Source of the DNA: Bacteroidales bacterium
GTDB taxonomy: Bacteria; Bacteroidota; Bacteroidia; Bacteroidales; WCHB1-69
Reading direction: 5' to 3'
DNA length: 64,000 bases
Assembly: GCA_024682995.1 (NCBI GenBank)
Contig: JAIKYR010000071.1
Coordinates: forward strand, 17,883-81,882
Part shown: positions 1 to 64,000 of the stretch, piece by piece
How the letters are laid out: each line of letters starts with the position of its first letter
How positions within the stretch are numbered: the stretch's first letter is position 1
Notes under the pieces: generated by a model
Told to the model about the DNA's origin: nothing
Databases searched by the model: none
What the model saw: only the letters and a program-made list of their open reading frames with translations
Translations under genes and position numbers: made by a program

Positions 1-636
1 AAGGTGGTGTGGAAGGACATCAAGCTCCGCACCTTCATCACCGAAGGCAGCACTCGCAACGACCTGGCCGCGCACGTCTATGACATAACCTTCAACTCCA
101 TCCGGCCTGGCATTGACAATCTGGTGGTCATGGACGACAGCATTGTGCGGGGAACCACCATGCGGGAAAGCATCCTGAAAATCTTAGGGCGACTGCAACC
201 GAAGAAAATCGTGGTGGTGAGCTCCGCCCCGCAAATCCGCTATCCCGACTTTTACGGCATCGACATGGGATATATTGGGGAGTTCATCGCCTTCCAAGCT
301 TGTATCTCATTACTAAAAGAAAGAAAAATGGAGCATTGGGTGGAACAGGTGTATGAAGGCTGCCGGCAATATCGCGCGGATGCATTGCGGCAGCTATACG
401 AACCATTCTCGGCGGAAGAGTTGAATGTGAAAATGGTCAAACTGTTGAGACCTGCGGATGTGAATTGCCCGATAGAGCTGGTCTTCCAATCGTTGGAAGG
501 GCTTCACAAGGCCATCCCGAACAATCCGGGCGACTGGTATTTCTCCGGACATTATCCCACAAAGGGAGGAAGCCGTCTCGCCTGTCGGAGTTTTGTGGAT
601 TGGTATGAGAAGGAATGGATGCCCATTCAGAAATAA
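1..636 (+). CDS. purF: Amidophosphoribosyltransferase, C-terminal part (5' end outside window)
   Basis: Frame-1 ORF open from base 1; PRPP-binding loop VVMDDSIVRGTTMRESI and YPDFYGIDM are typical of PurF; followed by pyrG. Confidence 0.8.
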   Translation, partial: KVVWKDIKLRTFITEGSTRNDLAAHVYDITFNSIRPGIDNLVVMDDSIVRGTTMRESILKILGRLQPKKIVVVSSAPQIRYPDFYGIDMGYIGEFIAFQACISLLKERKMEHWVEQVYEGCRQYRADALRQLYEPFSAEELNVKMVKLLRPADVNCPIELVFQSLEGLHKAIPNNPGDWYFSGHYPTKGGSRLACRSFVDWYEKEWMPIQK

Positions 637-674
637 GACATTTGAATAATCAGGAACAATATAAAACATCGTAT

Positions 675-2264
675 ATGAAACGCTATATTTTTGTGACAGG
701 AGGTGTGGTCTCCTCATTAGGCAAGGGAATCATTTCGGCCAGCATCGGCAAGCTGCTGCAGGACCGCGGGTACTCAATCACTATCCAGAAGTTCGACCCC
801 TACATCAACATTGACCCCGGCACGCTGAACCCTTACGAACATGGCGAATGTTATGTGACCGTGGACGGCATGGAAACCGATCTGGACTTGGGTCATTACG
901 AACGGTTTACGGGAATCCGGGCCACCCGTGACAACTCGATCACCACGGGCAGGATCTATAAGACGGTTATCGACAAGGAGCGTCACGGCGACTACTTGGG
1001 CAAGACCATCCAGGTGGTACCTCACATCACCGATGAGATCAAGCGTAGGATGTTGCGTGAGGACGATGTTGACTTTGTGATCTCGGAAATCGGGGGCACC
1101 ATCGGCGACATAGAGTCGGCCCCGTTTTTGGAGGCCATCCGCCAGCTGAAATGGGAGTTGGGCAGTCGTGCCGTGAGTGTGCACCTCACCTACGTGCCCT
1201 ACCTGAAGGCCGCCGACGAACTGAAAACGAAGCCCACGCAGCATTCCGTGAAAGAGATGCAGGGGGCCGGCATACAACCCGACGTGCTCGTTTTGCGCAC
1301 GGAGAAGCATCTCTCCGATGGCATACGCCAGAAGGTGGCCTCCTTCTGCAATGTGGACCTCGAGTGCGTGGTGCAGAGCGAGGATTTGCCCAGCATTTAT
1401 GAAGTGCCGGTTAACATGCAGCGACAGGGACTGGATGCCGCCATCCTGCGCAAATTCGGCGTGCCGGTAGGTGAGACCCCCGACATGAAAGCGTGGCACC
1501 ATTTTCTGGAACTTCAGCAGACCGCCCAGAAAGAGGTGCGCGTGGGACTGGTGGGCAAATACGACCTCCAAGACGCCTACAAGAGCATCCGGGAGAGCCT
1601 TTCCCTGGCGGGCACCTATAACCATGTGAAGGTGAAGATCGAGTTCATCAACAGCGAGATTATCACGGACGAAAATGTGGAAGAAAAGCTCTCCAACGTG
1701 GCGGGCGTGCTGGTATGTCCCGGTTTCGGGCAACGCGGGATTGAGGGGAAGATTTCGGCTGTGAAGTATGCGCGTACCCACAATGTTCCTGTCTTCGGTA
1801 TCTGCTTAGGTATGCAGATGATGGTGATTGAATTTGCCCGTAATGTGTTGGGATACCGTGATGCCAATTCCATGGAGATGGATGCCGCCACCACTCACAA
1901 TGTGATAGACCTGATGGAAGAGCAGAAATCCGTGACCAATATGGGTGGCACCATGCGTTTGGGGGCATACGACTGCACCCTCCGTACTGGCAGCCGCGTG
2001 GCGGACATCTATGGCACGCTCCATATCAGCGAGCGTCACCGTCACCGTTATGAGTTCAACAACCGGTATAAGGAGGAATATGAAAAAAATGGTATGCAAT
2101 GCACGGGCGTGAATCCGGAGAACGGACTGGTGGAGATTGTGGAGCTGCCCGCGCACCGCTGGTTCATCGGAACGCAGTTCCATCCGGAATACTCCAGCAC
2201 CGTGCTGCATCCCCATCCCCTGTTCCTTGATTTTGTCAAAACCTGCAAGGAAGAACCCTGTTAG
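675..2264 (+). CDS. pyrG: CTP synthase
   Basis: ORF 615-2264; ATG at 675 gives canonical N-terminus MKRYIFVTGGVVSSLGKG; glutamine amidotransferase motifs GICLGMQ and HRHRYEFN. Confidence 0.95.
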   Translation: MKRYIFVTGGVVSSLGKGIISASIGKLLQDRGYSITIQKFDPYINIDPGTLNPYEHGECYVTVDGMETDLDLGHYERFTGIRATRDNSITTGRIYKTVIDKERHGDYLGKTIQVVPHITDEIKRRMLREDDVDFVISEIGGTIGDIESAPFLEAIRQLKWELGSRAVSVHLTYVPYLKAADELKTKPTQHSVKEMQGAGIQPDVLVLRTEKHLSDGIRQKVASFCNVDLECVVQSEDLPSIYEVPVNMQRQGLDAAILRKFGVPVGETPDMKAWHHFLELQQTAQKEVRVGLVGKYDLQDAYKSIRESLSLAGTYNHVKVKIEFINSEIITDENVEEKLSNVAGVLVCPGFGQRGIEGKISAVKYARTHNVPVFGICLGMQMMVIEFARNVLGYRDANSMEMDAATTHNVIDLMEEQKSVTNMGGTMRLGAYDCTLRTGSRVADIYGTLHISERHRHRYEFNNRYKEEYEKNGMQCTGVNPENGLVEIVELPAHRWFIGTQFHPEYSSTVLHPHPLFLDFVKTCKEEPC

Positions 2265-2278
2265 GGGCTCGATGAGAG

Positions 2279-2312
2279 TTTGTAGAGATGCGCCATGGCA
2301 CGTCTCTACAAA
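2279..2312. repeat. 34-bp palindromic hairpin 15 nt after the pyrG stop (possible terminator or boundary element)
   Basis: tttgtagaga (2279-2288) pairs with tctctacaaa (2303-2312) around a gccatggc core; no U-run on either strand, so terminator function is uncertain. Confidence 0.6.
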
Positions 2313-2316
2313 TCGT

Positions 2317-2438
2317 GCGGCCGTAGGCGTAGAAGGTGATGGTGGAGAAGCCGGCGAGCGGGGTGTGTATCATCACGCTCGACACCGCATCGTAGGGGAT
2401 GAAGTCGGTGTTGTGGTGCAACAGCGCCGGTGTTTTGA
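2317..2438 (-). pseudogene. Copy A: internal fragment of the small gene at 3953-4189
   Basis: About 122 bp aligning to 4022-4143 with about 5 mismatches by eye (translated HHNTDFIPYDAVSSVMIHTPLAGFSTITFYAYGR); both gene ends are missing. Confidence 0.75.
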
Positions 2439-2503
2439 CAAACGTATGGACACAAAAAGGTCAAACAAAGAGGGGGAAGATATAACACTATTGAGCGTAT
2501 GTG

Positions 2504-3823
2504 TTATTTTCCCAACAGGAAAGGAATGACACCCATATACATCACGCCATCCTCATCGGTCCATGGAGTGACATTGCCATCCAGCACCACTACTTTGCGA
2601 AACGAGTCGCGAGTGTGATGAAGAGAGAAGGTCTCCTGTTGTTTCTTCTCGTCAGTATCGATGTTGAGGGCGGATTGAATATACATCTTCTCCTTTGCCG
2701 TATTGACGATAAAATCAATCTCATACTGCGCTTGATGACGTTTGCCATTCACCACCCGCTCAACTTCAACCACGCCCACATCGACGCTATGTCCACGGCG
2801 TATTAACTCATTATATATCATATTTTCCATCAAATGAGAGCGCTCTTGTTGTCGGAAATTAAGGCGTGCATTGCGAAGACCCAGATCCATAGCATAGTAT
2901 TTCTTGATATTCTCAAAATACCGTTTGCCTTTGACGTCATACCGCTCCGCTGCAGAAACAAGATAAGCGTCTTCAAGGAAACCCAAATAGTTCTTTATGG
3001 TTGGGTCAGTGGTTTCAAGCGACATTACGGTTTTAATTGTGTTGGCTAATTTATGCGGATTGGACAGTGAACCGACAGCCGAATAAATGGCATTGGTCAA
3101 AGCATCAATGACCACATCGTCTTTGAGCTTATATCGCTCCACAATATCTTTGATATATACATTTCTGTGCAGATCGGACAGATATTTGCGCTTCTCGTTT
3201 TCGTCAGGTTCCAACACAGCCAAAGGCATACCGCCAAAAGTAAGGTATTGCTCCAAAGCATCCGCCTTTTCCAATCCTGCAAACGCATAATACTCTGCAA
3301 AAGATAACGGATAGACCTTGATTTCGCTCCCTCGATCGCGGAAATGGGTGACAATGTCCTTGGATAACATTTTACTGTTACTGCCCGTCACATAGACATC
3401 CATGTTCGATTGCGCTCGCAAACCGTTCAAGATGTCATAGAACGTGATATAGAGTTGGTCCCTGTCTTCTTCTAGCACCTGAGATTCTTCCACATCTGCA
3501 TTCTTAATCTTGTAACTTCGCTGGATTTCATCAATAAAAACATAGTATCTGCGCCGTTTGTCTTTGCAACGGGAGAGCACATGTTCAAACAGGGTTTTAG
3601 GATTACGATAGGCTGCATGAGATGGATTCTCCAAATCTATTTCCACAAAACAATTGGCATTAACACCTTTGTCAAGCAGATACCGCTTGTACAGGTGGGA
3701 TAATAGGTATGATTTTCCAGATCGGCGCAGACCAGTGATAATCTTCACTTTACCATTCCAACTTTTAGCAAATAGTTGCTCCACATAATCGTTTCTTGAG
3801 ATGACCATAAGGCGTTCACACAA
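2504..3823 (-). CDS. AAA+ ATPase with C-terminal DUF4143-type (restriction-endonuclease-like) domain, copy 1
   Basis: 439-aa ORF; Walker A GLRRSGKSYLL, Walker B-like YVFIDEIQ, C-terminal YEIDFIV motif; this architecture is common in Bacteroidetes. Confidence 0.8.
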   Translation of the reverse strand: MCERLMVISRNDYVEQLFAKSWNGKVKIITGLRRSGKSYLLSHLYKRYLLDKGVNANCFVEIDLENPSHAAYRNPKTLFEHVLSRCKDKRRRYYVFIDEIQRSYKIKNADVEESQVLEEDRDQLYITFYDILNGLRAQSNMDVYVTGSNSKMLSKDIVTHFRDRGSEIKVYPLSFAEYYAFAGLEKADALEQYLTFGGMPLAVLEPDENEKRKYLSDLHRNVYIKDIVERYKLKDDVVIDALTNAIYSAVGSLSNPHKLANTIKTVMSLETTDPTIKNYLGFLEDAYLVSAAERYDVKGKRYFENIKKYYAMDLGLRNARLNFRQQERSHLMENMIYNELIRRGHSVDVGVVEVERVVNGKRHQAQYEIDFIVNTAKEKMYIQSALNIDTDEKKQQETFSLHHTRDSFRKVVVLDGNVTPWTDEDGVMYMGVIPFLLGK

Positions 3824-3867
3824 TAAATTTAGTCGGAATTACGACCATTATTAAAGTACAATGGCGG

Positions 3868-3875
3868 CAAAAATA
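3868..3875 (-). promoter_or_regulatory. -7 promoter box (TAnnTTTG) for the ATPase at 2504-3823
   Basis: Minus-strand TATTTTTG, 45 nt upstream of the ATG at 3823. Confidence 0.55.
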
Positions 3876-3952
3876 CAAATAAAATCGAAATGCAGTTTAA
3901 CCAAACAAATTTTTTTTTGAGAATTGCCCGACAATAAAAGTTTCTTTGACCT

Positions 3953-4189
3953 TCACCTCCCCTCCACCAGCCGTTTCATCTCCCGCACCTCGCGCTGGAG
4001 GAACCCGTGGACGCGGATCTCGCGCCCGTAGGCGTAGAAGGTGATGGTGGAGAAGCCGGCGAGCGGGGTGTGTATCATCACGCTGGACACCGCCTCGTAG
4101 GGGATGAAGTCGGTGTTGTGGTGCAACAGTGCCGGCGTTTTGATGGTGACGCCCTCATCGTTGAAGATGATGGTGGGCGGGAACAGCAC
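3953..4189 (-). CDS. Small 78-aa protein, possibly bacterial PH-like (copy B, longest copy); may itself be 5'-truncated
   Basis: ORF starts with GTG and has no in-frame ATG near the 5' end. The frame is open right up to, and in frame with, the RloB stop codon at 4220-4222. Sequence: LFPPTIIFNDEGVTIKTPALLHHNTDFIPYEAVSSVMIHTPLAGFSTITFYAYGREIRVHGF. Confidence 0.45.
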   Translation of the reverse strand: MLFPPTIIFNDEGVTIKTPALLHHNTDFIPYEAVSSVMIHTPLAGFSTITFYAYGREIRVHGFLQREVREMKRLVEGR

Positions 4190-4219
4190 GTTGGATTCGG
4201 AAACGACAAATGTAAAGGA

Positions 4220-4780
4220 TTATTGCCTATAATTCTCAATTGCTTCTAACAGCTTGTATATGGAAGATGATGGATTGCTATTTCCCGCAAGAGTTTTTGC
4301 ACGTTCAACGGCCATTTTTTTGTTCTCCCACAAAGCCTTTTTTTGAGAATCGGAAAGATTGGGTTTTTGGTAATTAAGCCAATTTTCACCTGCTTTTCGC
4401 AAAGTACGAATGCACTGTTCTGACTGCAATTCTGCCGTTTGCCGTTGAAAATGTAATAAAAACCACAATTCAATGCAGGGGCTACTACATAACCATACAG
4501 CCTTGCATGATTTCAGTTTCTCCACCACTGGAGCAACATCCAGGTCATACATCAAAAAGGTTGATATTTGCTCTTCTTTGGATATTTTTAATTCATTCTG
4601 TTGTCGGCTTATCAATCGTTGTGAGATGTTAGACCCCGCCGTTTTAGGTACAATTTTAATAGGCGATTTGTACTGCCGTCTGATAAAATCCACATAGTTT
4701 TCTTCCGTCTCACCTTCGCAGAAGACGAGAAAAACGGGTTTCATCCTTCTTGGTTTATTTCGCTCTCTCCCTTTCCCCAT
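4220..4780 (-). CDS. RloB-like (Toprim-like) protein, AbiLii-like partner of the upstream ATPase
   Basis: 186-aa ORF; N-terminal KPVFLVFCEGETEENYV matches the RloB-family CEGexTExxY signature; start lies 1 nt after the upstream ATPase stop. Confidence 0.75.
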   Translation of the reverse strand: MGKGRERNKPRRMKPVFLVFCEGETEENYVDFIRRQYKSPIKIVPKTAGSNISQRLISRQQNELKISKEEQISTFLMYDLDVAPVVEKLKSCKAVWLCSSPCIELWFLLHFQRQTAELQSEQCIRTLRKAGENWLNYQKPNLSDSQKKALWENKKMAVERAKTLAGNSNPSSSIYKLLEAIENYRQ

Positions 4781-4781
4781 A

Positions 4782-6014
4782 TTAATCCTCTAATAATTTT
4801 TTCAAACTACCCACAGACGAACTGACTAACGGGATGGCGTCAAAGCGTCCTTGCTTATAGCCTTTTTCCGCATCCATATTGTCCCTGAATTCCTTGAAGT
4901 CGTATAGTGAATACACTTCTGTGGAGCCGTCATTTTTTTTGTTGACAAATAGAATCTGATCCTTTCTCATACGAGTCATATCGATCAGATTGGTGTTATG
5001 CGAGGTAAACAAAAGCTGGGCGTTTGTTGAAGCATGTATCAGATCCAAAATGAAATCAGCTAAAAGCGTGTGCAAACTTAGATCAAACTCATCGATCATC
5101 AATGCTTTCTTGTTTTTTACCACATCAAGCAACCGCAACAACACACCAAACAGCTGACGCGTTCCATTTGATTCCTCTGTTGCCATATCAAATGGAATTT
5201 GAGGAGCAAACTTATGATAGGTTAGAAATCTGACTATTTCAACCTCTTGCAGTTTGGATGGGGTAGCATTCTCACCAAAAGACACGCTCCATTGCTGGCC
5301 TTTTTCTTTGCGCAACTCAATATTACAGATGTCGCTGTCGCATACATTCAATGCCTCAAGAACAATTTTTTTGTATTTTTCAAAAAGAGATTCGATACTG
5401 GAGTCGCTCAACGGGACAAGATCCAACAAGAAGGTGTTTAAGAAATATTGGAACAGTCTTTGGGCAAACTCCCTATTCATGGAACTCGCACGACTTAAAA
5501 ACAGGTTCTTCCTGCTGGTGTTGAAAGCCACATCCTTGGCTCGAGGGATGGCACCTTCCGCAAAGGAAAAATCATCTCCCTGCCGTGAGAATATTTTTGC
5601 CCGCCTTTTATTGGGATAATGATACAGGCTCTCCTCCAAAATTTCATTACGTGTAAGAGAGAACGAATATTCGTACTCGATTTCTTCACAAACAAAATTC
5701 ACCAAAAACCGACTTGGCCTTTGATCCCATCCGTCGAATTTGAAAGGTTGGAAATTAAAAACCGTATTTTCGTTGTACAGATGCGACTCAAAAATCAAAT
5801 GGCAGCAACAGTTTATGGCCTTGACGATGTTTGATTTGCCTGAAGCATTCGGACCGAACAAGCCGATGGTTTTCAGTATCGTTTGACCGTTCCACTCCAT
5901 AACATTCTGCGACAGCAACCTACCTTGTTTCGTATTGATATTCCCCGCACGGAAATCAATGGAAACTTTCTCTTTAATGGAGAAGAAATTCTCTAATTCG
6001 ATTTTTAACAGCAT
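4782..6014 (-). CDS. AAA_15/AAA_21-type ABC-like ATPase (AbiLi / AriA / OLD-class)
   Basis: ORF 4782-6044; start placed at ATG 6014 (MLLKIELENFFSIK) because a -7 box sits at 6042-6049; Walker A GLFGPNASGKSN, Walker B ALMIDEFDLSLH, LLFTSHN. Confidence 0.75.
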   Translation of the reverse strand: MLLKIELENFFSIKEKVSIDFRAGNINTKQGRLLSQNVMEWNGQTILKTIGLFGPNASGKSNIVKAINCCCHLIFESHLYNENTVFNFQPFKFDGWDQRPSRFLVNFVCEEIEYEYSFSLTRNEILEESLYHYPNKRRAKIFSRQGDDFSFAEGAIPRAKDVAFNTSRKNLFLSRASSMNREFAQRLFQYFLNTFLLDLVPLSDSSIESLFEKYKKIVLEALNVCDSDICNIELRKEKGQQWSVSFGENATPSKLQEVEIVRFLTYHKFAPQIPFDMATEESNGTRQLFGVLLRLLDVVKNKKALMIDEFDLSLHTLLADFILDLIHASTNAQLLFTSHNTNLIDMTRMRKDQILFVNKKNDGSTEVYSLYDFKEFRDNMDAEKGYKQGRFDAIPLVSSSVGSLKKLLED

Positions 6015-6041
6015 AACAGCCTTGTTTTTGAAAAATCGCTG

Positions 6042-6049
6042 CAAAAATA
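6042..6049 (-). promoter_or_regulatory. -7 promoter box for the ATPase/RloB pair
   Basis: Minus-strand TATTTTTG, 28 nt upstream of ATG 6014. Confidence 0.55.
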
Positions 6050-6131
6050 CAAATTATAATCGAAATAATATAGGTTGTTGATAACTTTTTTATCATATCC
6101 AAGACGTCCGACCAAATTCTATTCCTGCCCT

Positions 6132-6253
6132 TTCACCTCTCCTCCACCAACTCCTTCATCTCCCGCACCTCGCGCTGCAGGAAGCCGTGGACGCGAATCT
6201 CGCGACCGTAGGCGTAGAAGGTGATGGTGGAGAAGCCGGCGAGCGGGTTGTGT
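6132..6253 (-). pseudogene. Copy C: 3'-terminal fragment of the small gene at 3953-4189
   Basis: About 122 bp aligning to 3952-4073 (roughly 90 percent identical by eye), including the stop-codon region; ends 4 nt from the stop of the gene at 6258. Confidence 0.75.
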
Positions 6254-6257
6254 CTTA

Positions 6258-6581
6258 TCAACCTTTATTCTCTTTTAGAAAAGTTAGCGTCTCCTTTTTC
6301 TTCAATTTGTTTGTCTTTGCAGGATACTGTTGCTTGAAGATGCTGAATTGAGGTACAATATTGTTTACATTTACGAGCATTTCAAACATGAAGCACTCTC
6401 GGTGTGTTTTTTGATCATTTTCGGAAAACCATTCGCATTCGGCTTCCTCAAGATCAATGTCCACCACCATCATAACGGGTCCTCCGGTCTTCAACATTAC
6501 CATGTCGCCGATGCCACACCCTTTGCGTTTTGCCCGTCGTTTCATGAAATTCAGAAGTAGGAGGTCGGATAACAAGCCCAT
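6258..6581 (-). CDS. DUF2158 (YodC-like) small protein; start uncertain
   Basis: Motif GDMVMLKTGGPVMMVV...CEWF resembles the DUF2158 core; an alternative start at M13 (6545) is possible. Confidence 0.55.
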   Translation of the reverse strand: MGLLSDLLLLNFMKRRAKRKGCGIGDMVMLKTGGPVMMVVDIDLEEAECEWFSENDQKTHRECFMFEMLVNVNNIVPQFSIFKQQYPAKTNKLKKKETLTFLKENKG

Positions 6582-6605
6582 AATTTCAATATTTTCACCT
6601 TTTCC

Positions 6606-8285
6606 CTAATCTTTTACACAACGGACAGAAAGGAAGACAGAAGTATCATAACGTCTTTTATTTACTGTTGAACTATAATAACTTAAGTTGCAACAAGCCC
6701 AAGCAGCTGTCGAATAATCTTGTTGTGTAGAACTCCAAAAGTAGGACTCTTCGCTGAATCCTTCTATGTTATCAAAAAAACCACCAGCTGGTAATGCACT
6801 GAAACCTGTTGCGTCATTTCTACCTTGTTCAAAACCCACTGCATTATTGCTCTCTGCCCTTTTCCAACTTGTTGTCGATGCAAGCGACTTGGCAATATCT
6901 TCTTTATAAGAAGGATTACTTCTATATTGGGTTTGACTTCCCACATAGTTTAAGAGTTGTTCCCATTCATAAATACTCGGAATATGCCAGCCATTGGGAC
7001 AGATCCCTTGTACATGACTGGGGTTGTCTTTACTTGATGATTCATTGCGCATTATGGTTGTCCAATCATACAAAAGACCAAAGACGTTTTTATAAGAAGA
7101 TGTGCCGTTTGGATATTTTACCTTTGGAATAGAGCGGGTGGTACCATCTACATATTTTCTTTCTATCATAGGAATAGAGGTTCCATCTGCATATTTAGTA
7201 GTGCGCAGATTCTCTTTCATCCAGCATTGTTGGCCTATTTTTACTGTTTTATAGACATTGCCTTCAACATCGGTAACAGTGTGTGCTTCAGGGCATTGCC
7301 ATTTAGAAGCCTCCACACTTTCAAACTCACTTTCTGAAGCAAGAGGTATGTATAATCGAGACTCGTTATCTGCCTTAAGTACATAGTATTTTTTCAGGAA
7401 AATATCATATCCTATGTTATAAGTAGACGTTCCTCCTGAGATTGTGCTGACTATTTTTTGATATAACTCCTCAGACATATACGAAATAGGTGAACCCTCT
7501 AAATTTGTTGCTTTAAAAGCATTTCTTAAATCAAAGCGGTTCCGCATCTTTGTATCGATACAAGCATCCTTGCCATTAATGTTGAAATGGTAACAAAAAT
7601 AATCTTGAAAAGGTTTCAAACCCGTATTTAAGTCAGACGTCATAGTGTTTGTCGAGCAGTATAGACCAAGATCATGTATGTCTTTATCAGATAATATACT
7701 GTCTATTAAATATTTGCGACTAATTTCAATTGTTTTTTCATCAGAGCCCAAACAAAAACCATTCTCAAAGTAATATTGTATTACATCACTGTTTTTTTCT
7801 TTTTTTAATGACCACCATCCTGTAGCATGTCCAGAATTGTCAAATTTCCCTTTCATGAGAGCATTATCATTTAAGGAATGGGATATTTGTTTTAGTTCGA
7901 AATCTCCTACCAACTTGTTATCCTCGTTTATAGAATATTTATAAACAAGAATCTCATCGCCAGTACCTTTTTCAACATAATCCACGCTTACAAGTTTGTT
8001 ATTACTATACATAAGTTTGCATGTAATGTTGGGGGAAGTGATGCTACCTTCTCCATCCAAAATCCCGTTTTTGAAATTCAATGAGAGGGTTCCTTTGTTG
8101 AGTTTTACAGTGAAGAGCCCATGTTTTGTAATGTCCCCTAATTCATCTTCATAACCAGTATAAGACACATCGTTAGATTCTGCTCCACCAGGACAATAAG
8201 AATGATACGTTTTTAATTGTTGGTTCTGTGCAAAGACCACATCTGCCACAAAGGCAAATAACAACAAGAAGTAAAATTTATTCAT
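6606..8285 (-). CDS. Secreted protein with C-terminal FISUMP (Fibrobacter succinogenes major paralogous) domain
   Basis: ATG at 8285 gives signal peptide MNKFYFLLLFAFVADVVFAQ. C-terminus has VTDVEGNVYKTVKIGQQCWMKENL, GLLYDW, CPNGWHIPS..EW, ALPAGG, YFWSST. N-terminal part has MORN/YwqK-like repeats (FKNGILDGEG). Confidence 0.75.
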   Translation of the reverse strand: MNKFYFLLLFAFVADVVFAQNQQLKTYHSYCPGGAESNDVSYTGYEDELGDITKHGLFTVKLNKGTLSLNFKNGILDGEGSITSPNITCKLMYSNNKLVSVDYVEKGTGDEILVYKYSINEDNKLVGDFELKQISHSLNDNALMKGKFDNSGHATGWWSLKKEKNSDVIQYYFENGFCLGSDEKTIEISRKYLIDSILSDKDIHDLGLYCSTNTMTSDLNTGLKPFQDYFCYHFNINGKDACIDTKMRNRFDLRNAFKATNLEGSPISYMSEELYQKIVSTISGGTSTYNIGYDIFLKKYYVLKADNESRLYIPLASESEFESVEASKWQCPEAHTVTDVEGNVYKTVKIGQQCWMKENLRTTKYADGTSIPMIERKYVDGTTRSIPKVKYPNGTSSYKNVFGLLYDWTTIMRNESSSKDNPSHVQGICPNGWHIPSIYEWEQLLNYVGSQTQYRSNPSYKEDIAKSLASTTSWKRAESNNAVGFEQGRNDATGFSALPAGGFFDNIEGFSEESYFWSSTQQDYSTAAWACCNLSYYSSTVNKRRYDTSVFLSVRCVKD

Positions 8286-8359
8286 AATCAAATAATTTAT
8301 TTTTTTGCCTACCTCCTTTAACGCGAATCGGCATTTTCGTTTTATGTTCCTCTGAGAAT

Positions 8360-8863
8360 TTAAATAACAGATTTGGGACACTTTGCAAAATCATGTGTCA
8401 TCTCTTGGCATGAAATATAGTCAACAAATACTTTGTTATCGTATAGATCTTTAAAGTCCGCCACTTCAACAATATCAAGCAGGTAATTACCGTTCGCGTC
8501 TTTTTTGACAGTGTGATCAATCACTTCATATACCGCGACAAGTTGCGCTGGCACTTTTTCGTTTGTAGATTTCGACCCGCATGCGATGAAAAACACTATA
8601 AAGTCAGCATCTATCATCCTTTTTGCTCTTTTGTTCTGGAGATTTGAGTTGGCACTCCAGTAGCTTACGAATTCCCTAAATGCAACTCTGCCATGTTTTT
8701 CTAATAACTCTTGTGCTGATGCGACCTGATAGGGGTAAAAATCAACGCCATTATTGCCTTGAATTGTATTTAACGGAAGACATGTCATTTGGATGTTCTT
8801 TGCCTCGTCGAAAGCTTTTCTTCGACCACTTAATAACTCTTGAATTGTTAATGTTGTACGCAT
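8360..8863 (-). CDS. Hypothetical 167-aa cytoplasmic protein (no family recognised)
   Basis: ATG-initiated ORF in an AT-rich operon with its own -7 box; no motif I can name. Confidence 0.55.
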   Translation of the reverse strand: MRTTLTIQELLSGRRKAFDEAKNIQMTCLPLNTIQGNNGVDFYPYQVASAQELLEKHGRVAFREFVSYWSANSNLQNKRAKRMIDADFIVFFIACGSKSTNEKVPAQLVAVYEVIDHTVKKDANGNYLLDIVEVADFKDLYDNKVFVDYISCQEMTHDFAKCPKSVI

Positions 8864-8908
8864 AATATTGTTTTTCGTTAAACTTTATATCCTGCATTTT
8901 CTCCGCCG

Positions 8909-8916
8909 CAAAATTA
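8909..8916 (-). promoter_or_regulatory. -7 promoter box for the operon 8863 to 6258
   Basis: Minus-strand TAATTTTG, 46 nt upstream of ATG 8863. Confidence 0.5.
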
Positions 8917-8939
8917 CCTCTCTTTCCCTCACGCAGTTA

Positions 8940-8960
8940 GGTTCTTTTTAGGTTCTTTTT
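8940..8960 (-). promoter_or_regulatory. Tandem AAAAAGAACC motif (candidate operator), site 1
   Basis: Minus-strand AAAAAGAACCTAAAAAGAACC, 23 bp upstream of the -7 box at 8909-8916; identical 20-mer at 12569-12588. Confidence 0.5.
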
Positions 8961-8991
8961 CACGTCCTTTCCGGGTTTCACAAACGGGCAT

Positions 8992-9132
8992 AAAAAAAAA
9001 CCGCGAACTTCATTGTTTCGAGTTCGAGGTCCTGGAAAAACCTGCAATGCCAAACAAAGGAAGCTCACGGCTATAAACCGCAAGCATCTTCGGCTTCCTC
9101 TCGGCATTGCATTTGAAATTTTCCAGGTTTCG
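8992..9132 (-). ncRNA. Candidate small RNA of about 140 nt: long rod-like hairpin with its own -7 box and U-run (alternative: MITE-like palindromic element)
   Basis: Arms around 9020-9064 and 9093-9137 pair almost continuously (CCTGGAAAA/TTTTCCAGG, GCAATGCC/GGCATTGC, GGAAGC/GCTTCC, apical GCTTGCGG/CCGTGAGC). -7 box at 9139-9146. A small CGAACT/AGTTCG stem is followed by T9 (8992-9000) on the minus strand. Confidence 0.35.
9046..9084. repeat. 39-bp direct repeat, copy 1 (lies inside the hairpin element)
   Basis: aatgccaaacaaaggaagctcacggctataaaccgcaag; 33 of 39 identical to 10813-10851 in the same orientation. Confidence 0.7.
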
Positions 9133-9138
9133 AACTTG

Positions 9139-9146
9139 CAAAGATA
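9139..9146 (-). promoter_or_regulatory. -7 promoter box upstream of the hairpin element
   Basis: Minus-strand TATCTTTG immediately upstream of the hairpin. Confidence 0.5.
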
Positions 9147-9180
9147 AAAGCGAAAACGCTTCTGCTATTTAATTATAATT

Positions 9181-9196
9181 GGTTCTTTTTTGGTTC
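9181..9196 (-). promoter_or_regulatory. Variant tandem GAACC motif, site 3
   Basis: Minus-strand GAACCAAAAAAGAACC, 34 bp upstream of the -7 box at 9139-9146. Confidence 0.35.
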
Positions 9197-9318
9197 TAAT
9201 TTTCTTTTGTTCAATAATTTAAGTTGATAACTCATTCTGTGACTCCAGTCCGGAATCACAGCGGCAAAGTTAGGAAAAAATTTGATATGTGAGCGCGAGG
9301 GACCGGCTGTCCCCATAT

Positions 9319-10653
9319 TTATAGGAATGGGGTAAAATAGACAGGAATGCACTTGGTGGGGCCGTCTTTCTGATAATCTTTGGTATAAAGCAGTATGCGC
9401 TCGCCGATACGTGAAGAGTATTTCTCACAAAAGACATCGAGAGATTTATGGGTTTTATAACCGGAAGATTTCACTTCGATAGGCACCAACTTGTTGCCTC
9501 TTGAAAGCAAAAAGTCGATTTCATAATTGTGTTTTTCATCTTTTGGGAAAGTGTAGTAAAACAATTGATTGCCCGCGCTTGCCAACATCTGTGCTACAAC
9601 ATTTTCATATAAATATCCTAAATTGGCATCAAGCTTGTCCGACAACAGTTTGTCGTAAATCACATTCTCGGTAAAATCTTTGTCCCAAAAACAGAGTGTT
9701 ACAAACAAGCCGGTGTCTGCCATGAAAATCTTGTAACGGGACAAATCCTTGTTCAGAGACATGCCCACATTGGGATCGGTGCAATGGTGGCAGAAAAGAG
9801 CGGTCTTGCTTTGTTCCAATTCCTGAAGCAGCTCTCCCATCTTGGCTGCCGATTGCTGCCCCACTACAGTATAGGGCTGGTATCGGGAGACCTTGCCACT
9901 CAACTGTGCTGGAATATTTTTAAACAAGCGTTCCGCATTACCGGTCGCGTCAATCTTCTGGAAATCTTCAAGGTACAACTGAATAATTCCTCGCTTGGTC
10001 TTGTCCACCAAACTCAAGTTGTTAGTCTCCAAATAAGTATTTACAGCCTGTGGCATGCCTCCTACCAACATGTATAGTCTGAAGTCGCGCATATTCAGGC
10101 GCACGACGGCATCGCCCAACGACATGCGACTATTATATTGTTGTTCGAACAAGGGTATCGAGGCCATGTCTCCCAAAGCCCATCTGAACTCTTCATAATC
10201 CATAGGATACATGGTTATGCGATCCTCCTCACTCGGTATGGTGATATTCCTTGTGTTCTTGTGAATGCTAATCAGCGACCCTGTCTCGATATAGTCATAG
10301 CGGCCATCTTGCACCAAATATTTGATGGCCTGACGAGCTGGAGGACATTTCTGCACCTCATCGAAGATAATGACGGAATTTCTTTCATAAAGTGTTGTTT
10401 TGTAAATCTGCTGCAACAAAAGAAAAATCCTGTCAAGATCCATGAGTTCGTCCCAAAGCCCGACCACATTCTTGCCAACTTTATTGAAATCTATGAGAAT
10501 GTACGACTTGTATTCTTTCCTGGCGAACTGTTCTACAATAGTTGACTTTCCCACACGTCGCGCCCCTTCCACCAAAATTGCAGTCCGGCCATTTTCTGTT
10601 GCTTTCCATTCAAGCAACCGCCGGTACGTTTTCCTTTTGAATATCCGCTCCAT
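9319..10653 (-). CDS. AAA+ ATPase with C-terminal DUF4143-type domain, copy 2
   Basis: 444-aa ORF; Walker A GARRVGKST, Walker B VIIFDEVQ, C-terminal YEIDFLL; diverged paralogue of 2504-3823. Confidence 0.8.
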   Translation of the reverse strand: MERIFKRKTYRRLLEWKATENGRTAILVEGARRVGKSTIVEQFARKEYKSYILIDFNKVGKNVVGLWDELMDLDRIFLLLQQIYKTTLYERNSVIIFDEVQKCPPARQAIKYLVQDGRYDYIETGSLISIHKNTRNITIPSEEDRITMYPMDYEEFRWALGDMASIPLFEQQYNSRMSLGDAVVRLNMRDFRLYMLVGGMPQAVNTYLETNNLSLVDKTKRGIIQLYLEDFQKIDATGNAERLFKNIPAQLSGKVSRYQPYTVVGQQSAAKMGELLQELEQSKTALFCHHCTDPNVGMSLNKDLSRYKIFMADTGLFVTLCFWDKDFTENVIYDKLLSDKLDANLGYLYENVVAQMLASAGNQLFYYTFPKDEKHNYEIDFLLSRGNKLVPIEVKSSGYKTHKSLDVFCEKYSSRIGERILLYTKDYQKDGPTKCIPVYFTPFL

Positions 10654-10675
10654 AAAATTAGTTTGAAAAACGCTG

Positions 10676-10683
10676 CAAAAATA
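10676..10683 (-). promoter_or_regulatory. -7 promoter box for the ATPase at 9319-10653
   Basis: Minus-strand TATTTTTG, 23 nt upstream of ATG 10653. Confidence 0.55.
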
Positions 10684-10812
10684 ATAAAAATATGATGACC
10701 CGCAAATTTATATTACGAAAAAATATACTGACCCGCATTTATTTAATTGGAAAAACATGGCCATCCCCACTTTTTTAAGAGCAACACAACAACAACACAA
10801 ACACCCCTCCAC

Positions 10813-10851
10813 AATGCCAAACAAAGAAAGATTACGGCTGTGTACCGCAAG
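10813..10851. repeat. 39-bp direct repeat, copy 2
   Basis: aatgccaaacaaagaaagattacggctgtgtaccgcaag; matches 9046-9084, but the opposite hairpin arm is absent here. Confidence 0.7.
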
Positions 10852-10978
10852 TTTTAACACATTATATTCAAAAACTGCGGAGTGGACTTTCCTAAACTTG
10901 CGGAATAATTTCAATGTATCTTGCGGAAAATAATTGTATGTGATTAAATTAGGATCTGCCGCGCACGTTTCCTTATTG

Positions 10979-12481
10979 TTACTGAATGGAACTCATTTGC
11001 CTTTTCCACTCCTTATACAGCCTTCGCCCCTCTTCCTGGTACTTTTTACTCTGCTCTAAAATCGGTTGGTATATTTCGGGCTCTCTCACCTGTTGCTCAT
11101 TGGGATAATAGGGTATGTCAGGATATTTTTGTGTGTATGATTTTTTCTTCGCCCCAATTTGGTCGGTGGCATAGTTGAAGAAACTGTTCCGCTTGGATTT
11201 AGGCAATTGACGCCGAATCTGGCATTCGCGAATCTTTGCCTTGTACTCGGCAATGTATATCAGATCGCGCAGAATATTGGAGGTTTTCACCTCATCGCTT
11301 TTCACATACAAATCCACCAGCTTGAACATACTGTCAATGGTGAATTTGAAGTTATATATCGCATTGTCAAGCGATTCTTGTTCCTGATTCTCTTTCTGTT
11401 TTATAGTGTTCAAGATGGAATCAGTGCGTTGTCGTCGCGCCACCACGGCCTGAGGATCCTCGGAGCTTGATACAGTCGTCAACGGTTTGTCTTTGAGATA
11501 CGTCCCGCTGCTGTTGTCTTCGTAAGCGTGTGATGATGTGCGATTATGTGCAGATTCAGCTGCTTGCGTCCGGGTTGGTTCCGCCAGAAAAACGGTGTCT
11601 CGGACAGAAGAAGGCGATTCCACCGACGGTTGCATAGGTTCTGTTGTTTCGCCCTTCGAAAAGTGAAGCAGCGAAAAGACGGATAATACAGCAATAACGG
11701 CCATCGCGGCCATTCCCCACGGTATAACTCTCCGCCATTTGCGGCAGCTTGCCATCGCCGCCGCCACCTCCTCTGCCGAGGCATACCGCTTCTCTCTCCT
11801 TGGCTGCAGGCATTTGCGGACTACACGCCCGTACCGATTCGGAATCAACTGCTTCAGAATCAACCCGAAGGCGTACAAATCGGTGCGATTATCAATCTCT
11901 CCGCACGAAAGTTGCTCCGGCGCGGCATAGGCTTTCGTGTAAGCCGGTTCCTTGAGCACAGCGTAACTGTCGCTGTCCGACAAGCCGAAATCTATCAGCT
12001 TGACACGGTTGCCGTTGTATGTCACCAAAACGTTGGATGGCTTGAGGTCGCGGTGTATGATCTGCTTCCCGTGACAGTAGCCGATGGCCTCCAACAGCTG
12101 CCGCGCCACCGATTCGCGGGCGGACTGCGTCGGGTTTTCCGTCAGAAACTCCTCCAACGTGCGCCCATCCACATATTCCATCACGATGCCGAGACCGACA
12201 CTCGGAATCTCTTCCCTGCTATAGACCCGCACGATGTTCGGATGGTTGAGCTGCATCATCAGGTTGAACTCCTTCTCAAGCATCCCTTGATACACAGGGT
12301 CGTCTGAGACCTCGGGCTTCAATGTTTTCAAGGTGAACCATTGACCGTTGCGCTGCGCCTTGTACAACCGGCAGTAGCCTCGCGAGGGCAGTTCAAGGAA
12401 ATCGGAGAACTGCCCCGAAACAAAGTATTCGGAGGAAGGAACGAACCCAGAAGTGGAAATATCGGCGGAATATTCAATCAT
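10979..12481 (-). CDS. Ser/Thr protein kinase with one transmembrane segment and a C-terminal extracytoplasmic region
   Basis: HPNIVRVY, catalytic loop HRDLKPSNVLV, DFGLS, APE; hydrophobic VIPWGMAAMAVIAVLSVFSLL after the kinase domain. Confidence 0.85.
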   Translation of the reverse strand: MIEYSADISTSGFVPSSEYFVSGQFSDFLELPSRGYCRLYKAQRNGQWFTLKTLKPEVSDDPVYQGMLEKEFNLMMQLNHPNIVRVYSREEIPSVGLGIVMEYVDGRTLEEFLTENPTQSARESVARQLLEAIGYCHGKQIIHRDLKPSNVLVTYNGNRVKLIDFGLSDSDSYAVLKEPAYTKAYAAPEQLSCGEIDNRTDLYAFGLILKQLIPNRYGRVVRKCLQPRREKRYASAEEVAAAMASCRKWRRVIPWGMAAMAVIAVLSVFSLLHFSKGETTEPMQPSVESPSSVRDTVFLAEPTRTQAAESAHNRTSSHAYEDNSSGTYLKDKPLTTVSSSEDPQAVVARRQRTDSILNTIKQKENQEQESLDNAIYNFKFTIDSMFKLVDLYVKSDEVKTSNILRDLIYIAEYKAKIRECQIRRQLPKSKRNSFFNYATDQIGAKKKSYTQKYPDIPYYPNEQQVREPEIYQPILEQSKKYQEEGRRLYKEWKRQMSSIQ

Positions 12482-12568
12482 TTGGCAAAAATAGTGCTTT
12501 TTTCATTAATAGTGTTTGTTTTTTAACCGTATAGCACTACTATTAACTAGTTCCAACATCCGATGATT

Positions 12569-12588
12569 AAAAGAACCTAAAAAGAACC
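12569..12588 (+). promoter_or_regulatory. Tandem AAAAGAACC motif (candidate operator), site 2
   Basis: AAAAGAACCTAAAAAGAACC, 24 bp upstream of the -7 box at 12613-12620; same gene-relative orientation and spacing as site 1. Confidence 0.5.
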
Positions 12589-12612
12589 CGTTCCACATAT
12601 CCGAATGTTTGC

Positions 12613-12620
12613 TATTTTTG
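12613..12620 (+). promoter_or_regulatory. -7 promoter box for the gene at 12641
   Basis: TATTTTTG, 21 nt upstream of ATG 12641. Confidence 0.55.
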
Positions 12621-12640
12621 CGCCTGCAATTTGAACGAAC

Positions 12641-13210
12641 ATGCCAGTTAATCTGCAACATATCACCCTGCTGCGCCAACTCGTGGAAGAGTCGGCGGAC
12701 CACCGTATTGAAACCTCTAACGATTTCATCTTCCTGTCTGGAGAGATACGGGGACGGTTGAATGAGAACCTCAGCGTCTCCACACTGAAGCGGCTCTGGG
12801 GCTATGTGGATGGCTACGCCTCCGTGCGCCCAAGCACCCTCGACATTCTCGCCCGCTTCGTGGGTTTCCCCGACTGGGAGACCTTCGTGTCGGACTACTG
12901 CGAAGTGGAGGGCGTGCAATCGTCGCATCGCGTGGTGGGGAAGTCGCTCTACGCCAAAGACCTGAACATCGGCGCTCAGATGAAAATTGCATGGAACCCC
13001 AACCGCCGTTGTACTCTCAAATACTTGGGAAACAGTTTATTTGAGGTAACAGAATCCGCAAATGCCAAGCTGAAAGCGGGAGACCGCTTCCTCTGCCAGC
13101 GATTCACCCTGAACCAGCCACTGTATGTGGAATTGCTGACCAAAGACGGCAACACGGAACTGTTCGTGATGGGCAACAAGGGAGGTCTGACAAAAATATC
13201 CAAAACATAA
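12641..13210 (+). CDS. Hypothetical 189-aa protein, N-terminus HTH-like
   Basis: ATG ORF divergent from the kinase; N-terminal LSVSTLKRLWGY...PSTLDILARFVGFPDWETF resembles a helix-turn-helix segment; no family recognised. Confidence 0.6.
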   Translation: MPVNLQHITLLRQLVEESADHRIETSNDFIFLSGEIRGRLNENLSVSTLKRLWGYVDGYASVRPSTLDILARFVGFPDWETFVSDYCEVEGVQSSHRVVGKSLYAKDLNIGAQMKIAWNPNRRCTLKYLGNSLFEVTESANAKLKAGDRFLCQRFTLNQPLYVELLTKDGNTELFVMGNKGGLTKISKT

Positions 13211-13294
13211 TAGTCCTCCTCTATTGTCACTTCATTGTAATATAGGATTAACCAGTATTTTTCAGAGCAAATGTTAGTCCATTTGTTAGTCCAC

Positions 13295-13329
13295 AAAAAA
13301 AAAGCACTCACAAATTGCTTTGCAAGTGC
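13295..13329 (-). terminator. Rho-independent terminator downstream of tRNA-Asn
   Basis: Minus strand: 11-bp stem GCACUUGCAAA/UUUGUGAGUGC with GCAA loop, followed by U9. Confidence 0.8.
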
Positions 13330-13342
13330 CTCATTTTCTTTG

Positions 13343-13416
13343 CGCTCCCTCAAGGACTTGAACCTTGGACCCTCTGATTAACAGTCAGATGCTCTAACCA
13401 ACTGAGCTAAGGAAGC
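13343..13416 (-). tRNA. tRNA-Asn (anticodon GTT)
   Basis: Hand-folded cloverleaf: acceptor GCTTCCT/AGGGAGC, D arm GCTC-AGTTGGTTA-GAGC, anticodon loop CTGTTAA, T arm CAAGG-TTCAAGT-CCTTG; CCA not encoded. Confidence 0.9.
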
Positions 13417-13445
13417 GGGTTGTTAGCGGCTTTCGTTAACGGCGG

Positions 13446-13453
13446 CAAAAATA
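13446..13453 (-). promoter_or_regulatory. -7 promoter box for tRNA-Asn
   Basis: Minus-strand TATTTTTG, 30 nt upstream of the tRNA 5' end. Confidence 0.55.
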
Positions 13454-13493
13454 CATTTTTTTTCGATATGTGCACCACCCCGAAAAAAATTTT

Positions 13494-13501
13494 TACCTTT
13501 G
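13494..13501 (+). promoter_or_regulatory. -7 promoter box for the YitT-family gene
   Basis: TACCTTTG upstream of ATG 13567. Confidence 0.45.
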
Positions 13502-13566
13502 CCGCTGATTTGAGCGGTTGATTTGTGATATGGGGCTGATATTCAATAATATAAAATCCCAATAAG

Positions 13567-14433
13567 ATGAAGTTGACATACAAAGACGTGCTAAAAGAGG
13601 CCAAAAACTATTTCTTTATCACCATCGGTTTGGCAATTTTTGTGCTGGGATGGTCCGCATTTATGACACCTTACGAGGTTACGGGCGGTGGCGTGGCCGG
13701 TATCGCGTCCATCCTTTTCTTCGCCACGGGAATCCCGATCGGCTTTACGACATTTGCGCTCAACGCTATCCTCATTGCTATCGCCTGGAAGGTGCTTGGC
13801 CCTAAATTCTGCATCAACTCCCTGATATGCACGTTCATAATTTCTGTGTTTTTCTATATTGGTCAGCGTATTTTCACGCAGCCCATTGTCGATGACATGT
13901 TCATGAGCGTCATTATCGGCGCCTCGCTGGGCGCGCTCGGCGCCGGCATCTCCATCAACTGGGGCGGCAACACCGGCGGCCTTGACATCATTGCCCTCAT
14001 GGTCGGCAAATACCGGAACATATCGTATGGCAAAGTCAATATGATGTGTAATCTCCTTATCGTGGGTTCCTCGTTTTTCATCCTGCACGATGTGCAGAGA
14101 CTGGTTTATAGCTTTGTGGTGCTCTTTGTGAGCATGTTGGTGGCCGACACGGTGATTGACGGCTTCCACCAGACCTACCAGTTCATGGTCTTCTCCAAAA
14201 AGAACGATGATATTTCCCGTCGTATCAATCAGGAACTGCATCGCGGGGCCACCTTTCTCAAAGGCTATGGGGCTTATAACCGTCAGGAGAGCGACGTGCT
14301 GCTCATCATCACCCACCGCAGCGACAAGGTGCGTGTCACCCGCATCATCAAGGAGATTGATAGCACCGCGTTCGTCACCATCACCAAAACCTCCAGCGTG
14401 TTCGGGAAGAACTTCGACACACTGAAATTGTGA
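13567..14433 (+). CDS. YitT-family membrane protein (DUF2179 C-terminal domain)
   Basis: 288-aa polytopic ORF; GGGVAGIASILFF; soluble C-terminal part typical of YitT/DUF2179. Confidence 0.8.
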   Translation: MKLTYKDVLKEAKNYFFITIGLAIFVLGWSAFMTPYEVTGGGVAGIASILFFATGIPIGFTTFALNAILIAIAWKVLGPKFCINSLICTFIISVFFYIGQRIFTQPIVDDMFMSVIIGASLGALGAGISINWGGNTGGLDIIALMVGKYRNISYGKVNMMCNLLIVGSSFFILHDVQRLVYSFVVLFVSMLVADTVIDGFHQTYQFMVFSKKNDDISRRINQELHRGATFLKGYGAYNRQESDVLLIITHRSDKVRVTRIIKEIDSTAFVTITKTSSVFGKNFDTLKL

Positions 14434-14473
14434 AATTGGCCATATTGGTCAACCAACAATATCGTACAGCTTA

Positions 14474-15274
14474 TTATCCGATTGTTTCCGTTTGTTTTTT
14501 ATGATAAAACAACAACTCTGGCGTTTGGTCTGTGAACATCACATAGCTGAAATTATCCTGCCAGTCGCCGGTGTTGATGTATGTGGATGTGTCGGTCAGC
14601 TTGTACGTGACCGGTATGTGCCGATGCGCGAAGATGAAATAGTCCACTGGCTCCACCTCCAGGACGGAACGTGCATAGCGCACCTGCGGTTCGTCCTCGC
14701 GGGCGAAGACGAGGTTCTCTGGCTTATGGGAGTTGCGGCTCTTGCGCGAGCAGGAGCGGGCGATAGAAAAGGCGTGATGGGGATGTAACGCGCTGTATAA
14801 CACCTGGTTGGGTTTGAATCCGAAAACCGCCTTGATAAAACGGTAGCCAAACTGCCGTCCGCCAAGGCCATCGCCATGGCCTACCAGACAGCGCTTCCCG
14901 TTCAAGATGAAAGCTTGCGGGCGTTTGAAGACCTGGCATCCGAATGCCTGTTGGAAATAATTCCGCACCCACATGTCGTGGTTACCCGTGAAATAGTAAA
15001 TCTCCACTCCCGACAGATGCAGTTCATACAGAGTGTTAAAAAGTCTAAAATAACCCTTGGGCACCACATCGCGATACTCGAACCAGAAGTCGAACATATC
15101 ACCCAAGAGGAACAAATGCTGTATCTGTTCTCTATGTTTGTCTAAAAAACGGATCAAACTTTCCTCCCTTTTCCGGCTTTCCTCGTTTTCGGGCACATGG
15201 AAATGCGCATCCGACAGGAAGCAGGCAGTTCCCTGTATGGTGATAGGCTGGTCGAAAACCTGTTTTTTTGACAT
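14474..15274 (-). CDS. lpxH: UDP-2,3-diacylglucosamine diphosphatase
   Basis: Metallophosphoesterase motifs FLSDAHF, LGDMFDFWFEY, GNHDMW, GHGD. Confidence 0.85.
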   Translation of the reverse strand: MSKKQVFDQPITIQGTACFLSDAHFHVPENEESRKREESLIRFLDKHREQIQHLFLLGDMFDFWFEYRDVVPKGYFRLFNTLYELHLSGVEIYYFTGNHDMWVRNYFQQAFGCQVFKRPQAFILNGKRCLVGHGDGLGGRQFGYRFIKAVFGFKPNQVLYSALHPHHAFSIARSCSRKSRNSHKPENLVFAREDEPQVRYARSVLEVEPVDYFIFAHRHIPVTYKLTDTSTYINTGDWQDNFSYVMFTDQTPELLFYHKKQTETIG

Positions 15275-15283
15275 ACGACAATC

Positions 15284-16294
15284 TTAAAATCTGTTAACCC
15301 AATCGGCCACCTCCACGGCGGGGATGTTGTTCATACACTTGAAATGTTTGCGCGGGCAGCGTTGGTACCCCAGTTTGGAGCAGGGACGACAATTCAGCGG
15401 GCATACCTCGAAATTGCGGAACAGTTCGCGCTGTCCGGGCATATAGGGGTACATCCCGAATTCAGGGATGGTATTGCCCCACAGGACGGCAATCGGCTTG
15501 CGCAGTGCCGCCGCAATGTGCATGAGGCCCGTATCACCTGTGATGACACAATCGGCCTGGTCCAGTATGGAACACGACTGATACAGAGAGTATTTCCCAC
15601 ATCCGTTGTAGGCACGACCACCCAATGCAGCCACAACCTCCTCACCCTCGTTGATGACATCCTTGCCCCCAAGCAACATGATGGGCTTGTGGAGGATGCT
15701 GCCAATCTCAACCACCTTGGACACCGGAATGCGTTTGGTGGCATGTTGTCCACCCAACACCACCGCCACAAATCCGTCCTCGAAGACCATCGGCAGGTCG
15801 TCCTCGTCAAAGGCGGCGTTTTCCGGCACATGGAATTCCAATCCCTTGTGGTCGTTCAGCACACCTAAGTCCAAGACAGCATCGAAGTAACGGTCCACAA
15901 TATGCACATCCGGAAGGAAGTTCAATTTCAGGCACACGCAAAGCCCTTTGCGGAAATTGTACTTGTGAAACGTGGAGTGGGGCACCTTCAAACGGCGCAC
16001 CACCTGTCTGGAGCGATGGCTCTTCTGCAAATCCACCACCACCTGGAACTGCTCCGCCTTCAGCTCTTGCATGAGGGCAGACAGACCGTCGGGAGTGTAA
16101 AAATGGATTTTGTCAATGTGGGGGTTCGAGGCGACGACAAGCTCGTTCGCCTTCTTGGTCAGAAAATGCAATTCCACATCCTGCAATTGTTCTTTGATTG
16201 CCCGGATGACGGGTGTGGTCAACACAATATCGCCGATGGAGCTCAGGCGTATGACCAAAATTTTCATTTTCGACGGGGGTTGTTTTTCATCCAT
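15284..16294 (-). CDS. Glycosyltransferase family 9 (heptosyltransferase-like)
   Basis: ILVIRLSSIGDIVLTTPVIRAIK N-terminus and GDTGLMHIAAAL. Confidence 0.85.
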   Translation of the reverse strand: MDEKQPPSKMKILVIRLSSIGDIVLTTPVIRAIKEQLQDVELHFLTKKANELVVASNPHIDKIHFYTPDGLSALMQELKAEQFQVVVDLQKSHRSRQVVRRLKVPHSTFHKYNFRKGLCVCLKLNFLPDVHIVDRYFDAVLDLGVLNDHKGLEFHVPENAAFDEDDLPMVFEDGFVAVVLGGQHATKRIPVSKVVEIGSILHKPIMLLGGKDVINEGEEVVAALGGRAYNGCGKYSLYQSCSILDQADCVITGDTGLMHIAAALRKPIAVLWGNTIPEFGMYPYMPGQRELFRNFEVCPLNCRPCSKLGYQRCPRKHFKCMNNIPAVEVADWVNRF

Positions 16295-16318
16295 TGCTAT
16301 GGTTGTTACGATTTATTA

Positions 16319-17455
16319 TTAATTATTTCCGGAATTTTGGTAATGGTTGTCCACGGGCGTGCCGTAGATGCGTAGCAGATAGTGCATCATTTTCTCGCGC
16401 GATACATCCTGCACCACCGCTTTACGGTTCAGATATTGTACAAACTGTTCCTTCTGCTCTGGGGTATAGAAACCGGCATACCGCTCGGACTGGTGCATTA
16501 AATCGTTGGCTATATAATTGTTGGGATATAAATGATAATTCTGATAGATTTGTTTGTCAATAAGTTGGCACACATGATAGAGCTTGTCGTTATTGTTCAA
16601 CTCCGCCGGAATATCGTCCAATTCTTTCTGAATGGGTGTGCCGACAATCATGGTGATGTGTCCTTTAGGGGAGAAAATACCCGTTTTGATGCTCTCAAAA
16701 TCTTCGCCGGGCTGTTTGTGATAAGGGCCGTTCTCGCTTAAAGCCATCTCGCGGGCCTTGAGCCGGTCGCAGGGCTCGTATTCGTATGAGATTGTCAGTG
16801 GGGTGATGTTCAGCTTCTTTAGGGTCGGTATCAGTTCCTTCTCATAGCCCATCGTCACCATCTTGAGCAATCCCTGCTTTGTGAAGTCATGACCGTCTTT
16901 GGTGCGTCCGTCGCGTTGGGCGATCCACACAGACTCGTGTTCCTCAAAGAGGCTTTTTTGGATGTAAGCGGCCAGCTGGTGAGAGTTGGCCAGCTTCTCG
17001 CGGAGCGTACCCGACCGTTTCACCAGAATCATTTTGTTGAGACGGGCTACATCCCCCAGCACAGGGGCGTTAATCAGGTTGTCACCCACAGCGATTTTGG
17101 AGGTCTTCCGTTTTTCAATAAAAAAATAGAACTCCAGCATTGCCGGGTCAAACGTGATGTCTCGGTGGTTACCGATATAGAGAAATGCCTTGTCAGGAGA
17201 GGTGTTCTCCAAGCCCGAGAAGGTGTAGCCTGTTGTATATTGGTTTACAAAGGTCTCAATCCAGCGGCGGATGAAATTGGCTTGCACCTCATCAATGCTG
17301 TGGTAATGGGCCATGTCGTTTTTCAGATCCTCGATAGAATAATCGGGAAGGCACTTCCGCATGGCATCCTGGAAGCGCGGGTCTTCCATCACCCTGCGAT
17401 AGGCTTCGGGGGCTTCATCATCATAATAGGGTCTGATATCATCAAACGAATCCAT
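16319..17455 (-). CDS. PlsC-family acyltransferase
   Basis: ORF 16319-17488; ATG 17455 chosen because the -7 box is at 17478-17485; YIGNHRDITFDPAML acyltransferase-type motif. Confidence 0.7.
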   Translation of the reverse strand: MDSFDDIRPYYDDEAPEAYRRVMEDPRFQDAMRKCLPDYSIEDLKNDMAHYHSIDEVQANFIRRWIETFVNQYTTGYTFSGLENTSPDKAFLYIGNHRDITFDPAMLEFYFFIEKRKTSKIAVGDNLINAPVLGDVARLNKMILVKRSGTLREKLANSHQLAAYIQKSLFEEHESVWIAQRDGRTKDGHDFTKQGLLKMVTMGYEKELIPTLKKLNITPLTISYEYEPCDRLKAREMALSENGPYHKQPGEDFESIKTGIFSPKGHITMIVGTPIQKELDDIPAELNNNDKLYHVCQLIDKQIYQNYHLYPNNYIANDLMHQSERYAGFYTPEQKEQFVQYLNRKAVVQDVSREKMMHYLLRIYGTPVDNHYQNSGNN

Positions 17456-17468
17456 TATACAATATCTA

Positions 17469-17981
17469 TTAAAGTTGCAAAGATACAATTTTATTGACTA
17501 ACTGCTCCACATCCAAATTGTCGGCTTTCAGCGTCATTTTCGCCTGTTGGTAATAGGGTTCGCGTTCTTGTAGGGTCCGATGGATATATTCGCGCAGGGC
17601 GTCATCGTCCAAAAGTTGCAGGAGCGGACGCACCTTGTTGCTATTGCGAAGCCGTTGGAAAAGGACCTCTTCAGACTGTTCCAGGTAGATGGAGGTGGCG
17701 TATGTGTTGATTTGCTGCATGGCATCTCCGAAGCAGGGTGCGCCTCCGCCGGTGGCAATCAGCACATCCGGCAGCGACAGGGTTTCTATCAGCGTTTCAT
17801 ACTCGCATTTCCGAAAAGCAGGTTCCCCATACTTTTGGAAAAGATGGGGAACCGAGATATGGTAACGCTCCTCCACTCTTGCGTCTAAGTCCACGAAAGC
17901 AAGATGCAGCCTGTCGGCCAGACTTCTTCCCAACGTGGTCTTGCCCGCTCCGGGGAAACCTACAATCACCACAGTGGCCAT
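17469..17981 (-). CDS. aroK: Shikimate kinase
   Basis: ORF 17469-18068; ATG at 17981 gives MATVVIVGFPGAGKTTLGRSLA (P-loop at the N-terminus). Confidence 0.85.
   Translation of the reverse strand: MATVVIVGFPGAGKTTLGRSLADRLHLAFVDLDARVEERYHISVPHLFQKYGEPAFRKCEYETLIETLSLPDVLIATGGGAPCFGDAMQQINTYATSIYLEQSEEVLFQRLRNSNKVRPLLQLLDDDALREYIHRTLQEREPYYQQAKMTLKADNLDVEQLVNKIVSLQL
17478..17485 (-). promoter_or_regulatory. -7 promoter box for the acyltransferase gene
   Basis: Minus-strand TATCTTTG inside the 3' end of aroK, 23 nt upstream of ATG 17455. Confidence 0.5.
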
Positions 17982-17983
17982 CG

Positions 17984-18634
17984 TTACTGAATGTTGTCCA
18001 GAATGGCTTCGATGAGGTTTTCGGCGCAGTCGGCGATGTCGGAGATGCGGGCCGGCAGCATGTAGCACGGTGTGGTGAACACCATGTTCTGCTTGTCGGA
18101 GATGACCTCCGTCTGCTGGGTGTTGATGTGTTTGGTGCCGAAGGAGGTCACGTGGTCGATAGTTTTCTCATCGTTGCCCACAGTGATGGTGATGTCGCCC
18201 AGCACCTTCGCCAGCATGACGGGTGCGATGCAAAGGGCTCCGATGGGCTTCTTCTGCTCATGGAAGGAGCGGATCAGCTGGGCCACATCTTCCCGTACGG
18301 TGCATTTTTTCCCATTGATAGCGTATGTGAACAGGTTCTTGGCCGACCCGTTGCCGCCGGGGAATACAAGGGCGTCGAAATCCTCCACGCGGCATTCGGC
18401 CAGCGGGCGGATCTTGCCGCGCGCGATGCGCGCGGCCTCCACCATCATGTTGCGTTTCTCTTCCATCACCTGGCCAGTCACGTGGTTCACCACATGGTAT
18501 TGGTCGGCATCCGGAGCGAAAATGCTGTACTCACAATCGTTACGGTCAATAGCCAGAAGCGTCATCACGGATTCGTGAATTTCACTCCCGTCCAATGTGC
18601 CGCAACCGCATAATATCACTGCAAATTTCTTCAT
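17984..18634 (-). CDS. elbB: Isoprenoid biosynthesis glyoxalase ElbB (DJ-1/PfpI family)
   Basis: MKKFAVILCGCGTLDGSEIHESV and the nucleophile-elbow region ALCIAP. Confidence 0.8.
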   Translation of the reverse strand: MKKFAVILCGCGTLDGSEIHESVMTLLAIDRNDCEYSIFAPDADQYHVVNHVTGQVMEEKRNMMVEAARIARGKIRPLAECRVEDFDALVFPGGNGSAKNLFTYAINGKKCTVREDVAQLIRSFHEQKKPIGALCIAPVMLAKVLGDITITVGNDEKTIDHVTSFGTKHINTQQTEVISDKQNMVFTTPCYMLPARISDIADCAENLIEAILDNIQ

Positions 18635-18649
18635 ATTCTATAAGCTTAA

Positions 18650-21600
18650 TTATTCTGCCTGTTGTTCTTCTTCCTGTGTGCCGTAGAAGAAACGCTGGAA
18701 GGCTCCACCCAAGCCAGCTGAAATCGCATTCAAGGCGTTGAATTGGGCATCCACCGCCTGACGGATTTTCTGAGCCGTACCCGTATCGCCACAGATCTCC
18801 GCCACTTGCATAATCTGACGCAACTCTTGGAAGTCGCCAGCCACCGACTGCTGGTCGAAATCCGGTTTCCGGATCTGTTTCGTGATGCTTTCATTCAAGG
18901 TCTTGGCATAAATCTCCGCCGCATGGTCAAACTTCATCTCCTTGTAGTGGGACACCAGCTCATTGGTCGGGAATTTCACATTATTCAGGAAATAATGCAG
19001 GAAGATGAAATCGTAGCGCAGGTCTTCAGCATGGAAGGCCAGTGTCTTTTCATCCTGCTTATTGTACCATCCGAACAGTTCCACCATCTCCTTCCAGATG
19101 GCTTTTGCCATCTCCATACCCTTCTTGTCAGCGGAAGGTGTGTGCAGATTGAAGTAGTCCTGCATGTAGAAAGTGCTGTTCTGCGTGTATCCGTACATAT
19201 TGGACATGACAGAGACATACGGGAAGACCTCATCCGGAACAATGGCATTACCTTTATCCAACACTTGTTCGGCCTTTTCCAGATCGCCTTCGGCAGCCAA
19301 TTGGCCACTCAGACGGTCGTAGATCTTGCGAATCATCGAGACCAGGCGGGTATTGTCTTCGCTATGATAGACACGCGGATCGTTAAAACCGCCCCAATCG
19401 TATGGATAGGCTTCCTTCGCGGGCGCGTTGGGGTTGTTCACACGGTCAATACGGCTATGGTCGTTGAAGACATTCATCAGATTCTCATACAAAACATCGG
19501 AATTGATGCGGCCGATGTCGGAATAGCTTTGACGCGGGGTGCGAATCGGCACCAGACGGTAGGCGAAGCCTTCCAGCTGGAAGTAATCCTCCAATCCGAG
19601 ATAGGCCTCCGATCCGGTGGTCGAGGCATAGTAGATTGGACGTTCCCAGTTGTTGTTGGCGAGGATGTCCATCATGATGATGTAGGCCTTGGCAAACGGA
19701 TTCACGGCATTGGTCTTCATATTCCATTCCAGACGGTCCACAATCAGGGCGGAGTCTTTAGGGCTGACCGTTCCGTTGGCGAGCACCTTGGCCTTGTCCA
19801 CCTTGAGGGAGAAGCTGGCCGGCACAGCACGTCCGTTGCTTCTATATCCTTTATCCTGGGAAAGCAGAAGGATATGGCGTGTATGGTCAAATTGCGGATC
19901 CTTGATATAATCCACCAAGGCTTTCAAATCCACAAACTGGTTACCGGCGGGTTCCAGATAGAGCACGTCGCGGGTGCCATCCTTGTACTGGTCCCAGGTC
20001 ATGGAGATGGGCAGCGGGTCGGAGCTGTAGGCCTTACGCTTCATCTGATCCACATACCAGCTGGTGCTCAGCAGGGAGAGGTTGCAGACGCGCACGTCCG
20101 TACGGTAGCCCTCCACCTCTTGGACGTACCAAAGCGGGAAGGTGTCGTTATCCCCCAACGTGAACAGGATGGCGTTCGGAGCACAGGAATCCAGATAATT
20201 CTTGGCAATCGCTAACGCCGTGTAGCGGTTGGAACGGTCATGGTCGTTCCAGTTCTCGTTGGCCATCACGCACGGCACGAGTCCAAAGCAAGCCACTGTG
20301 GTAAGGGCAGCACCTGCCACCTGCACCGTGTTGCTCTTCAATTTTTCAAAAAGATTGTAGATGCCCAGCACGCCGAATCCAATCCAGATGGCAAAAGCGT
20401 AGAACGAAGCGGCGAAGGCGTAGTCACGCTCACGCGGCTGGAAGGCATACATGTTGAGGTAGAAGGCAATGGCCAGACCCGTCATGATGAACAGCATGAA
20501 CACCACAAAGGAATTCTGTGTGTCTTTTCTCGTCTGGAACACAATGCCGATGATGCCCAACAGCAGGGGTAGCAGGTAGTACTTGTTATGTCCCGGACGC
20601 TGCATGGCGGAAGGCTGGTCGTTCTGGTTACCCACCATAGGCTTGTCCACAAACGGGATGCCGGAGATCCAGTTGCCGTTCATGTAGTCGCCACGCCCTT
20701 GGAGGTCGTTCTGCCGACCGGCAAAATTCCACATGAAATAGCGCCAATACATGAATCCGAACTGGTATGTCTGCATGAACTTGATGTTCTGCTGCCATGT
20801 GGGTGGCACATCGCGGGCCAGCAGCCGACGGTTCTCCTTATCGGAAGGGCTGTCGCTGTTGTATCGGTTGTTCAGCCAGTTGATATATTCGCCTTTCTTT
20901 TCCGGAGACCACATTCTCGGGAAAAGCATACAACCTGCCGGATCATAGATGGGCTGGTCTTCCTTGCGGTCATTGGAAACCACATAGCGTTTGTTCACCA
21001 TGTCCTTTACATAAACAGGATTGCCGTCCTTGGCACCAATTACACGGGTGTTATAGGTCTGTCCGTGGAACAAGGGGTTGGAACCGTATTGTTCACGGTT
21101 GAGGTAGGCTAACAACGCCACAGCATCTTCCGGATTGTTCTCGTCGATGGTCGGATTGGCGTTGGAACGGATCACCAGGGTGAAGAAGGTGGAATAGCCG
21201 ATCAGGAGCATCGTAAAGCAGAATGTGCCGAGCAACAACGTGGGTTTACTCTTGCGGTAGCCGTACCAGATGCCCCAGGCTATCAAGGCTGCAATCAGCA
21301 GGAAGAAGAAGATGGTGCCGGAGTTGAAAGGCAGATGCAAGCCGTTGACGAAGGCTAGGTCGAACTTGCCGGCCAGGTTGACCACCTGCGGGATGATGCC
21401 CCAGAGGATCAGGCCCAGCAGCACCACCGAGATGCCAAGGGACAGGAACACGCCCCATTCGGCCTTCGATTTCAGCGTGCCTCTCTTGGCGCACAGCACG
21501 AACAGAGGCACGGTAATCAGTGCCCAGATGGCCAGCATCCAGATGGGAGGGCAGAAGAAGGCGAAGAAGAAGGAGATGATGGCGAAGGAGAGCACGGCAC

Positions 21601-22264
21601 CCATGCCGGTAGCTTCTTTGGAGAGCTTGTAATAGACAATCAGCACGATGGCGGGCAGGGTCAGCAAGTTCAGCAAGTGCACACCGATGGAGAGGCCCAC
21701 CAGATAGGCAATCAGCACAATCCATCGGTTGGGGTTGGTGCCGACCTTGGGATGGTCGTACTCCTCGTCCCATTTCAGGATGCACCAGAACACCAAAGCC
21801 GTGAAGAACGACGACATGGCGTAAACCTCACCTTCCACAGCCGAGAACCAGAAAGTGTCGCTGAAAGCGTATGCCATGGCTCCCACGAGGGCGGAGCCCA
21901 ATACGGCAATAAAGCGCGGGGTGTTCAGCTCCCCATATTTGGCCACGAGCTTGCGGGCCAAACGCACGATGGTGAAATAGAGCAGCATGATGGTCAGGCC
22001 ACTGCACACCGCCGACATGCAGTTGATGCAGAAGGCCACCTTCGTGACATCACCGCCAGCGAACAGCGAACAGATACGTCCGATGATTTGGAAGGTGGGT
22101 GCCCCAGGAGGGTGTCCCACTAAGAGTTTTGACGTGGTAGCGATGTATTCACCGCAGTCCCACCAAGACACAGTCGGCTCCGCCGTCATGATATACACAG
22201 CAGAAGCCACAACACCTATGATCAGACCAAGGATTGTGTTAATCAGTTTTTGTGTTTTATTCAT
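18650..22264 (-). CDS. DUF2723-domain membrane protein (GT-C-like glycosyltransferase, about 1200 aa)
   Basis: N-terminus AEPTVSWWDCGEYIATTSKLLVGHPPGAPTFQ typical of DUF2723; many TM segments and a large C-terminal soluble part. Confidence 0.8.
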   Translation of the reverse strand: MNKTQKLINTILGLIIGVVASAVYIMTAEPTVSWWDCGEYIATTSKLLVGHPPGAPTFQIIGRICSLFAGGDVTKVAFCINCMSAVCSGLTIMLLYFTIVRLARKLVAKYGELNTPRFIAVLGSALVGAMAYAFSDTFWFSAVEGEVYAMSSFFTALVFWCILKWDEEYDHPKVGTNPNRWIVLIAYLVGLSIGVHLLNLLTLPAIVLIVYYKLSKEATGMGAVLSFAIISFFFAFFCPPIWMLAIWALITVPLFVLCAKRGTLKSKAEWGVFLSLGISVVLLGLILWGIIPQVVNLAGKFDLAFVNGLHLPFNSGTIFFFLLIAALIAWGIWYGYRKSKPTLLLGTFCFTMLLIGYSTFFTLVIRSNANPTIDENNPEDAVALLAYLNREQYGSNPLFHGQTYNTRVIGAKDGNPVYVKDMVNKRYVVSNDRKEDQPIYDPAGCMLFPRMWSPEKKGEYINWLNNRYNSDSPSDKENRRLLARDVPPTWQQNIKFMQTYQFGFMYWRYFMWNFAGRQNDLQGRGDYMNGNWISGIPFVDKPMVGNQNDQPSAMQRPGHNKYYLLPLLLGIIGIVFQTRKDTQNSFVVFMLFIMTGLAIAFYLNMYAFQPRERDYAFAASFYAFAIWIGFGVLGIYNLFEKLKSNTVQVAGAALTTVACFGLVPCVMANENWNDHDRSNRYTALAIAKNYLDSCAPNAILFTLGDNDTFPLWYVQEVEGYRTDVRVCNLSLLSTSWYVDQMKRKAYSSDPLPISMTWDQYKDGTRDVLYLEPAGNQFVDLKALVDYIKDPQFDHTRHILLLSQDKGYRSNGRAVPASFSLKVDKAKVLANGTVSPKDSALIVDRLEWNMKTNAVNPFAKAYIIMMDILANNNWERPIYYASTTGSEAYLGLEDYFQLEGFAYRLVPIRTPRQSYSDIGRINSDVLYENLMNVFNDHSRIDRVNNPNAPAKEAYPYDWGGFNDPRVYHSEDNTRLVSMIRKIYDRLSGQLAAEGDLEKAEQVLDKGNAIVPDEVFPYVSVMSNMYGYTQNSTFYMQDYFNLHTPSADKKGMEMAKAIWKEMVELFGWYNKQDEKTLAFHAEDLRYDFIFLHYFLNNVKFPTNELVSHYKEMKFDHAAEIYAKTLNESITKQIRKPDFDQQSVAGDFQELRQIMQVAEICGDTGTAQKIRQAVDAQFNALNAISAGLGGAFQRFFYGTQEEEQQAE

Positions 22265-22321
22265 TATTGCTAAGTTTTTTGATATTTGCTTTTGAGTTTT
22301 GGCTATTGGCTAACAGCTAAA

Positions 22322-23344
22322 TTACCGGGAGGCAGCTTTGAACTGCTGCAGAAAACGGACATCGTTCTCGAAATAGAGGCGGATGTCATTGGTTCTGTAT
22401 TTGAGCATGGTCATGCGTTCGATGCCGAGACCGAAAGCGAAGCCACTGTATTTCTTGCTGTCTATGCCGCAGTTTTCCAACACGTTGGGGTCAACCATGC
22501 CGCAACCGAGGATTTCCACCCAGCCGGTGTGTTTGCAGAGGTTGCAGCCCTCGCCGCCGCAGATGTAGCATGAGATGTCCATCTCGGCTGACGGCTCGGT
22601 GAAGGGGAAATAGGAGGGACGGAGACGGATGCGAACGTCGGGACCGAACATACGCTGGGCGAAATAGAGGAGGGTTTGTTTCATGTCGGCGAAGGAGACA
22701 TTCTCGGCCACGTACAGACCTTCCACCTGGTGGAAGATGCAGTGGGCTCGGGACGTGATGGCCTCGTTGCGGAACACACGTCCCGGGCATATCACGCGGA
22801 TGGGCGGCTGCTGGTTCTCCATCGTGCGCACCTGCAACGAGGAGGTGTGCGTGCGGAGCAGCACGTCAGGATGCAGCTCTACGAAGAAGGTGTCCTGCAT
22901 GTCGCGGGCGGGGTGCTCCTCCGGGAAGTTCAACGCGGTGAACACGTGCCAGTCGTCCTCAATGTCTGGCCCGGTGACCGCCGTGAAGCCGATGTCTTCG
23001 AAGATGCGGCGCACCTGGTTCATCATAATGGAGATGGGATGCATGGATCCTACGGGGATGCTGTCAGATGGGCGCGTCACGTCAGCGATGGTGTGTTGCG
23101 CACCCTGCGAGGCCTCCATGGATTCCTTGCATGCATCAAAACGCTGTTGGGCCTTGTCCTTCAGCTCGTTCACCAGCTGCCCGAACGACTTGCGCTCCTC
23201 GGGGGCGATGTTCTTGATTTCAGCAAACAAAGCCTGAATCTCACTTTTCTTGCTCAGAAACTGGAGCCGGAATTGTTCCAGGGTCTCTGCATTTTCAATC
23301 TTGAATTTTTCTATTTCCGCTTTGATTTCGTCAATGGACTTCAT
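22322..23344 (-). CDS. pheS: Phenylalanine--tRNA ligase alpha subunit
   Basis: FPEEHPARDMQDTFF, RPSYFPFTEPSAEMD, GFAFGLGIERM. Confidence 0.95.
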   Translation of the reverse strand: MKSIDEIKAEIEKFKIENAETLEQFRLQFLSKKSEIQALFAEIKNIAPEERKSFGQLVNELKDKAQQRFDACKESMEASQGAQHTIADVTRPSDSIPVGSMHPISIMMNQVRRIFEDIGFTAVTGPDIEDDWHVFTALNFPEEHPARDMQDTFFVELHPDVLLRTHTSSLQVRTMENQQPPIRVICPGRVFRNEAITSRAHCIFHQVEGLYVAENVSFADMKQTLLYFAQRMFGPDVRIRLRPSYFPFTEPSAEMDISCYICGGEGCNLCKHTGWVEILGCGMVDPNVLENCGIDSKKYSGFAFGLGIERMTMLKYRTNDIRLYFENDVRFLQQFKAASR

Positions 23345-23435
23345 TCTTCTATTTTTCTTTTAAATTTTTGTTCTTTCCGATTTTTGAGACGCCATAATAT
23401 GACGTCTCTATTCTATTTGTCCTTCACGAATCCTT

Positions 23436-24164
23436 TTATTCCACGATGGTCGCACGAATAATCTTGATGTCCGTGGTGGGTCTGTCGGCGCCGTCCTTGG
23501 GTTGGGACGCGATTTTGTCCACCACTTCCATGCCGGAGACTACCTCGCCAAAGACCGTATAGTCGCCATCCAGGAAGGGGGCACCGCCGATGGTGGAATA
23601 GATGTGGCGTTGTTCGGCATTGAATTTCTTGCCCATTCTCTGCTCGTACATGTCGAGTTTGACATTGTCGTAAACGGAGCCGTCCACAATGTAGAACTGC
23701 GAGCCGGAAGAGGCCTTGGCCGGATTGTTGTCGCGGGCGGCGGCCACGGCACCACGTTTGTGGTAAAGCGTCGGCACGAACTCGGCGGGAATCCGATAGT
23801 CAGGACCGCCCATACCTAAGCGCTGGCCCGGCTTGGCCGTCTTGGAGTCCGGATCACCTGTTTGTATCATAAAACCTTTGATAATACGATGGAAAAGCAC
23901 ACCATCGTAATAGCTCTCTTTCACCAGCTTGATGAAGTTGTCGCGATGCTGGGGAGTCTCGTTGTACAAGGCAATGGTGATGTTGCCCATGGAAGTTTCA
24001 ATCTTTATCTGTGTCATTTTGTCTGTTTTTGTTTCTTCTTTTTTCGTTTCCGTTTGAACCGCATCAGCCTGTTTTTTCTGCTCCGGCTCATTTTTCTTTT
24101 GTGAAGAACATGCCACTAAGGTGGTAATAGTCAATAAAATAATAATAAAATTCAGTTTCTTCAT
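23436..24164 (-). CDS. Cyclophilin-type peptidyl-prolyl isomerase (exported)
   Basis: ORF 23436-24206; the -7 box at 24185-24192 favours ATG 24164 (MKKLNFIIILL signal peptide); FHRIIKGFMIQTGDP, GSQFYIV. Confidence 0.85.
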   Translation of the reverse strand: MKKLNFIIILLTITTLVACSSQKKNEPEQKKQADAVQTETKKEETKTDKMTQIKIETSMGNITIALYNETPQHRDNFIKLVKESYYDGVLFHRIIKGFMIQTGDPDSKTAKPGQRLGMGGPDYRIPAEFVPTLYHKRGAVAAARDNNPAKASSGSQFYIVDGSVYDNVKLDMYEQRMGKKFNAEQRHIYSTIGGAPFLDGDYTVFGEVVSGMEVVDKIASQPKDGADRPTTDIKIIRATIVE

Positions 24165-24184
24165 AAATCCGAACATTAAAACGG

Positions 24185-24192
24185 CAAAGATA
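24185..24192 (-). promoter_or_regulatory. -7 promoter box for the PPIase gene
   Basis: Minus-strand TATCTTTG, 21 nt upstream of ATG 24164. Confidence 0.5.
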
Positions 24193-24271
24193 CAAAAAAT
24201 ATGCATTTGCCTGTTGAAACTTTTGGGTGATTATTTTGGGACTATCAGGAGGCAAAGACAATCAATTTTTG

Positions 24272-24279
24272 TATTTTTG
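24272..24279 (+). promoter_or_regulatory. -7 promoter box for porQ
   Basis: TATTTTTG; argues for the ATG at 24318 rather than 24288. Confidence 0.5.
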
Positions 24280-24317
24280 CCCCGCCTTTGCCCCATAGGG
24301 CTCTGGTATCTGACATA

Positions 24318-25418
24318 ATGACTGCAGTGAAGAGTAAACATATTGCCATTCTGATGTTTCTGCTCGTCGTGGCCCTTTCTGGGGTCGCACAGACGGGCGG
24401 GCGTATGATTTATAACTTCCTCAACTTTAGTTATTCGTCGCGGCAGATGGCGCTGGGCGGGAATCTGATATCCGTTTACGATGACGATGCCTCCCTGATC
24501 GGGATGAATCCTTCCTATATCGGCGAGCGGCACAGCAACACCCTGTCGATGAACATCACCGACTATTTCGCCAACAGTTGCTACACCTCCGGCCTCTACT
24601 CCTACACCTTCCCCAAGGCGGGCAGCTTCACCGCCTCCATGATGCATGTGGGATATGGGAAGTTTCAGGGTGCCACGGAGGAGGGTGTGGAGACAGGACC
24701 CTTCTATGCCGGCGATTTTGCACTCGCATTGGGCTGGGGCCGCGAACTCTCCCCGAACTTCACCATCGGTGCCAATTGGAAGCTGGTTTATTGCACCTAC
24801 GAGCGATACAGCTCCTTTGGCATGGCCGTGGACGTGGCCGGCAGCTACCATCACCCCGACAAACAGCTCTCTCTGACATTGTTAGTCAAGAATGTGGGCT
24901 CAGAGATGAAGACCTTTGCGCCCGGGAAAGTGGGTCTGCCTCCGTTCGACATCCAGTTTGCCCTTTCCCAGCGGCTCAAGCATGTGCCCATCCGCTATCA
25001 CATCTCGCTGCATGACCTTTATCGCTGGAACATGAACTACTACGGCAAGGATAATCCGTTTTTGGAAACCGATGCATTCACCAATGAACTGATTTACCCC
25101 TCCAAGGCGGCGCAATTTTTCGACAATTTCTTCCGGCATTTTGTCTTCGGTATCGAAATTGAACCCTCCAAATATTTCTCGCTGCAGTTCGCCTATAACC
25201 ACAACATCCATCAGGAAATGAAGGTTACAGCCCGTCGCTCCTTAGCAGGATTCTCTTACGGCTTTAACATCCAGGTAAAAGGCATCTACCTCGGATTCGC
25301 ACGGTTGCATTATGCGCCTGGGGCCACTCCCAACTGCTTCAACCTCGGCCTCAATTTCGGGGAGCTCTCACAGCTGCATCAGAATCATAAGATGAAAAAA
25401 CTCCAACGGGGTTCTTAA
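24318..25418 (+). CDS. porQ: Type IX secretion system protein PorQ (outer-membrane beta-barrel)
   Basis: GGRMIYNFLNFSYSSRQMALGGNLIS...NPSYIG matches the PorQ-family N-terminal signature as I recall it. Confidence 0.7.
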   Translation: MTAVKSKHIAILMFLLVVALSGVAQTGGRMIYNFLNFSYSSRQMALGGNLISVYDDDASLIGMNPSYIGERHSNTLSMNITDYFANSCYTSGLYSYTFPKAGSFTASMMHVGYGKFQGATEEGVETGPFYAGDFALALGWGRELSPNFTIGANWKLVYCTYERYSSFGMAVDVAGSYHHPDKQLSLTLLVKNVGSEMKTFAPGKVGLPPFDIQFALSQRLKHVPIRYHISLHDLYRWNMNYYGKDNPFLETDAFTNELIYPSKAAQFFDNFFRHFVFGIEIEPSKYFSLQFAYNHNIHQEMKVTARRSLAGFSYGFNIQVKGIYLGFARLHYAPGATPNCFNLGLNFGELSQLHQNHKMKKLQRGS

Positions 25419-25446
25419 CCTTTTTTAACAACAAAAAACAATACAC

Positions 25447-26652
25447 ATGATTCCTTTTTCCCCTCCCCATATTGACGATGCGATTATTGAGGAAGTGGTG
25501 GCCGCTCTCCGTTCGGGATGGATCACTACAGGACCACGCACCAAGGCCTTCGAGCAAAAGATTGCCCAATATTGCGGAATCCGGCGTGTGCTGAACGTCA
25601 GTTCCGCCTCCGCAGGCCTGGAGCTCATCCTCCGCTGGTTCGGTATCGGCCCTGGCGACGAGGTCATCGTGCCCGCGTACACCTACACCGCTACCGCGGA
25701 AGTAGTGCTGCACTGCGGAGCCAAACCCGTGATGGTGGATGTGGACGACGATTTCCTCATCACCGCCGACAACATCCGCAAGGCCATCACTCCGAACACG
25801 AAAGTCATTATCCCAGTGGATATTGCAGGTCTTCCGTGCGATTATGATGACATCAATCAACTGGTAAACGAGCCATCCGTACGGCAGCAGTTCCGTCCTG
25901 CCAATGAGGTGCAACGCCAGCTGGGTCGCATTCTGATCATGTCCGATGCCGCCCATTCATTAGGAGGGTGGTATAGGGGACGGCGCACCGGTTCCCTCAC
26001 TGACATCACCGTCTTCTCCTTCCATGCGGTCAAGAATCTGACCACGGCGGAGGGTGGGGCCATCTGTCTGAACCTGCCTGAGCAGTTCGACGCGGATGCC
26101 CTCTACCAGGAGCTCTGCACCTTTTCGCTACACGGCCAGTCCAAGGATGCGTTGGCGAAGACCAAGCCTGGAAACTGGCGCTACGATGTCTCCTGCGCGG
26201 GTTACAAATGCAACATGACCGACATCGCCGCTGCCATCGGGCTGATTGAAATCGACCGTTACGACAGTCTTATCCTCCAACGGCGGCGCAAGATCTTCGA
26301 GGCTTATACCCAAGCCTTCAAAGACGATGATCGTTTTCAGATTCCTGAGTATGAAACGCTTGTCAAAACATCATCTTTCCATGTGTATGCCTTGCGCCTG
26401 TGCCACGCAGACGAGGCCCGTCGCGATGCGGTTATCCAGCGCATCTTCGACCAGGAGGTGAGCGTCAACGTGCATTTCATTCCTCTCCCGATGCTGACTT
26501 GCTATAAAAAACTCGGTTACGATATTCGGAACTACCCTGTTACCTACGATAACTATTCCCGCGAAATAAGCCTGCCTGTCTATTATGACCTTTCCGACGA
26601 ACAGGTGGAGCTGGTCATCGAAGCGGTGAAAAAGGCGGCAGATGCAGAGTAA
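25447..26652 (+). CDS. DegT/DnrJ/EryC1/StrS-family sugar aminotransferase
   Basis: IPFSPP...; SFHAVKNLTTAEGG (PLP-lysine motif). Confidence 0.85.
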   Translation: MIPFSPPHIDDAIIEEVVAALRSGWITTGPRTKAFEQKIAQYCGIRRVLNVSSASAGLELILRWFGIGPGDEVIVPAYTYTATAEVVLHCGAKPVMVDVDDDFLITADNIRKAITPNTKVIIPVDIAGLPCDYDDINQLVNEPSVRQQFRPANEVQRQLGRILIMSDAAHSLGGWYRGRRTGSLTDITVFSFHAVKNLTTAEGGAICLNLPEQFDADALYQELCTFSLHGQSKDALAKTKPGNWRYDVSCAGYKCNMTDIAAAIGLIEIDRYDSLILQRRRKIFEAYTQAFKDDDRFQIPEYETLVKTSSFHVYALRLCHADEARRDAVIQRIFDQEVSVNVHFIPLPMLTCYKKLGYDIRNYPVTYDNYSREISLPVYYDLSDEQVELVIEAVKKAADAE

Positions 26653-26875
26653 ACAAGATGCCAAATGACATCTTCGGGAATGTGCGTAACCATTACACTT
26701 CAACAGGAATCTATTGTAAAACACATAAAAAAAGGCAACAATATAGAAGTTGACCTGTCGTTATCCCCATGGCATCACAGGATACCAATTATCATAGCTG
26801 AATAATTTGTTTTTCACCTATGATTGAGCGGAAACCAACAATTTCTCATTGTCCGCACATCCGTGCGGACATAGT

Positions 26876-26922
26876 AAAACTCCCCTTCTATTTTAGAAGG
26901 GGTGGCCGTAGGCCAGGGTAGT
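26876..26922. repeat. Left 47-bp inverted repeat flanking the DUF559 gene
   Basis: aaaactccccttctattttagaaggggtggccgtaggccagggtagt; contains an internal CCCCTTCTA/TAGAAGGGG hairpin; near-mirror of 27394-27440. Confidence 0.75.
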
Positions 26923-26948
26923 AATATAATGCAACAGAATACCTTATT

Positions 26949-27374
26949 ATGAAAAAAACGACAATCATCAACGGCATTATAATCAAGGAGCACCCCGTCT
27001 ATAATCTCCCCACGAATTCAGAACTGTCAGGCCATGCACGCAAGAACCGGAAGGCGGGCAATATGGCCGAAATCGTCTTTTGGCTACAGGTGCACCGGAA
27101 ACTGTTCCACGGGCTCGATTTTGACAGACAGAAAGTCATCGGGATCTACATTGTTGATTTCTATGTAAAAAGTCTCGGATTGGTTGTGGAGGTAGACGGC
27201 GGCTCCCACAACGAAAAGCTGGATTATGATGCACGGCGCGACGAATTCTTGGAAGGGCTTGGATTAAACGTGTTCCGCACGACGGACTACGATGTCCTGC
27301 AACATGTGGATTTGGTGTTGGGAGACTTGGAAGACTACATTGTCAAACATTATGGAAATGAAGAGAATCCATAA
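26949..27374 (+). CDS. DUF559 endonuclease-domain protein (Vsr-like fold)
   Basis: IVDFYVKSLGLVVEVDGGSH...R..D..L...G motif arrangement typical of DUF559. Confidence 0.8.
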   Translation: MKKTTIINGIIIKEHPVYNLPTNSELSGHARKNRKAGNMAEIVFWLQVHRKLFHGLDFDRQKVIGIYIVDFYVKSLGLVVEVDGGSHNEKLDYDARRDEFLEGLGLNVFRTTDYDVLQHVDLVLGDLEDYIVKHYGNEENP

Positions 27375-27393
27375 GGAATGATATCCCATATTA

Positions 27394-27440
27394 ACTACCC
27401 CGCCCTTCGGGCACCCCTTCTAAAAATTAGAAGGGGAGTT
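27394..27440. repeat. Right 47-bp inverted repeat flanking the DUF559 gene
   Basis: actaccccgcccttcgggcaccccttctaaaaattagaaggggagtt is the near reverse complement of 26876-26922. Confidence 0.75.
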
Positions 27441-27594
27441 GGTTTCGTGCGGCACTGAGGTGCCACGAATATCATAAACAATGGAAAAATGCCGTCATAA
27501 TCCTCTTGGGTCAATATCTATATCATTTCATAAAAAAAATCAGCACCCACGCGAATGCAGGCGCTGATCGAACAATAGGATGTTTAGCTGATAT

Positions 27595-28185
27595 CTATGC
27601 CGTTGTTACATCGCGATGGAACACCAGTGGGAAGCTTATAGTTGTATTTTCGTCATTGGCGTTGGCAAACTGCATGTTGATAGTAATGGTATCGGCGTTG
27701 TCATCATAGATAAAGACAATCTGATAGTTGATGGGGGCGCCGTTCTCATCGGTGCCAACAGCCGTCAAAGTGCCCGTGTGCGTGGTAGCGTCATAGACGT
27801 ATGCAAGATCCATATGCTCAATTTCCTCGTTAGTGTAGCCTCCTGCCACTTGAGCTACATTAATAATGCTTATGTTGTCACTGAAGGTGATGTGTGCAAA
27901 ATCCTGGTCGAAGTTGAGGTGGAAAACCATCGTGGTGTCGAAGCCATCCGGAAATTGACAACCATAATCACTGAGGGTTGAGTCCGTCAAAGCGTAGATA
28001 AAATCGCCGAGGGAGAGGGTGGCCGTCCAATCGGTGCCGATGAGGTCGGCGGTGGTCGTCACTTTGGCGTTATTCCCATTGTTCCCATTTCCATTGTTTC
28101 CATTAGGAGAGACTTCCTCTTTCTGACAAGAGGCAAAGCAGAGCGCGATAGCGGCTACTACGATTGCAAAGATGTTTTTTTTCAT
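27595..28185 (-). CDS. Hypothetical lipoprotein
   Basis: Lipobox MKKNIFAIVVAAIALCFASC, followed by an NG-rich linker. Confidence 0.65.
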   Translation of the reverse strand: MKKNIFAIVVAAIALCFASCQKEEVSPNGNNGNGNNGNNAKVTTTADLIGTDWTATLSLGDFIYALTDSTLSDYGCQFPDGFDTTMVFHLNFDQDFAHITFSDNISIINVAQVAGGYTNEEIEHMDLAYVYDATTHTGTLTAVGTDENGAPINYQIVFIYDDNADTITINMQFANANDENTTISFPLVFHRDVTTA

Positions 28186-28278
28186 ACCTTAAATTTTTAG
28201 TTTGTTTATTGAAAGATTCGTTTTTTCAGCTATAAGAACGTAACATGAAGACGAAAAACTACAGCCATAAAAAATTTT

Positions 28279-29076
28279 TTATTTCCTGTCAAATTGCAAT
28301 TGATAGACGATGTCCCCTTCTTCGGTGCCGAGGTCTGCTCGTGACATAATCAAGGTGTTGTCGGTAATCCAATTGACATCCCAGCAAGTGCCGTTTGGCA
28401 AGAGATCACTACTGAGTTTTCCATCTGTCGAAAGGGTCCACGTGGAGGTTTCCGTAGCGGTAGTGCCATCCATTCCAGTGATAGACAATGTTATAGTACC
28501 ATCATCATAAAAGGTGTAATACATAGAGCCACCGCCATCCTCCGGAACGTAGAGGTCGCTGCCTGTCAAGGTGCCATTCGGACCGATATGGTTCACCACC
28601 GAGCAGGTGAAATGCCACGTGCCGACAATGGTACTGGAGGTACTTGTGGGCGGTGCTGTGGCGTAGGCCATGCCGTTCCATGTGCCGTTGTCGTAGGAGA
28701 CAACGACCGTGCGTCCCTCTTTTTCCATCTTTTTCATCCAGGCCTTCATCTCTTCGCGATTGGTGGTGCTGAATGTTATGGCAGCCTTGCTGCCTTGCAA
28801 TCCATGGTTCTGAAGGTACGTTGTCTGGCTCATGTTGTAAAAAGTCACCTTCTTGCCGCCCCGGGCTTGGTCGCAGAGCACATCCACCAAAACATCCCAT
28901 TCGCCTTCCGTTGCCAAAGTCTGGCGGGCTTCGCTGTTCCCGACCGTGTAAATGATAGTCCGTTCTCGGGGTTCGTTGTTGATTTTGTTGCCTCCCTGGT
29001 TGTTGGTTTTTTCACAGGCCATGAAGATCATGATCAATACCGCTGACAAAGCGGTGAATCTCAGTGTTTTTTTCAT
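28279..29076 (-). CDS. Lipoprotein with C-terminal lipocalin-like domain
   Basis: Lipobox LIMIFMAC; C-terminal GTWHFTC...TSTWTLSTDGKLS...TDNTLIM pattern. Confidence 0.6.
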   Translation of the reverse strand: MKKTLRFTALSAVLIMIFMACEKTNNQGGNKINNEPRERTIIYTVGNSEARQTLATEGEWDVLVDVLCDQARGGKKVTFYNMSQTTYLQNHGLQGSKAAITFSTTNREEMKAWMKKMEKEGRTVVVSYDNGTWNGMAYATAPPTSTSSTIVGTWHFTCSVVNHIGPNGTLTGSDLYVPEDGGGSMYYTFYDDGTITLSITGMDGTTATETSTWTLSTDGKLSSDLLPNGTCWDVNWITDNTLIMSRADLGTEEGDIVYQLQFDRK

Positions 29077-29087
29077 ATATACGAGTT

Positions 29088-29495
29088 TTATTTTGCTTGT
29101 TTCATATTATTTAGCTGGTAATCAAGCAGGGCATCGTATTGCGATTCTGTATTGATACGATAGAACGCTATGGTACGGCGTGTAGGAGAGGCCACCACAC
29201 GCAAGACGGGGACACTCGACCATTTCACGCGCTGTGCCGGTTTATCAATATCGCCAAGCCAACTCACCGAGCCGTTTTCACTCTTGATATTCAATTCTTT
29301 AGATAATTGTTGCCATGTCGCGTCATCATCGGCCACTATTATCACAACATCAACACGTTCGCTTTCGTTGAGTTTGAAACCGCTCACTTGTGCCACGGTG
29401 AGATTCTGCCTCGAAGCGTAGGTCTTGTACAGGCCGCTTTGTGCCATGGCCACTATCGGGAGCAGCAGCATTAATAAAATTATCAGTCGTTTCAT
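29088..29495 (-). CDS. Exported protein, possibly DUF4252-like, third gene of the ECF sigma operon
   Basis: ATG at 29495 gives signal peptide MKRLIILLMLLLPIVAMAQ; its position after the sigma/anti-sigma pair is typical of DUF4252. Confidence 0.5.
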   Translation of the reverse strand: MKRLIILLMLLLPIVAMAQSGLYKTYASRQNLTVAQVSGFKLNESERVDVVIIVADDDATWQQLSKELNIKSENGSVSWLGDIDKPAQRVKWSSVPVLRVVASPTRRTIAFYRINTESQYDALLDYQLNNMKQAK

Positions 29496-29764
29496 TATTC
29501 CAGAAGCATTTCTGCGGCCAAGGAGGCCCATTGCGCATCGGTGGTGCCGACGCGGTTACAATATACTTTTTCATAATTCCGGGAATGGTGCAGTTGCGTG
29601 GTGAACAGCGACATAGCCACTGTCACAACAATCAAAAGAGCCGCCACCATGCTGACCACGCGGCGTTGCTTCTGCCTCCAGAGGGGGTATTCTGCAGCCA
29701 GCCGCTTACCATAGCCTTCAGCCTCAGCCCGTTGCCATAACATATCAAATTCGTTTTCTGTCAT
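29495..29764 (-). CDS. Putative anti-sigma factor (single-pass membrane protein)
   Basis: 89-aa ORF overlapping the sigma-factor stop (ATGA); central TM VVSMVAALLIVVTVAMSLF. Confidence 0.55.
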   Translation of the reverse strand: MTENEFDMLWQRAEAEGYGKRLAAEYPLWRQKQRRVVSMVAALLIVVTVAMSLFTTQLHHSRNYEKVYCNRVGTTDAQWASLAAEMLLE

Positions 29765-30201
29765 ATTTCCATTGATTTTCTTAATTTCTCTTTGATTCTC
29801 ACCAGTCTCACGCTCACATTCTTCTCTGTGATCCCTATTTGTTCCCCGATCTCCTTGTAGTTGTAACCTTCCAGTTGCATCCGTACAATTGAGCGGTCGG
29901 GTTCGTCAAGCTGGGCAATCCTCTCGTGCAATTCCCGCAGCAGACTGCGATCCTCGTCCACTTCCTCATAGTCCTCCGGCAGCGCTTCGGTCTCCTTCAC
30001 GCGCCGCAGGCAGTCAATTATAGCATTGCGCCCTATCTTCCAAATTAACGCCGTCTGTTGCAAGGCAGGCAGGGAGAGCAACCGTTCTCTGTCGCGCCAC
30101 AACGCTACGGTGGCCTCCTGCAACAGGTCGTCAATTTCCAGTCCCCGCCGGCTGAAATGTCGGCTGAGCGAGAAAAGCAATCCCCTGTGGCGATGGAGCA
30201 T
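29761..30201 (-). CDS. ECF-type RNA polymerase sigma-70 family factor
   Basis: ORF 29761-30300; start likely ATG 30201 (MLHRHRGLLF); region 2 DLLQEATVALWR, region 4 EIGEQIGITEKNVSVRLVRIKEKLRK. Confidence 0.8.
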   Translation of the reverse strand: MLHRHRGLLFSLSRHFSRRGLEIDDLLQEATVALWRDRERLLSLPALQQTALIWKIGRNAIIDCLRRVKETEALPEDYEEVDEDRSLLRELHERIAQLDEPDRSIVRMQLEGYNYKEIGEQIGITEKNVSVRLVRIKEKLRKSMEI

Positions 30202-30318
30202 AGCTTCGAAAGGATCCAGTGGTTTCACAAATATAATAACGTAAGAACCCCCCAAAAAACTACATGGGAACAAGAAAAAATAAAAAAAAATTTCTCCCAT
30301 CCGATAATTCTTTTTTAT

Positions 30319-30326
30319 TATCTTTG
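30319..30326 (+). promoter_or_regulatory. -7 promoter box for the phosphate acyltransferase gene
   Basis: TATCTTTG, 39 nt upstream of ATG 30365. Confidence 0.5.
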
Positions 30327-30364
30327 CACCTATTGAAAAACAACAACATAAATTTTATAACAAC

Positions 30365-31270
30365 ATGGATATTACCAAATTAGATCAAATGGTGGACTTG
30401 GTGAAGTCCAAACCGAGAAAGAGATTGGTGGCAGCCAATGCCAATGATGAACACACCATCCAGGCCGTCAACGCCGCCGTGGACTTGGGTGTGATTGACG
30501 CGACCTTGGTAGGCGACACCGCCGCTATCGAGCAAGTTTGCAAAACGCTGAACATCGACATCAATAAATTCAAGATTATCCACGAGACGGTTGACACGAA
30601 GGCCGCCGCCATGAGCTGCGACCTCATCAACAATGGCGAGGGCGACATCCTGATGAAGGGACTGCTCCCCACCGACAAATACATGCGTGCCATCCTCAAC
30701 AAGGAGCGTGGCCTCTGTCCGCCCAACGCCACCCTGTCGCATGTGGCCGTGATTGAGAACCCCGTCTACCACAAGCTGCTTATTGTGGGCGACGTGGCCA
30801 TCATCCCGCTTCCCGACCTGAAGCAAAAGCAGGTAATTCTCCGCAACTTAGTGAACACAGCCAAGGCCATCGGCATCGCGAAGCCCAAAGTGGCCCTGAT
30901 CTGCGCCACCGAGCAGATGCTGGCCGGTATGCAGGCCTGCGTGGATGCCGCCCTCATCGCCAAGATGGCCGAACGCGGCCAGATTGGTGGAGCTTACGTG
31001 GATGGTCCACTTTCTCTCGACATTGCCATTGACAAGGAGACTGCTGAAATCAAGAAGCTGAAGAGCGATGTGGCCGGAGATGCCGACTGTTTGCTCTTCC
31101 CCAACATTGAGAGCGGCAACGTATTCTACAAATGCTGCACCAAGTTCAACCACGCTGAGATCGGTGCCATCCTGATGGGTGCCAAGGTTCCCTGTGTGCT
31201 CTCCTCTCGCGGCGACAGCGCCAAAACGAAACTCTACTCCATTTCGTTAGCCGCCCTGCTGGCTAAATAA
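30365..31270 (+). CDS. Phosphate butyryl/acetyltransferase family protein (PTA_PTB)
   Basis: 301-aa ORF; GEGDILMKG, LLFPNIESGNVFYK; no adjacent acyl kinase gene. Confidence 0.75.
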   Translation: MDITKLDQMVDLVKSKPRKRLVAANANDEHTIQAVNAAVDLGVIDATLVGDTAAIEQVCKTLNIDINKFKIIHETVDTKAAAMSCDLINNGEGDILMKGLLPTDKYMRAILNKERGLCPPNATLSHVAVIENPVYHKLLIVGDVAIIPLPDLKQKQVILRNLVNTAKAIGIAKPKVALICATEQMLAGMQACVDAALIAKMAERGQIGGAYVDGPLSLDIAIDKETAEIKKLKSDVAGDADCLLFPNIESGNVFYKCCTKFNHAEIGAILMGAKVPCVLSSRGDSAKTKLYSISLAALLAK

Positions 31271-31291
31271 ACCCCTACAACACGCCCAGCC

Positions 31292-32077
31292 ATGCCCGAC
31301 GCACTCAGTTTCCTCAACTTCCGACTGATCGATATCCTCGACATCCTGATCGTGGCCATCCTCTTGTACGAGTTGTACAAACTCACCAAGGGAACCGCCG
31401 CTGTCAAGCTGTTCTGGATTATCGCCCTGTTCTATGTGATTTGGAAGGCCGTGGCCTATCTCCATTTCACCCTGCTGTCGGAACTGTTGGGTGAGGTCAT
31501 CAACGTGGGCATCCTGGCCATCATCATTCTCTTCGCGCCGGAGATACGCAAGTTCCTGCTCTTCATCGGGGACGGGCGTCTTTTGCGCTTTTTCAATGAA
31601 AAGTTGGGTCGCAAGGAGGATTCCGACACCTATCGGAATGAGATTGAGGCCGTGCGCGATGCGTGCCACAATATGTCGGCCACAAAGACGGGTGCCCTTA
31701 TCATTTTTGCCCGAAAGACCCCGCTGGACGAGTTCCTCGAAACGGGTAAGAAGCTGGATGCCCTGCCCAATTCGGAACTTTTGGAGAACATCTTCTTTAA
31801 AAACAGTCCGTTGCACGATGGAGCCGTCATCATCAAGGACCATCGTATCGCGGCGGCACGCTGCATACTGCCGGTGTCCAAGAATCCGAACCTCCCACAG
31901 GAGGTGGGTCTCCGCCACCGGTCTGCCCTCGGCTCCACTGAGCTGACCGACGCCATCGCTGTCATCGTTTCCGAGCAGACGGGGAAAATCTCCATCTGCA
32001 AGGAGGGCCAGATGACCCGCGACCTCACGGACTCCTCCCTGCGTCAAATGCTTCTTGAGAATCTTACCAAAGATTAG
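31292..32077 (+). CDS. cdaA: Diadenylate cyclase CdaA (membrane-anchored DAC domain)
   Basis: Three N-terminal TM helices; GALIIF, PLHDGAVII, GLRHRSALG, VSEQTGKISI. Confidence 0.9.
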   Translation: MPDALSFLNFRLIDILDILIVAILLYELYKLTKGTAAVKLFWIIALFYVIWKAVAYLHFTLLSELLGEVINVGILAIIILFAPEIRKFLLFIGDGRLLRFFNEKLGRKEDSDTYRNEIEAVRDACHNMSATKTGALIIFARKTPLDEFLETGKKLDALPNSELLENIFFKNSPLHDGAVIIKDHRIAAARCILPVSKNPNLPQEVGLRHRSALGSTELTDAIAVIVSEQTGKISICKEGQMTRDLTDSSLRQMLLENLTKD

Positions 32078-32115
32078 ACAATATTATTTAATAAAACAAC
32101 AATTAAAAAAGAGAC

Positions 32116-32664
32116 ATGAAAAAATTCGTATGCAAAGTTTGCGGTTTCGTCTATGAAGGCGACACGCCCCCCGAAAGATGCCCTCAATGCAAACAACCCG
32201 CCGATAAATTCGAAGAAGTTAAGGAAGACGGCGAACTGACCTTCGCCACCGAGCACGTCATCGGCGTGGCCAAGAGCTCCGACGAGGAGACGATCAAGGA
32301 CCTCAACGCTCCTTTCATGGGTGAAGCCACGGAAGTGGGCATGTACTTAGCCATGAGCCGTCAGGCCGACCGTGAAGGCTATCCCGAAGTGGCCGAGGCC
32401 TTCAAACGCTACGCCTTCGAGGAGGCCGAGCACTGCGCCAAATTCGCTGAGCTTCTGGGCGATGTGGTCTGGGACACCAAGACCAACCTGGAGAAGCGTA
32501 TGATGGCTGAAAGCGGTGCCTGCGCCGACAAGATGCGCATTGCCAAACGCGCCAAGGAGATGAATTGGGACGCCATCCACGATACCGTCCACGAGATGGC
32601 CAAGGATGAGGCCCGTCACGGCCAGGGATTCCAAGGCCTGTTCAACCGCTATTTCAAAAAATAA
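32116..32664 (+). CDS. Reverse rubrerythrin (N-terminal rubredoxin-like domain plus diiron ferritin-like domain)
   Basis: [10 protein letters not shown]...CPQC at the N-terminus; [25 protein letters not shown] diiron ligand motifs. Confidence 0.85.
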
Positions 32665-32729
32665 CCCTAATTCATAACATTTCAACGGGATGCACCCTTG
32701 GCGCATCCCGTTTTTTAATTCATACCCCT

Positions 32730-33713
32730 ATGCGATTCCTGTGGCTCACCAGCCAATCCCCTTACATGAACCTGGCCACCGAGGAGTATCTGCTGAAAAA
32801 TTCAGAAGAGGATATCTTCATGCTGTGGCAGAATGACGATTCCGTCATCATCGGGCGGTACCAGAACGCCCTCGCGGAGATTGACACGGACTTCGTGAAG
32901 CAACACCACATCACCGTGGCCCGGCGACTGACCGGCGGCGGGGCCGTGTTCCACGACCTCGGCAACCTCAACTTCACCTTCATCCAAAACATCCAGTCCC
33001 ACGAAAAGGAAATCAACTTTCTGCGCTACCTACAGCCCATTGTGGACGCCCTTTGCTCGTTGGGGGTGCCGGCCTCCTTCTCGGGGCGTAACGACATCGT
33101 CATCGACGGCAAGAAGATCTCGGGCAACGCCATGACCTTCTACGGCAACCGGGCCCTGGAACACGGCACTCTGCTCTTCTCCACCCTGCAGTCCAAGCTG
33201 GCGGGTGCGCTGAAGGCAGACCCGATGAAGTTCAGCGACAAAGCTGTGAAGTCGGTGCGCAGCCGCGTGACCAACATTTCCGAGCATCTGCCCCAGCCCA
33301 TGGATGTGCTCTCTTTCAAAGATTATCTGATGCGGTTCGTCATGCAGCCCTATGGCATCAGCGAGCCGGACCGTCTCACACCCGCCGAGGAGGCCGCCAT
33401 CCGCGAGTTGGAACGCACCAAGTTTAGCACATGGGAGTGGAATTACGGGAAATCGCCGCAATACGCTTTTTCGAAAAAGACGAAAACCAATGGGGGCATT
33501 ATCCAAGCCTTGATGGACGTGCAAAACGGCCATATCCGGAGTGTACGTTTCTTTGGCGACTTCTTCTCCACCAAAGATCCGGACGAGCTTGCCGACCTGC
33601 TCATCGGGCAGCCGCACGAGCGCGCAGCGATAGCCCATCTGCTGGACACGGTGGCCGTTAGCGACTACCTGAACAACGTCACCGCCGAAGAACTACTTGA
33701 TTTACTAACGTAA
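32730..33713 (+). CDS. lplA: Lipoate--protein ligase
   Basis: NLATEEYLL, VARRLTGGGAVFHDLGNLNFTF, GKKISGNA. Confidence 0.9.
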   Translation: MRFLWLTSQSPYMNLATEEYLLKNSEEDIFMLWQNDDSVIIGRYQNALAEIDTDFVKQHHITVARRLTGGGAVFHDLGNLNFTFIQNIQSHEKEINFLRYLQPIVDALCSLGVPASFSGRNDIVIDGKKISGNAMTFYGNRALEHGTLLFSTLQSKLAGALKADPMKFSDKAVKSVRSRVTNISEHLPQPMDVLSFKDYLMRFVMQPYGISEPDRLTPAEEAAIRELERTKFSTWEWNYGKSPQYAFSKKTKTNGGIIQALMDVQNGHIRSVRFFGDFFSTKDPDELADLLIGQPHERAAIAHLLDTVAVSDYLNNVTAEELLDLLT

Positions 33714-33720
33714 AGGCAAG

Positions 33721-33750
33721 AAAAAAGGCGGAACACGAAGATGTTCCGCC
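33721..33750 (-). terminator. Terminator hairpin after tRNA-Cys (may also stop lplA transcription)
   Basis: GGCGGAACA/TGTTCCGCC 9-bp stem; U6 follows on the minus strand. Confidence 0.75.
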
Positions 33751-33751
33751 T

Positions 33752-33825
33752 TGGAGGTCTCTTCCAGATTCGAACTGGAGTCAACGGTTTTGCAGACCGG
33801 TACCTAACCACTCGGCCAAGAGACC
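33752..33825 (-). tRNA. tRNA-Cys (anticodon GCA), CCA encoded
   Basis: Hand-folded: acceptor GGTCTCT/AGAGACC, anticodon loop CTGCAAA, T arm TCCAG-TTCGAAT-CTGGA, 3' TCCA. Confidence 0.85.
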
Positions 33826-33840
33826 ATTCGTTTGAGGCGG

Positions 33841-33848
33841 CAAAGATA
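33841..33848 (-). promoter_or_regulatory. -7 promoter box for tRNA-Cys
   Basis: Minus-strand TATCTTTG, 16 nt upstream of the tRNA 5' end; context GGCGGCAAAGATACAC(T)8GATATG is nearly the same as at tRNA-Asn. Confidence 0.55.
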
Positions 33849-33954
33849 CACTTTTTTTTGATATGCCGGTGCTTTTTGCAAAAATTTCTCCTTTATAGCA
33901 ATCAAGTTTGATCGCAAAAATCTAGAAAATTCAGAAAGGGAATAAGAAAAAGTT

Positions 33955-35358
33955 TTACCGCAACTCCATCCGCACTACATTCTCCACATGCTGGGTATGC
34001 GGGAACATGTCCACAGGCTGTACGGCCGTCACCTTGTAGGTACTGTTCAGCAGGGTAAGGTCGCGGGCCTGCGTGGCGGGGTTGCAGCTCACATACACGA
34101 TGCGCGGTACCCGCAACTTGACTAACATCTGCAGCACATTGGGGTGCATGCCGGCGCGCGGCGGGTCGGTGATGATGACATCCGGACGACCGTGCTGCGC
34201 GATGAAGTCGTCGGTGAAGATCTTGGCCATGTCGCCCACCACAAATTCCGCATTGTGGATCTGGTTGCGCTCGCAGTTGATGCGGGCATCGTCCACGGCG
34301 GAGTCCACGTACTCCACCCCAACCACCTTTTTCGCCTGATGGGCGACGAAATTGGCTATGGTGCCGGTGCCGGTGAAGAGGTCATACACCACCTCATCGG
34401 GCTGGATGGCGGCAAAATCACGCACCACACTGTAGAGGACGTATGCCTGGTCGCTGTTGGTCTGGTAGAAGGATTTGGGCCCGACCTTGAAGTAAAGATC
34501 CTCCATTTTCTCCATGATGTGGTCGTTACCCTTGAACAAATGGAAGGGCAGGTCGAAGACGGCATCGTTCACCTTGGTGTTGACCATATATATTAAAGAG
34601 GTGATTTCCGGGAAACGGTCGGCGAGGGCGTTCAGCATCTTTTCAACATTCTCATTGAAAACGGAGACAATCATTACCACCATGAGGTCGCCGGTGGAGG
34701 CGGTGCGGATGATGAGGTTGCGCAGCACGCCTTCGCGGGCGCGCGGGTCGTAGAAGGTGATGCCGTGTTCCATGGCGTAGGCTTTGAGGAACAGACGGAT
34801 GTCGTTGCTTGGAGCCGTCTGCAGCCAGCAATGGTCGATGTCGAGGATCTTGTCGAACATGCCGGGGATGTGGAATCCGGCGCAGCGCATCTCAAACGGC
34901 TCCCCCGCTTTCATACGGGCCATGTCCGCATACGAAAGCCATCGCATGTTGGAGAAGGTGTATTCCAACTTGTTACGATAGTAGTATTGTTTCTCCGAAC
35001 CCAAAATCGGCCGGAGCTCCGGATATTCGAATTTGCCGAGGTGGCGGAAATTGTCATCCACCTGTTTCTGTTTGTATTCCAACTGCTTGGCGTAGTCGAG
35101 CATCTGCCATTTGCAGCCGCCGCACACGCCGAAGTGCGGGCAAGGGGGTACTACACGGTCGGGAGAGGGCTGCCGCACCGCCAGCAGGTTGGCTTCGGCA
35201 TAATGGTGCTTTTTCTTGAATATCTCCACGTCCACCCGGTCGCCGGGAACGGCGTAGGGGACAAAAATGGTCAGACCGTCCAGCTTGGCTACGGCCTTGC
35301 CCTCCGCACCGGCGGAGAGAATTTCCAGATCTTCGATGGTATAACGTTTGAATGACAT
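33955..35358 (-). CDS. rlmD: 23S rRNA (uracil-C5)-methyltransferase RlmD (TRAM plus SAM methyltransferase)
   Basis: TRAM N-terminus, Fe-S cysteines CPHFGVCGGCKWQ, DLFTGTGTI, DPPRAG, YVSCNPATQARD. Confidence 0.9.
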   Translation of the reverse strand: MSFKRYTIEDLEILSAGAEGKAVAKLDGLTIFVPYAVPGDRVDVEIFKKKHHYAEANLLAVRQPSPDRVVPPCPHFGVCGGCKWQMLDYAKQLEYKQKQVDDNFRHLGKFEYPELRPILGSEKQYYYRNKLEYTFSNMRWLSYADMARMKAGEPFEMRCAGFHIPGMFDKILDIDHCWLQTAPSNDIRLFLKAYAMEHGITFYDPRAREGVLRNLIIRTASTGDLMVVMIVSVFNENVEKMLNALADRFPEITSLIYMVNTKVNDAVFDLPFHLFKGNDHIMEKMEDLYFKVGPKSFYQTNSDQAYVLYSVVRDFAAIQPDEVVYDLFTGTGTIANFVAHQAKKVVGVEYVDSAVDDARINCERNQIHNAEFVVGDMAKIFTDDFIAQHGRPDVIITDPPRAGMHPNVLQMLVKLRVPRIVYVSCNPATQARDLTLLNSTYKVTAVQPVDMFPHTQHVENVVRMELR

Positions 35359-35475
35359 AATCGGGTGGATGAGGGGGTGGTTGTATGGTTCGTGATGTTC
35401 GTAATGTTTATAATGTTTATAAGGTTTTCGGTCTATAATCTATAATCCCTGGTCTAAAGTATCTGCTCTCCAGTC

Positions 35476-36054
35476 TTAAGTCTGATAAAACCCCATCTCG
35501 TCCAGATATTGCCATACTTTTGGGGGGAGCATGTAGCGCACGGCCTTGTTTTGTCGGAGGTTTTCCCGAATCAGGGTGGAGGAAAGCTCAATCAGCGGGG
35601 CATCCACGAAATGGATGCGAGGGCCTTCCCTGTATTCTCCAGCGTCATATCCCGGACGGGGATAGACGTAAAGGTCGTAATTTTCCAGAATCCAGTCGTA
35701 GTTCAGCCACTTGTAGATGGTCTGCAGGTTGTCTTCCCCCATGATGAGGGCGAACTCCCGCTGGGGGTATTTCTCTGCCAGATGCACTAAAGTGTGGCAC
35801 GTGTACGAGGGTTGGGACAGGGCGAACTCCACGTCGCTGGCCCGGAAACGGTCATCATCTTCCACAGCCAGGTTGACCATGTGGAGCCGCTGCCAGTCAT
35901 CTAACAAAGAGGTCTTCTCTTTCAGTGGGTTGCGGGGTGATACGACGAACCAGAGCTCTTCGAGGTCGGAATGCTCCAGCATATATTCGGCAATGATTAA
36001 ATGACCGATGTGAATGGGGTTGAAGGATCCGAAATAAAGGCCTGTCTTGCGCAT
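35476..36054 (-). CDS. nadD: Nicotinate-nucleotide adenylyltransferase
   Basis: GLYFGSFNPIHIGHL, VSPRNPLK. Confidence 0.9.
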   Translation of the reverse strand: MRKTGLYFGSFNPIHIGHLIIAEYMLEHSDLEELWFVVSPRNPLKEKTSLLDDWQRLHMVNLAVEDDDRFRASDVEFALSQPSYTCHTLVHLAEKYPQREFALIMGEDNLQTIYKWLNYDWILENYDLYVYPRPGYDAGEYREGPRIHFVDAPLIELSSTLIRENLRQNKAVRYMLPPKVWQYLDEMGFYQT

Positions 36055-36090
36055 AGGGGGTCGTTTTTTAACGGGACAAAAGTACGAAAT

Positions 36091-36750
36091 TTAGCGGTTG
36101 GATTCCACCAGCTTCATCAAATCTTCTGGCTTCTCGATGATGATATCGGCGCCGGCATTCTCCAGCTCTGTTCGTGGACGGTAGCCCCACAGCACGCCCA
36201 CGGCCCGCACGCCAGCCCGGTGCGCTGTTTCCATATCCACGGCGGAGTCGCCCAAATACAACGCATCTTCCACACCACATCCTGTAGCGGTTAGGATGTC
36301 GGCAACCACGGCCGGGTCGGGCTTGACCGGAACGCCCGGGCGCTGTCCGAAAAGGGCATCCCATCGGATGGTGGGGAAAAGGTTTGCCATAAGCGGTGCC
36401 ACCGCCTCATGCACCTTGTTCGTTGCCACCGACAGTTTCACCCCACGGTCCTGGAGTTGAGTCAAGACTTCCGTGATGCCTTGATATACTGTAGTTTTAT
36501 CATGCATGTGCTCCGTATAATATGCCAAAAACTCTTTTAAACAGGGGTTTATAAATTCAGGCGTTTTTTTCCCTTCGGGTAGGATGCGTTCGATGAGCTT
36601 GGTCATCCCGTTGCCCACAAAGTAGCGGTAGGCATCCACTGGATGTGTCGGAAAACCATGGGCGGCCAATATGTGGTTGGCAGCATCCGCTAAGTCTTCA
36701 AGGGTATTGAGCAACGTGCCGTCCAAATCAAAGATGATGAGCTTAGGCAT
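36091..36750 (-). CDS. HAD-family hydrolase (phosphoglycolate phosphatase-like)
   Basis: IIFDLDGTLLNT, ATNK, GDSAVDMETA. Confidence 0.8.
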   Translation of the reverse strand: MPKLIIFDLDGTLLNTLEDLADAANHILAAHGFPTHPVDAYRYFVGNGMTKLIERILPEGKKTPEFINPCLKEFLAYYTEHMHDKTTVYQGITEVLTQLQDRGVKLSVATNKVHEAVAPLMANLFPTIRWDALFGQRPGVPVKPDPAVVADILTATGCGVEDALYLGDSAVDMETAHRAGVRAVGVLWGYRPRTELENAGADIIIEKPEDLMKLVESNR

Positions 36751-36752
36751 GG

Positions 36753-37301
36753 CTAAAACACAAATGGGGAATCAAAATCTTTCAGAAAGGCACCGGTGAG
36801 GTCCTTGGGTGAGGTCAGCGGATGCTCCACCTGCCAATCGATATGTAGGTCGGGGTCGTCGAAACGGATGCTGCCTTCCGATTCCTTATGATAGAAATTG
36901 GAGCATTTGTAGAAGAACAGGGTGTTGTCTTCCAGGGCCGCGAACCCGTGCGCGAAGCCCGCAGGGATGTAGAACTGCCGGAAGTTATCGGCGGTCAGCA
37001 GCACCGAAAAGTATTGCCCATAGGTGGGGCTTCCTTTTCGGATATCCACGGCAAAATCCAGAGCAGCACCGTTGAGGATGCGCACCAGCTTGGCTTGTGC
37101 GTAGGGGGGACGCTGGAAATGAAGGCCGCGCACCACCCCCTTCTGCGAACACGACTGGTTGTCCTGCACCCAGTTCTCCCGGATGCCGGCTTCTGCCAAG
37201 GTCTTCTCATTATAACTCTCAAAAAAGTAGCCGCGGTCATCGTGAAACACTTTCGGTTCCAACACAATCAAACCCGGAATCGGCGTTGTTATGATTTGCA
37301 T
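36753..37301 (-). CDS. rfbC: dTDP-4-dehydrorhamnose 3,5-epimerase
   Basis: DDRGYFFES, RGLHFQ, GFAHGF. Confidence 0.9.
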   Translation of the reverse strand: MQIITTPIPGLIVLEPKVFHDDRGYFFESYNEKTLAEAGIRENWVQDNQSCSQKGVVRGLHFQRPPYAQAKLVRILNGAALDFAVDIRKGSPTYGQYFSVLLTADNFRQFYIPAGFAHGFAALEDNTLFFYKCSNFYHKESEGSIRFDDPDLHIDWQVEHPLTSPKDLTGAFLKDFDSPFVF

Positions 37302-37340
37302 ATTTAACTTTTTATTCTAAAAAAACATTTCCGACAAAAA

Positions 37341-39128
37341 TCAATCTTCGGAATCGTCGGCGATGAACTGCTGGTACTCGGCCAGGAAGCGTGCCTTCGA
37401 CAGGAATCCGAGATACTGCCGGTCGCGGGTGATGACTGGCATGTTGAAATTACCCGTCTTATTGAACTTTTCCAACACCTCTGCCGCCGACTCATCCTCA
37501 TAAATAAATTCTTCGGGTTCTATCATCAGATCCTCCACCCGTACCAGGTCGTAAAGTTCCGGCTTGAAAATCACCTCCCGATGGTCGTCCATCACAAGAA
37601 GGCCCGAGAAGATGTTGCCGTCTTTCACCACCACAAAGAGGTTGCGGCGGCAATGGGCAATCGCATCCGTATAGGTGCGCAGGGTGCTGTGCGCAGGGAT
37701 GGTGCTTATATTCGTGTCCAAGATCTTCTGCCATTGCAGTTTCTTCAAGGCAAAACGGTCTTTATTGTGGGTCTTGAGGTTGCCCTTTTCCGCCAGCGGG
37801 CGGGTATAGACCGAGTATTTCTCAAACGGATTGGTGCAGATGTAAGAGCAGGCGGCTGTGATCATCAGCGGGATGAGCAGCGAATAGCCTCCGGAGAGTT
37901 CTGCAATCAGGAACATGGCGGTCAGCGGGGCCTGCATTACGCCCGTCATCACGCCGGCCATGCCTGCGAGGATGAAGTTGACCACCGGAAAATGGATGCC
38001 TGTGAAGAAATGGGCCACAGAGGAAACCAGAAAGCCCGTGAATGCCCCGATGAAAAGCGTGGGGGCGAACACACCGCCCACACCGCCAGCCGCTGTGGTG
38101 AACGTAGTGGCGAACACCTTCATCAGGATGATGCCGGCTATGCCCGCAAAGAAGAGCACGCTGTTGGTGTTCGGTATGCCGAAGGGCGCATTGCGGAATA
38201 ATGCTGCGTAGTCGCCATGTATCAGCAGGTTGATGCTGTCGTAACCTTCCCCGTAGAATACTGGGAAGAGGAAAATCAGTGAGCAGAGCAGCAGTGATCC
38301 CACCACCGCCTTAAGCCAGGGATAACGCAGTTTCCGCATCATCCGGTCCAACATGCGCGACACCCGCAGGAAATAGACGGAGACCAGTCCGCATAGCAAA
38401 CCCAGCACGATATAGAGTGGGATATTCGTGATGAAGAACTCGTGGGTGGCCCCGATGGTGAACATCACGTCTCTCCCTAAAAAGAACATGGACATGACCG
38501 TGCCGGTGGCCGCGGAAATGAGCAGCGGCAGGATGGCACTTCCCGTCAAATCCAGCATCAGCACCTCGAAGGTGAAGACAATGGCCGCAATAGGGGCTTT
38601 GAAAATGGCCGCCATGGCCGCTGTGGAACCACACGCTAGCAGCAGTGTGGTCTGCTTGGCGTTCAGATGGAAGAATCGGCCCAGATTCGAGCCGATAGCC
38701 GATCCGGTGAGAACCATGGGTGCCTCCAATCCCACAGAGCCGCCGAACCCCACCGTCAGCGCACTTGACACCATCGAGGAATAGACGTTGTGGAATCTCA
38801 ATTTGCCGTCGCTTTTGCAAATCGATTTAAGTACGATGCTGACCCCGTGGCTCAAATCATCACGTACCACTTTCTTTACAAACAAGATAGTTAGAAAGAT
38901 GCCTATCGGAGGGAATATCAGATAGATGTAGTTGATGCTGTTGCCTGTGAAAGTGTGGCTGAGCATTGTGGTGGTGAAGTGCAGCAGGTTTTTGATGACG
39001 ATGGCCGCCAACGCACCCAGCACGCCAATCAGCACACTCAGGAACAAAATGACGGCACGGCTGCTGAGGTGTTTCTTGATGAAACGCCTGCACTTGGAGA
39101 GTATATAGCAGAGGTTCCGATTTTTCAT
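37341..39128 (-). CDS. ClC-family chloride channel/transporter with C-terminal CBS pair
   Basis: GGSVGLEAP, GGVGGVFAPTLF selectivity motifs; C-terminal CBS-like region. Confidence 0.85.
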   Translation of the reverse strand: MKNRNLCYILSKCRRFIKKHLSSRAVILFLSVLIGVLGALAAIVIKNLLHFTTTMLSHTFTGNSINYIYLIFPPIGIFLTILFVKKVVRDDLSHGVSIVLKSICKSDGKLRFHNVYSSMVSSALTVGFGGSVGLEAPMVLTGSAIGSNLGRFFHLNAKQTTLLLACGSTAAMAAIFKAPIAAIVFTFEVLMLDLTGSAILPLLISAATGTVMSMFFLGRDVMFTIGATHEFFITNIPLYIVLGLLCGLVSVYFLRVSRMLDRMMRKLRYPWLKAVVGSLLLCSLIFLFPVFYGEGYDSINLLIHGDYAALFRNAPFGIPNTNSVLFFAGIAGIILMKVFATTFTTAAGGVGGVFAPTLFIGAFTGFLVSSVAHFFTGIHFPVVNFILAGMAGVMTGVMQAPLTAMFLIAELSGGYSLLIPLMITAACSYICTNPFEKYSVYTRPLAEKGNLKTHNKDRFALKKLQWQKILDTNISTIPAHSTLRTYTDAIAHCRRNLFVVVKDGNIFSGLLVMDDHREVIFKPELYDLVRVEDLMIEPEEFIYEDESAAEVLEKFNKTGNFNMPVITRDRQYLGFLSKARFLAEYQQFIADDSED

Positions 39129-39191
39129 GACAAAAATGACGGGGGCAAAAAGGGCAGTCGGTAGCGACTGCCCTTATAGTAAAAAGCAGGT

Positions 39192-41345
39192 TTATCTGCG
39201 GATATCCATTTCGTTGAGCAGGTAGCCTGCGCCACCGAACTTGTCAATGACGAAGAGCACATAGCGGGCATCCACGTTGATGCAGCGTTGCAGGGAGGTG
39301 TTGAATACGATGTCGCTGCTCAAGGCTTCCCAGTTGCCGTCGAAGGCCAGGCCGATGAGTTCGCCGTCGCCGTTCATGATCGGGCTGCCGGAGTTACCGC
39401 CGGTGATGTCGTTGTTGGAGAGGAAGCACACGTGCAATTCGCCGTCCTTGTCTGCATATTGGCCGAAATCACGGTTCAGGATGAGCTGTTTCAGTTTGGT
39501 CGGCACGTCAAATTCGGGGTCGCCTGGAATCTCCTTTTGCAGGATGCCCTTTGTGGTGGTGAAATAGTTATAGTGCACGCCATCCGCCGGATAGTAGTCG
39601 CACACCGTGCCGAAAGTGGTACGCATGGTGCTGTTGGCGTCCGGATACATCGGGGTGGAGGCGTTCATCTCCTTGAGGGCGGCCAGATAGGTGCGGCGAG
39701 GAATGTCCAGCTTGCCCATATCTGTGAAAATGTGCTGGTTGGTGAAAATCACACCCGACAACTGCTGTATGTAGAGGTAAAGGGGATCCTTGTACAGCAC
39801 TTTGTTGGAAGGTTTCGCCAGATATTTCTCCAGATTATCCTTGGAGATAAAGATGGAGTTGCGTACCGCCGCCTCGAAGTTGGCCTCGCTACCCTTGAAA
39901 TTCTTCGCCAAAAGGCCTGGAATGTCGGGACGGTAGGCTTCCGGCACATTTTTCCAAATCTTCAGTGTAGCCATGATGATCTTGATTTCCGTCTCCATAT
40001 CCTTATCGTCAACGGCTTTGTCATACGCAGCCCGCACAGCTTTCATGGTGGCATCCGACAAGGTTTTTTCCTTATCCTTGAGTTCGAGTTTGTTATGTGT
40101 GCGCCAAGTAGCCATCAGGACAGCTGAGGAACGGAGTGCGAAATTGGCATCCAAATAGACTTTGTAGGCATTGCCGTCAATGGTCTTGCACACTTTTTCG
40201 ATTTCGTCCAGACAGTTGCCGTAACGTGCTTTCCTTTGATCGTTCTGGTTGATCCAGTTGGTGAGTTCCTGCTCCTGTTTCTGTTTGGTCTCCACAACCT
40301 TGAGGGCTTTCAAGCTGGCCACCATACCTTTTTGGTTTTTCCAACCGTTGGCCAGGCTGGCATGACCATCAGCATATTTCAGACGGACAGCCTCGTCCGC
40401 ATTCATGGCGTCGCTGATGACGGGGAGGATAATGTCTAACGGCTCATAGTAGGCTGGACCTTCAATGTCGATGGAATTCTGTACCTCGTAGGAGGTCTTG
40501 AAACGCTCCGTTGTACCAGGATAGCCCCAGATCATCGTGTAGTCGCCCGGCTGGTAGCCTTTCAAGCTGATGGGCAGGAAGTGTTTGGGGTGAAATGGCA
40601 CATTTTCTTTGGAGTATTCTGCCGGGGAACCGTCGGGAGCTGTGTAGATGCGGAATACGGTGAAGTCGCCCGTGTGACGCGGCCACATCCAGTTGTCGGT
40701 GTCACCACCGAACTTGCCAATGGCGGAAGGCGGAGCGCATACCAGACGAACATCTTTATATTCGGTATAAATGAACATATAGTATTCGTTGCCTTCGTAG
40801 AAGGGTTTCACCACCACTTTGTAACGTTTGTTTGCTGAATTATCCTCTTTGAGTTTTTTGATGGCCGAGGAAATAGCTTTCTCACGATCCTGTTCTGAGG
40901 TGCTCTCGTTCACATTTGCCAGGACGATACTCGTCACATCCTCCATTCTTTCCAAAAAATGGACATGGAAGTTGGCGGGAAGTTCCTCCTCCTTGCTCAT
41001 GGCGAAGAAGCCGTTGGTCAGGTAGTCGTGCTCCACCGTGGAGAGTTCCACCACAGAGGAGTAGCCGCAGTGATGGTTGGTGAACATGAGACCGTCGCGG
41101 GAGACCATCTCGCCAGTGCAGAAGCCGTCACCCAGTTGGACAATGGCATCCTTGAGAGAGGAGTTGTTGATGTCGTACAGTTGCTCGGCAGTCAGATGCA
41201 GACCCATCTTCTGCATGGTGGCGTAGTTGTAGTTTTTGATGAACATCGGCAGCCACATGCCCTCATCAGGCGGATTCACGGCGAAAGCGGCCGTGCAAAA
41301 CACTGTCATCAGGGACAGCAGGAGTGTTTTTGTAAAATTCTTCAT
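39192..41345 (-). CDS. S46-family dipeptidyl-peptidase (DPP7/DPP11-like)
   Basis: Signal peptide, PDEGMWLP, catalytic Ser region TGGNSGSP. Confidence 0.9.
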   Translation of the reverse strand: MKNFTKTLLLSLMTVFCTAAFAVNPPDEGMWLPMFIKNYNYATMQKMGLHLTAEQLYDINNSSLKDAIVQLGDGFCTGEMVSRDGLMFTNHHCGYSSVVELSTVEHDYLTNGFFAMSKEEELPANFHVHFLERMEDVTSIVLANVNESTSEQDREKAISSAIKKLKEDNSANKRYKVVVKPFYEGNEYYMFIYTEYKDVRLVCAPPSAIGKFGGDTDNWMWPRHTGDFTVFRIYTAPDGSPAEYSKENVPFHPKHFLPISLKGYQPGDYTMIWGYPGTTERFKTSYEVQNSIDIEGPAYYEPLDIILPVISDAMNADEAVRLKYADGHASLANGWKNQKGMVASLKALKVVETKQKQEQELTNWINQNDQRKARYGNCLDEIEKVCKTIDGNAYKVYLDANFALRSSAVLMATWRTHNKLELKDKEKTLSDATMKAVRAAYDKAVDDKDMETEIKIIMATLKIWKNVPEAYRPDIPGLLAKNFKGSEANFEAAVRNSIFISKDNLEKYLAKPSNKVLYKDPLYLYIQQLSGVIFTNQHIFTDMGKLDIPRRTYLAALKEMNASTPMYPDANSTMRTTFGTVCDYYPADGVHYNYFTTTKGILQKEIPGDPEFDVPTKLKQLILNRDFGQYADKDGELHVCFLSNNDITGGNSGSPIMNGDGELIGLAFDGNWEALSSDIVFNTSLQRCINVDARYVLFVIDKFGGAGYLLNEMDIRR

Positions 41346-41378
41346 AGTATTGGTTTTTTAATAATTGTCTAAAAAATA

Positions 41379-42032
41379 TCAGGATTGAGCCTCTTCCGTC
41401 GCGCCGGTAGAATTCTCTTTTGCCGGATGCTGGAAGAAGCGTTTGTTGAAAATGAGCATCAGGAAGATGCCGACGGTGATGCAGGCGTCGGCGAAGTTGA
41501 AGATGGCCGGGAAGAAATAGGAGCCGCCCCACAACGGGAAACCGTCAGGGATGTGGAACAGGCGCACATAGAACATATCCACCACCCGGCCGAAGAAGAA
41601 CGGAGCATATCCGCCGCCTTCCGGAAACAGCACAGCCAAGGTCTCCGGCGTGCTCTCGCTGAAAATCAATCCGTAAAACAGGGAGTCCAGGATGTTGCCC
41701 AGCGCGCCGGCAATCACCAGACAGAAGACCGTCAGGGTGAGGCCGTCCAGCTTGTCGCGACTGATCTGCCGGTGCAGATACCAGCAGAGGAAGACCACCA
41801 GCACAATGCGCACCAGCGACAGCAGCAGCTTGCCAATATTCTGGCCGAAAGAGAGACCGAAGGCCATGCCCGTATTCTCGATGAAGAGCAGGTTGAACCA
41901 ATTGCCCAACACGGGGGTTAGCTGGCCGATCGTCATGTGCGTCTTGACCCAGAACTTCAGAATCTGGTCCACAAGCAGCACGACCACCACAATGGCTATG
42001 GCTATAAGCCGGAATTTCTTCTGCCTGCTCAA
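41379..42032 (-). CDS. lspA: Lipoprotein signal peptidase II
   Basis: NTGMAFG, VVDMFY, FNFAD. Confidence 0.9.
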   Translation of the reverse strand: MSRQKKFRLIAIAIVVVVLLVDQILKFWVKTHMTIGQLTPVLGNWFNLLFIENTGMAFGLSFGQNIGKLLLSLVRIVLVVFLCWYLHRQISRDKLDGLTLTVFCLVIAGALGNILDSLFYGLIFSESTPETLAVLFPEGGGYAPFFFGRVVDMFYVRLFHIPDGFPLWGGSYFFPAIFNFADACITVGIFLMLIFNKRFFQHPAKENSTGATEEAQS

Positions 42033-42035
42033 GCC

Positions 42036-42422
42036 TTATTTCTTTTTTTCGTTCAACTTGGAATCCACATCCAGTGTGGCGTGCGGCACGATTTTCAGTC
42101 GTTCCTTGGAAATGAGCTTGCCGGTGATGCGGTCAATGCCGTAGGTCTTGTTCTCAATACGGATGAGCGCAGCCTCCAGATTGGCGATGTACTTGTCCAA
42201 GCGACCGGCCAGGCGGCTGTTCTCCTCCTTGGAGAGCACTTGGTTGCCGTCTTCCATATTCTTGAACGTTGGTGCCGTGTCGTTGGTGTCGTTTCCGGCG
42301 CCATTATAGGCATCCTGATAGACTTCCATCGCCTTTTTGGCATCAGCAATCTTATTTTCTATGAGTATTCTGAATTCCTCTAATTCCTCATCTGAATAAC
42401 GATTCACTATCTTTGCTGTCAT
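42036..42422 (-). CDS. DksA/TraR-family regulator, cysteine-less variant
   Basis: Coiled-coil N-terminus and C-terminal YGIDRITGKLISKERLKIVPHATL, where the usual zinc-finger Cys positions are not Cys. Confidence 0.7.
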   Translation of the reverse strand: MTAKIVNRYSDEELEEFRILIENKIADAKKAMEVYQDAYNGAGNDTNDTAPTFKNMEDGNQVLSKEENSRLAGRLDKYIANLEAALIRIENKTYGIDRITGKLISKERLKIVPHATLDVDSKLNEKKK

Positions 42423-42450
42423 AATTAATGGTTTTAATTAAAATGAGGTG

Positions 42451-42458
42451 CAAAGATA
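42451..42458 (-). promoter_or_regulatory. -7 promoter box for the dksA-like/lspA operon
   Basis: Minus-strand TATCTTTG, 29 nt upstream of ATG 42422. Confidence 0.5.
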
Positions 42459-42484
42459 TAATAATTTTCGATAGGAACAAGGAT

Positions 42485-43783
42485 TTATTTCACCAGTTTT
42501 TGAATTTGTGGCCGATGCTTGCTGTCCGACACTTTCAGCAGATACATACCGTGTGCCAAATCAAAGGGTTCTGACAGCTGGTGCGCACCTGCGTCCAAAT
42601 GGTGTGTGAACGTTTTTATCAATTTTCCATCCATCGAGAAGACCTCAAAATGGTAATCATTTTCTTGACTAACCTGCATTCGGAGGAAAAGACGGTCGTC
42701 CTGTACAGGATTTGTCACCTGCAGGTAAAATTCAGCGTCAAGGTCGGTCACCCCGACATGGGCTGCGATGGAGAATTCCGTGATTACCGGCAGATGGTCC
42801 GACTGATTGTACAAGGCGTTGGCAACATCACTTGGAATGCTACTGTTGGCCGGCGAGATGATGGAACTATTGAAACGGTTGCCGTCCTGGCCCAGCGCAT
42901 GGTAGGTCTCCGGCCTTACCATTACCCCAGTGACACCATAATACACGTATGGGGAAACCAGAATGATGTCGAAACGGTCGTCCAAGCCGCCAGTAGCAAA
43001 GCACCCATCCGATTCATAATGGGTGGATTGGGTGTGTATGTCCTTGAAGGAACTGTTGTTATTCCAGTGCCCGTCGCGTCCGATGGGGTCATACAAACGG
43101 TAAAGGCTGTTGGAGTACTGCGTCATCTCCTGGTAGGCGGGCTCCTCTGAGCCATAGATATTGAAGTCGCCGGACACCACATGGTTTCCGGGACCGCCAA
43201 GGGACGACAGCTTGTCCATTAGTTTTTGGGTCTGCACATGACGGGCAGCAGCGTTCGTTTCCCCGCTCCCGGCCTTCAGGTGCATGATCCAAAAAGTGAT
43301 GAATACCGTGTCTCCATGAGCCAGTTCGGTGGAGTTGTAGTACATTTTATAACCGTTGATGTCACGGTAGGCTGTTGACACTGCAGTATGGCTGTGGTAT
43401 CGCAGTTTCCGGGAATCGTAATAGATCATGTTGGCGATCTGCCCGCCTGAGTAGCTGGTCAGCGGCCCGTGCTGGTAATAGTTCACCCCGTCGGTGTTGA
43501 TGGCGTTGTTGAGCAGGCGTTCCACATACGAGAGGTTGGTTCCCATTTCGCACACGCAAAACACGTCCGGCATCACATAATGGAATATCTTGCGGATGTT
43601 GGCATCTTTCTGGTCCAAGTTGTTGGTCGTGCTGTTGCAATCGCTCACCCCGGAAGTCTGCGTGTAATACATGAGGTTGTATTGCATCATCTTCAGCACC
43701 TCCTGTGCCTGGACTTGTAACGCAAAAAGCGTGAAAACACAGAGCAAACGGACACCTGTTGTATGTTTTTTAAAGGACATCAT
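42485..43783 (-). CDS. Endonuclease/exonuclease/phosphatase-family protein with T9SS C-terminal sorting domain
   Basis: Signal peptide; EEP motifs VFCVCEM and QSDHLPV; C-terminal beta-rich tail GMYLLKVSD...QIQKLVK typical of T9SS type A CTD. Confidence 0.75.
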   Translation of the reverse strand: MMSFKKHTTGVRLLCVFTLFALQVQAQEVLKMMQYNLMYYTQTSGVSDCNSTTNNLDQKDANIRKIFHYVMPDVFCVCEMGTNLSYVERLLNNAINTDGVNYYQHGPLTSYSGGQIANMIYYDSRKLRYHSHTAVSTAYRDINGYKMYYNSTELAHGDTVFITFWIMHLKAGSGETNAAARHVQTQKLMDKLSSLGGPGNHVVSGDFNIYGSEEPAYQEMTQYSNSLYRLYDPIGRDGHWNNNSSFKDIHTQSTHYESDGCFATGGLDDRFDIILVSPYVYYGVTGVMVRPETYHALGQDGNRFNSSIISPANSSIPSDVANALYNQSDHLPVITEFSIAAHVGVTDLDAEFYLQVTNPVQDDRLFLRMQVSQENDYHFEVFSMDGKLIKTFTHHLDAGAHQLSEPFDLAHGMYLLKVSDSKHRPQIQKLVK

Positions 43784-43786
43784 CGC

Positions 43787-44389
43787 TTATTTCCATTTAA
43801 AGGTGTTTGTAAACTGCATGAAATCCTCCCGCAGGTAGTCGATGACCGGCTGCAGGGAGTCATTGTTCGGGGTGAAGTTGAAATAGAGGGTGCCGCGCAG
43901 GAAATAGTGGGCGCTGTCCGTCATCCAGAAGATGAGCGGGGTGGCAACCTCTTTGCCTTCAATATCGTAAAACCGTCCCCAAAGACGGGCTTCAGGGTCC
44001 TGGATGACGGAGAATTCCACGTCATCAGCCTTCTGATAGTGGAATTTCACCATTTTTTCCTCCCGAATCATCAGACTGCGCAGGCTGTCGGCCTTCGGCA
44101 CGGGGATGCACGTCAGCTTGAAGGCGGCGTTCAACTCGGGATAAGACATGTCAATCCAGCAGATTCCGTCTTTTTGGTCGCGGATGGACAGGACAGACTG
44201 ATCCGATTGGTCGAAAGTGAAGGGTAGGGTGGTATCCGTATGTCGGTACTGTCGTTCGGGGAGGTCAATGCGGAAATAGCCGACCGGTTTCGGGGTCGGC
44301 ACATCACGGTGACGGCAGGAGGCTGCCGTCACACATAATCCCATCAGAAAAGCCACAACCACAAGAAGATGCCGTTCAGGACCTCTCAT
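43787..44389 (-). CDS. gldD: Gliding motility lipoprotein GldD
   Basis: Lipobox LCVTAASC; PKPVGYFRIDLPERQY start typical of GldD. Confidence 0.75.
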   Translation of the reverse strand: MRGPERHLLVVVAFLMGLCVTAASCRHRDVPTPKPVGYFRIDLPERQYRHTDTTLPFTFDQSDQSVLSIRDQKDGICWIDMSYPELNAAFKLTCIPVPKADSLRSLMIREEKMVKFHYQKADDVEFSVIQDPEARLWGRFYDIEGKEVATPLIFWMTDSAHYFLRGTLYFNFTPNNDSLQPVIDYLREDFMQFTNTFKWK

Positions 44390-44395
44390 GGCGGA

Positions 44396-45256
44396 CTACA
44401 GATAGCTTTTCAGGTTCTTGTTCTTGCTGTTCTGGCGCAAGCGTTTCAGGGCACGCTCCTTGATCTGGCGCACGCGCTCGCGGGAGAGCTCCATCCGGTC
44501 GCCAATCTCATCCAGCGTGTGCTCGTGTGAGGTGTTGATGCCGTAGAAAAGCATCAGCACTTCGCGCTCCTTCTCGGGCAGCGTGTTCAGCACATCGTGG
44601 ATTTCCGATGCTAATGATTCCTGCATCAGGATGGTGTCCGTATCCTCGTCATTGTCGTGGACGAAAATATCCACAAAGCGAGTCTCCTCATTCGGGGAAA
44701 TCGGCGAGTCGATGGACTGCGGATGGTTGTTCATCTTCATAATCTCCGACACCTTATATACCGGCATGTCAATGGCTTCCGCAATCTCCTCCGTGGTGGG
44801 GATACGTTTCAGCTTTTGTTCCAGACGGGCAGTTTCCTTCTTGATTTTGTTGATCACACCCACCTGGTTGAGCGGCAGACGCACAATGCGCGACTGGTCG
44901 GCGATGGCTTGCAGGATGGACTGGCGGATCCACCACACGGCGTAGGAGATGAACTTGAACCCGCGGGTCTCATCGAATCGCTTGGCTGCCTTGATCAGGC
45001 CCACGTTGCCCTCGTTGATGAGGTCCTGAAGACTGATGCCCTGGTTCTGGTATTGCTTGGCCACCGAGACCACAAAACGCAAGTTGGTGGTAGTCAGCTT
45101 GTTCAACGCCTCTTCGTCGCCGGCCTTGATCTTGCGGGCCAGTTCGACTTCTTCTTCCGCTGTGATCATCTGCTCCTTGCCAATATCGGCCAGATAACGG
45201 TCAAGAGAAGCGGAATCACGGTTGGTGATGGATTTGGAGATTTTAAGTTGTCGCAT
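44396..45256 (-). CDS. rpoD: Primary RNA polymerase sigma factor (sigma-70 / SigA)
   Basis: YAVWWIRQSI, TLDEIGDRMELSRERVRQIKERALKRLR. Confidence 0.9.
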   Translation of the reverse strand: MRQLKISKSITNRDSASLDRYLADIGKEQMITAEEEVELARKIKAGDEEALNKLTTTNLRFVVSVAKQYQNQGISLQDLINEGNVGLIKAAKRFDETRGFKFISYAVWWIRQSILQAIADQSRIVRLPLNQVGVINKIKKETARLEQKLKRIPTTEEIAEAIDMPVYKVSEIMKMNNHPQSIDSPISPNEETRFVDIFVHDNDEDTDTILMQESLASEIHDVLNTLPEKEREVLMLFYGINTSHEHTLDEIGDRMELSRERVRQIKERALKRLRQNSKNKNLKSYL

Positions 45257-45325
45257 ATAGAAATTTTCTTATAATCGTTTGATTTTGTGAATATTATATA
45301 ATGTAAAAAGCTTTTGGGCTTTCTT

Positions 45326-46450
45326 TTATCTTGGATTTTTTTCAAACAGCTCCTTTGTACCCTTATTATTTAATAAAGTTACAAGTTTGTTGAATTTTTC
45401 TTTATTTCGAACGATACTTACGTTGACCACATCGCCCGGGGATTTGGTTTTGAGCACGCCGCGCACCTCCGCGAGGCTGTTCACGGGTGTGCCGCCGATA
45501 TGGGTGATCACGTCGCCGGCCTGCAAGCCGCTTTGGGCCGCCGCGCCTTCATCATCCACTTCCGCCACATATACGCCGCGCACATCTTCCAAATCGTACT
45601 CTTTTGCCAGTGAGGCGTTCAGCTCGGCAATGGAGACGCCGATGTAGGCTTGCTGCACCTGACCATATTCTTTAATATCGAGGTATATCTTCTTCACGAT
45701 GTTGGACGGGATGGCGAACGAGTAGCCGGTATAGTATCCGTTGCCGGAGGCGATGGCCGTGTTGATGCCCACTAAACGGCCCGAGGCGTTCACCAATGCG
45801 CCGCCGGAGTTACCGGAGTTGACAGCCGCATCCGTCTGCAAATAAGACTCTTCCGTCTGGCTTCGCCCGGAGAGCGCCAGCTGCCGCGCTTTGGCGCTGA
45901 TGATGCCCGCGGTGACGGTGGAGGTCAGATTCATGGGATTGCCCACGGCCAGCACCCACTCGCCGATGCGCACCTCATCAGAGTTGTCGAACTCCAGGTA
46001 GGAGAGCCCCTCCGCATTGATTTTCAGCACGGCGAGGTCCGTTTTCGGGTCCGTACCCACAATGGTGCCCTCGTATTCGCGCTTGTCGTTCAGCGTCACC
46101 GTGACCTTCACGGCATCCTCCACCACATGGTTGTTGGTGACGATGTAGCCGTCGGAGGTGACGATGACCCCGGAGCCCGCCGCCTGCACCGGATAGGTGC
46201 TCGGCCTTGAACCGAAAAAGTGCTCCCATATAGTGCCCCCGAAAAACTCATCCCAAGCTGAATTTTTCTGCATAAATTCCGTTTTTATATAGACCACAGC
46301 ATTCACAGAACGCTCGGCGGCGGTGGTCAAATCAACATAGACGGGTCCTTTGGAGGAAGTTTGAGCCTGAATCCCAGTGGGAGTTAGAAATGCGAGTATA
46401 GTACTGACAAACAGTATTTTAATAAATTTTTTTAACATCATTTCCATCAT
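45326..46450 (-). CDS. HtrA/Do-like trypsin-fold serine protease with one PDZ domain
   Basis: TNNHVV, DLAVLKI, GNSGGALV catalytic triad contexts; C-terminal PDZ; exact start uncertain. Confidence 0.85.
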   Translation of the reverse strand: MMEMMLKKFIKILFVSTILAFLTPTGIQAQTSSKGPVYVDLTTAAERSVNAVVYIKTEFMQKNSAWDEFFGGTIWEHFFGSRPSTYPVQAAGSGVIVTSDGYIVTNNHVVEDAVKVTVTLNDKREYEGTIVGTDPKTDLAVLKINAEGLSYLEFDNSDEVRIGEWVLAVGNPMNLTSTVTAGIISAKARQLALSGRSQTEESYLQTDAAVNSGNSGGALVNASGRLVGINTAIASGNGYYTGYSFAIPSNIVKKIYLDIKEYGQVQQAYIGVSIAELNASLAKEYDLEDVRGVYVAEVDDEGAAAQSGLQAGDVITHIGGTPVNSLAEVRGVLKTKSPGDVVNVSIVRNKEKFNKLVTLLNNKGTKELFEKNPR

Positions 46451-46530
46451 ATTTTTCTAATAAAAGCCATACAATAACGAATATGTTTAAAAAAAATTGC
46501 AAGGACAGGATACGGATTATGATTTTTTTT

Positions 46531-46538
46531 TATTTTTG
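46531..46538 (+). promoter_or_regulatory. -7 promoter box for rplU-rpmA
   Basis: TATTTTTG, 37 nt upstream of ATG 46575. Confidence 0.55.
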
Positions 46539-46574
46539 CAGCCCAAAATTTTTAATCAAAAAAACAGTAAAAAA

Positions 46575-46886
46575 ATGTACGCAATTGTAGAAATAGCCGG
46601 GCAACAGTTCAAGATTGAAAAAGACCGCCGCGTCTATGTTCAACGCCTCAAGGCTGAAGAAGGTTCACAGGTGAAATTCGACCGTGTGATGTTAGTGGAC
46701 AATGACGGTTCTGTCAAAGTTGGAACGCCCACCGTGGATGGTGCTGCCGTTACCGCTACCGTTGTCAAACACCTTAAAGGTGACAAAGTTCTTGTTTTCA
46801 AGAAGAAAAGAAGAAAAGGATATCAGAAATTGAATGGCCACCGTCAGAATCTGACCGCCATCAAAATTGATGATATTACGTTGTAA
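46575..46886 (+). CDS. rplU: 50S ribosomal protein L21
   Basis: [22 protein letters not shown]. Confidence 0.95.
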
Positions 46887-46918
46887 TTCAGTATTAACGA
46901 AACATAATTTAAAAAGAT

Positions 46919-47176
46919 ATGGCACATAAAAAAGGTGTCGGTAGTTCACAGAACGGCCGCGAATCACATAGCAAAAGATTAGGTTTGAAAATCTTCGGTG
47001 GTCAGTTTGCAAAAGCTGGCAACATCATCGTCCGCCAAAGAGGCACTGTCCACAATCCGGGACAGAATGTCGGCATGGGCAAGGATCACACCCTCTACGC
47101 CCTTTGCGACGGTATCGTCTCCTTCCGCAAAACCTACAAGGATAGATCATTTGTATCCGTTATTCCTCAGGAATAA
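46919..47176 (+). CDS. rpmA: 50S ribosomal protein L27
   Basis: [22 protein letters not shown]. Confidence 0.95.
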
Positions 47177-47216
47177 TCGATAAGGTGATATTTTGTTCAT
47201 AATGTTTGATTTTGAG

Positions 47217-47248
47217 AGCCGTTCTTCCCGAACGGCTTTCTTTTTTTC
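47217..47248 (+). terminator. Rho-independent terminator after rpmA
   Basis: AGCCGTTC/GAACGGCT stem followed by a T-rich run. Confidence 0.8.
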
Positions 47249-47249
47249 G

Positions 47250-47257
47250 TATTTTTG
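47250..47257 (+). promoter_or_regulatory. -7 promoter box for holA
   Basis: TATTTTTG, 24 nt upstream of ATG 47281. Confidence 0.5.
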
Positions 47258-47280
47258 CGGCTCCACATTCGACATCGGAT

Positions 47281-48354
47281 ATGATTAAATACGAAGACCT
47301 TACAAAACAGCTCAAAGCCGGACAGTTCAAGCCCGTATATCTGCTTCACGGCGAGGAGCCTTTTTATATTGATCGCATCTGCTCCTTCTTTGAGAACAAT
47401 GTGCTGGACGAGGCCGACCGCGACTTCAACCAGTCCGTCCTGTACGGGAAGGATGTCACTGTGGCCGATGTGCTCGCCAATGCCAAGCAGTTCCCGTTCG
47501 GCGCACCCTATCGTGTTGTCATCCTGAAGGAGGCAAAAGATCTGTTCAATCTTAAAGGGTCCAAAAAATCAGCCAAGGAAGAGGAAAACGAGACTTTGGA
47601 CGAGTTGGATTCTTCCAAGGAAGACAAAGGTTCGGCGGAATTCGCGCAGCTGCAAGCCTATGCGAAAGAGCCCACCCAGTCCACCATCCTGGTGATCTGC
47701 TACAAATACAAGAAGCTTACGGTCGCCCAGTGCAAACCCTTTGAACAACATGGCGAGGTTTTTCTGTCGGAGGGCGAAAAGGACTGGAATTTGTCCAAGT
47801 GGATTCTGAAGCAGGCCGGCCGTTTCCACTTCACGATGGACGACGCCACCGCCACGCTGTTAGCGGAGCACATTGGCAACGACTTGTCGCGCATATACAG
47901 CGAGTTCGAGAAGTTACGCGTAATCCTGCCCAACGGCGGCACCCTCACCCCCGATGTTGTGGAAAAATATATCGGTATCAGCAAGGAGTACAACATCTTT
48001 GAGTTGCAGGATGCCTTGGGCAACCGCAACGAGCCGAAAGCCTACAAGATCACGCTGAACTTTGCGCAGCATCTGAAGGACAATCCCAACGTGAAAACCA
48101 TCCTGATGCTGTTTCGTTTTTACAACAACATGCTCCGCTACCATCTGTCGCCCGACAAAAACTCCGATACCGGCAAGAAAATATTCGGGAATTTGGCTTT
48201 CCGGATGGTGCCCATGGCCCAGAAGCACAGTATCGCGCAACTCACCCGCATCATATCCCTGCTGCGCGAATATGACATGAAGAACAAAGGTTTGGACAAC
48301 AACTGTGAGGAGGGCGAGCTTCTAAAAGAGCTGATTTACAAGATTCTGCATTAG
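47281..48354 (+). CDS. holA: DNA polymerase III delta subunit
   Basis: ORF 47206-48354; ATG 47281 follows the terminator and -7 box; FKPVYLLHGEEPFYID N-terminus. Confidence 0.8.
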   Translation: MIKYEDLTKQLKAGQFKPVYLLHGEEPFYIDRICSFFENNVLDEADRDFNQSVLYGKDVTVADVLANAKQFPFGAPYRVVILKEAKDLFNLKGSKKSAKEEENETLDELDSSKEDKGSAEFAQLQAYAKEPTQSTILVICYKYKKLTVAQCKPFEQHGEVFLSEGEKDWNLSKWILKQAGRFHFTMDDATATLLAEHIGNDLSRIYSEFEKLRVILPNGGTLTPDVVEKYIGISKEYNIFELQDALGNRNEPKAYKITLNFAQHLKDNPNVKTILMLFRFYNNMLRYHLSPDKNSDTGKKIFGNLAFRMVPMAQKHSIAQLTRIISLLREYDMKNKGLDNNCEEGELLKELIYKILH

Positions 48355-48439
48355 AGTTGGGCTTTAGCCATTGGCTATTGGCTGTTAGCTATTGGGAGTT
48401 GGGGATTGGGATTTGTGGTTTACGATTTGCGTTTTTCGG

Positions 48440-48756
48440 TTCCCGGTTCTCTGTTCCCGCCCCTAACGCCGTCAGGCGTTGCAGATCTGTAGGAATAGGG
48501 CCGCCGCATGGACAGCAAGTGCGATGTGCACCATTCCGCCAGCGACGACAGGAGCGGCGGAATCTCCCCACGTCCCGATCAGATTTTTTCCAACTTTTTG
48601 GGTACAGTTTACAAAACATCCCCGTCAGGGGATGCATATCTGTAGCCCAAGGCGTTCCCGCGAGAGGCATAAATCCCCGTGAGGGGATTCATTTGACAAT
48701 ATGGGCGGCGGCGGTTCATCGGCGGTGGTTTTGGAGTGGCGAAAATACGAAAAATC
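48440..48756 (-). repeat. GC-rich hairpin-module repeat R1 (terminal copy, no toxin tip downstream)
   Basis: Hairpins AACGCC-GTCA-GGCGTT, CATCCCC-GTCA-GGGGATG, AATCCCC-GTGA-GGGGATT; the 48618-48756 part aligns with R2 and R3. Confidence 0.7.
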
Positions 48757-48837
48757 CGAATATGACGGAGGCCTCCACCTCCTTGCCGTTGATGTAGATG
48801 GCTACCTTGCGGGTGTAAATCGTTTCCGGGACCAATA

Positions 48838-49278
48838 TCAACGAAAGACACGGGATGCGGTAAAATAACAATATATATATTCAGTTTTTTCGTCCAGCGA
48901 TGGTACATAGTTTACCTTTATACGAAACCCATTATCTTTCTGATACTCAGTAAGGTGTATCTCAGTAGTAGGCGCGGAGAGGGACGCACTTTTTAAAATG
49001 TTGTTGATATTAAATTGTATTATCTCAGACAATTTGGATTTTAACTTAATCCAACATTCCATTTTAGAAACACTTGGAACTAAAATATCATTATCAACGA
49101 GACACCATATAGAATCTTTCTTTATTTCAAGTTCGAGCGAAACAAAATAATCGACTGTATCAGTATTATAAATCATAAACGAAACGTCTCCAGTTTTGTT
49201 ACAATATAGCTTGTCAACAACAATTTGCCCTGCTAAATAAAAAGGGGATAGCATAATAATTATAAGTATTTTTTTCAT
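48838..49278 (-). CDS. Putative immunity protein 3 (exported, 146 aa)
   Basis: ATGA overlap with the upstream toxin stop; signal peptide MKKILIIIMLSPFYLAGQ; AT-rich. Confidence 0.6.
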   Translation of the reverse strand: MKKILIIIMLSPFYLAGQIVVDKLYCNKTGDVSFMIYNTDTVDYFVSLELEIKKDSIWCLVDNDILVPSVSKMECWIKLKSKLSEIIQFNINNILKSASLSAPTTEIHLTEYQKDNGFRIKVNYVPSLDEKTEYIYCYFTASRVFR

Positions 49279-50057
49279 TCCGTTATTACCGTCTTTTTGG
49301 TACCACCATTAGTATTGTGATCTGGACCAGGGTACTCTATTATAACATCAATTTTTGAATTATCATCCCCATATTCCATCAAATCGTTGAAAAATTCTTT
49401 TTCTATCTCTATGCAACCGTGGGTAAATCCCTTTTCTGAATCATGTATGTAGAAACTATTATTGTCTCGATTTGAAGCTCCTGTAACCGAAACGGGCTCT
49501 AGTTTTGCACGATGTTTTCCCCATTCTGAATACGTACAATAATGTCCATCTTCTCTTTGATAATAATCAGGGATTTTTTCAATTCCACCCTCGGGTGAAC
49601 GCAATAATTGCCCTGTTTTGGGATCCGCATTTGCTATTCTATTAGGATCAGGCTTCAAATTAATATAATATTGTCCTTCTGGGGTTGGCCCTCCATTTCT
49701 TACATTTTGATATTTAGCATATTGGCAATCAATTATGGCTCCAGTAGTGGTTGTCGCGTTATTTAGTCCCGAAGTGGCTTTGTAGGTGTGAATCAAATTG
49801 CTCTTGTCTCCAACTTCGCCTCCATACCAAAGAGCGGCATTCCCAGTGACAAGCACCCAATCTTGTCCATCAAAGTCAATTAGCTTCACCGGGTTGTCCG
49901 CGCAATACACATACGGACTCAAAGATGGATATTTGTCACTCATCGGATCCACACTCAACCAGATGCTTAAATCGCTGCTGTAATATCTTGAACCGAAGTA
50001 GGATAGACCCGTTTCAGTGTCTTTCTCTTTTGCGGAGAAGGTGAAAGTCCAGCGGAC
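49275..50057 (-). CDS. Orphan Rhs tip 3: conserved core end plus Tlde1/DUF2778-like (L,D-transpeptidase-fold) toxin domain; start unresolved
   Basis: Homology to the main Rhs begins at VRWTFTFSAKEKDTETGLSYFGSRYYSSDLSIWLSVDP (50057). Toxin part has GPTPEGQYYI, WGKHRAKLEP and FYIHDSEKGFTHGCIEI. There is no ATG inside the conserved block. Confidence 0.6.
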   Translation of the reverse strand, partial: VRWTFTFSAKEKDTETGLSYFGSRYYSSDLSIWLSVDPMSDKYPSLSPYVYCADNPVKLIDFDGQDWVLVTGNAALWYGGEVGDKSNLIHTYKATSGLNNATTTTGAIIDCQYAKYQNVRNGGPTPEGQYYINLKPDPNRIANADPKTGQLLRSPEGGIEKIPDYYQREDGHYCTYSEWGKHRAKLEPVSVTGASNRDNNSFYIHDSEKGFTHGCIEIEKEFFNDLMEYGDDNSKIDVIIEYPGPDHNTNGGTKKTVITE

Positions 50058-50423
50058 AGGGGGCAGGGGACAGGGAATGGTGAGTGAATGGGCGAGGGAA
50101 TGCGTTTTGATGGCTGTAAACCACCAGCCATCCCCATGAGGGGATGCAGCTCGGTAGCAAAGGGTTACGATGTGTGTCCCAAAAATCCCCGATAGGGGAT
50201 TCACCGCGAAGGATTGCAGGTGGCGGCATACGGCGCGCCCTTGCCCGTCCGTTTGTGCGTTGGCAACGGGATGTTGTGCCGCCCCTCCGGGGCTTGGGGT
50301 GCGGGCGGGGTGCCTCGTCCTACCGCGCTTGCGCCCCCTGCGGGGCGCGGTGGACGCAATCGACGGGCAATATGTGAGGGTAGTAGGCATAGCGGTTTTG
50401 ATGGGGCGAAAATAGGGAAAAAC
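50058..50423 (-). repeat. GC-rich hairpin-module repeat R3, abutting orphan tip 3
   Basis: CATCCCC-ATGA-GGGGATG, AATCCCC-GATA-GGGGATT, GCGCCCC-CTG-CGGGGCGC; 50058-50200 aligns closely with 52150-52300. Confidence 0.7.
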
Positions 50424-50446
50424 ACAATTGGATCATCATAGGATTA

Positions 50447-51319
50447 TCATAGGATAGAACTTTCGCTTTTCATATCGTTATTCTGTTTGCTTCTCCATTG
50501 TCTAATGAGCCTATAAGTACTCCGATCAAGGGCTTTCTTTTCACCTCGTTTTTGATCTTTGAAAATTCTCCCTTTAGTGTCATAATAGATTTTTTTTGTC
50601 AGTTTACCCGCCCGATAATAGTAAATGCATTGAAGTCCATTGTGTTTTTTCTTCGTATAGAAATCATAAACAGTATCTTTCAATCCATTTGTATATATTG
50701 TTGTCGTCTCCAGTATCCTTTGATAGTTGTAAATGTTTTCTTTGTACAAGGTGTTGTTCTTATAGTATTGGACTAGGCTGTCAACAAAACAATAAGCGGC
50801 ATCTATTATGGTGTCGAATTTCGCATAATAATTCCAAATGGGCTGGTTAAAGCCCACATAGGATGTGTCATAATCGAACTTGTCCGAGAGATATCTGTCC
50901 GGATAGTTCAAATCTTCTTCGCCATTCACATAGAGAAGTTGTGTCAACATTTCTCCGCCTGCTGAATAGCTTTTGACAAATCCGTCCACGACTCCCAGTT
51001 TGTATGAAACCTCTCCACGCAACCGACCGTCAGGCCAATACTCTTTTGAAACGCCATCCTCCAAACCATCTTTGTAACTGATGGTTTGAATGAGCTTGCC
51101 TGTCTTGAAATTATAACTGGTATCGGACAACTCACGTCCCATATCGTACACCGTTTTCTTCATCAAGATAGTATCCTTATCTACCACCTTGGCAATAACA
51201 AACCAATTACCGTGTGGTAATCCACCCACGAGTTGGTTGTGCAGATTGTTCAGCCCGGTCACAGGTTGTCCGAACAGCAGGGTCGGAAAGAATCCTAAAA
51301 GAAATAATACTTTCTTCAT
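50447..51319 (-). CDS. Putative immunity protein 2: exported MORN/YwqK-like repeat protein
   Basis: ATG 51319 gives signal peptide MKKVLFLLGFFPTLLFGQ; repeats such as YWPDGRLRGEVSYKLGVVDGFVKSY. Confidence 0.65.
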   Translation of the reverse strand: MKKVLFLLGFFPTLLFGQPVTGLNNLHNQLVGGLPHGNWFVIAKVVDKDTILMKKTVYDMGRELSDTSYNFKTGKLIQTISYKDGLEDGVSKEYWPDGRLRGEVSYKLGVVDGFVKSYSAGGEMLTQLLYVNGEEDLNYPDRYLSDKFDYDTSYVGFNQPIWNYYAKFDTIIDAAYCFVDSLVQYYKNNTLYKENIYNYQRILETTTIYTNGLKDTVYDFYTKKKHNGLQCIYYYRAGKLTKKIYYDTKGRIFKDQKRGEKKALDRSTYRLIRQWRSKQNNDMKSESSIL

Positions 51320-51345
51320 ATTCTGTTTGCTTTTCCTCAATTGAA

Positions 51346-52149
51346 TTATCTCATCCGAACATGTTTTTTGTGAGTACGATAATCAGAGACCCTTGCAACT
51401 GGCCTTATGTCTAATCTTCTTGAGCGCAATGTTACTGAAAACTTCCAATTATCTTGTCTTTTATCAGTGAGCCTGTTTTGTATGCAATACGAAATAGAAC
51501 GGGCATCACCAACTTCCAAATTATAAGAGAAAGAATTACCCTCAGGAGAGTTAATCCATCCTGTTTCTACTTTATCAGCAGCGATGAATGTAGCGTAATT
51601 TTCTACCCCGTACGGATTAAAATCAATTTCAGCAGCATAGACATCTGGTCCCACTGGGATTTCACCACATACAATCATTTCTTGATTGTCGGCTCTATTC
51701 TTAACATTGATTATTTTTTTTGTTTCACTAAATACTTTAATATCTACTATTTCTTCGCCATCCCAATAAGTATTATCCTTGCTTTGATATTTTCGTCGAA
51801 GCTGTTTTTGATATTTATTAGACAAGGTAACAGCTTCGGATTCTAACTCGTCAGCACTTGCACCATTTTTAGCCATTTTCATCAATGGTGTTTTGATTTT
51901 TTTGTCAAAAAATTTTTTGATGCGTTTTGAAGGGTCTCCTCCGTCATACACCTCTTCCCCATTCGGATCCACCAACTTCACCGGGTTGTCCGCGCAATAC
52001 ACATACGGGCTTAATGACGGATATTTCGCAGCCTGCGGATCAACACTGAGCCAGATGCTCAAATCGGAGTTGTAATATCTTGAGCCAAAGTAGGAAAAGC
52101 CGGTTTCTGCGTCCTTTTCTTTTGCGGAGAAGGTGAAAGTCCAGCGGAC
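51346..52149 (-). CDS. Orphan Rhs tip 2: conserved core end plus unclassified toxin domain; start unresolved
   Basis: VRWTFTFSAKEKDAETGFSYFGSRYYNSDLSIWLSVDP...DPNGEE followed by about 200 aa of AT-rich unique sequence. Confidence 0.6.
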   Translation of the reverse strand, partial: VRWTFTFSAKEKDAETGFSYFGSRYYNSDLSIWLSVDPQAAKYPSLSPYVYCADNPVKLVDPNGEEVYDGGDPSKRIKKFFDKKIKTPLMKMAKNGASADELESEAVTLSNKYQKQLRRKYQSKDNTYWDGEEIVDIKVFSETKKIINVKNRADNQEMIVCGEIPVGPDVYAAEIDFNPYGVENYATFIAADKVETGWINSPEGNSFSYNLEVGDARSISYCIQNRLTDKRQDNWKFSVTLRSRRLDIRPVARVSDYRTHKKHVRMR

Positions 52150-52362
52150 AGGGGTCAGGGGACAGGGAACAGCAGGTGGGTGGGCAAGGGAATGCGTTTG
52201 GGTGGCTGCAAACCACCGACCATCCCCGCCAGGGGATGCAGCTCGGTAGCAAGGGGTTACGATGTGTGCCCCAAAAATCCCCGATAGGGGATTCATAAAA
52301 CGATATGGTCGGCAGCGGTGCATTGATGGGTGTTTTTGATGAGGCGAAGATATGAAAAAAAT
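52150..52362 (-). repeat. GC-rich hairpin-module repeat R2, abutting orphan tip 2
   Basis: CATCCCC-GCCA-GGGGATG, and AATCCCC-GATA-GGGGATT followed by a T-run on the minus strand (terminator-like). Confidence 0.7.
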
Positions 52363-52384
52363 ATTAAACAACCAAGCTGCAGTT

Positions 52385-53377
52385 TCAATAGTTAATTATA
52401 GTTGCTGGTATCAAGTATGGGGTACATAAGCCAACGATCATAAAGCCTGTATCTTTTTTGAGCACTTGAAATATTACCTCTTTCTGATGTAAACAAATCA
52501 TCCATTCTGTTTTGATAAGAATTGTATCGCCTTCAGCATACAAGATATTGATTTTTTTAGGTGATAATGGTTCCATCGTCTCTTCACAAAACAAGTGTTC
52601 CAATTCGCAAAAGTTATAAATTGTTTGCATCAAAGTACTTGTATCATATTTCTGTTGTCCATACTTTAGGTAATACCATTTAGTGACAATCCTTGATCCA
52701 TTTTTTGATGATGTTGTATATCTCTTGCCGATTTGGTATTTGTTAAATTGATCTGATAAGCACGAAAAGTCTGCATAGTTCCATACCGAATCTTTTTTAT
52801 TCGCAAGAGATAACATAAAAGAAGATAGGGCTGAAGCGAGTCCCAATGTGTCTAATGTCAAATCATCCGTGAACGGATTATCATTGAAAAATAGTCCCGA
52901 TATGTTTGGAGAGAGATACAATGGAACAATGGGGTCTTCTATAGGAATGCATAAAACACTATCGTATAACAATACATTAAGCGTTTGAGGGTAATGAAAA
53001 GAAGCGGCATATTCATTTGAATTATCAAAATAAGATCGGACTGCTAAAGTGTAAGTTTTATTGGTCTTTAATGGGGTACAACTCTCCATGTTGACTGAAG
53101 GGCTTTTGGTAGATAATATGGTGATTTTGGTTTTATGAGATTTCTGAATAGCAAAACCTCTCAACAAATATCCACCTGGAATCTTTATCGCTCTTACAAA
53201 TTTCACCTTATAAATTCTATTATCAGTTAGAGAATCTGAATGACTCAGGTGCAATTTTCCATTCGTTTTGATGTGTTGGGGATACAATAATCCTTCTGTA
53301 TGCGCCGACAAACATGTCAAACTCAAGAGCAAAGATAAGAAAAGCCGACATTTCTGAATCACAATTGACATTTTCAT
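52385..53377 (-). CDS. Putative immunity protein 1 (exported, 330 aa)
   Basis: ATGA overlap with the orphan tip 1 stop; signal peptide-like N-terminus; AT-rich; no family recognised. Confidence 0.6.
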   Translation of the reverse strand: MKMSIVIQKCRLFLSLLLSLTCLSAHTEGLLYPQHIKTNGKLHLSHSDSLTDNRIYKVKFVRAIKIPGGYLLRGFAIQKSHKTKITILSTKSPSVNMESCTPLKTNKTYTLAVRSYFDNSNEYAASFHYPQTLNVLLYDSVLCIPIEDPIVPLYLSPNISGLFFNDNPFTDDLTLDTLGLASALSSFMLSLANKKDSVWNYADFSCLSDQFNKYQIGKRYTTSSKNGSRIVTKWYYLKYGQQKYDTSTLMQTIYNFCELEHLFCEETMEPLSPKKINILYAEGDTILIKTEWMICLHQKEVIFQVLKKDTGFMIVGLCTPYLIPATIINY

Positions 53378-54552
53378 CGTGCGAAAATTTTGTTGAAAAT
53401 ATATCGTGCAGAAGGACTCTTATAATTCAGTTTTTGAGATGGGGACATTTCGTTTGGTGCCAGTGATGCATTATTGTGGGCTTGTAAATATTTTTTATAA
53501 TCCCGTGGATAGTCTGCTGTCCATAAATCTACAACATTAATTTTGAATTGCATGTTATTCAAACCTGTGGTTTCTGGAGGTTCCACTGGATGAAGAGATG
53601 CCTCCCTTATATTATGTCTTGTAGATATAGCTATTTCTCCTGCCATATATCCTTCTGTTGCTTCATGAATCATGCCTGATCCTGTTGGAGCATTATTTTC
53701 TTTCTCCAATTTTTGCATTGCTTGCACATTGACAGAATTTACAGAAACAGCAGTCCCATTTTTTTTATTATATGTGGTCCCCATGTAACTTCCTGCATTT
53801 CCTTTATCATCACATAAAACAATAGCGCACACAGATTTACTGTTAATTGCTTTTAACAACAGCTCGTCTGCTTCGGAAATGGCTTCTCCTTCAGCTGTGA
53901 TTTTTCCGAATCTTCCCATTGTTAATTTTAGATTGGTACCCTGCTGCATATTATGAAAAGCTGTTTTTGCATGCTTGCCAATCAGAAGCACGTCTTCCCC
54001 GTTCGGGTCCACCAACTTCACCGGATTATCCGCGCAATACGTGTAAGGCGAAAGCGACGGATATTTGTCACTCATGGGGTCCACGCTCAGCCAGATGCTT
54101 AAATCACTGCTGTAATACCGTGAGCCGAAATAGCTTAACCCGGTTTCCGAGTCGCGCTCTTTTGCGGAGAAGGTGTGCATGGCATGCCAGTTGGTTGTCC
54201 TCTGGTCAACAAAATCTTCACCCCAAGGGAGGTAGTGCAGGTGCTGCACGGCGGAGCCGTCGGTATAGGTTATCCAAGATGATGAACCGAGATGGTCGGG
54301 GTGGTACCAATAGGCTTCGCAGGTGTCTTTCTGACGATTGGTAAGGGCATTGAGGTAGGAAAGTTGCGCAGTGGTATCCGTGATGGCAGGGTTGAGCGCC
54401 AGCACGAGGCTGTCGGCGTGGCGCACTTTGCGGTTGGCCGAGACGATGTCCGTCACGGGCGTTGCCAGCGTGGAGAAATTGTCGCGACCAATCTGCGAGG
54501 TGATGCGCTCTTGGAATATCTCTAATTCTGCATGTTTGGAAGAATAATTCAT
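53374..54552 (-). CDS. Orphan Rhs tip 1: ATG-initiated 392-aa protein with Rhs core end plus unclassified toxin domain
   Basis: Residues 81-187 YWYHPDHLGSSSWITYTDGSAVQHLHYLPWGEDFVDQRTT...DPNGED are near-identical to the main Rhs; unique C-terminal 205 aa. Confidence 0.7.
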   Translation of the reverse strand: MNYSSKHAELEIFQERITSQIGRDNFSTLATPVTDIVSANRKVRHADSLVLALNPAITDTTAQLSYLNALTNRQKDTCEAYWYHPDHLGSSSWITYTDGSAVQHLHYLPWGEDFVDQRTTNWHAMHTFSAKERDSETGLSYFGSRYYSSDLSIWLSVDPMSDKYPSLSPYTYCADNPVKLVDPNGEDVLLIGKHAKTAFHNMQQGTNLKLTMGRFGKITAEGEAISEADELLLKAINSKSVCAIVLCDDKGNAGSYMGTTYNKKNGTAVSVNSVNVQAMQKLEKENNAPTGSGMIHEATEGYMAGEIAISTRHNIREASLHPVEPPETTGLNNMQFKINVVDLWTADYPRDYKKYLQAHNNASLAPNEMSPSQKLNYKSPSARYIFNKIFAR

Positions 54553-54556
54553 TGGG

Positions 54557-54898
54557 TTATCTCTTCATTTCAGGGTCTTCGTGATTAAGAGTACGACACG
54601 CACACATTTTTTTGCATATTACTTTTGAAACAAATTGTATTATAAATAGCGTTAACTCTGACAAAGTAGCCGGTATATTGACAAAGCCAATTAACATAAC
54701 ATCTTTCATTGGAACAATGCGCCAAAAAAACAAAGATAAAATTATAGATATAATAAATGCAACAATAAGCACCAAAAAGGAGGAAAAACTCGCTTTGCCA
54801 ATTAGCAAGAATCTGACAAGAGCCCCTATTAAATACACTATTGATCCTAAATAAATTTGGAGTAAGAAAATATCGAAATAAGAATAATACACATTCAT
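54557..54898 (-). CDS. Putative immunity protein of the main Rhs toxin (small polytopic membrane protein)
   Basis: ATG 54898, 12 nt after the Rhs stop; several hydrophobic helices (IVYLIGALVRFLLI, FLVLIVAFIISIILSLFFW, LSELTLFIIQFV). Confidence 0.6.
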   Translation of the reverse strand: MNVYYSYFDIFLLQIYLGSIVYLIGALVRFLLIGKASFSSFLVLIVAFIISIILSLFFWRIVPMKDVMLIGFVNIPATLSELTLFIIQFVSKVICKKMCACRTLNHEDPEMKR

Positions 54899-54910
54899 GG
54901 TAAATAACAC

Positions 54911-57900
54911 TCATTCTTTGACTGGGTCATACGTAATTTTAGTGAATTTTTTTTGGTACTCTTTAATTATGCTTACGGGTCGAGGATCAAGAATCACGGG
55001 GGCTTTCTTTTTCACTTCTGAATCCTGCTTGATTACATCATCTGCGAAAGTCCCACAATTATTAAAAAACATACTATAGCTTCTTCTTTTCGGATCGCTA
55101 TTTTCATTTAGTTTTTGCTTGGCATAATCATCCATTTCCTTAAATTTATCACTTTCAACATAGGCACCTTCAATTCTTCCTCTTTGTCCTGCTTTATTTG
55201 AAATTTGCTTTAAGACTTTATTTAAGGATTCTTGCGTCGGCTTACCATCTTTCCCAATCTTTACATTTGAGATAGTGATTTTTCGAACCTCTCCTTTTCC
55301 TTCTTTGTCGTATCGTCCATATTCATAATATTTTGTCAGCCCTGTTTTATTGTCAATCAAAAGAACGCCAGCGTGGCCTAAATGCTTATATTTCTTTTTA
55401 CCTACAGTAATTTCATAGTCTGGGAATGCAATATACACCGCATCTTCACCATCAGGATCAAATAAGACAACAGGGCTGTTTTTACAGTAAACATACGGGC
55501 TCAGGGAGGGATATTTCGAGGCCATCGGATCAACGCTCAACCAGATGCTCAAATCACTACTATAATATCTTGAGCCAAAGTAAGAATAACCGGTTTCAGA
55601 GTCCTTTTCTTTCGCGGAGAAGGTGAACATGGAATTGAACGAGGTTGTGCGCTGGTCCACAAAGTCCTCGCCCCAAGGCAGGTAGTGCAGATGCTGCACG
55701 GCGGAGCCGTCAGTGTAGGTTATCCATGAGGAGGAACCGAGATGGTCGGGGTGGTACCAGTAGCAGTCGGGTTCGGTCTGCACCTGTTCACGCCAATAGT
55801 CGCGCAGGTCGAGCAGACGGTTCTCCTCCACGGAAGGGTTGGCGTTCAAACATCCCATCACATCGCCCAAATGAAGATTTGTATTTTCCTTTTTCATAGC
55901 ATAATACGAGAACAATTCTTCCATGTCACCCCACGGGATAGGATCTTCAAGGAAGGTCCATGCCACAGTGTCCTCTATAACATATTCATTTTGCAGCATG
56001 AAGTCCACATTGTCCAGCACCTGGGACACTTCCGCCAGCCCGCCACCGCCTATTCGGCTGGCCACACGTTCGCTTTCCGCGTAATAATGTTTTGTATAGC
56101 CCTGCGGGGTGGCCACCAGATAGGGCGATGTGTACAGTGTAGGGTTATCCAGCATATTATACGACCACCAGTTCCCCTGCACGTTCTGCGCCACAAAACC
56201 GCCCGTTAGTTTATACGTGCGCTCACCGTCCGCATCATATTGGTAGAAGCCCGCGTTGTGGCAGTCGGAGAAGCCCATGAGACGGTTCTCCTCGTCCCAG
56301 CAAAGAAGACGTGCACAACCCGGTTCGAAATCATGGTGGTCGGTCATGTTACCCGCCGCATCCCAGTAAAAATACTGATGGTGCCCCGTAAGAACGTCTC
56401 TTACAACTTTCAAGGTGTTGGGCTGGGCGGAATGATACAGGTAGCTTTTTTCGTAGTCGGTTACAGTGACAGCTCCGGAGTGGTCCATCACCTCGGCGTA
56501 CAGTTCCTTGCGTTCAATCCGTCCATTGGGATGGTACAGCATGTTCAGATTGTAGTTGAGCTGTCCTCCGTTCCAGAATCCTTCCGCATGTTCCAGCCGA
56601 TAGAGGTTGTCATAGTCGTAATGGTTCCAATAGTCCCCGCCAAGCCCGTTGGACAGCACGCCCGCATTGTTGAGGATGTCGGTGATGTTGCCCACGCTGT
56701 CGTATGAATAGTCTATTTCTTGCATCACCTCCCCCTGCCCGTTCTCGCTGTTTAGATGCAAGAGGCGCATCAGCATGTCGTACTGGTAGTAGGTGTGTGC
56801 GCCGTTGCCGTATAAAACGGTCTCCTTAAGTCCGTAGGTGTTATATGAGATGTCCTCCACGTAGGTGCGGGCATCCCCGTTCTTGTTCCCGTGTATGCTC
56901 TGGAGCATGCCTCCCCGGTCGTAATGGTAAGCCACCTCCTCCCAGTCGGGATAGATCATGCGGCGTATGCGGTTCCAGCTGTCGTATTCGTAATTCATCC
57001 TAAAGGTGTATGTGCGGTATTCGTTAGGGAGCACAAAGATACGGATATTTTCGGTAAGCTCGCCCAGATTGCCGTACTTGAAGGTCTGGAGACCTGAACC
57101 GTCTTCCCGGATCATTACTTTCCCCGCACAGTTATCGGGAGCCCCCGGCCCACCGTACCAGTAGCGGACATTGTTGGCGGGATGGTCGGAGTACAACACG
57201 GATTGCAGGAAATTATACACGTATGCGTAGTCCACAGTCTGTCCGTTCCCGTTTATGTGCCTTGTCATATTGCCAGAAGGATCGTATTCGTAAACATCGT
57301 CGCCTGCATCGGGATGGTTTCGGTGGACCATGCGCCCCAGCATGTCGTAGTCGTAGGTTGTGGTGAAGCCGTCGGGGTCGGTGGAGGAGACAAGCCTTCC
57401 CAGCGGGTCGTACCCGAACAGCGTCACCGTGTTCTGCGGGGCGGTCGTCTTCAGCTGCTGGCCCAATCCGCCCTTCAGGGTGGTCACGGTGTTGCCCATC
57501 GGGTCAGTGACGGTGGTGCGAAAACAGGCCACCCCACCCGCCGCGCCGAAACCGTAGTCTGTCAAGGTCGTAAGGCCGTAGGGGACGGTCTGTGACACTG
57601 GCCTGTCGAGTATGTCGTAGGCGGTCACAGTGGCTGTGGTCGTGTCATGCTGCGGATTGTACAGGGGCGCGTAAACAGTGTCCTCCACAAACGGATGGTA
57701 CTGCGCCACCGTCCGTCCGAAGCAGTCATAGACCACCTTCCCTGTCACAAGGCTCTTCTCCTGTCCTCCCACTTCCGCGTCTTTCTTAGTCTGCAGCAGG
57801 CGGCCCAGACCGTCGGTGACAAGCGTGGTGCGGATGTCGTTGCCCGGATACTCCGGATCGTAGTGGTATGTGCAGGCGTATGAGACACCCTGTCCTGTCA

Positions 57901-60900
57901 TTCCGCGGAAATACGGGTGGTACTCCATCCGTATGGTGTATGGCACGGAATCTGCCAACTCATTGGGTGCAGTGATTGTGACGGTCCTGCCAAGGCTGTC
58001 ATACGCATACCGCATCTCATTGCCGTTGATGTCCATGGTCATTGTCGGCTTGCCAAAGCTGTAGTCATACTCTGCAAAGGAGGAAAAACCCAGTGACAAG
58101 TTGTCCACCTCCACAGGGTAGGCGTGGGCCGTGTTGTCATAACCGTACCCGTATTCCAGCCTCTGTCCGGACGCGTTTTCGGGCATGACGGCGTGCATGA
58201 GGTTTCCGTATATGTCATAGCCGAACTCGTATTCCGCATTTTGCGGATGGCAGACCTGCGTGAGCCTGACGAGATGTCCATGCGCGTCGTATTCAGCAAT
58301 GCGCTCCTGCAGCAGGCTCCCGTTGAAATCTTTTACAACAATTGTTTCTGGCAAAGATATGAGGTTGTGTCCCGGGCTGGGAATGTAGGAGATGTCGGCG
58401 GCGAAGTACTCGGCAATGTGGGAAGGGTTGTTCCAGCCGAGGCCGAAATGGATGTATCGGGTCACATTGCGTCGCGAGTCGTATTCGCGCTGCAGGGCGG
58501 TGGTGACGTGCGGCACGGAATCCCCCTCGTAATAGTTGCGTATCTCGGTCTCCCGGCATTTGTAAAGGAAGGCGGGACAGTGCTCGTATCCGGCAGGGAG
58601 GGTGTCGGCGGGGCGGGTCAGGTCGGCCATCACCACGTCGTAGAGTGTCTCCACGTACGGCCTTCCCGCGGCATCATAGACGCACTCTCGTGTCTTGCGC
58701 CCGCGCCTGCTGAACTGCATGTTCTCATATTCCTCTACTGTATAGCGGTACAGGCTGTCGTTGTTCTCCGTGTCGTGCTGGCGGGTTGTCACCTTGCCGT
58801 AACCGTAGTCCATGCGCTCACGACGGTTGTGGTTTGGATTGTCGTATCTGAATGTGGTGAGTGTGCGGTTGCCTCCCACGGGACTGAGCGTGTCGCTGTT
58901 GAGGGTCTCCACGCGTGCAAGGTTCCAGCTGCGCTGGGGCTTTTCGTAACAGGAGGGCGGCATGTCATAGTCCAGCTCGATGGTGCTTCCCGTGAAGTTG
59001 GTGACCCTGCGCAGCAGGTTCGTCTTCGCAGAACGGTTGTACCGCACTGTCATGCCGTCTTCCGAGGAAGATGTCACAAGGTCGGGGTACCCGTCCCCGT
59101 TGATGTCGGTGAGCTGCACGCTGTCCTTGCTGAAGGAGCGGTTGTAAGGGGATCCCGAGATGCCCGCGCAGACCTTCAGTATGCTGAAGAAGGTGAACCC
59201 CAAGGTCACGGAGGCGTTGGCGGACTCGCTGTAGGAGTGCCCGTAGCTGATATCGGACATGCCCGCGACGGCGGTTTCGGGCGACCAGTATCCGTTCCCG
59301 TAGGCATAGCGGACCTTGATAATGCCGTTGCCCGTGCGGACGAGGAGGTCGGGCAGCCCGTCGCCATTGAAGTCCGTCAGCATGGTGTCTGTGGCGTTCC
59401 GGGAGAGGTTCACGCCAAGCCCGCCGCCGATGCTGGCCTGGCCGATATTGAAGCTTCCGCCCATGCTCAAACCCCAGTTGAAGCTTTGTCCCGCACGTAT
59501 GGCAGGAATGTTCCAGATCTCCTCTGGAAGGAATCCATAGCCCGTATTCAGGCACACTTTCAGCACGGATCCCGCCACTGAAGCCCTGTCGGGCAGGCCG
59601 TCGCCGTTCACATCCATCCAAAGGAAGGAGGTTCTGTCGCTGCCGCCGCCCAGATTGGCCCCTGCGTTTCCAGCCCCGTCAAAGCTGATCTTGGAGCCCC
59701 TCGGGCTATTGGACACGCATCGGGACGGGGTGGAATAGCTTCCTCCAAAGTTTGCCCCTCTGGAAAGGGTGGCCGAGGATGTCACGCCCTCTTCCGCGAA
59801 TTTCAGCGGCCTGACGGAGCCGATGCCGCCCCACGGCTGCGAATACTGCACGTATGCCGGTCCTATGATGTCGGGATAGCGGTCGCCGTTCAGGTCCATG
59901 TAGTCGGTGAGCACGATGTTCACCCCCTCCGACCTGGACACTCCGACCGATATCGGCATTACCGGAATGGACAGGCTCAGGGAATGGTTCTTCATGACGG
60001 AGATGTTCTGTTTCCTCACAGTCTTCACCTGCAGGCCGGCGGGGACCACAGGCACGGGATGGTCATAGTCGGCTATGTCGGACGTGTTCGTGTCGCAATA
60101 GAACCCGGCAAGGCGCGTGTTGCTCATGGTGTCGCGGAGAATCGCGCAGGTGTTCCCGAACCCGACCCAGGCCTGGTGCCGGAAATCGGGCTCCATTTCC
60201 ACCCATCCCGTGGATGCGGAGAGCGGATGGTATGCCCCTGCACTTTCGTAGGCGTTAAGTATGCTCGAACTCTCCTGTGCGTGCGCGGTGTCCTGGCAGG
60301 GCACGAAAGACCCGATGGCACTCGTGTCGCCTGTCGCCTGGGCTGCATCCGACGGATGGACGGACGCAGGGAGTACAAGCCGTTCCACCGGGAGGGTGCC
60401 CGACCCTCCAGCACCGGATGTGTCATGGAACACAAACTGCCCCCAGCCCCGATACAGGGGGCCGAAAAGTCGGTGGTGAAGAGTGTCTATGGCGGTGCCT
60501 TTCATGTTGTCCAGCAGCATTTGCACCGGAGGATGGCACTCTAAAGTGTCATGGGTGACCACCAGGATGCCACGGGTCACTGTGTCGGACACGGCGTATC
60601 GCACACAGGGGGAAACAGACACCTCCCCCCAGTCATACAGGCAAGAGTAGTAGCTGCTGATGAAATGGTTGTCCGAGCTGAGTGTGAACCGGACCGTTGC
60701 CGAATCCTTTTCCCGCACAGAGAGGAAGTGCCCGAGATCCCACGTTGAGTCCATGTTGTTGACAACAGGGATTATATACGGGGTGGTCAGTCCGCTTTTT
60801 GTAATCTCGATTGTGAGGCTTGCCGGGTTTTGTCCGACGGGAAGCCTGTAGAACTGCCCCGTCCTTATCCTCACGGACGGGCGGATGGATTGCGGCAGGG

Positions 60901-63900
60901 TGTCCGACCCGCCCTGGCCGAGCAGGACGACATCGGGCTTGCCCGCTCCGAAATACTTTTCACCGGACAGCAGGAAATCATGTCTCGAGTTGTAATACCC
61001 GTTGTTCACACCATACGGGATATAATTGTCGGACAAGGTGGTATTGTCGTAAAAAAGAGGCTGGCTAAGGTTTGTGTACCGTATGGTCTGTTCCCAGCGC
61101 ACATGGTCGAAAGCCCTGTTGTCACCCGATATGAGACGGAACAGGAGCAGGTCCGACGTGTCCAAGTTTGCCAGAAGGCTGTCTTCGTGCAGCGAGTAGT
61201 CATCTGCCCCGATGCTTCTGTCCGCCAGTATTTCGACGGAACTGGCAGCCAGTGCCATTCCCGCAGCATGGACATTCCTGCACAGCTGCACGACATATCG
61301 GACACCGTCGCACCAACGGGACTGCCGGCGGCTGTCGGAGGAGTCCTCCAGCAGCCTTACAAACGAGAGTATGTCAGCGGTGCCGTTTTTCTGCGGAACC
61401 CATACCCTGACACTTTCCAGTTCGGGGTCGGGCCATGAAGTGTACGTCCGTTCAAACGGCCCGCAGATTATCTCCCGACGGAACATCCTGATTGTAAACG
61501 GCTTTCTGTTTTCAATGTCGCTTATGTCATGGATTTCATAACGATACTGGCCCGAAGCGGCGATGGAATCGGCCCATGCGATCGCCTCCATCGCCTCATC
61601 CGATGTGTGGTTGCTGCATGATATAACGGTGTCCTTCGTCCACCGGGACAGGCATCCGATGCTGTCGCTGACTTCCCCGTCGAAAATGATGCCGCCGCAT
61701 GTGTCGGACGGCATTGACACCATATACTCTTCCGGATTCCCGAATTCTTCATTCGGGCTTATCTCATAGTAGTTCCGGAATGTCACTCTGCCTCCCTTGC
61801 GGGTGACGTTGAACAGCACGCCGTCATCGGTGATCAGATCGGGCAGCCCGTCCGCGTTCACGTCTGAGAAATATGTGGAGGTGGTGGATTTCGATGTGGG
61901 CCAGCTGCCGCTGTAGGCGCATCCCGCCGAGGCCTGCAACCCCCAAGTGGTGGTGCTTCCGCTCTCCTGAAGGAAATCCGCCACCCCGTCTATCATGAGA
62001 GTGTTCCCGTAGAGGAAGTTGTATTCGCCGTCGGCAATCTGCCTGCGGTAATACAGATGCTTTCCCTTCTTGAAAACCTTGTCTGCCAAGCCGTCACCGT
62101 CAAGGTCGATCAGGGTCAACGCACCCTCGCTCCGGGACCGGCTGTAGTCGAAATTCCCGCCCACGCTGAACGATGTGAGCGGAACCACAGGGCCGACACC
62201 TATCGTGGCAGTTCCGCCGATACTCCAGCTCTTTCCCCTTGTGCCGCCCAATGCCGTGGCATCCCCCTCGGTCCCGAATGCGTTTGTGAGGAAAAAGGAA
62301 TGGACATCGTCTTTGTAAGGGGTGAGGTTTATCCGTTTGCCTTCCCCGAATATCTTGTCGGAGGGAGGTGCGTCGTAATAGTCGAAATGTGTTGTGGGCC
62401 ACATTGTGTCCGCTTCGGTGTACATCCCGCACAAGGGAATTTCGAAAGGCTTGTCAACCCGTATGACATCCGACAGGCGTGTCTTGTAATGGCTCGTGCT
62501 GTCATTGGAGTACCGGAAGTGGTAGCTGCGTATTCCAGGCAAATGGTAAGGGGCCGCCATGTTGTATATCTCCACATCGCACAAAGTGGCAGCGGTCACC
62601 TCCTTGAAGCCCCTGTTTGCCGCTATGGACACGTCACTTCTGCCTGGGATGTCCGGTTTCCTGTTGAAGACCACAACATAGATGCCGTCTTCGGACATTC
62701 TGGCATTCCCTGTATAACGGATGCTGTCTATGTATATCTGCCGTCCCGCATTGCCGTTTGAGGTTCCGCTGTGTGTTTCCACGGAATAGTAGTACCTCAC
62801 CCAGTTTCCGTCGGGGTCCACACTCTCCGTAATCATCCATTGCGCGATGTTACGCGTGGCCGGGTCACACAGCACGGCGCTGTAGTCCGCGCTGTCTGTG
62901 TCATGCCTTTTCCCGTAGTAGTCCGTCACGCCGTTTTTGTGTGTCACGCTCCACCAGTAGCTGTCGGGGCCATTGCCGTGGCGCACGATGCTGTCGAAGG
63001 CCTCGTTCCTGCGCGGATAGAACTGCTCATGGCCGTCCTGGTCAAGGTCCTGCCGGTCCGTCCACTGGTTGGTACGGTGCGGCATCTCGCGGAAATGGCC
63101 GCCGCCGTCCATGGTCACCAGCTGCTCGCCCTCATAGACATATACCTCACTTTCCTTTTCCCGGTCGTATCTCGGCACACCCCATCTCGTCTCCACGGTG
63201 ATGGAGGGGATGGAGATGTCCCAGCCCACACAAAGCCAGCCGTTGCCGCCGCCGCTGCTGTAGGTTAGCGCGAGGTTGGGCTGCATGCCCTGCCGTCCGG
63301 CAGGGATCTCAATCGGGTAGCTCAGATTGGCCGTGCCGCTGTTGTTTGCTGTGGGCGGCTGCATCAGCGTCAGACCCTCCAGCGGGTCGGCGGCCTTCAG
63401 TTCCTTGATGCTCGTGGGCGTGTAGGCCGAGGTCTCCGGCATCTCCGGGGTCTTCAGCACCGCGTTGATGAAGTCCAGCGGGGAGTCACCGCCGCCCTCT
63501 CCCTGCGAGGCGAACGACATCATGTCCTGCACCTGCGCGAGCGCATCCTGCGGATTTACCATGGCGTCCTGCGTGTGCGGCAGACCTTTCTTCCACGGTC
63601 GGAACCGCGAGCAGACCAGCAGCTCCGCCCCGTTCACGGAATCGCGCTGTATGGCCACCCAGCGGCGATACTGCCGGTCATACACGTATGTCCGTATGTC
63701 GTCCTCGGTGAAACCCTGCGGCAGCAAGGACGGGTCGTATGGGATCACAATCCGGCATTCGGAACCCGCAACAGGCAATGACAAACGGTAACCTCCCGCC
63801 TGTCCGGCACCGTCTTCCTCTGATTGCCCATTGGATGTCACGTTCACCATGCCCGCGTCTAACGGCGGCAGCTGCACGGGGGTGAGTTCCGTCATCGCGT

Positions 63901-64000
63901 CGGCTGAAAGCACGACGGGTGGCAGGACCGATCCGGAATTTTCAATGGGAGGTGTGGAACACCCGTCATAGACCGGTTCCTCATTCAGAACCGGTGCCAT
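54911..64000 (-). CDS. Giant RHS-repeat polymorphic toxin: SpvB/TcB-like N-region, FG-GAP/VCBS repeats, YD repeats, Rhs core and C-terminal toxin. The 5' end may lie beyond the window
   Basis: 3029-aa ORF running to the window edge. SpvB-type LALTYSSGGGNGWLCVGWDISIPSITVETRWGVPRY. DxNGDGxPD repeats (DLDGDGLADKV, DVNADGLPDLI, DFNGDGLPDLL). Many YD repeats (YEYDPSGN, YDYDMLGR). Core end YWYHPDHLGSS...DPDGED. Confidence 0.9.
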   Translation of the reverse strand: MAPVLNEEPVYDGCSTPPIENSGSVLPPVVLSADAMTELTPVQLPPLDAGMVNVTSNGQSEEDGAGQAGGYRLSLPVAGSECRIVIPYDPSLLPQGFTEDDIRTYVYDRQYRRWVAIQRDSVNGAELLVCSRFRPWKKGLPHTQDAMVNPQDALAQVQDMMSFASQGEGGGDSPLDFINAVLKTPEMPETSAYTPTSIKELKAADPLEGLTLMQPPTANNSGTANLSYPIEIPAGRQGMQPNLALTYSSGGGNGWLCVGWDISIPSITVETRWGVPRYDREKESEVYVYEGEQLVTMDGGGHFREMPHRTNQWTDRQDLDQDGHEQFYPRRNEAFDSIVRHGNGPDSYWWSVTHKNGVTDYYGKRHDTDSADYSAVLCDPATRNIAQWMITESVDPDGNWVRYYYSVETHSGTSNGNAGRQIYIDSIRYTGNARMSEDGIYVVVFNRKPDIPGRSDVSIAANRGFKEVTAATLCDVEIYNMAAPYHLPGIRSYHFRYSNDSTSHYKTRLSDVIRVDKPFEIPLCGMYTEADTMWPTTHFDYYDAPPSDKIFGEGKRINLTPYKDDVHSFFLTNAFGTEGDATALGGTRGKSWSIGGTATIGVGPVVPLTSFSVGGNFDYSRSRSEGALTLIDLDGDGLADKVFKKGKHLYYRRQIADGEYNFLYGNTLMIDGVADFLQESGSTTTWGLQASAGCAYSGSWPTSKSTTSTYFSDVNADGLPDLITDDGVLFNVTRKGGRVTFRNYYEISPNEEFGNPEEYMVSMPSDTCGGIIFDGEVSDSIGCLSRWTKDTVISCSNHTSDEAMEAIAWADSIAASGQYRYEIHDISDIENRKPFTIRMFRREIICGPFERTYTSWPDPELESVRVWVPQKNGTADILSFVRLLEDSSDSRRQSRWCDGVRYVVQLCRNVHAAGMALAASSVEILADRSIGADDYSLHEDSLLANLDTSDLLLFRLISGDNRAFDHVRWEQTIRYTNLSQPLFYDNTTLSDNYIPYGVNNGYYNSRHDFLLSGEKYFGAGKPDVVLLGQGGSDTLPQSIRPSVRIRTGQFYRLPVGQNPASLTIEITKSGLTTPYIIPVVNNMDSTWDLGHFLSVREKDSATVRFTLSSDNHFISSYYSCLYDWGEVSVSPCVRYAVSDTVTRGILVVTHDTLECHPPVQMLLDNMKGTAIDTLHHRLFGPLYRGWGQFVFHDTSGAGGSGTLPVERLVLPASVHPSDAAQATGDTSAIGSFVPCQDTAHAQESSSILNAYESAGAYHPLSASTGWVEMEPDFRHQAWVGFGNTCAILRDTMSNTRLAGFYCDTNTSDIADYDHPVPVVPAGLQVKTVRKQNISVMKNHSLSLSIPVMPISVGVSRSEGVNIVLTDYMDLNGDRYPDIIGPAYVQYSQPWGGIGSVRPLKFAEEGVTSSATLSRGANFGGSYSTPSRCVSNSPRGSKISFDGAGNAGANLGGGSDRTSFLWMDVNGDGLPDRASVAGSVLKVCLNTGYGFLPEEIWNIPAIRAGQSFNWGLSMGGSFNIGQASIGGGLGVNLSRNATDTMLTDFNGDGLPDLLVRTGNGIIKVRYAYGNGYWSPETAVAGMSDISYGHSYSESANASVTLGFTFFSILKVCAGISGSPYNRSFSKDSVQLTDINGDGYPDLVTSSSEDGMTVRYNRSAKTNLLRRVTNFTGSTIELDYDMPPSCYEKPQRSWNLARVETLNSDTLSPVGGNRTLTTFRYDNPNHNRRERMDYGYGKVTTRQHDTENNDSLYRYTVEEYENMQFSRRGRKTRECVYDAAGRPYVETLYDVVMADLTRPADTLPAGYEHCPAFLYKCRETEIRNYYEGDSVPHVTTALQREYDSRRNVTRYIHFGLGWNNPSHIAEYFAADISYIPSPGHNLISLPETIVVKDFNGSLLQERIAEYDAHGHLVRLTQVCHPQNAEYEFGYDIYGNLMHAVMPENASGQRLEYGYGYDNTAHAYPVEVDNLSLGFSSFAEYDYSFGKPTMTMDINGNEMRYAYDSLGRTVTITAPNELADSVPYTIRMEYHPYFRGMTGQGVSYACTYHYDPEYPGNDIRTTLVTDGLGRLLQTKKDAEVGGQEKSLVTGKVVYDCFGRTVAQYHPFVEDTVYAPLYNPQHDTTTATVTAYDILDRPVSQTVPYGLTTLTDYGFGAAGGVACFRTTVTDPMGNTVTTLKGGLGQQLKTTAPQNTVTLFGYDPLGRLVSSTDPDGFTTTYDYDMLGRMVHRNHPDAGDDVYEYDPSGNMTRHINGNGQTVDYAYVYNFLQSVLYSDHPANNVRYWYGGPGAPDNCAGKVMIREDGSGLQTFKYGNLGELTENIRIFVLPNEYRTYTFRMNYEYDSWNRIRRMIYPDWEEVAYHYDRGGMLQSIHGNKNGDARTYVEDISYNTYGLKETVLYGNGAHTYYQYDMLMRLLHLNSENGQGEVMQEIDYSYDSVGNITDILNNAGVLSNGLGGDYWNHYDYDNLYRLEHAEGFWNGGQLNYNLNMLYHPNGRIERKELYAEVMDHSGAVTVTDYEKSYLYHSAQPNTLKVVRDVLTGHHQYFYWDAAGNMTDHHDFEPGCARLLCWDEENRLMGFSDCHNAGFYQYDADGERTYKLTGGFVAQNVQGNWWSYNMLDNPTLYTSPYLVATPQGYTKHYYAESERVASRIGGGGLAEVSQVLDNVDFMLQNEYVIEDTVAWTFLEDPIPWGDMEELFSYYAMKKENTNLHLGDVMGCLNANPSVEENRLLDLRDYWREQVQTEPDCYWYHPDHLGSSSWITYTDGSAVQHLHYLPWGEDFVDQRTTSFNSMFTFSAKEKDSETGYSYFGSRYYSSDLSIWLSVDPMASKYPSLSPYVYCKNSPVVLFDPDGEDAVYIAFPDYEITVGKKKYKHLGHAGVLLIDNKTGLTKYYEYGRYDKEGKGEVRKITISNVKIGKDGKPTQESLNKVLKQISNKAGQRGRIEGAYVESDKFKEMDDYAKQKLNENSDPKRRSYSMFFNNCGTFADDVIKQDSEVKKKAPVILDPRPVSIIKEYQKKFTKITYDPVKE
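54914..55444 (-). other. C-terminal toxin domain of the main Rhs (177 aa), possibly LRAT-like permuted NlpC/P60 fold
   Basis: Starts after DPDGE; His-first KHLGHAGVLLID and Cys motif FFNNCGTFADDV resemble the LRAT/H-rev107 H...NCxxF arrangement; visibly AT-richer than the core. Confidence 0.4.
55445..55762 (-). repeat. Rhs core-end homology block (main copy); shorter or full copies at 53992-54312, 51952-52149 and 49860-50057
   Basis: Near-identical DNA, e.g. ggtagtgcagatgctgcacggcggagccgtc (main) against ggtagtgcaggtgctgcacggcggagccgtc (orphan 1). Confidence 0.8.

Follow-up and report, generated by a model that had tools for sequence, protein, structure and literature searches.

Defence-type gene cassettes between direct fragments of a small gene: a probable recombinase-free hotspot in Bacteroidales

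The window, i.e. the whole stretch of 64,000 nucleotides of Bacteroidales DNA that was analysed, carries beside pyrG a small minus-strand gene, here termed X, in three direct copies that are 92-95% identical to one another. X encodes a 92-aa product with a PH-like fold; its 279-nt full-length form in relatives was used as coordinate reference, and the copies were placed on it by nhmmer. Copy A (2311-2438) covers an internal part of the gene (X nt 89-218), copy B (3953-4205) spans X nt 27-278, and copy C (6133-6253) is a 3' fragment from X nt ~148-153 to the stop codon (nhmmer, 148-278), with weak similarity extending to 6264. The three copies, noted in a preliminary description of the sequence, were recovered by repeat search (2312-2438 vs 4017-4143, 94%; 3952-4080 vs 6132-6260, 91%) and by precise local alignment, in which A and B were identical at 120/127 positions (94.5%), C and B at 111/121 (91.7%), and A and C over a 58 nt overlap at 93%; the 52-bp core described earlier falls within this overlap. 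Copy B has no ATG, its first ~9 codons being missing, and no stop codon interrupts its frame upstream until that of RloB, as had been described; the 16 nt separating that stop codon from X nt 27 are mostly unlike the start of X. As had been suggested for copy B, the copies derive by truncation from a longer ancestral gene, whose intact 92-aa form exists in relatives.

The genes between the copies are those previously assigned to these intervals, and all lie on the minus strand. Cassette 1 carries an AAA_14+DUF4143 ATPase (2504-3823; Pfam; PADLOC candidate PDC-S01, E 2.7e-103) with a leader at 3824-3952 (GC 0.30, repeat family D5). Cassette 2 consists of an AAA_21 ATPase as first gene (4782-6044; Pfam AAA_21, 1.1e-29; PADLOC AbiLi, 1.6e-78), RloB as second gene (4220-4780; Pfam RloB, 2.8e-23; PADLOC AbiLii, 1.1e-22) and a leader (6045-6132) that begins immediately past the copy C stop codon. 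A Bacteroidetes-type -7 box TATTTTTG, within ATTTGTATTTTTGC, precedes the first gene of both cassettes (inside 3858-3884 and 6032-6058, respectively). Pfam, PADLOC and these promoter boxes uphold the earlier view of the cassettes as self-contained, defence-type modules. The GC content of the cassettes is 0.40-0.43 (0.43 for the cargo of cassette 1), compared with 0.54 for pyrG and 0.59-0.63 for X. The array comprises AbiLi/AbiLii + X[27-278] and DUF4143 ATPase + X[89-218], copies B and A being the cassettes' own right-hand fragments, with an orphan X[148-278] in front.

For comparison, 48 related loci of 10-20 kb from uncultured rumen and gut Bacteroidales were used. Across 47 loci 97 X copies were found, every one in direct orientation and 29 of full length. 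The usual layout is an intact X, a cassette, a 3' X fragment, a further cassette, a further 3' X fragment and so on, and the full copy stands first in 16 of the 17 arrays that hold one. The array unit is a compact AT-rich module with its own promoter, one or two defence-type genes and a downstream 5'-truncated X copy. There are about 20 cassette types, with DUF4143 and ATPase_2 ATPases, ORF6N, Fic, AbiL and DUF1016 as cargo, and they are present in both orientations; TAnnTTTG lies at most 150 nt upstream in 14/18 cassette types of the relatives, compared with 8% of random 150-nt windows. Variable cargo and empty sites, both envisaged in the preliminary description, were found: the genes between the repeats differ between genomes, and L014, L025, L028 and L046 hold a single X and no cassette. 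A decayed state is represented by L001, where the right fragment is down to 10 nt.

For each cassette type the right-hand X fragment is constant, its cassette-specific start lying within X nt 27-201. It starts at X nt 93/94 in 5/5 occurrences of type K12, at nt 57 in 5/5 of K13, at nt 192 in 4/4 of K25, at nt 168 in K17r, at nt 163/164 in K5r, and at nt 27 behind AbiL, in both L009 and the window. The window's DUF4143 type has its start at X nt 89/90; in L043, the fragment behind the related cassette is X[90-278], which compares with nt 89 in copy A. The left-hand X copy is variable, one cassette type being found behind differing copies: K13 behind X[1-278], X[192-277], X[165-278], X[163-277] and X[243-278], and AbiL behind full X (L031), X[149-278] (L009) and X[148-278] (window). 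Left boundaries fall at the X stop codon in most cassettes, otherwise about 20 nt or at least 60 nt beyond it. The third-codon-position bias of functional X is kept in the fragments (10.7% vs 4.6% and 3.2%), and 50/58 are still open reading frames; judging from these features, the fragments look recently derived from working genes.

All comparison data are short-read MAG or metagenome assemblies, in which repeats of 100-250 bp can yield chimeric joins, so that some contexts may be wrong. The repeat-cassette-repeat order could itself be produced by chimeric joining of metagenomic contigs through conserved X; the X fragments fall in this size range and are at least 90% alike, and the arrays are bordered by different core genes in different MAGs. 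We consider such an artefact most improbable. The copies in question differ by 5-8% and are therefore not collapsed repeats, the junctions are reproducible and precise, and key adjacencies nonetheless recur in independent assemblies (K12-K24r in L004, L009, L020 and L023; X nt 27 to the right of AbiL in L009 and the window; K25-K13 in L027 and L036).

Beyond copy C, a small DUF2158 gene (6254-6581, minus strand; Pfam DUF2158) is joined to the copy by its 3' end. Homology of this region to relatives, taken from the alignment ends, stops at 6295, and 6254-6294 is filler. In gene maps of the relatives, genes of 154 to ~390 aa lie between the DUF2158 gene and X, the last being a 310-aa gene. This is the deletion joint, at which these genes and the 5' part of X were lost. 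Simple integration into X would leave another order than that in the window, where a 3' fragment, a near-full copy and an internal fragment follow one another; this order is a derived state that arose by deletion of the upstream genes and the X 5' end. At the opposite edge, a REP-like palindrome (TGTAGAGA...TCTCTACA, 2281-2310) separates copy A from the pyrG stop codon and adjoins the end of that copy at X nt ~216-218. It is present as a single copy in the window, where none is expected by chance, and dispersed copies occur in L013, L015, L018 and L020. In L018, a RAYT-like ORF stands between two REP-like copies (NCBIfam REP_Tyr_transpos, 51 bits, below the cut-off of 80).

Identity between shared cassettes is mostly 98.8-99.8%, and 94.8-99.8% when all pairs are counted, compared with 84-94% for the adjacent conserved genes. 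The window and L009 have 2083 bp in common at 99.2% identity, the AbiLi/AbiLii genes being 99.8% identical and pyrG ~91%. The common layout, filled with many different cassettes in the relatives, suggests an exchange of defence genes across species that uses X fragments as ready-made homology arms and no integrase. Because X sequence stands on both sides of a cassette, general recombination can copy the cassette behind any X copy. The left arm would be the 3' end of any preceding X copy and the right arm the cassette's own X[f-278], as the comparison supports; RecA-type homologous recombination or gene conversion would place the cassette behind any X, whether within one genome or across species, and recombination between the direct repeats could also remove it. 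Our best explanation, which we hold to be probable, is a recombinase-free hotspot in which fragments arise as long target duplications and then serve general recombination as homology arms; with similar confidence, we take the array in the window to be the decayed end of such a hotspot for defence cassettes. The fragments may originate in an insertion-type event, either ends-in or homology-facilitated illegitimate, that, at the first appearance of a cassette type, would place cargo behind X and by the same insertion duplicate the stretch of X between a random point f and the end of the gene ("long target duplication"). In the window, the upstream genes and the intact X have been lost by deletion, and the REP-like palindrome next to pyrG forms the end of the last fragment. 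Several points stand against this explanation: the origin step, i.e. how new cargo first gains an X fragment, is in part circular, and the left boundaries, mostly exactly at the X stop codon, are more regular than random illegitimate insertion predicts. Additionally, fragment starts cluster at X nt 148-178, which could reflect a functional constraint and not a trade-off between spread and loss, and a recombinase encoded outside the 10-20 kb loci may act in trans.

Of the two mechanisms offered in the preliminary description, cassette swapping through flanking homology fits the data, whereas att-like tandem site-specific integration was not supported. In an elaborated form of the latter, the X 3' end would serve as attB for an integrase whose gene lies on a helper ICE/IME or at another place in the genome, and the cassettes would be integrase-less CIME-type elements, or integron- or rAID-like ones with X-derived att sites, mobilised in trans. 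CIME and accretion classically leave an intact target gene and, between the inserts, direct fragments of its 3' end (PMC5704250), the X stop codon is the exact start of most cassettes, nearly all fragments retain X nt 201-253, and copy C alone folds as a long-range stem (z = -3). However, the scanned ORFs of window positions 1-17.5 kb (long ORFs and two short ones beside tRNA-Asn) contained no integrase or transposase domain, none was found among the examined neighbours of the 48 arrays, and the ~20 cassette types hold neither an integrase nor a remnant, in line with the earlier statement that no recombinase is visible; nor are the repeats the ends of an IS or transposon. Fragment starts vary from X nt 27 to 201, identity blocks measure 35-250 bp with cassette-specific starts, right junctions have no motif in common, and a conserved attC-like hairpin was not found in X, whose consensus fold is weak (-16 kcal/mol) and almost devoid of covariation (copy B, z = -0.5). 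When the same cassette is compared across genomes, the X flanks diverge 1-20 nt leftward and 4-50 nt rightward; identity breaks at scattered X positions on both sides, so there is no fixed crossover point, and no coordinate c exists at which the right-hand X[f..c] and the left-hand X[c..278] would both travel with the cassette. The cassettes' own promoters and both orientations also argue against accretion, which we judge unlikely.

Tandem accretion of ICE/IME/CIME at a target-gene 3' end (PMC5704250; Pavlovic 2004 cited therein) likewise leaves an intact target gene and direct 3'-end repeats between inserts, some of them integrase-less. Typical of those elements are short fixed att cores, at least one partner with a known integrase, kilobase sizes and transfer or recombination remnants, whereas the X arrays have no integrase, cassettes of 1-2 kb with one or two genes, variable repeat length and scattered crossovers. 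Integron-like arrays with a XerD-family recombinase, which lend accretion some plausibility, are known from the same order as rAID-1, with T6SS immunity cargo (Ross et al. 2019, 10.1101/471110). Integrons and rAID-1 share with the X arrays short, horizontally acquired cassettes, repetitive separators and GC skewed versus the genome. The X arrays differ in lacking an adjacent IntI or XerD-family recombinase, in repeats that are fragments of a protein-coding gene and not attC-type hairpins or a shared intergenic motif, in cassettes with their own promoters and both orientations, and, compared with rAID-1, in anti-phage-type cargo.

The recombinase-free hotspot also has counterparts among systems that rely on general recombination. 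In the core defence hotspots (cDHS) of Pseudomonas, cassettes are exchanged by flanking homology. The minimal mobile elements of Neisseria are varied whole-gene cassettes between conserved flanks, exchanged homologously without mobility genes (PMC3787668). Differing whole-gene cassettes, general homologous recombination and the lack of mobility genes are common to both and to the X arrays; in both, however, the arms are two different neighbouring core genes, with one cassette per site. Each X cassette brings its own copy of one arm, so both arms target X, cassettes can stack in tandem and any X copy is reachable, irrespective of downstream sequence, unlike in those two systems. In Rhs/CDI orphan toxin-immunity arrays, small cargo genes alternate with displaced, incomplete copies of a gene whose full-length form comes first; each orphan joins a conserved 5' piece to a new, variable 3' toxin tip and is part of the gene's function. 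The X arrays resemble them in layout and in having repeats that permit homologous recombination, but X fragments are the conserved 3' end and lack a variable tip, and their cargo has no relation to X.

Insertion of restriction-modification units with long target duplication was reportedly described by Nobusato and Kobayashi in 2000. Furuta et al. 2010 (PMC2853133) found such units, without mobility genes, inserted with long, variable direct repeats (46-423 bp, single-copy at the empty site, length varying per event) that sometimes overlap a gene 3' end, and proposed later amplification and release. The X cassettes are likewise defence units without mobility genes between long direct repeats. 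They differ in that the same small gene is targeted repeatedly, giving multi-cassette arrays, in cargo (PDC-S01/S27/S05, Fic, AbiL and DUF1016 in place of restriction-modification genes), in a duplication that nearly always ends at the gene end, and in being ~99% identical across species-level lineages. That proposed life cycle also lends some weight to the idea that the cargo mobilises itself: AAA_14+DUF4143 and ATPase_2+DUF234 ATPases would be putative selfish nuclease genes whose PD-(D/E)XK-type domain breaks DNA near X, repair would install the gene with a long target duplication, and the remaining cargo types would ride along in trans. DUF4143 belongs to the PD-(D/E)XK superfamily (PMC3424549), and such ATPases make up ~12 of the ~20 cassette types. 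Moreover, a second hotspot (window and L003/L009) has DUF4143 genes bracketed by a different repeat, with one repeat more than cassettes. We nevertheless regard self-mobilisation as quite unlikely, as AbiL, ORF6N, Fic and DUF1016 cassettes share the architecture without such an ATPase and a common cleavage motif is absent from the junctions. The second hotspot has a strong hairpin; against our main explanation, this hints at a possible mechanism more specific than plain recombination.

A repeat search of the window revealed one repeat family at 2312-2438, 4017-4143 and 6197-6323 and a second at 3952-4080 and 6132-6260. Local alignment placed three copies of a small gene, designated gene X, at 2311-2438 (copy A), 3953-4205 (copy B) and 6133-6253 (copy C), all on the minus strand, with identities of 120/127 (A/B), 111/121 (C/B) and 54/58 (A/C). 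The search and the alignment thus bore out the claim, made in the preliminary description, of three direct copies of a small gene. When copy B was used as a protein query, it retrieved a family of proteins of about 92 amino acids, every member of which came from uncultured Bacteroidales, together with many shorter "proteins" starting at differing points within the X sequence. On the 279-nt gene, copy A corresponds to nt 89-218, copy B to nt 27-278 and copy C to nt 148-278; no intact X was found in the 64-kb window. X had no above-threshold match in Pfam (best bPH_3, E 0.015, below the cut-off), none in NCBIfam, and its core none in a search of viral_contigs. In the AlphaFold model of X (pLDDT 87.8), seven strands and a helix at the C-terminus were predicted, and the Foldseek hits were PH domains (TM 0.55-0.7), with the bacterial structures 3dcx, 3hsa and 3b77 among them; a sandwich of seven strands with a C-terminal helix as its cap is the fold of a bacterial PH domain. 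Whether the repeats are the ends of an IS or transposon, a possibility raised in the preliminary description, was also checked and ruled out: IS elements and composite transposons have terminal inverted repeats and a transposase, whereas the X repeats are direct, consist of pieces of a conserved 92-aa gene and are not accompanied by a transposase.

Cassette 1, between copies A and B, is a single gene with AAA_14 and DUF4143 domains in Pfam (2504-3823), and matches the PADLOC PDC-S01 model (E 2.7e-103). PDC-S01 is a candidate class only, and its defence function is putative. Cassette 2, between copies B and C, holds RloB (4220-4780) and AAA_21 (4782-6044) genes, identified by PADLOC as AbiLii (1.1e-22) and AbiLi (1.6e-78), respectively; with AbiLi (ATPase) and AbiLii (RloB) adjacent, it is a predicted AbiL system with a putative anti-phage role. 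GC content was 0.59-0.63 in the X copies, 0.40-0.43 in the cassette genes and 0.30 in the cassette leaders, compared with 0.54 in pyrG (615-2264, plus strand). Both leaders contain ATTTGTATTTTTGC, which includes TAnnTTTG, the consensus of the Bacteroidetes -7 box.

Related loci (L001-L048) were obtained from a scan of species-representative genomes (21 loci), a metagenome scan with the conserved X core (25 more) and look-ups that added L047 and L048; the titled records were mostly rumen MAGs, with a few from human or other guts. All are short-read assemblies, in which repeats can create chimeric joins; the key adjacencies were seen repeatedly in independent assemblies. In the relatives X is normally intact and comes last, directly after a 310-aa gene without an assigned function and downstream of a cluster with radical SAM/SPASM, PqqD and DUF2158 genes; in other lineages X lies behind an ion-transport (ion-channel) gene. 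On its 3' side follow a cassette, an X fragment, a cassette, an X fragment and then a housekeeping gene, which is trpS, a PALP enzyme gene, nadD or pyrG (L009 and the window), depending on the lineage. Across 47 sources, 97 copies of X were found, all 97 in direct orientation and 29 of them full length. At least two copies were present in 28 of the 47 sources, and the full copy came first in 16 of the 17 arrays that hold a full copy and fragments. Spacing between copies was mostly 0.9-1.9 kb, room for one gene, and X fragments separated all cassettes. The preliminary description had proposed a search for empty sites, and these were found in L014, L025, L028 and L046, where a single X without a cassette is followed directly by the trpS region. 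No known RNA family was found in the arrays or in the "empty" spacer of L014.

Read along the minus strand, the window has the DUF2158 gene first, then about 40 nt of filler and copy C, X[148-278] (fragments are given in nt of X). The AbiL unit, which includes copy B (X[27-278]), comes next; after it come the DUF4143 unit, which includes copy A (X[89-218]), the REP-like palindrome and the 3' end of pyrG. The relatives have up to five genes plus an intact X in the interval from DUF2158 to the array, and the homology of the window to the relatives ends at 6295, so that the intact X was lost from the window by deletion or rearrangement. The window thus holds a decayed array, which accounts for its longest copy lying in the middle. 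L001, in which the right fragment is reduced to 10 nt, likewise shows decay by deletion.

The end of copy A coincides with the palindrome TGTAGAGA...TCTCTACA, a member of a dispersed family of the form TGTAGAGACG-loop-CGTCTCTACA with variable loops, present in five sources (window 2281-2310; L013 9686-9715; L015 2135-2164; L018 11923-11952 and 12677-12706; L020 2062-2091). The palindrome marks the end of X at nt 216-221 in copy A, in L020 (nt 221) and in the protein P0028 (nt 221). The two copies in L018 flank a 188-aa ORF resembling a REP-associated tyrosine transposase (RAYT; NCBIfam REP_Tyr_transpos 51 bits, below the cut-off of 80; Pfam Y1_Tnp, E 1.6e-4).

Each cassette type in the related loci always had an X fragment with the same start on its right, at nt 93/94 for the type designated K12, nt 57 for K13, nt 192 for K25, nt 168 for K17r, nt 163/164 for K5r, nt 163-165 for K6r, nt ~149-166 for K24r, nt 27 for AbiL and nt 89/90 for the DUF4143 type of the window. 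The preceding copy was variable: ahead of K13 it was full X, X[192-277], X[165-278], X[163-277] or X[243-278], and ahead of AbiL it was full X in L031, X[149-278] in L009 and X[148-278] in the window. This combination of a fixed right fragment and a variable preceding copy indicates that the unit consists of the cargo plus its right fragment, and can be placed behind any X copy. Fragments start anywhere from nt 27 to 201 of X, with at least 20 distinct starts and a cluster at nt 148-178; the repeats are 35-250 bp long, and the right junctions have no common motif. On the left, most cassettes begin immediately past the X stop codon. Several different cargos have about 20 nt of post-stop sequence in common, with a small hairpin GCGTGCTTTCCGCACGC, and others at least 60 nt (AATTATGAGGAATACGG...), so that the left boundary is not one fixed point.

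Cassette genes in the relatives were identified with Pfam and PADLOC. The cargo comprised about 10 types of AAA_14+DUF4143 (PDC-S01) genes, ATPase_2 with or without DUF234 (PDC-S27), ORF6N (PDC-S05), Fic (SoFic / PDC-S04), AbiLi+AbiLii, AbiEi/AbiEii, the DUF1016/YhcG nuclease and one RAYT-like gene, and cassettes were found in both orientations. TAnnTTTG occurred within 150 nt upstream in 14 of 18 cassette types, compared with 8% of random windows; in two of the four types lacking it, the box lies inside an over-long ORF call. PDC-S01, PDC-S27, PDC-S05, SoFic and AbiE are among the commonest PADLOC annotations in rumen genomes, PDC-S01 being the single most frequent locus (PMC13356809); since these cargo classes are so frequent there, the X-array architecture may help to explain their spread in Bacteroidales.

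Exchange was examined in locus pairs having both a cassette and a neighbouring conserved gene in common. The common cassettes were mostly 98.8-99.8% identical (94.8-99.8% over all pairs), compared with 84-94% for the neighbouring gene. Window 6242-4160 matched L009 over 2083 bp at 99.2%, with the AbiL genes 99.8% identical, compared with about 91% for pyrG DNA; approximately 7 of the approximately 17 differences sit in the X fragment at the left end of this stretch. These values show recent exchange between diverged genomes.

The preliminary description had offered two routes for the layout, namely att-like tandem site-specific integration and cassette swapping through flanking homology. In order to assess site specificity, the first mismatches around shared cassettes were mapped. 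If cutting occurred at one position c, X[f..c] on the right (f being the start of the right fragment) and X[c..278] on the left would travel with the cassette and be as similar as the cargo. In K12 (cargo 99.3-99.8% identical), the right fragments diverged from X nt 98, 102 or 120 onward, and the left copies, according to which pair was compared, at nt 272-275, 233 or 207; K13, K25, K24r, K17r, K5r and AbiL behaved in the same way. No single c fits these scattered breaks, and a fixed crossover site was rejected. The swapping route fits the data, whereas site-specific integration does not, given fragment starts from nt 27 to 201, scattered breaks and the lack of an integrase in the cassettes and neighbours examined. 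The scatter is as expected for repeated homologous exchange or gene conversion.

Differences of the fragments from the consensus amounted to 10.7% at third, 4.6% at first and 3.2% at second codon positions. Full-length copies show the same pattern across this region (13.0, 4.7 and 2.7%, respectively), and neither a stop codon nor a gap interrupts 50 of the 58 fragments. As a coding pattern of this kind would fade in untranslated relics, the fragments are either young or refreshed from working alleles. Concerted evolution within a genome was rejected: identity between copies was 92-95% within genomes, no higher than the ~94% between genomes, and simple homogenisation is not the explanation.

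Recombinases were sought by Pfam scans of the long ORFs in window 1-17.5 kb, of two short ORFs beside tRNA-Asn and of array neighbours, and in precomputed Pfam matches within 10 kb on either side in L047 and L048, covering 10-20 kb around each array. No integrase, relaxase or transposase, other than the RAYT-like ORF, was found in any cassette or neighbour examined, and no integrase or remnant among the approximately 20 cassette types. The 310-aa gene was considered as a hidden recombinase and rejected, having no Pfam or NCBIfam match and being absent from arrays behind the ion-channel gene. An attC-like hairpin in the X fragment was likewise rejected, as the single-sequence folds of copy B (z = -0.5) and copy C (z = -3.0) disagree and the RNAalifold structure of 21 distinct X 3' regions (-16.3 kcal/mol) has almost no covariation (term -0.5). 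The earlier observation that no integrase, transposase or integron attC-like site is visible was thereby upheld.

Compared with known systems, the X arrays differ from integrons in several respects. An integron has an IntI-type tyrosine recombinase gene and attI beside the array, and its mostly promoterless, co-oriented cassettes are expressed from Pc and end in an attC imperfect hairpin with R/L boxes. The X arrays had no detected recombinase, their repeat is X coding sequence, and their cassettes have their own box in 14 of 18 types and lie in both orientations. The rAID-1 arrays of Bacteroidales (10.1101/471110) also have repetitive sequence between ORFs; their array end carries a conserved XerD-family recombinase, whereas none was found in the X arrays, which have a family-less 310-aa protein, radical SAM/SPASM, DUF2158 or an ion channel upstream and variable-length gene fragments as repeats. 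In ICE/IME/CIME accretion (PMC5704250), an intact target gene lies at one end and direct 3'-end repeats separate the inserts. The relatives have this layout, and the window differs in missing the intact copy. Accretion, however, involves a fixed att core and crossover point, as opposed to starts from nt 27 to 201 and scattered breaks, and some of its elements keep an integrase or remnants, as opposed to none in about 20 cassette types. Within the regions examined, the X arrays lack the defining features of accretion and rAID-1, namely a recombinase, a fixed core and hairpin sites. They match insertion with long target duplication, in which a defence unit free of mobility genes is bounded by direct repeats of more than 30 bp (here 35-250 bp, with PADLOC cargo), the repeat is single-copy at related empty sites (L014, L025, L028 and L046) and its length varies per insertion (at least 20 distinct starts). 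The data are also consistent with exchange as at minimal-mobile-element hotspots, where units move between lineages by homologous recombination in conserved flanks: cassettes are at about 99% against neighbours at 84-94%, breaks are scattered and fragments keep a coding-type pattern. Beyond these systems, the X arrays make repeated use of one small target gene, stack their units and have arms carried along by the cassette itself. The literature on DUF4143, PDC-S01 and defence hotspots or direct repeats yielded no description of this arrangement.

The comparison shows a defined unit structure, placement behind any X copy, scattered break points and empty sites. Units would spread and be shuffled by general homologous recombination, the X-derived sequence on either side serving as an arm, and cassettes would be lost by recombination between direct repeats. 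Each fragment would first arise as a long target duplication in an insertion-type event. A precedent for this step comes from restriction-modification units lacking mobility genes, whose insertion was accompanied by long target duplications of variable length; a later role of the repeats in amplification and release was proposed in that study (PMC2853133). A trans-acting enzyme may be encoded beyond the 10-20 kb around the arrays. The clustered starts at nt 148-178, the many left boundaries exactly at the stop codon and the second, hairpin-repeat hotspot described below are more regular than the simplest recombination model predicts, which keeps more specific readings alive. Taken with the neighbouring hairpin-repeat arrays described below, the X arrays could represent a dedicated, integron-like capture of anti-phage cassettes in uncultured Bacteroidales without an adjacent integrase, a reading that we regard as rather unlikely. 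It could take two forms: gene-derived repeats would be co-opted as portable homology arms, with host RecA replacing the integrase, or an unrecognised trans-acting enzyme, such as the DUF4143 ATPase-nuclease, would recognise the repeats and install cassettes. For the assembly of defence islands at sites without mobile-element genes, the X arrays offer a concrete, testable mechanism: under general recombination alone, a cassette with a copy of its own target would be transferable to any genome bearing that target, and stackable behind earlier cassettes. Additionally, genes between X fragments provide a search rule for new defence candidates.

Several further features of the X loci were observed. 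Upstream (310-aa or ion-channel gene) and downstream (trpS, PALP, nadD or pyrG) flanks occur in several combinations in the gene maps of L001-L046; as the housekeeping flanks differ between lineages, either the arrays coincide with gene-order breaks or some MAG contigs are chimeric at X. The cluster upstream of X is conserved in L005 (2921-9983), L006, L007, L021 and others, and the window keeps only DUF2158 (6258-6581). It encodes a radical SAM/SPASM enzyme whose N-terminus resembles PqqD, a single small DUF2158 protein or two of them, a ~390-aa lipoprotein, several family-less small proteins, an amidohydrolase-like protein and the family-less 310-aa protein, and looks like a peptide-modification (RiPP-type) locus. 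Some loci (L014 8751-9005, L040 8312-8528, L048 5739-5995) also have a divergent X paralogue (~48% aa identity), which forms part of a 214-219-aa ORF and precedes the main X by a few kb on its upstream side.

Within X, the sequence CCACCATCA(T/C)CTTC occurs twice in direct orientation, at nt 55-69 and 180-194, and the copy behind the AbiL cassette in L009 (12552-12610) has apparently lost the stretch between the two occurrences. Several unrelated arrays have, in place of X nt 197-242 and always at this position, a MITE-like element of about 90 bp that is rich in TGTACA and ends in inverted repeats (L003 11895-11990, L019 380-469, L002 ~11160-11257, L040 ~12320-12420, L033 ~7970-8070, L009 12595-12680); in the protein P0026, it lies inside an otherwise full-length X. 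L048 has three tandem X fragments about 120 nt apart (9872-10370), the first spacer holding only a promoter-like stretch, TTATTGCAAGTTTGC, and no gene, an apparently empty cassette, and the second interval being mostly an assembly gap (run of N). In L009, 49 bp at 13934-13982 duplicate the 3' half of tRNA-Asn, beginning in the anticodon loop and reaching the 3' end. This partial copy separates the X array from porV/pyrG and has the orientation of the intact window tRNA-Asn (13342-13416). It looks like an old attR, in which case the variable region would lie within an ancient tRNA-Asn-integrated island. No integrase was found nearby, the adjacent 417-aa ORF considered as one being PorV, and the window has no such fragment.

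A second repeat-cassette-repeat hotspot was identified downstream of a Ser/Thr kinase gene, where a non-coding repeat of about 300 nt, without a match in Rfam, brackets DUF4143 (PDC-S01) genes. Its repeats lie at 9045-9084 and 10812-10851 in the window, around a DUF4143 gene (9319-10653), at 1229-1249, 3019-3039 and 4842-4862 in L003, and at 552-572 and 1710-1730 in L009. Repeats exceed cassettes by one (three repeats and two cassettes in L003), and cassette-free loci have one repeat. The repeat is ~85-90% conserved at the nucleotide level, compared with 64% at the amino acid level for the genes between copies, and contains a hairpin of about 100 nt with an RNA fold of -53 kcal/mol (z = -6.5).

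Follow-up and report, generated by a model that had tools for sequence, protein, structure and literature searches.

The tail of the Rhs locus in the 64-kb window (the whole stretch of DNA that was analysed, from a rumen Bacteroidales bacterium) is probably a store of spare toxin-plus-immunity cassettes of a polymorphic-toxin locus, in which the cassettes of one type, the leader type, are expressed on their own and the tips are exchanged at the Rhs core end mostly between genomes. From sequence comparison, we give this reading a probability of roughly 0.75. Three minus-strand modules lie 3' of the main Rhs gene, each composed of a core end, an AT-rich tip, and an immunity candidate. They form a genuine Rhs orphan array that, as a plain orphan array, is ordinary. 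Two of them are joined to a conserved start region of non-Rhs origin.

The orphan array and its four tip families

The main Rhs gene (54911-64000, minus strand, as are all features below) is cut off by the window end. The corresponding locus of a sister strain, L055, suggests that some 65 further residues at the N-terminus are encoded past 64000 and that they comprise a Sec-type signal peptide. The gene encodes SpvB, FG-GAP, TcdB_toxin_midN, and RHS repeat domains (Pfam), a core end (55445-55621), and a TseH-like tip (54911-55444; Pfam) with a dN/dS of 0.24. The ORF list places a candidate immunity gene for this tip at 54557-54910, whose product of 113-117 aa is hydrophobic and multi-pass membrane-like. 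The main protein would be a Sec-exported Rhs shell of the fused TcB/TcC type with a TseH-like C-terminal tip, and the gene behind it would encode a membrane protein conferring immunity. Like the BC components of Tc toxins (TcdB2-TccC3, YenB/YenC2), the main gene unites SpvB, TcdB_mid_N, FG-GAP, and RHS repeats, and a profile in which the core end is included hits the C-termini of TccC3 and YenC2 in PDB. Unlike those toxins, the tips in the window look antibacterial (TseH-like, Tlde1-like) and have immunity genes whose products begin with signal-peptide-like stretches.

As the first-pass annotation had described, the six ORFs of the three modules are present at their positions, and two toxin/immunity junctions are ATGA overlaps (53374-53377 and 49275-49278). 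All six lie on the minus strand, the tips and downstream genes are AT-rich (31-39% GC vs. 57.5% for the Rhs body), and the Rhs repeat-associated core TIGR03696 is matched in all three orphan tips.

Orphan 1 (53374-54552) has its own ATG (54550-54552), 4 nt past the preceding stop, and, as also claimed earlier, an extended core: about 120 aa of Rhs body and a complete TIGR03696 core (model positions 1-75, E 2.8e-18). The body piece comes from another Rhs allele, with 48% identity to residues 2710-2857 of the main protein of L055. A DPNGE motif (53995-54009) precedes the tip (53374-53994), which carries invariant HExxE...H residues. Immunity candidate 1 (52385-53377, 330 aa), which overlaps orphan 1 by ATGA, has a signal-peptide-like N-terminus and gave no family match in domain profile searches. 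In its make-up, cassette 1 is a displaced C-terminal fragment of the classical kind.

Orphans 2 and 3 retain less of the core (TIGR03696 model positions 16-75/76, E 1e-15). Read from its leader ATG, the orphan 2 ORF spans 51346-52323, with a core end at 51955-52131 (positions 16-75) and a tip at 51346-51954 that has no assigned function and a dN/dS of 0.24. Immunity candidate 2 (50447-51319, or to 51340) has a signal-peptide-like N-terminus and a dN/dS of 0.11 vs. L019. The MORN/YwqK likeness suggested for the 50447-51340 product is borderline, as its MORN_2 score of 28.7 bits falls just below the Pfam cut-off of 29.6; an identical protein in L107 also gives a faint MORN_2 match.

The orphan 3 ORF (49275-50390 from its leader ATG) has a core end at 49863-50039, in which DFDGQ replaces DPxGx, and a YkuD/Tlde1-like tip (49275-49862; Pfam). 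The tip scores 29.1 bits with YkuD, above the cut-off of 23.4, and 25.8 bits with Tlde1_dom, under its cut-off of 30.1, and carries the His...Cys motif of YkuD (IHDSEKGFTHGCIE). Immunity candidate 3 (48838-49278, 146 aa) overlaps orphan 3 by ATGA, begins with a signal-peptide-like stretch, and recurs with 100% identity in L014, L027, L055, L077, and L078.

The four tips thus belong to four different families: TseH-like, HExxE...H, one without assigned family, and YkuD/Tlde1-like. The signal peptides attributed to the three immunity candidates can be kept as signal-peptide-like stretches, each being basic then hydrophobic, as judged by composition only. The proposal that the toxins act on the periplasm is backed by the orphan 3 tip (YkuD/Tlde1-like, THGC motif) and the main TseH-like tip; for orphans 1 and 2 the hint comes solely from the signal-peptide-like N-termini of their immunity candidates. 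Purifying selection acts on both the orphan tips and the immunity genes.

A conserved leader with box, ATG, and double hairpin

The first-pass annotation held that only orphan 1 has an ATG and that orphans 2 and 3 begin abruptly at VRWTFTFSAKEKD. Their Rhs homology itself does begin at ..TFSAKEKD; both ORFs, however, open further upstream, at in-frame ATGs (52321-52323 for orphan 2 and 50388-50390 for orphan 3). Both are joined in frame to a conserved non-Rhs leader made of a Bacteroidetes -7-like box, an ATG, and two perfect hairpins. The leader of orphan 2 (52132-52366) has its box, TATCTTCG, at 52345-52352 and its hairpins at 52276-52293 and 52221-52238. That of orphan 3 (50040-50428) has its box, TATTTTCG, at 50407-50414, its hairpins at 50184-50201 and 50129-50146, and an inserted GC-rich stretch of ~170 nt that contains additional palindromes.

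A third copy without toxin lies at the array end (48617-48770; box 48740-48747, ATG 48717-48719, hairpins 48672-48689 and 48617-48634). Its ORF stops two codons past hairpin 2, and its likeness to the other leaders ends at 48617, the exact end of hairpin 2. Beyond it, a degenerate hairpin-2-like remnant of repeat family D3, read by eye (48464-48493), has two stem pairs altered on both sides, so that pairing is preserved. The six ATCCCCnnnnGGGGAT hairpins in the 64-kb window are all confined to the array (chance expectation 0.26).

Rumen genomes and metagenomes yielded 75 cassettes in which this leader precedes "TFSAKEKD..DPNGE" and varied tips. Among 62 unique leaders of rumen Bacteroidales, the segment from hairpin to F is divisible by 3 in length in 59 (17 of 20 length classes), and 61 are stop-free in the toxin frame compared with 8 and 16 for the two alternative frames, although shared descent of the leaders could partly inflate this conservation. 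Substitutions by codon position are flat in the leader (446:386:408) and strongly biased in the adjoining core end (396:261:854). The reading frame of the leader is therefore maintained while its amino-acid sequence is not conserved. The hairpin stems are near-invariant across copies, synonymous sites included, which is partly a product of how the copies were collected, since the search pattern held the stems fixed. A TAnnTTYG box is found 26-30 nt upstream of the ATG in 46 of 67 leaders; it mostly has C at a consensus T of the -7-like box, and the promoter scan used excludes Bacteroidetes promoters.

Because cassettes 2 and 3 carry this conserved start region, they look self-expressed rather than silent fragments. 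They belong to a widespread leader-type class in which nothing of the Rhs core is left but the last ~59 codons; in front of these, in the same frame, stands a leader of non-Rhs origin with its own -7-like box, ATG, and REP-like double hairpin. Each such cassette may be transcribed and translated on its own. This expression would mainly keep the overlapping or closely following immunity gene on, the array acting as an immunity reservoir, and the intact tip would be retained as stock.

REP/BIME elements are paired short GC-rich perfect hairpins with variable loops, scattered in intergenic regions. The leader double hairpin is likewise dispersed intergenically in the same genome group; unlike REP/BIME, the cassette hairpins lie within a kept reading frame.

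Module exchange at the core end and the recombinase of related islands

Three window modules were found in another context. The main-tip module occurs in L054 as the fourth leader-type orphan (93.8% aa identity for the tip, 94.9% for the immunity gene), with nucleotide homology breaking at 55625; at only 89.6% nt identity, this is a between-lineage and not a between-strain comparison. The core end, tip, and immunity gene of orphan 2 recur in L107 with 0 differences over 551 codons, after a short leader, MNQRITY... The tip and immunity gene of orphan 3 are 100% identical on a 514-aa extended-core orphan in the sister strains L055, L027, L014, and L078, homology breaking at 50045. All three changes break at the FSAKEKD codons. 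As these modules stand behind other 5' partners in other genomes, module exchange is supported.

Of the toxin switching into the main gene proposed by the first-pass annotation, what is seen is a change of partner at the core end between genomes; within the strain, homology is weak. The core ends of the window are 65-79% identical pairwise, and the orphans share 65-76% identity and longest exact matches of 14-26 nt with the main gene, a poor substrate for RecA, so that simple RecA switching of the Salmonella kind is not obviously favoured in the strain. No case of any of the three orphan tips on this same main body was seen among the other genomes compared, nor were these tips found there on a full-length Rhs of the body type of the window. 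Tips would move on and off the full-length Rhs body by recombination inside the ~177-nt core-end block, mostly between genomes over evolutionary time and not as a rapid in-strain switch.

In Salmonella, the STM0292 orphan pair and the main rhs gene are 95% identical over 522 bp, and enterobacterial rhs orphans "usually lack translation initiation signals" (PMC3967940). As in enterobacteria, the tip-plus-immunity pairs of the window follow a full-length rhs gene in the same orientation and retain a core piece, and they might be joined to the main body through common core sequence. In contrast, the core left in orphans 2 and 3 is down to ~59 codons with 73-76% identity, and both have a conserved non-Rhs leader with promoter-like box, ATG, and hairpins. 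The main protein also differs by its Sec signal peptide and TcB/TcC-type domains in place of a T6SS PAAR/VgrG context.

Related islands harbor a dedicated tyrosine recombinase (Pfam Phage_integrase, E 1.2e-22; copies 75-83% identical to the query copy of L051) and a second array. No homologue of this integrase was found within the 64-kb window; the recombinase of its island may lie past 64000. Conceivably, as in integrons or recombinase-associated arrays of the rAID type, this enzyme moves the cassettes via the hairpin leaders and homologous recombination at the core end is secondary. The integrase gene is indeed divergent to cassette arrays in L020, L033, L051, L080, and L087, and also in L099-L102, and in L080 it is upstream of a main Rhs gene whose start is 93% identical to window positions 63163-64000. 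Arrays close with a toxin-less leader, whose homology in the window ends precisely with hairpin 2. However, the cassette adjacent to the integrase has a short leader without hairpins, the double hairpin is also present in unrelated intergenic sites, and the three context changes break at the FSAKEKD codons and not at hairpins. The almost invariant stems would fit a recombination site, but the fixed search pattern accounts for part of this. Enzymes related to the integrase at ~45% identity belong to prophages, and the window is without a homologue. On balance, we find it rather doubtful that the recombinase drives cassette movement.

Integrons are co-oriented cassette arrays bounded by hairpin-forming repeats, with intI, attI, and Pc, whose cassettes end in attC. 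Co-oriented cassettes with hairpin repeats, an integrase divergent to the array, and a best promoter match at the integrase-adjacent first cassette, the last two seen in related islands, recall this organization. The hairpins in the window, by contrast, are part of a 5' translated leader, whereas attC is a 3' element; the observed breakpoints fall within the coding core end, and the integrase of related islands is phage-integrase-like.

Recombinase-associated acquired interbacterial defence systems (rAIDs) are recognised by three features: a recombinase, low-GC genes in one orientation, and intergenic motifs that are conserved (10.1101/471110; PMC12247911). In rAID-1 of gut Bacteroidales, a predicted tyrosine recombinase homologous to BF9343_RS08045 is associated with short genes of <41% GC, and the arrays consist of orphan immunity genes downstream of the recombinase (10.1101/471110; PMC12247911); their biogenesis has been called unresolved (PMC12247911). 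By its described layout, rAID-1 resembles the array in its Bacteroidales host, in co-oriented low-GC cassettes with a conserved repeat between them, in a recombinase beside such arrays, here in related islands, and in the proposed role as immunity reservoir. It differs in that the window cassettes are full tip-plus-immunity pairs (31-39% GC) and not orphan immunity genes, and in that the array trails a full-length Rhs gene with no recombinase in the window. A bolder reading, which we consider unlikely, makes the hairpin leader the functional element of a self-expressing cassette system serviced by a recombinase. Rumen Bacteroidales would then share a pool of complete toxin-plus-immunity units, each equipped with promoter, start codon, and hairpin adaptor, and the dedicated tyrosine recombinase of the island would shuffle them between two arrays and the giant Rhs tip.

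Proposed self-expression of the cassettes and its significance

The promoter-like box, ATG, kept frame, and purifying selection on the tips might also be expected of autonomous small toxins, delivered alone or in trans with the big Rhs shell, which would not be orphans. Homologues of the orphan 2 tip, 28 in all, are without exception short proteins (111-350 aa), many starting from the leader ATG and none a long Rhs; since long Rhs genes are often fragmented in metagenome assemblies, absence from long proteins is weak evidence. Against autonomous delivery, the leader has no signal peptide and no known secretion or loading domain, its amino-acid sequence evolves without codon-position bias, and its profile retrieved neither longer proteins nor a Pfam family. 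We consider such toxins quite unlikely. That the modules are inert leftovers of former tip replacements, as the partial core of orphans 2 and 3, the DFDG of orphan 3 in place of DPxG, and the degenerate remnant at 48464-48493 might suggest, is highly improbable given that every ORF is intact, dN/dS is 0.11-0.24, identical modules occur in differing contexts in other samples, and the frame is maintained in 59 of 62 leaders.

The common view of orphan Rhs modules is that of silent, start-less pieces that need recombination to become active. The leader-type orphans, a large class, instead retain a start region and frame, and their islands also contain a dedicated recombinase. Self-expression of the cassettes, if real, would explain how orphan immunity genes stay switched on, and the combination of box, ATG, and double hairpin would provide a sequence handle for spotting such cassettes in metagenomes. 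Were they in addition serviced by the recombinase, they would be a toxin-bearing counterpart of rAIDs and show how such arrays arise. Self-expression would also offer a testable way to approach the assembly of rAID-like immunity arrays in Bacteroidales.

Tips and Immunity Genes of the Rhs Array

The three modules that the first-pass annotation described downstream of the main Rhs gene, each a tip with a downstream immunity candidate, are all present as minus-strand ORFs: orphan 1 (53374–54552) with imm1 (52385–53377), orphan 2 (51346–52323) with imm2 (50447–51319), and orphan 3 (49275–50390) with imm3 (48838–49278). The partial main ORF (54911–64000; 3029 aa) carries SpvB, FG-GAP, TcdB_toxin_midN, and RHS repeat domains and ends in a TseH-like tip (E = 5e-32). 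A conserved Rhs core end is detected by TIGR03696 in the three orphans, over the whole model in orphan 1 (positions 1–75) and over positions 16–75/76 only in orphans 2 and 3. The modules are AT-rich, as had been noted: tips and downstream genes have a GC content of 31–39%, against 57.5% for the Rhs body and ∼50% for the housekeeping flank. Two ATGA overlaps, orphan 1/imm1 and orphan 3/imm3, are real, and each immunity candidate opens with a brief basic segment and then a hydrophobic one, resembling the signal peptides first assigned to them. Imm2 scores 28.7 bits against MORN_2, for a cut-off of 29.6. The abrupt start reported for orphans 2 and 3 applies to their Rhs homology, which begins at ..TFSAKEKD; upstream lies a repeated element, here called the leader, through which the ORFs run uninterrupted to ATG codons at 52321–52323 and 50388–50390, respectively. 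The array is composed of genuine orphan Rhs tip-plus-immunity modules, a known kind of element. Its variant feature is a conserved, frame-maintained, hairpin-bearing leader or a short form of this leader.

The first-pass proposal that the orphan toxins act on the periplasm or envelope has good support in orphan 3, whose tip is YkuD/Tlde1-like and carries a THGC motif; the main tip, too, has a well-supported periplasmic target. In orphans 1 and 2, we infer a periplasmic target from the signal-peptide-like N-termini of their immunity candidates. Neither of these two tips has a sequence match in Pfam, NCBIfam, or the PDB, and Foldseek searches of the PDB gave nothing significant. The orphan 1 tip (53374–53994) was modeled with a pLDDT of 94.7 and a pTM of 0.89, with weak zincin/YbeY-like hits only, and may represent an undescribed toxin fold. 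Its H-E-x-x-E (H110, E111, E114) is invariant and another His nearly so; our guess would be a metal-dependent hydrolase. Its homologues are mostly short proteins, a few lying at the end of long ones. The orphan 2 tip is predicted to form two helices and a beta-sandwich (pLDDT 67), and its homologues are all (28/28) of 350 aa or less.

Tlde1-like tips follow DFDG in the window (49863–49877) and DIDG in the locus L063, in place of the canonical DPxG self-cleavage motif, which 112 of 120 other cassettes have. A second ORF of 109 aa (54585–54914) overlaps the membrane-protein immunity candidate of the main tip (54557–54910) in another frame and begins by an ATGA overlap on the stop codon of the main gene. 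Both frames are equally conserved (six changes each) in L054, a rumen metagenome contig, so either may be the true immunity frame of the main tip.

The main ORF has an apparent ATG at the window edge (63998–64000), and its homologue in the sister strain L055 (3494–12793) extends 65 residues further at the N-terminus, where it opens with a Sec-type signal peptide (MKQYLLAIIAVLAAVILALS). Given this N-terminus and the domain make-up, the main Rhs is predicted to be Sec-exported and of the TcB/TcC type, with no obvious T6SS effector character. The gene upstream of this L055 homologue encodes a putative T9SS C-terminal sorting domain (25.2 bits, just below the 27-bit cut-off).

Exchange of Modules and a Recombinase in Related Islands

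Three sets of loci reveal breaks in homology to the window. In L054, an Rhs gene end is followed by four leader-type orphans, of which the fourth has the main TseH-like tip of the window (93.8% aa identity) with its membrane immunity gene (94.9%) and precedes the same orphan-1-type start; the nucleotide homology (89.6% over 54019–55625) ends at the FSAKEKD codons. The core end, tip, and imm2 of orphan 2 recur without any difference in 551 codons in L107, behind a short leader (MNQRITY..) and in a different gene neighborhood. Finally, the sister strains L014/L078, L027, L055, and L077 share 97–99.9% identity with the window between the housekeeping flank and 50045, where all diverge except L077, whose sequence ends within the orphan 3 tip. 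In L055 and L027, the orphan that bears the identical Tlde1-like tip, together with an identical imm3, is 514 aa long and has an extended Rhs core; a complete main Rhs of 3099 aa and a 269-aa gene precede it. That L014 carries the orphan 3 tip on a main gene is ruled out by this 514-aa orphan. All three breaks lie at the start of the core end, as predicted by recombination within this block. Comparison of these loci shows that modules swap partners there.

The toxin switching first proposed would take place mostly between genomes rather than as a fast switch within a strain. Core ends within the window share 65–79% nucleotide identity (65–76% between the main gene and the orphans), in contrast to the 95% over 522 bp in the Salmonella rhs orphan (PMC3967940), and the longest exact matches between the main gene and orphan core ends span only 14–26 nt; both features argue against such a switch. 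Third codon positions around the FSAKEKD junction are no more conserved than in the rest of the core end, so nothing marks the junction as a special nucleotide site. The modules are under purifying selection, with dN/dS of 0.24 for the orphan 2 tip, 0.11 for imm2, and 0.24 for the TseH tip.

The main Rhs of L055 and L027 is only 53.7% identical to that of the window, and in the comparison of 55700–64000 with L055 (3494–12793) both DNA flanks are 96–99.9% identical. A replacement of the entire 9-kb Rhs body separates these strains of a single species.

When 109 flanking ORFs were scanned against Pfam, a conserved tyrosine recombinase, divergent to the cassette arrays, emerged in five loci (L020, L033, L051, L080, and L087), with copies 75–83% identical to the L051 query. 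These arrays start with a short-leader cassette, followed by hairpin-leader cassettes. A 76%-identical relative has the same synteny in four more contigs (L099–L102): orphan array, integrase, LytTR regulator, DUF8202, and a 3060-aa SpvB/RHS gene. At these nine loci, the recombinase is flanked by a second, divergent Rhs-tip/immunity array, upstream of the main Rhs, and the nearest cassette is always short-leader with a canonical TAnnTTTG box. No integrase is encoded inside the 64-kb window. In L080, the integrase is upstream of a main Rhs that shares 93% identity at its start with 63163–64000, so the window genome may encode an integrase just beyond 64000. [quoted passage not shown] As relatives at ∼45% identity are prophage integrases, we make no link to rAID. 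Movement of the cassettes by a recombinase-driven mechanism, which the association with the integrase might suggest, seems unlikely: none of the breakpoints seen for the modules of the window supports it.

A Hairpin-Bearing Leader before Orphans 2 and 3

The leader, a repeated element of about 150–390 nt before orphans 2 and 3, comprises a T-rich box, TAT(C/T)TTCG, an ATG 17–21 nt past the box end (26–30 nt from its start), and two perfect hairpins, AATCCCCnnnnGGGGATT and CATCCCCnnnnGGGGATG, starting 55 nt apart. A third copy (48617–48770), not followed by a toxin, lies 3′ of the final immunity gene. The window contains no hairpins of this kind beyond these six, for a chance expectation of 0.26.

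The orphan 3 leader contains a GC-rich in-frame insertion of ∼170 nt (50205–50385) with further palindromes, such as GCGCCCCGCAGGGGGCGC at 50331–50348; this insertion recurs in four other loci (L016, L023, L080, and L107). The ∼55 nt upstream of the terminal leader (48775–48830; ..ATCTACATCAACGGCAAGGAGGTGGAGGCCTCCGTCATATTCGGA..) contain the palindrome GGAGGCCTCC and are conserved 5′ of leaders in RGIG9679 (L011), indicating that some copies of the repeated unit have a longer 5′ part.

By exact pattern matching, the double hairpin is present at 15 loci in MAGs of rumen Bacteroidales and at 82 in metagenomes, the latter including a few unrelated palindromes. In 75 cases, the leader directly precedes (Y/H/F)TFSAKE(K/R)D...DPNGE and a diverse tip of 230–285 aa. 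The length of the segment from hairpin 1 to the F is a multiple of three in 59 of 62 unique leaders (17 of 20 distinct length classes), and 61 of the 62 segments contain no stop when read in the toxin frame, compared with 8 and 16 in the two alternative frames. Both results indicate that translation of the ORF includes the leader. Substitutions are flat over codon positions in the leader (446:386:408), whereas the adjacent core end has the usual third-position excess (396:261:854). Therefore, the frame of the leader is kept but not its peptide sequence. A leader-peptide profile search retrieved 36 short ORFs only, with no longer protein and no Pfam family. The leader as the N-terminus of a full-length Rhs is ruled out, as the L055 main protein begins with the signal peptide MKQYLL....

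The TAnnTTYG box occurs 26–30 nt 5′ of the ATG in 46 of 67 leaders. In a second cassette class, the leader is short, with about 12 codons after M(N/S)Q(R/H)F.., and often comes with TAnnTTTG, presumably the −7 motif canonical in Bacteroidetes. The two classes are visibly related in their start regions. A sigma-70 promoter and terminator scan, which does not cover Bacteroidetes promoters, gave no enrichment, and no RNA family was recovered when 44000–56000 was searched against Rfam at E up to 1. Folded as RNA, the orphan 2 leader forms both hairpins and no significant larger structure (z = −1.1).

Hairpin stems are near-invariant, in part because the search pattern fixed them, and loops are TNNC in gene sense. 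In variant copies, most changes are single ones that weaken the stem, and clean compensatory pairs are absent, except at 48464–48493. This degenerate third hairpin-2-like element (AACGCCnnnnGGCGTT then conserved GCAnATCTGTAG), in which two stem pairs changed on both sides with pairing kept, is probably a remnant of an older terminal leader. The same double hairpin is intergenic and unrelated to Rhs in six loci (L003, L013, L045, L056, L064, and L097), and thus behaves like a REP-type dispersed palindrome of rumen Bacteroidales, taken in frame into the cassette leader. Two of these sites adjoin small convergent ORFs (99 and 111 aa in L013, 129 aa in L045), and L056 has two copies 1381 nt apart. 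In L107 (9361–10100), the short-leader cassette start is inverted relative to L020 (10052–11902) and abuts a hairpin pair resembling hairpin 1/hairpin 2 hybrids (AATCCCC....GGGGATG); the arrangement may reflect either an inversion or another island layout.

The leader gives two of the three orphans the appearance of self-contained expression units. In our preferred reading, it would keep the overlapping immunity genes translated, and the tips would be kept as a stock.
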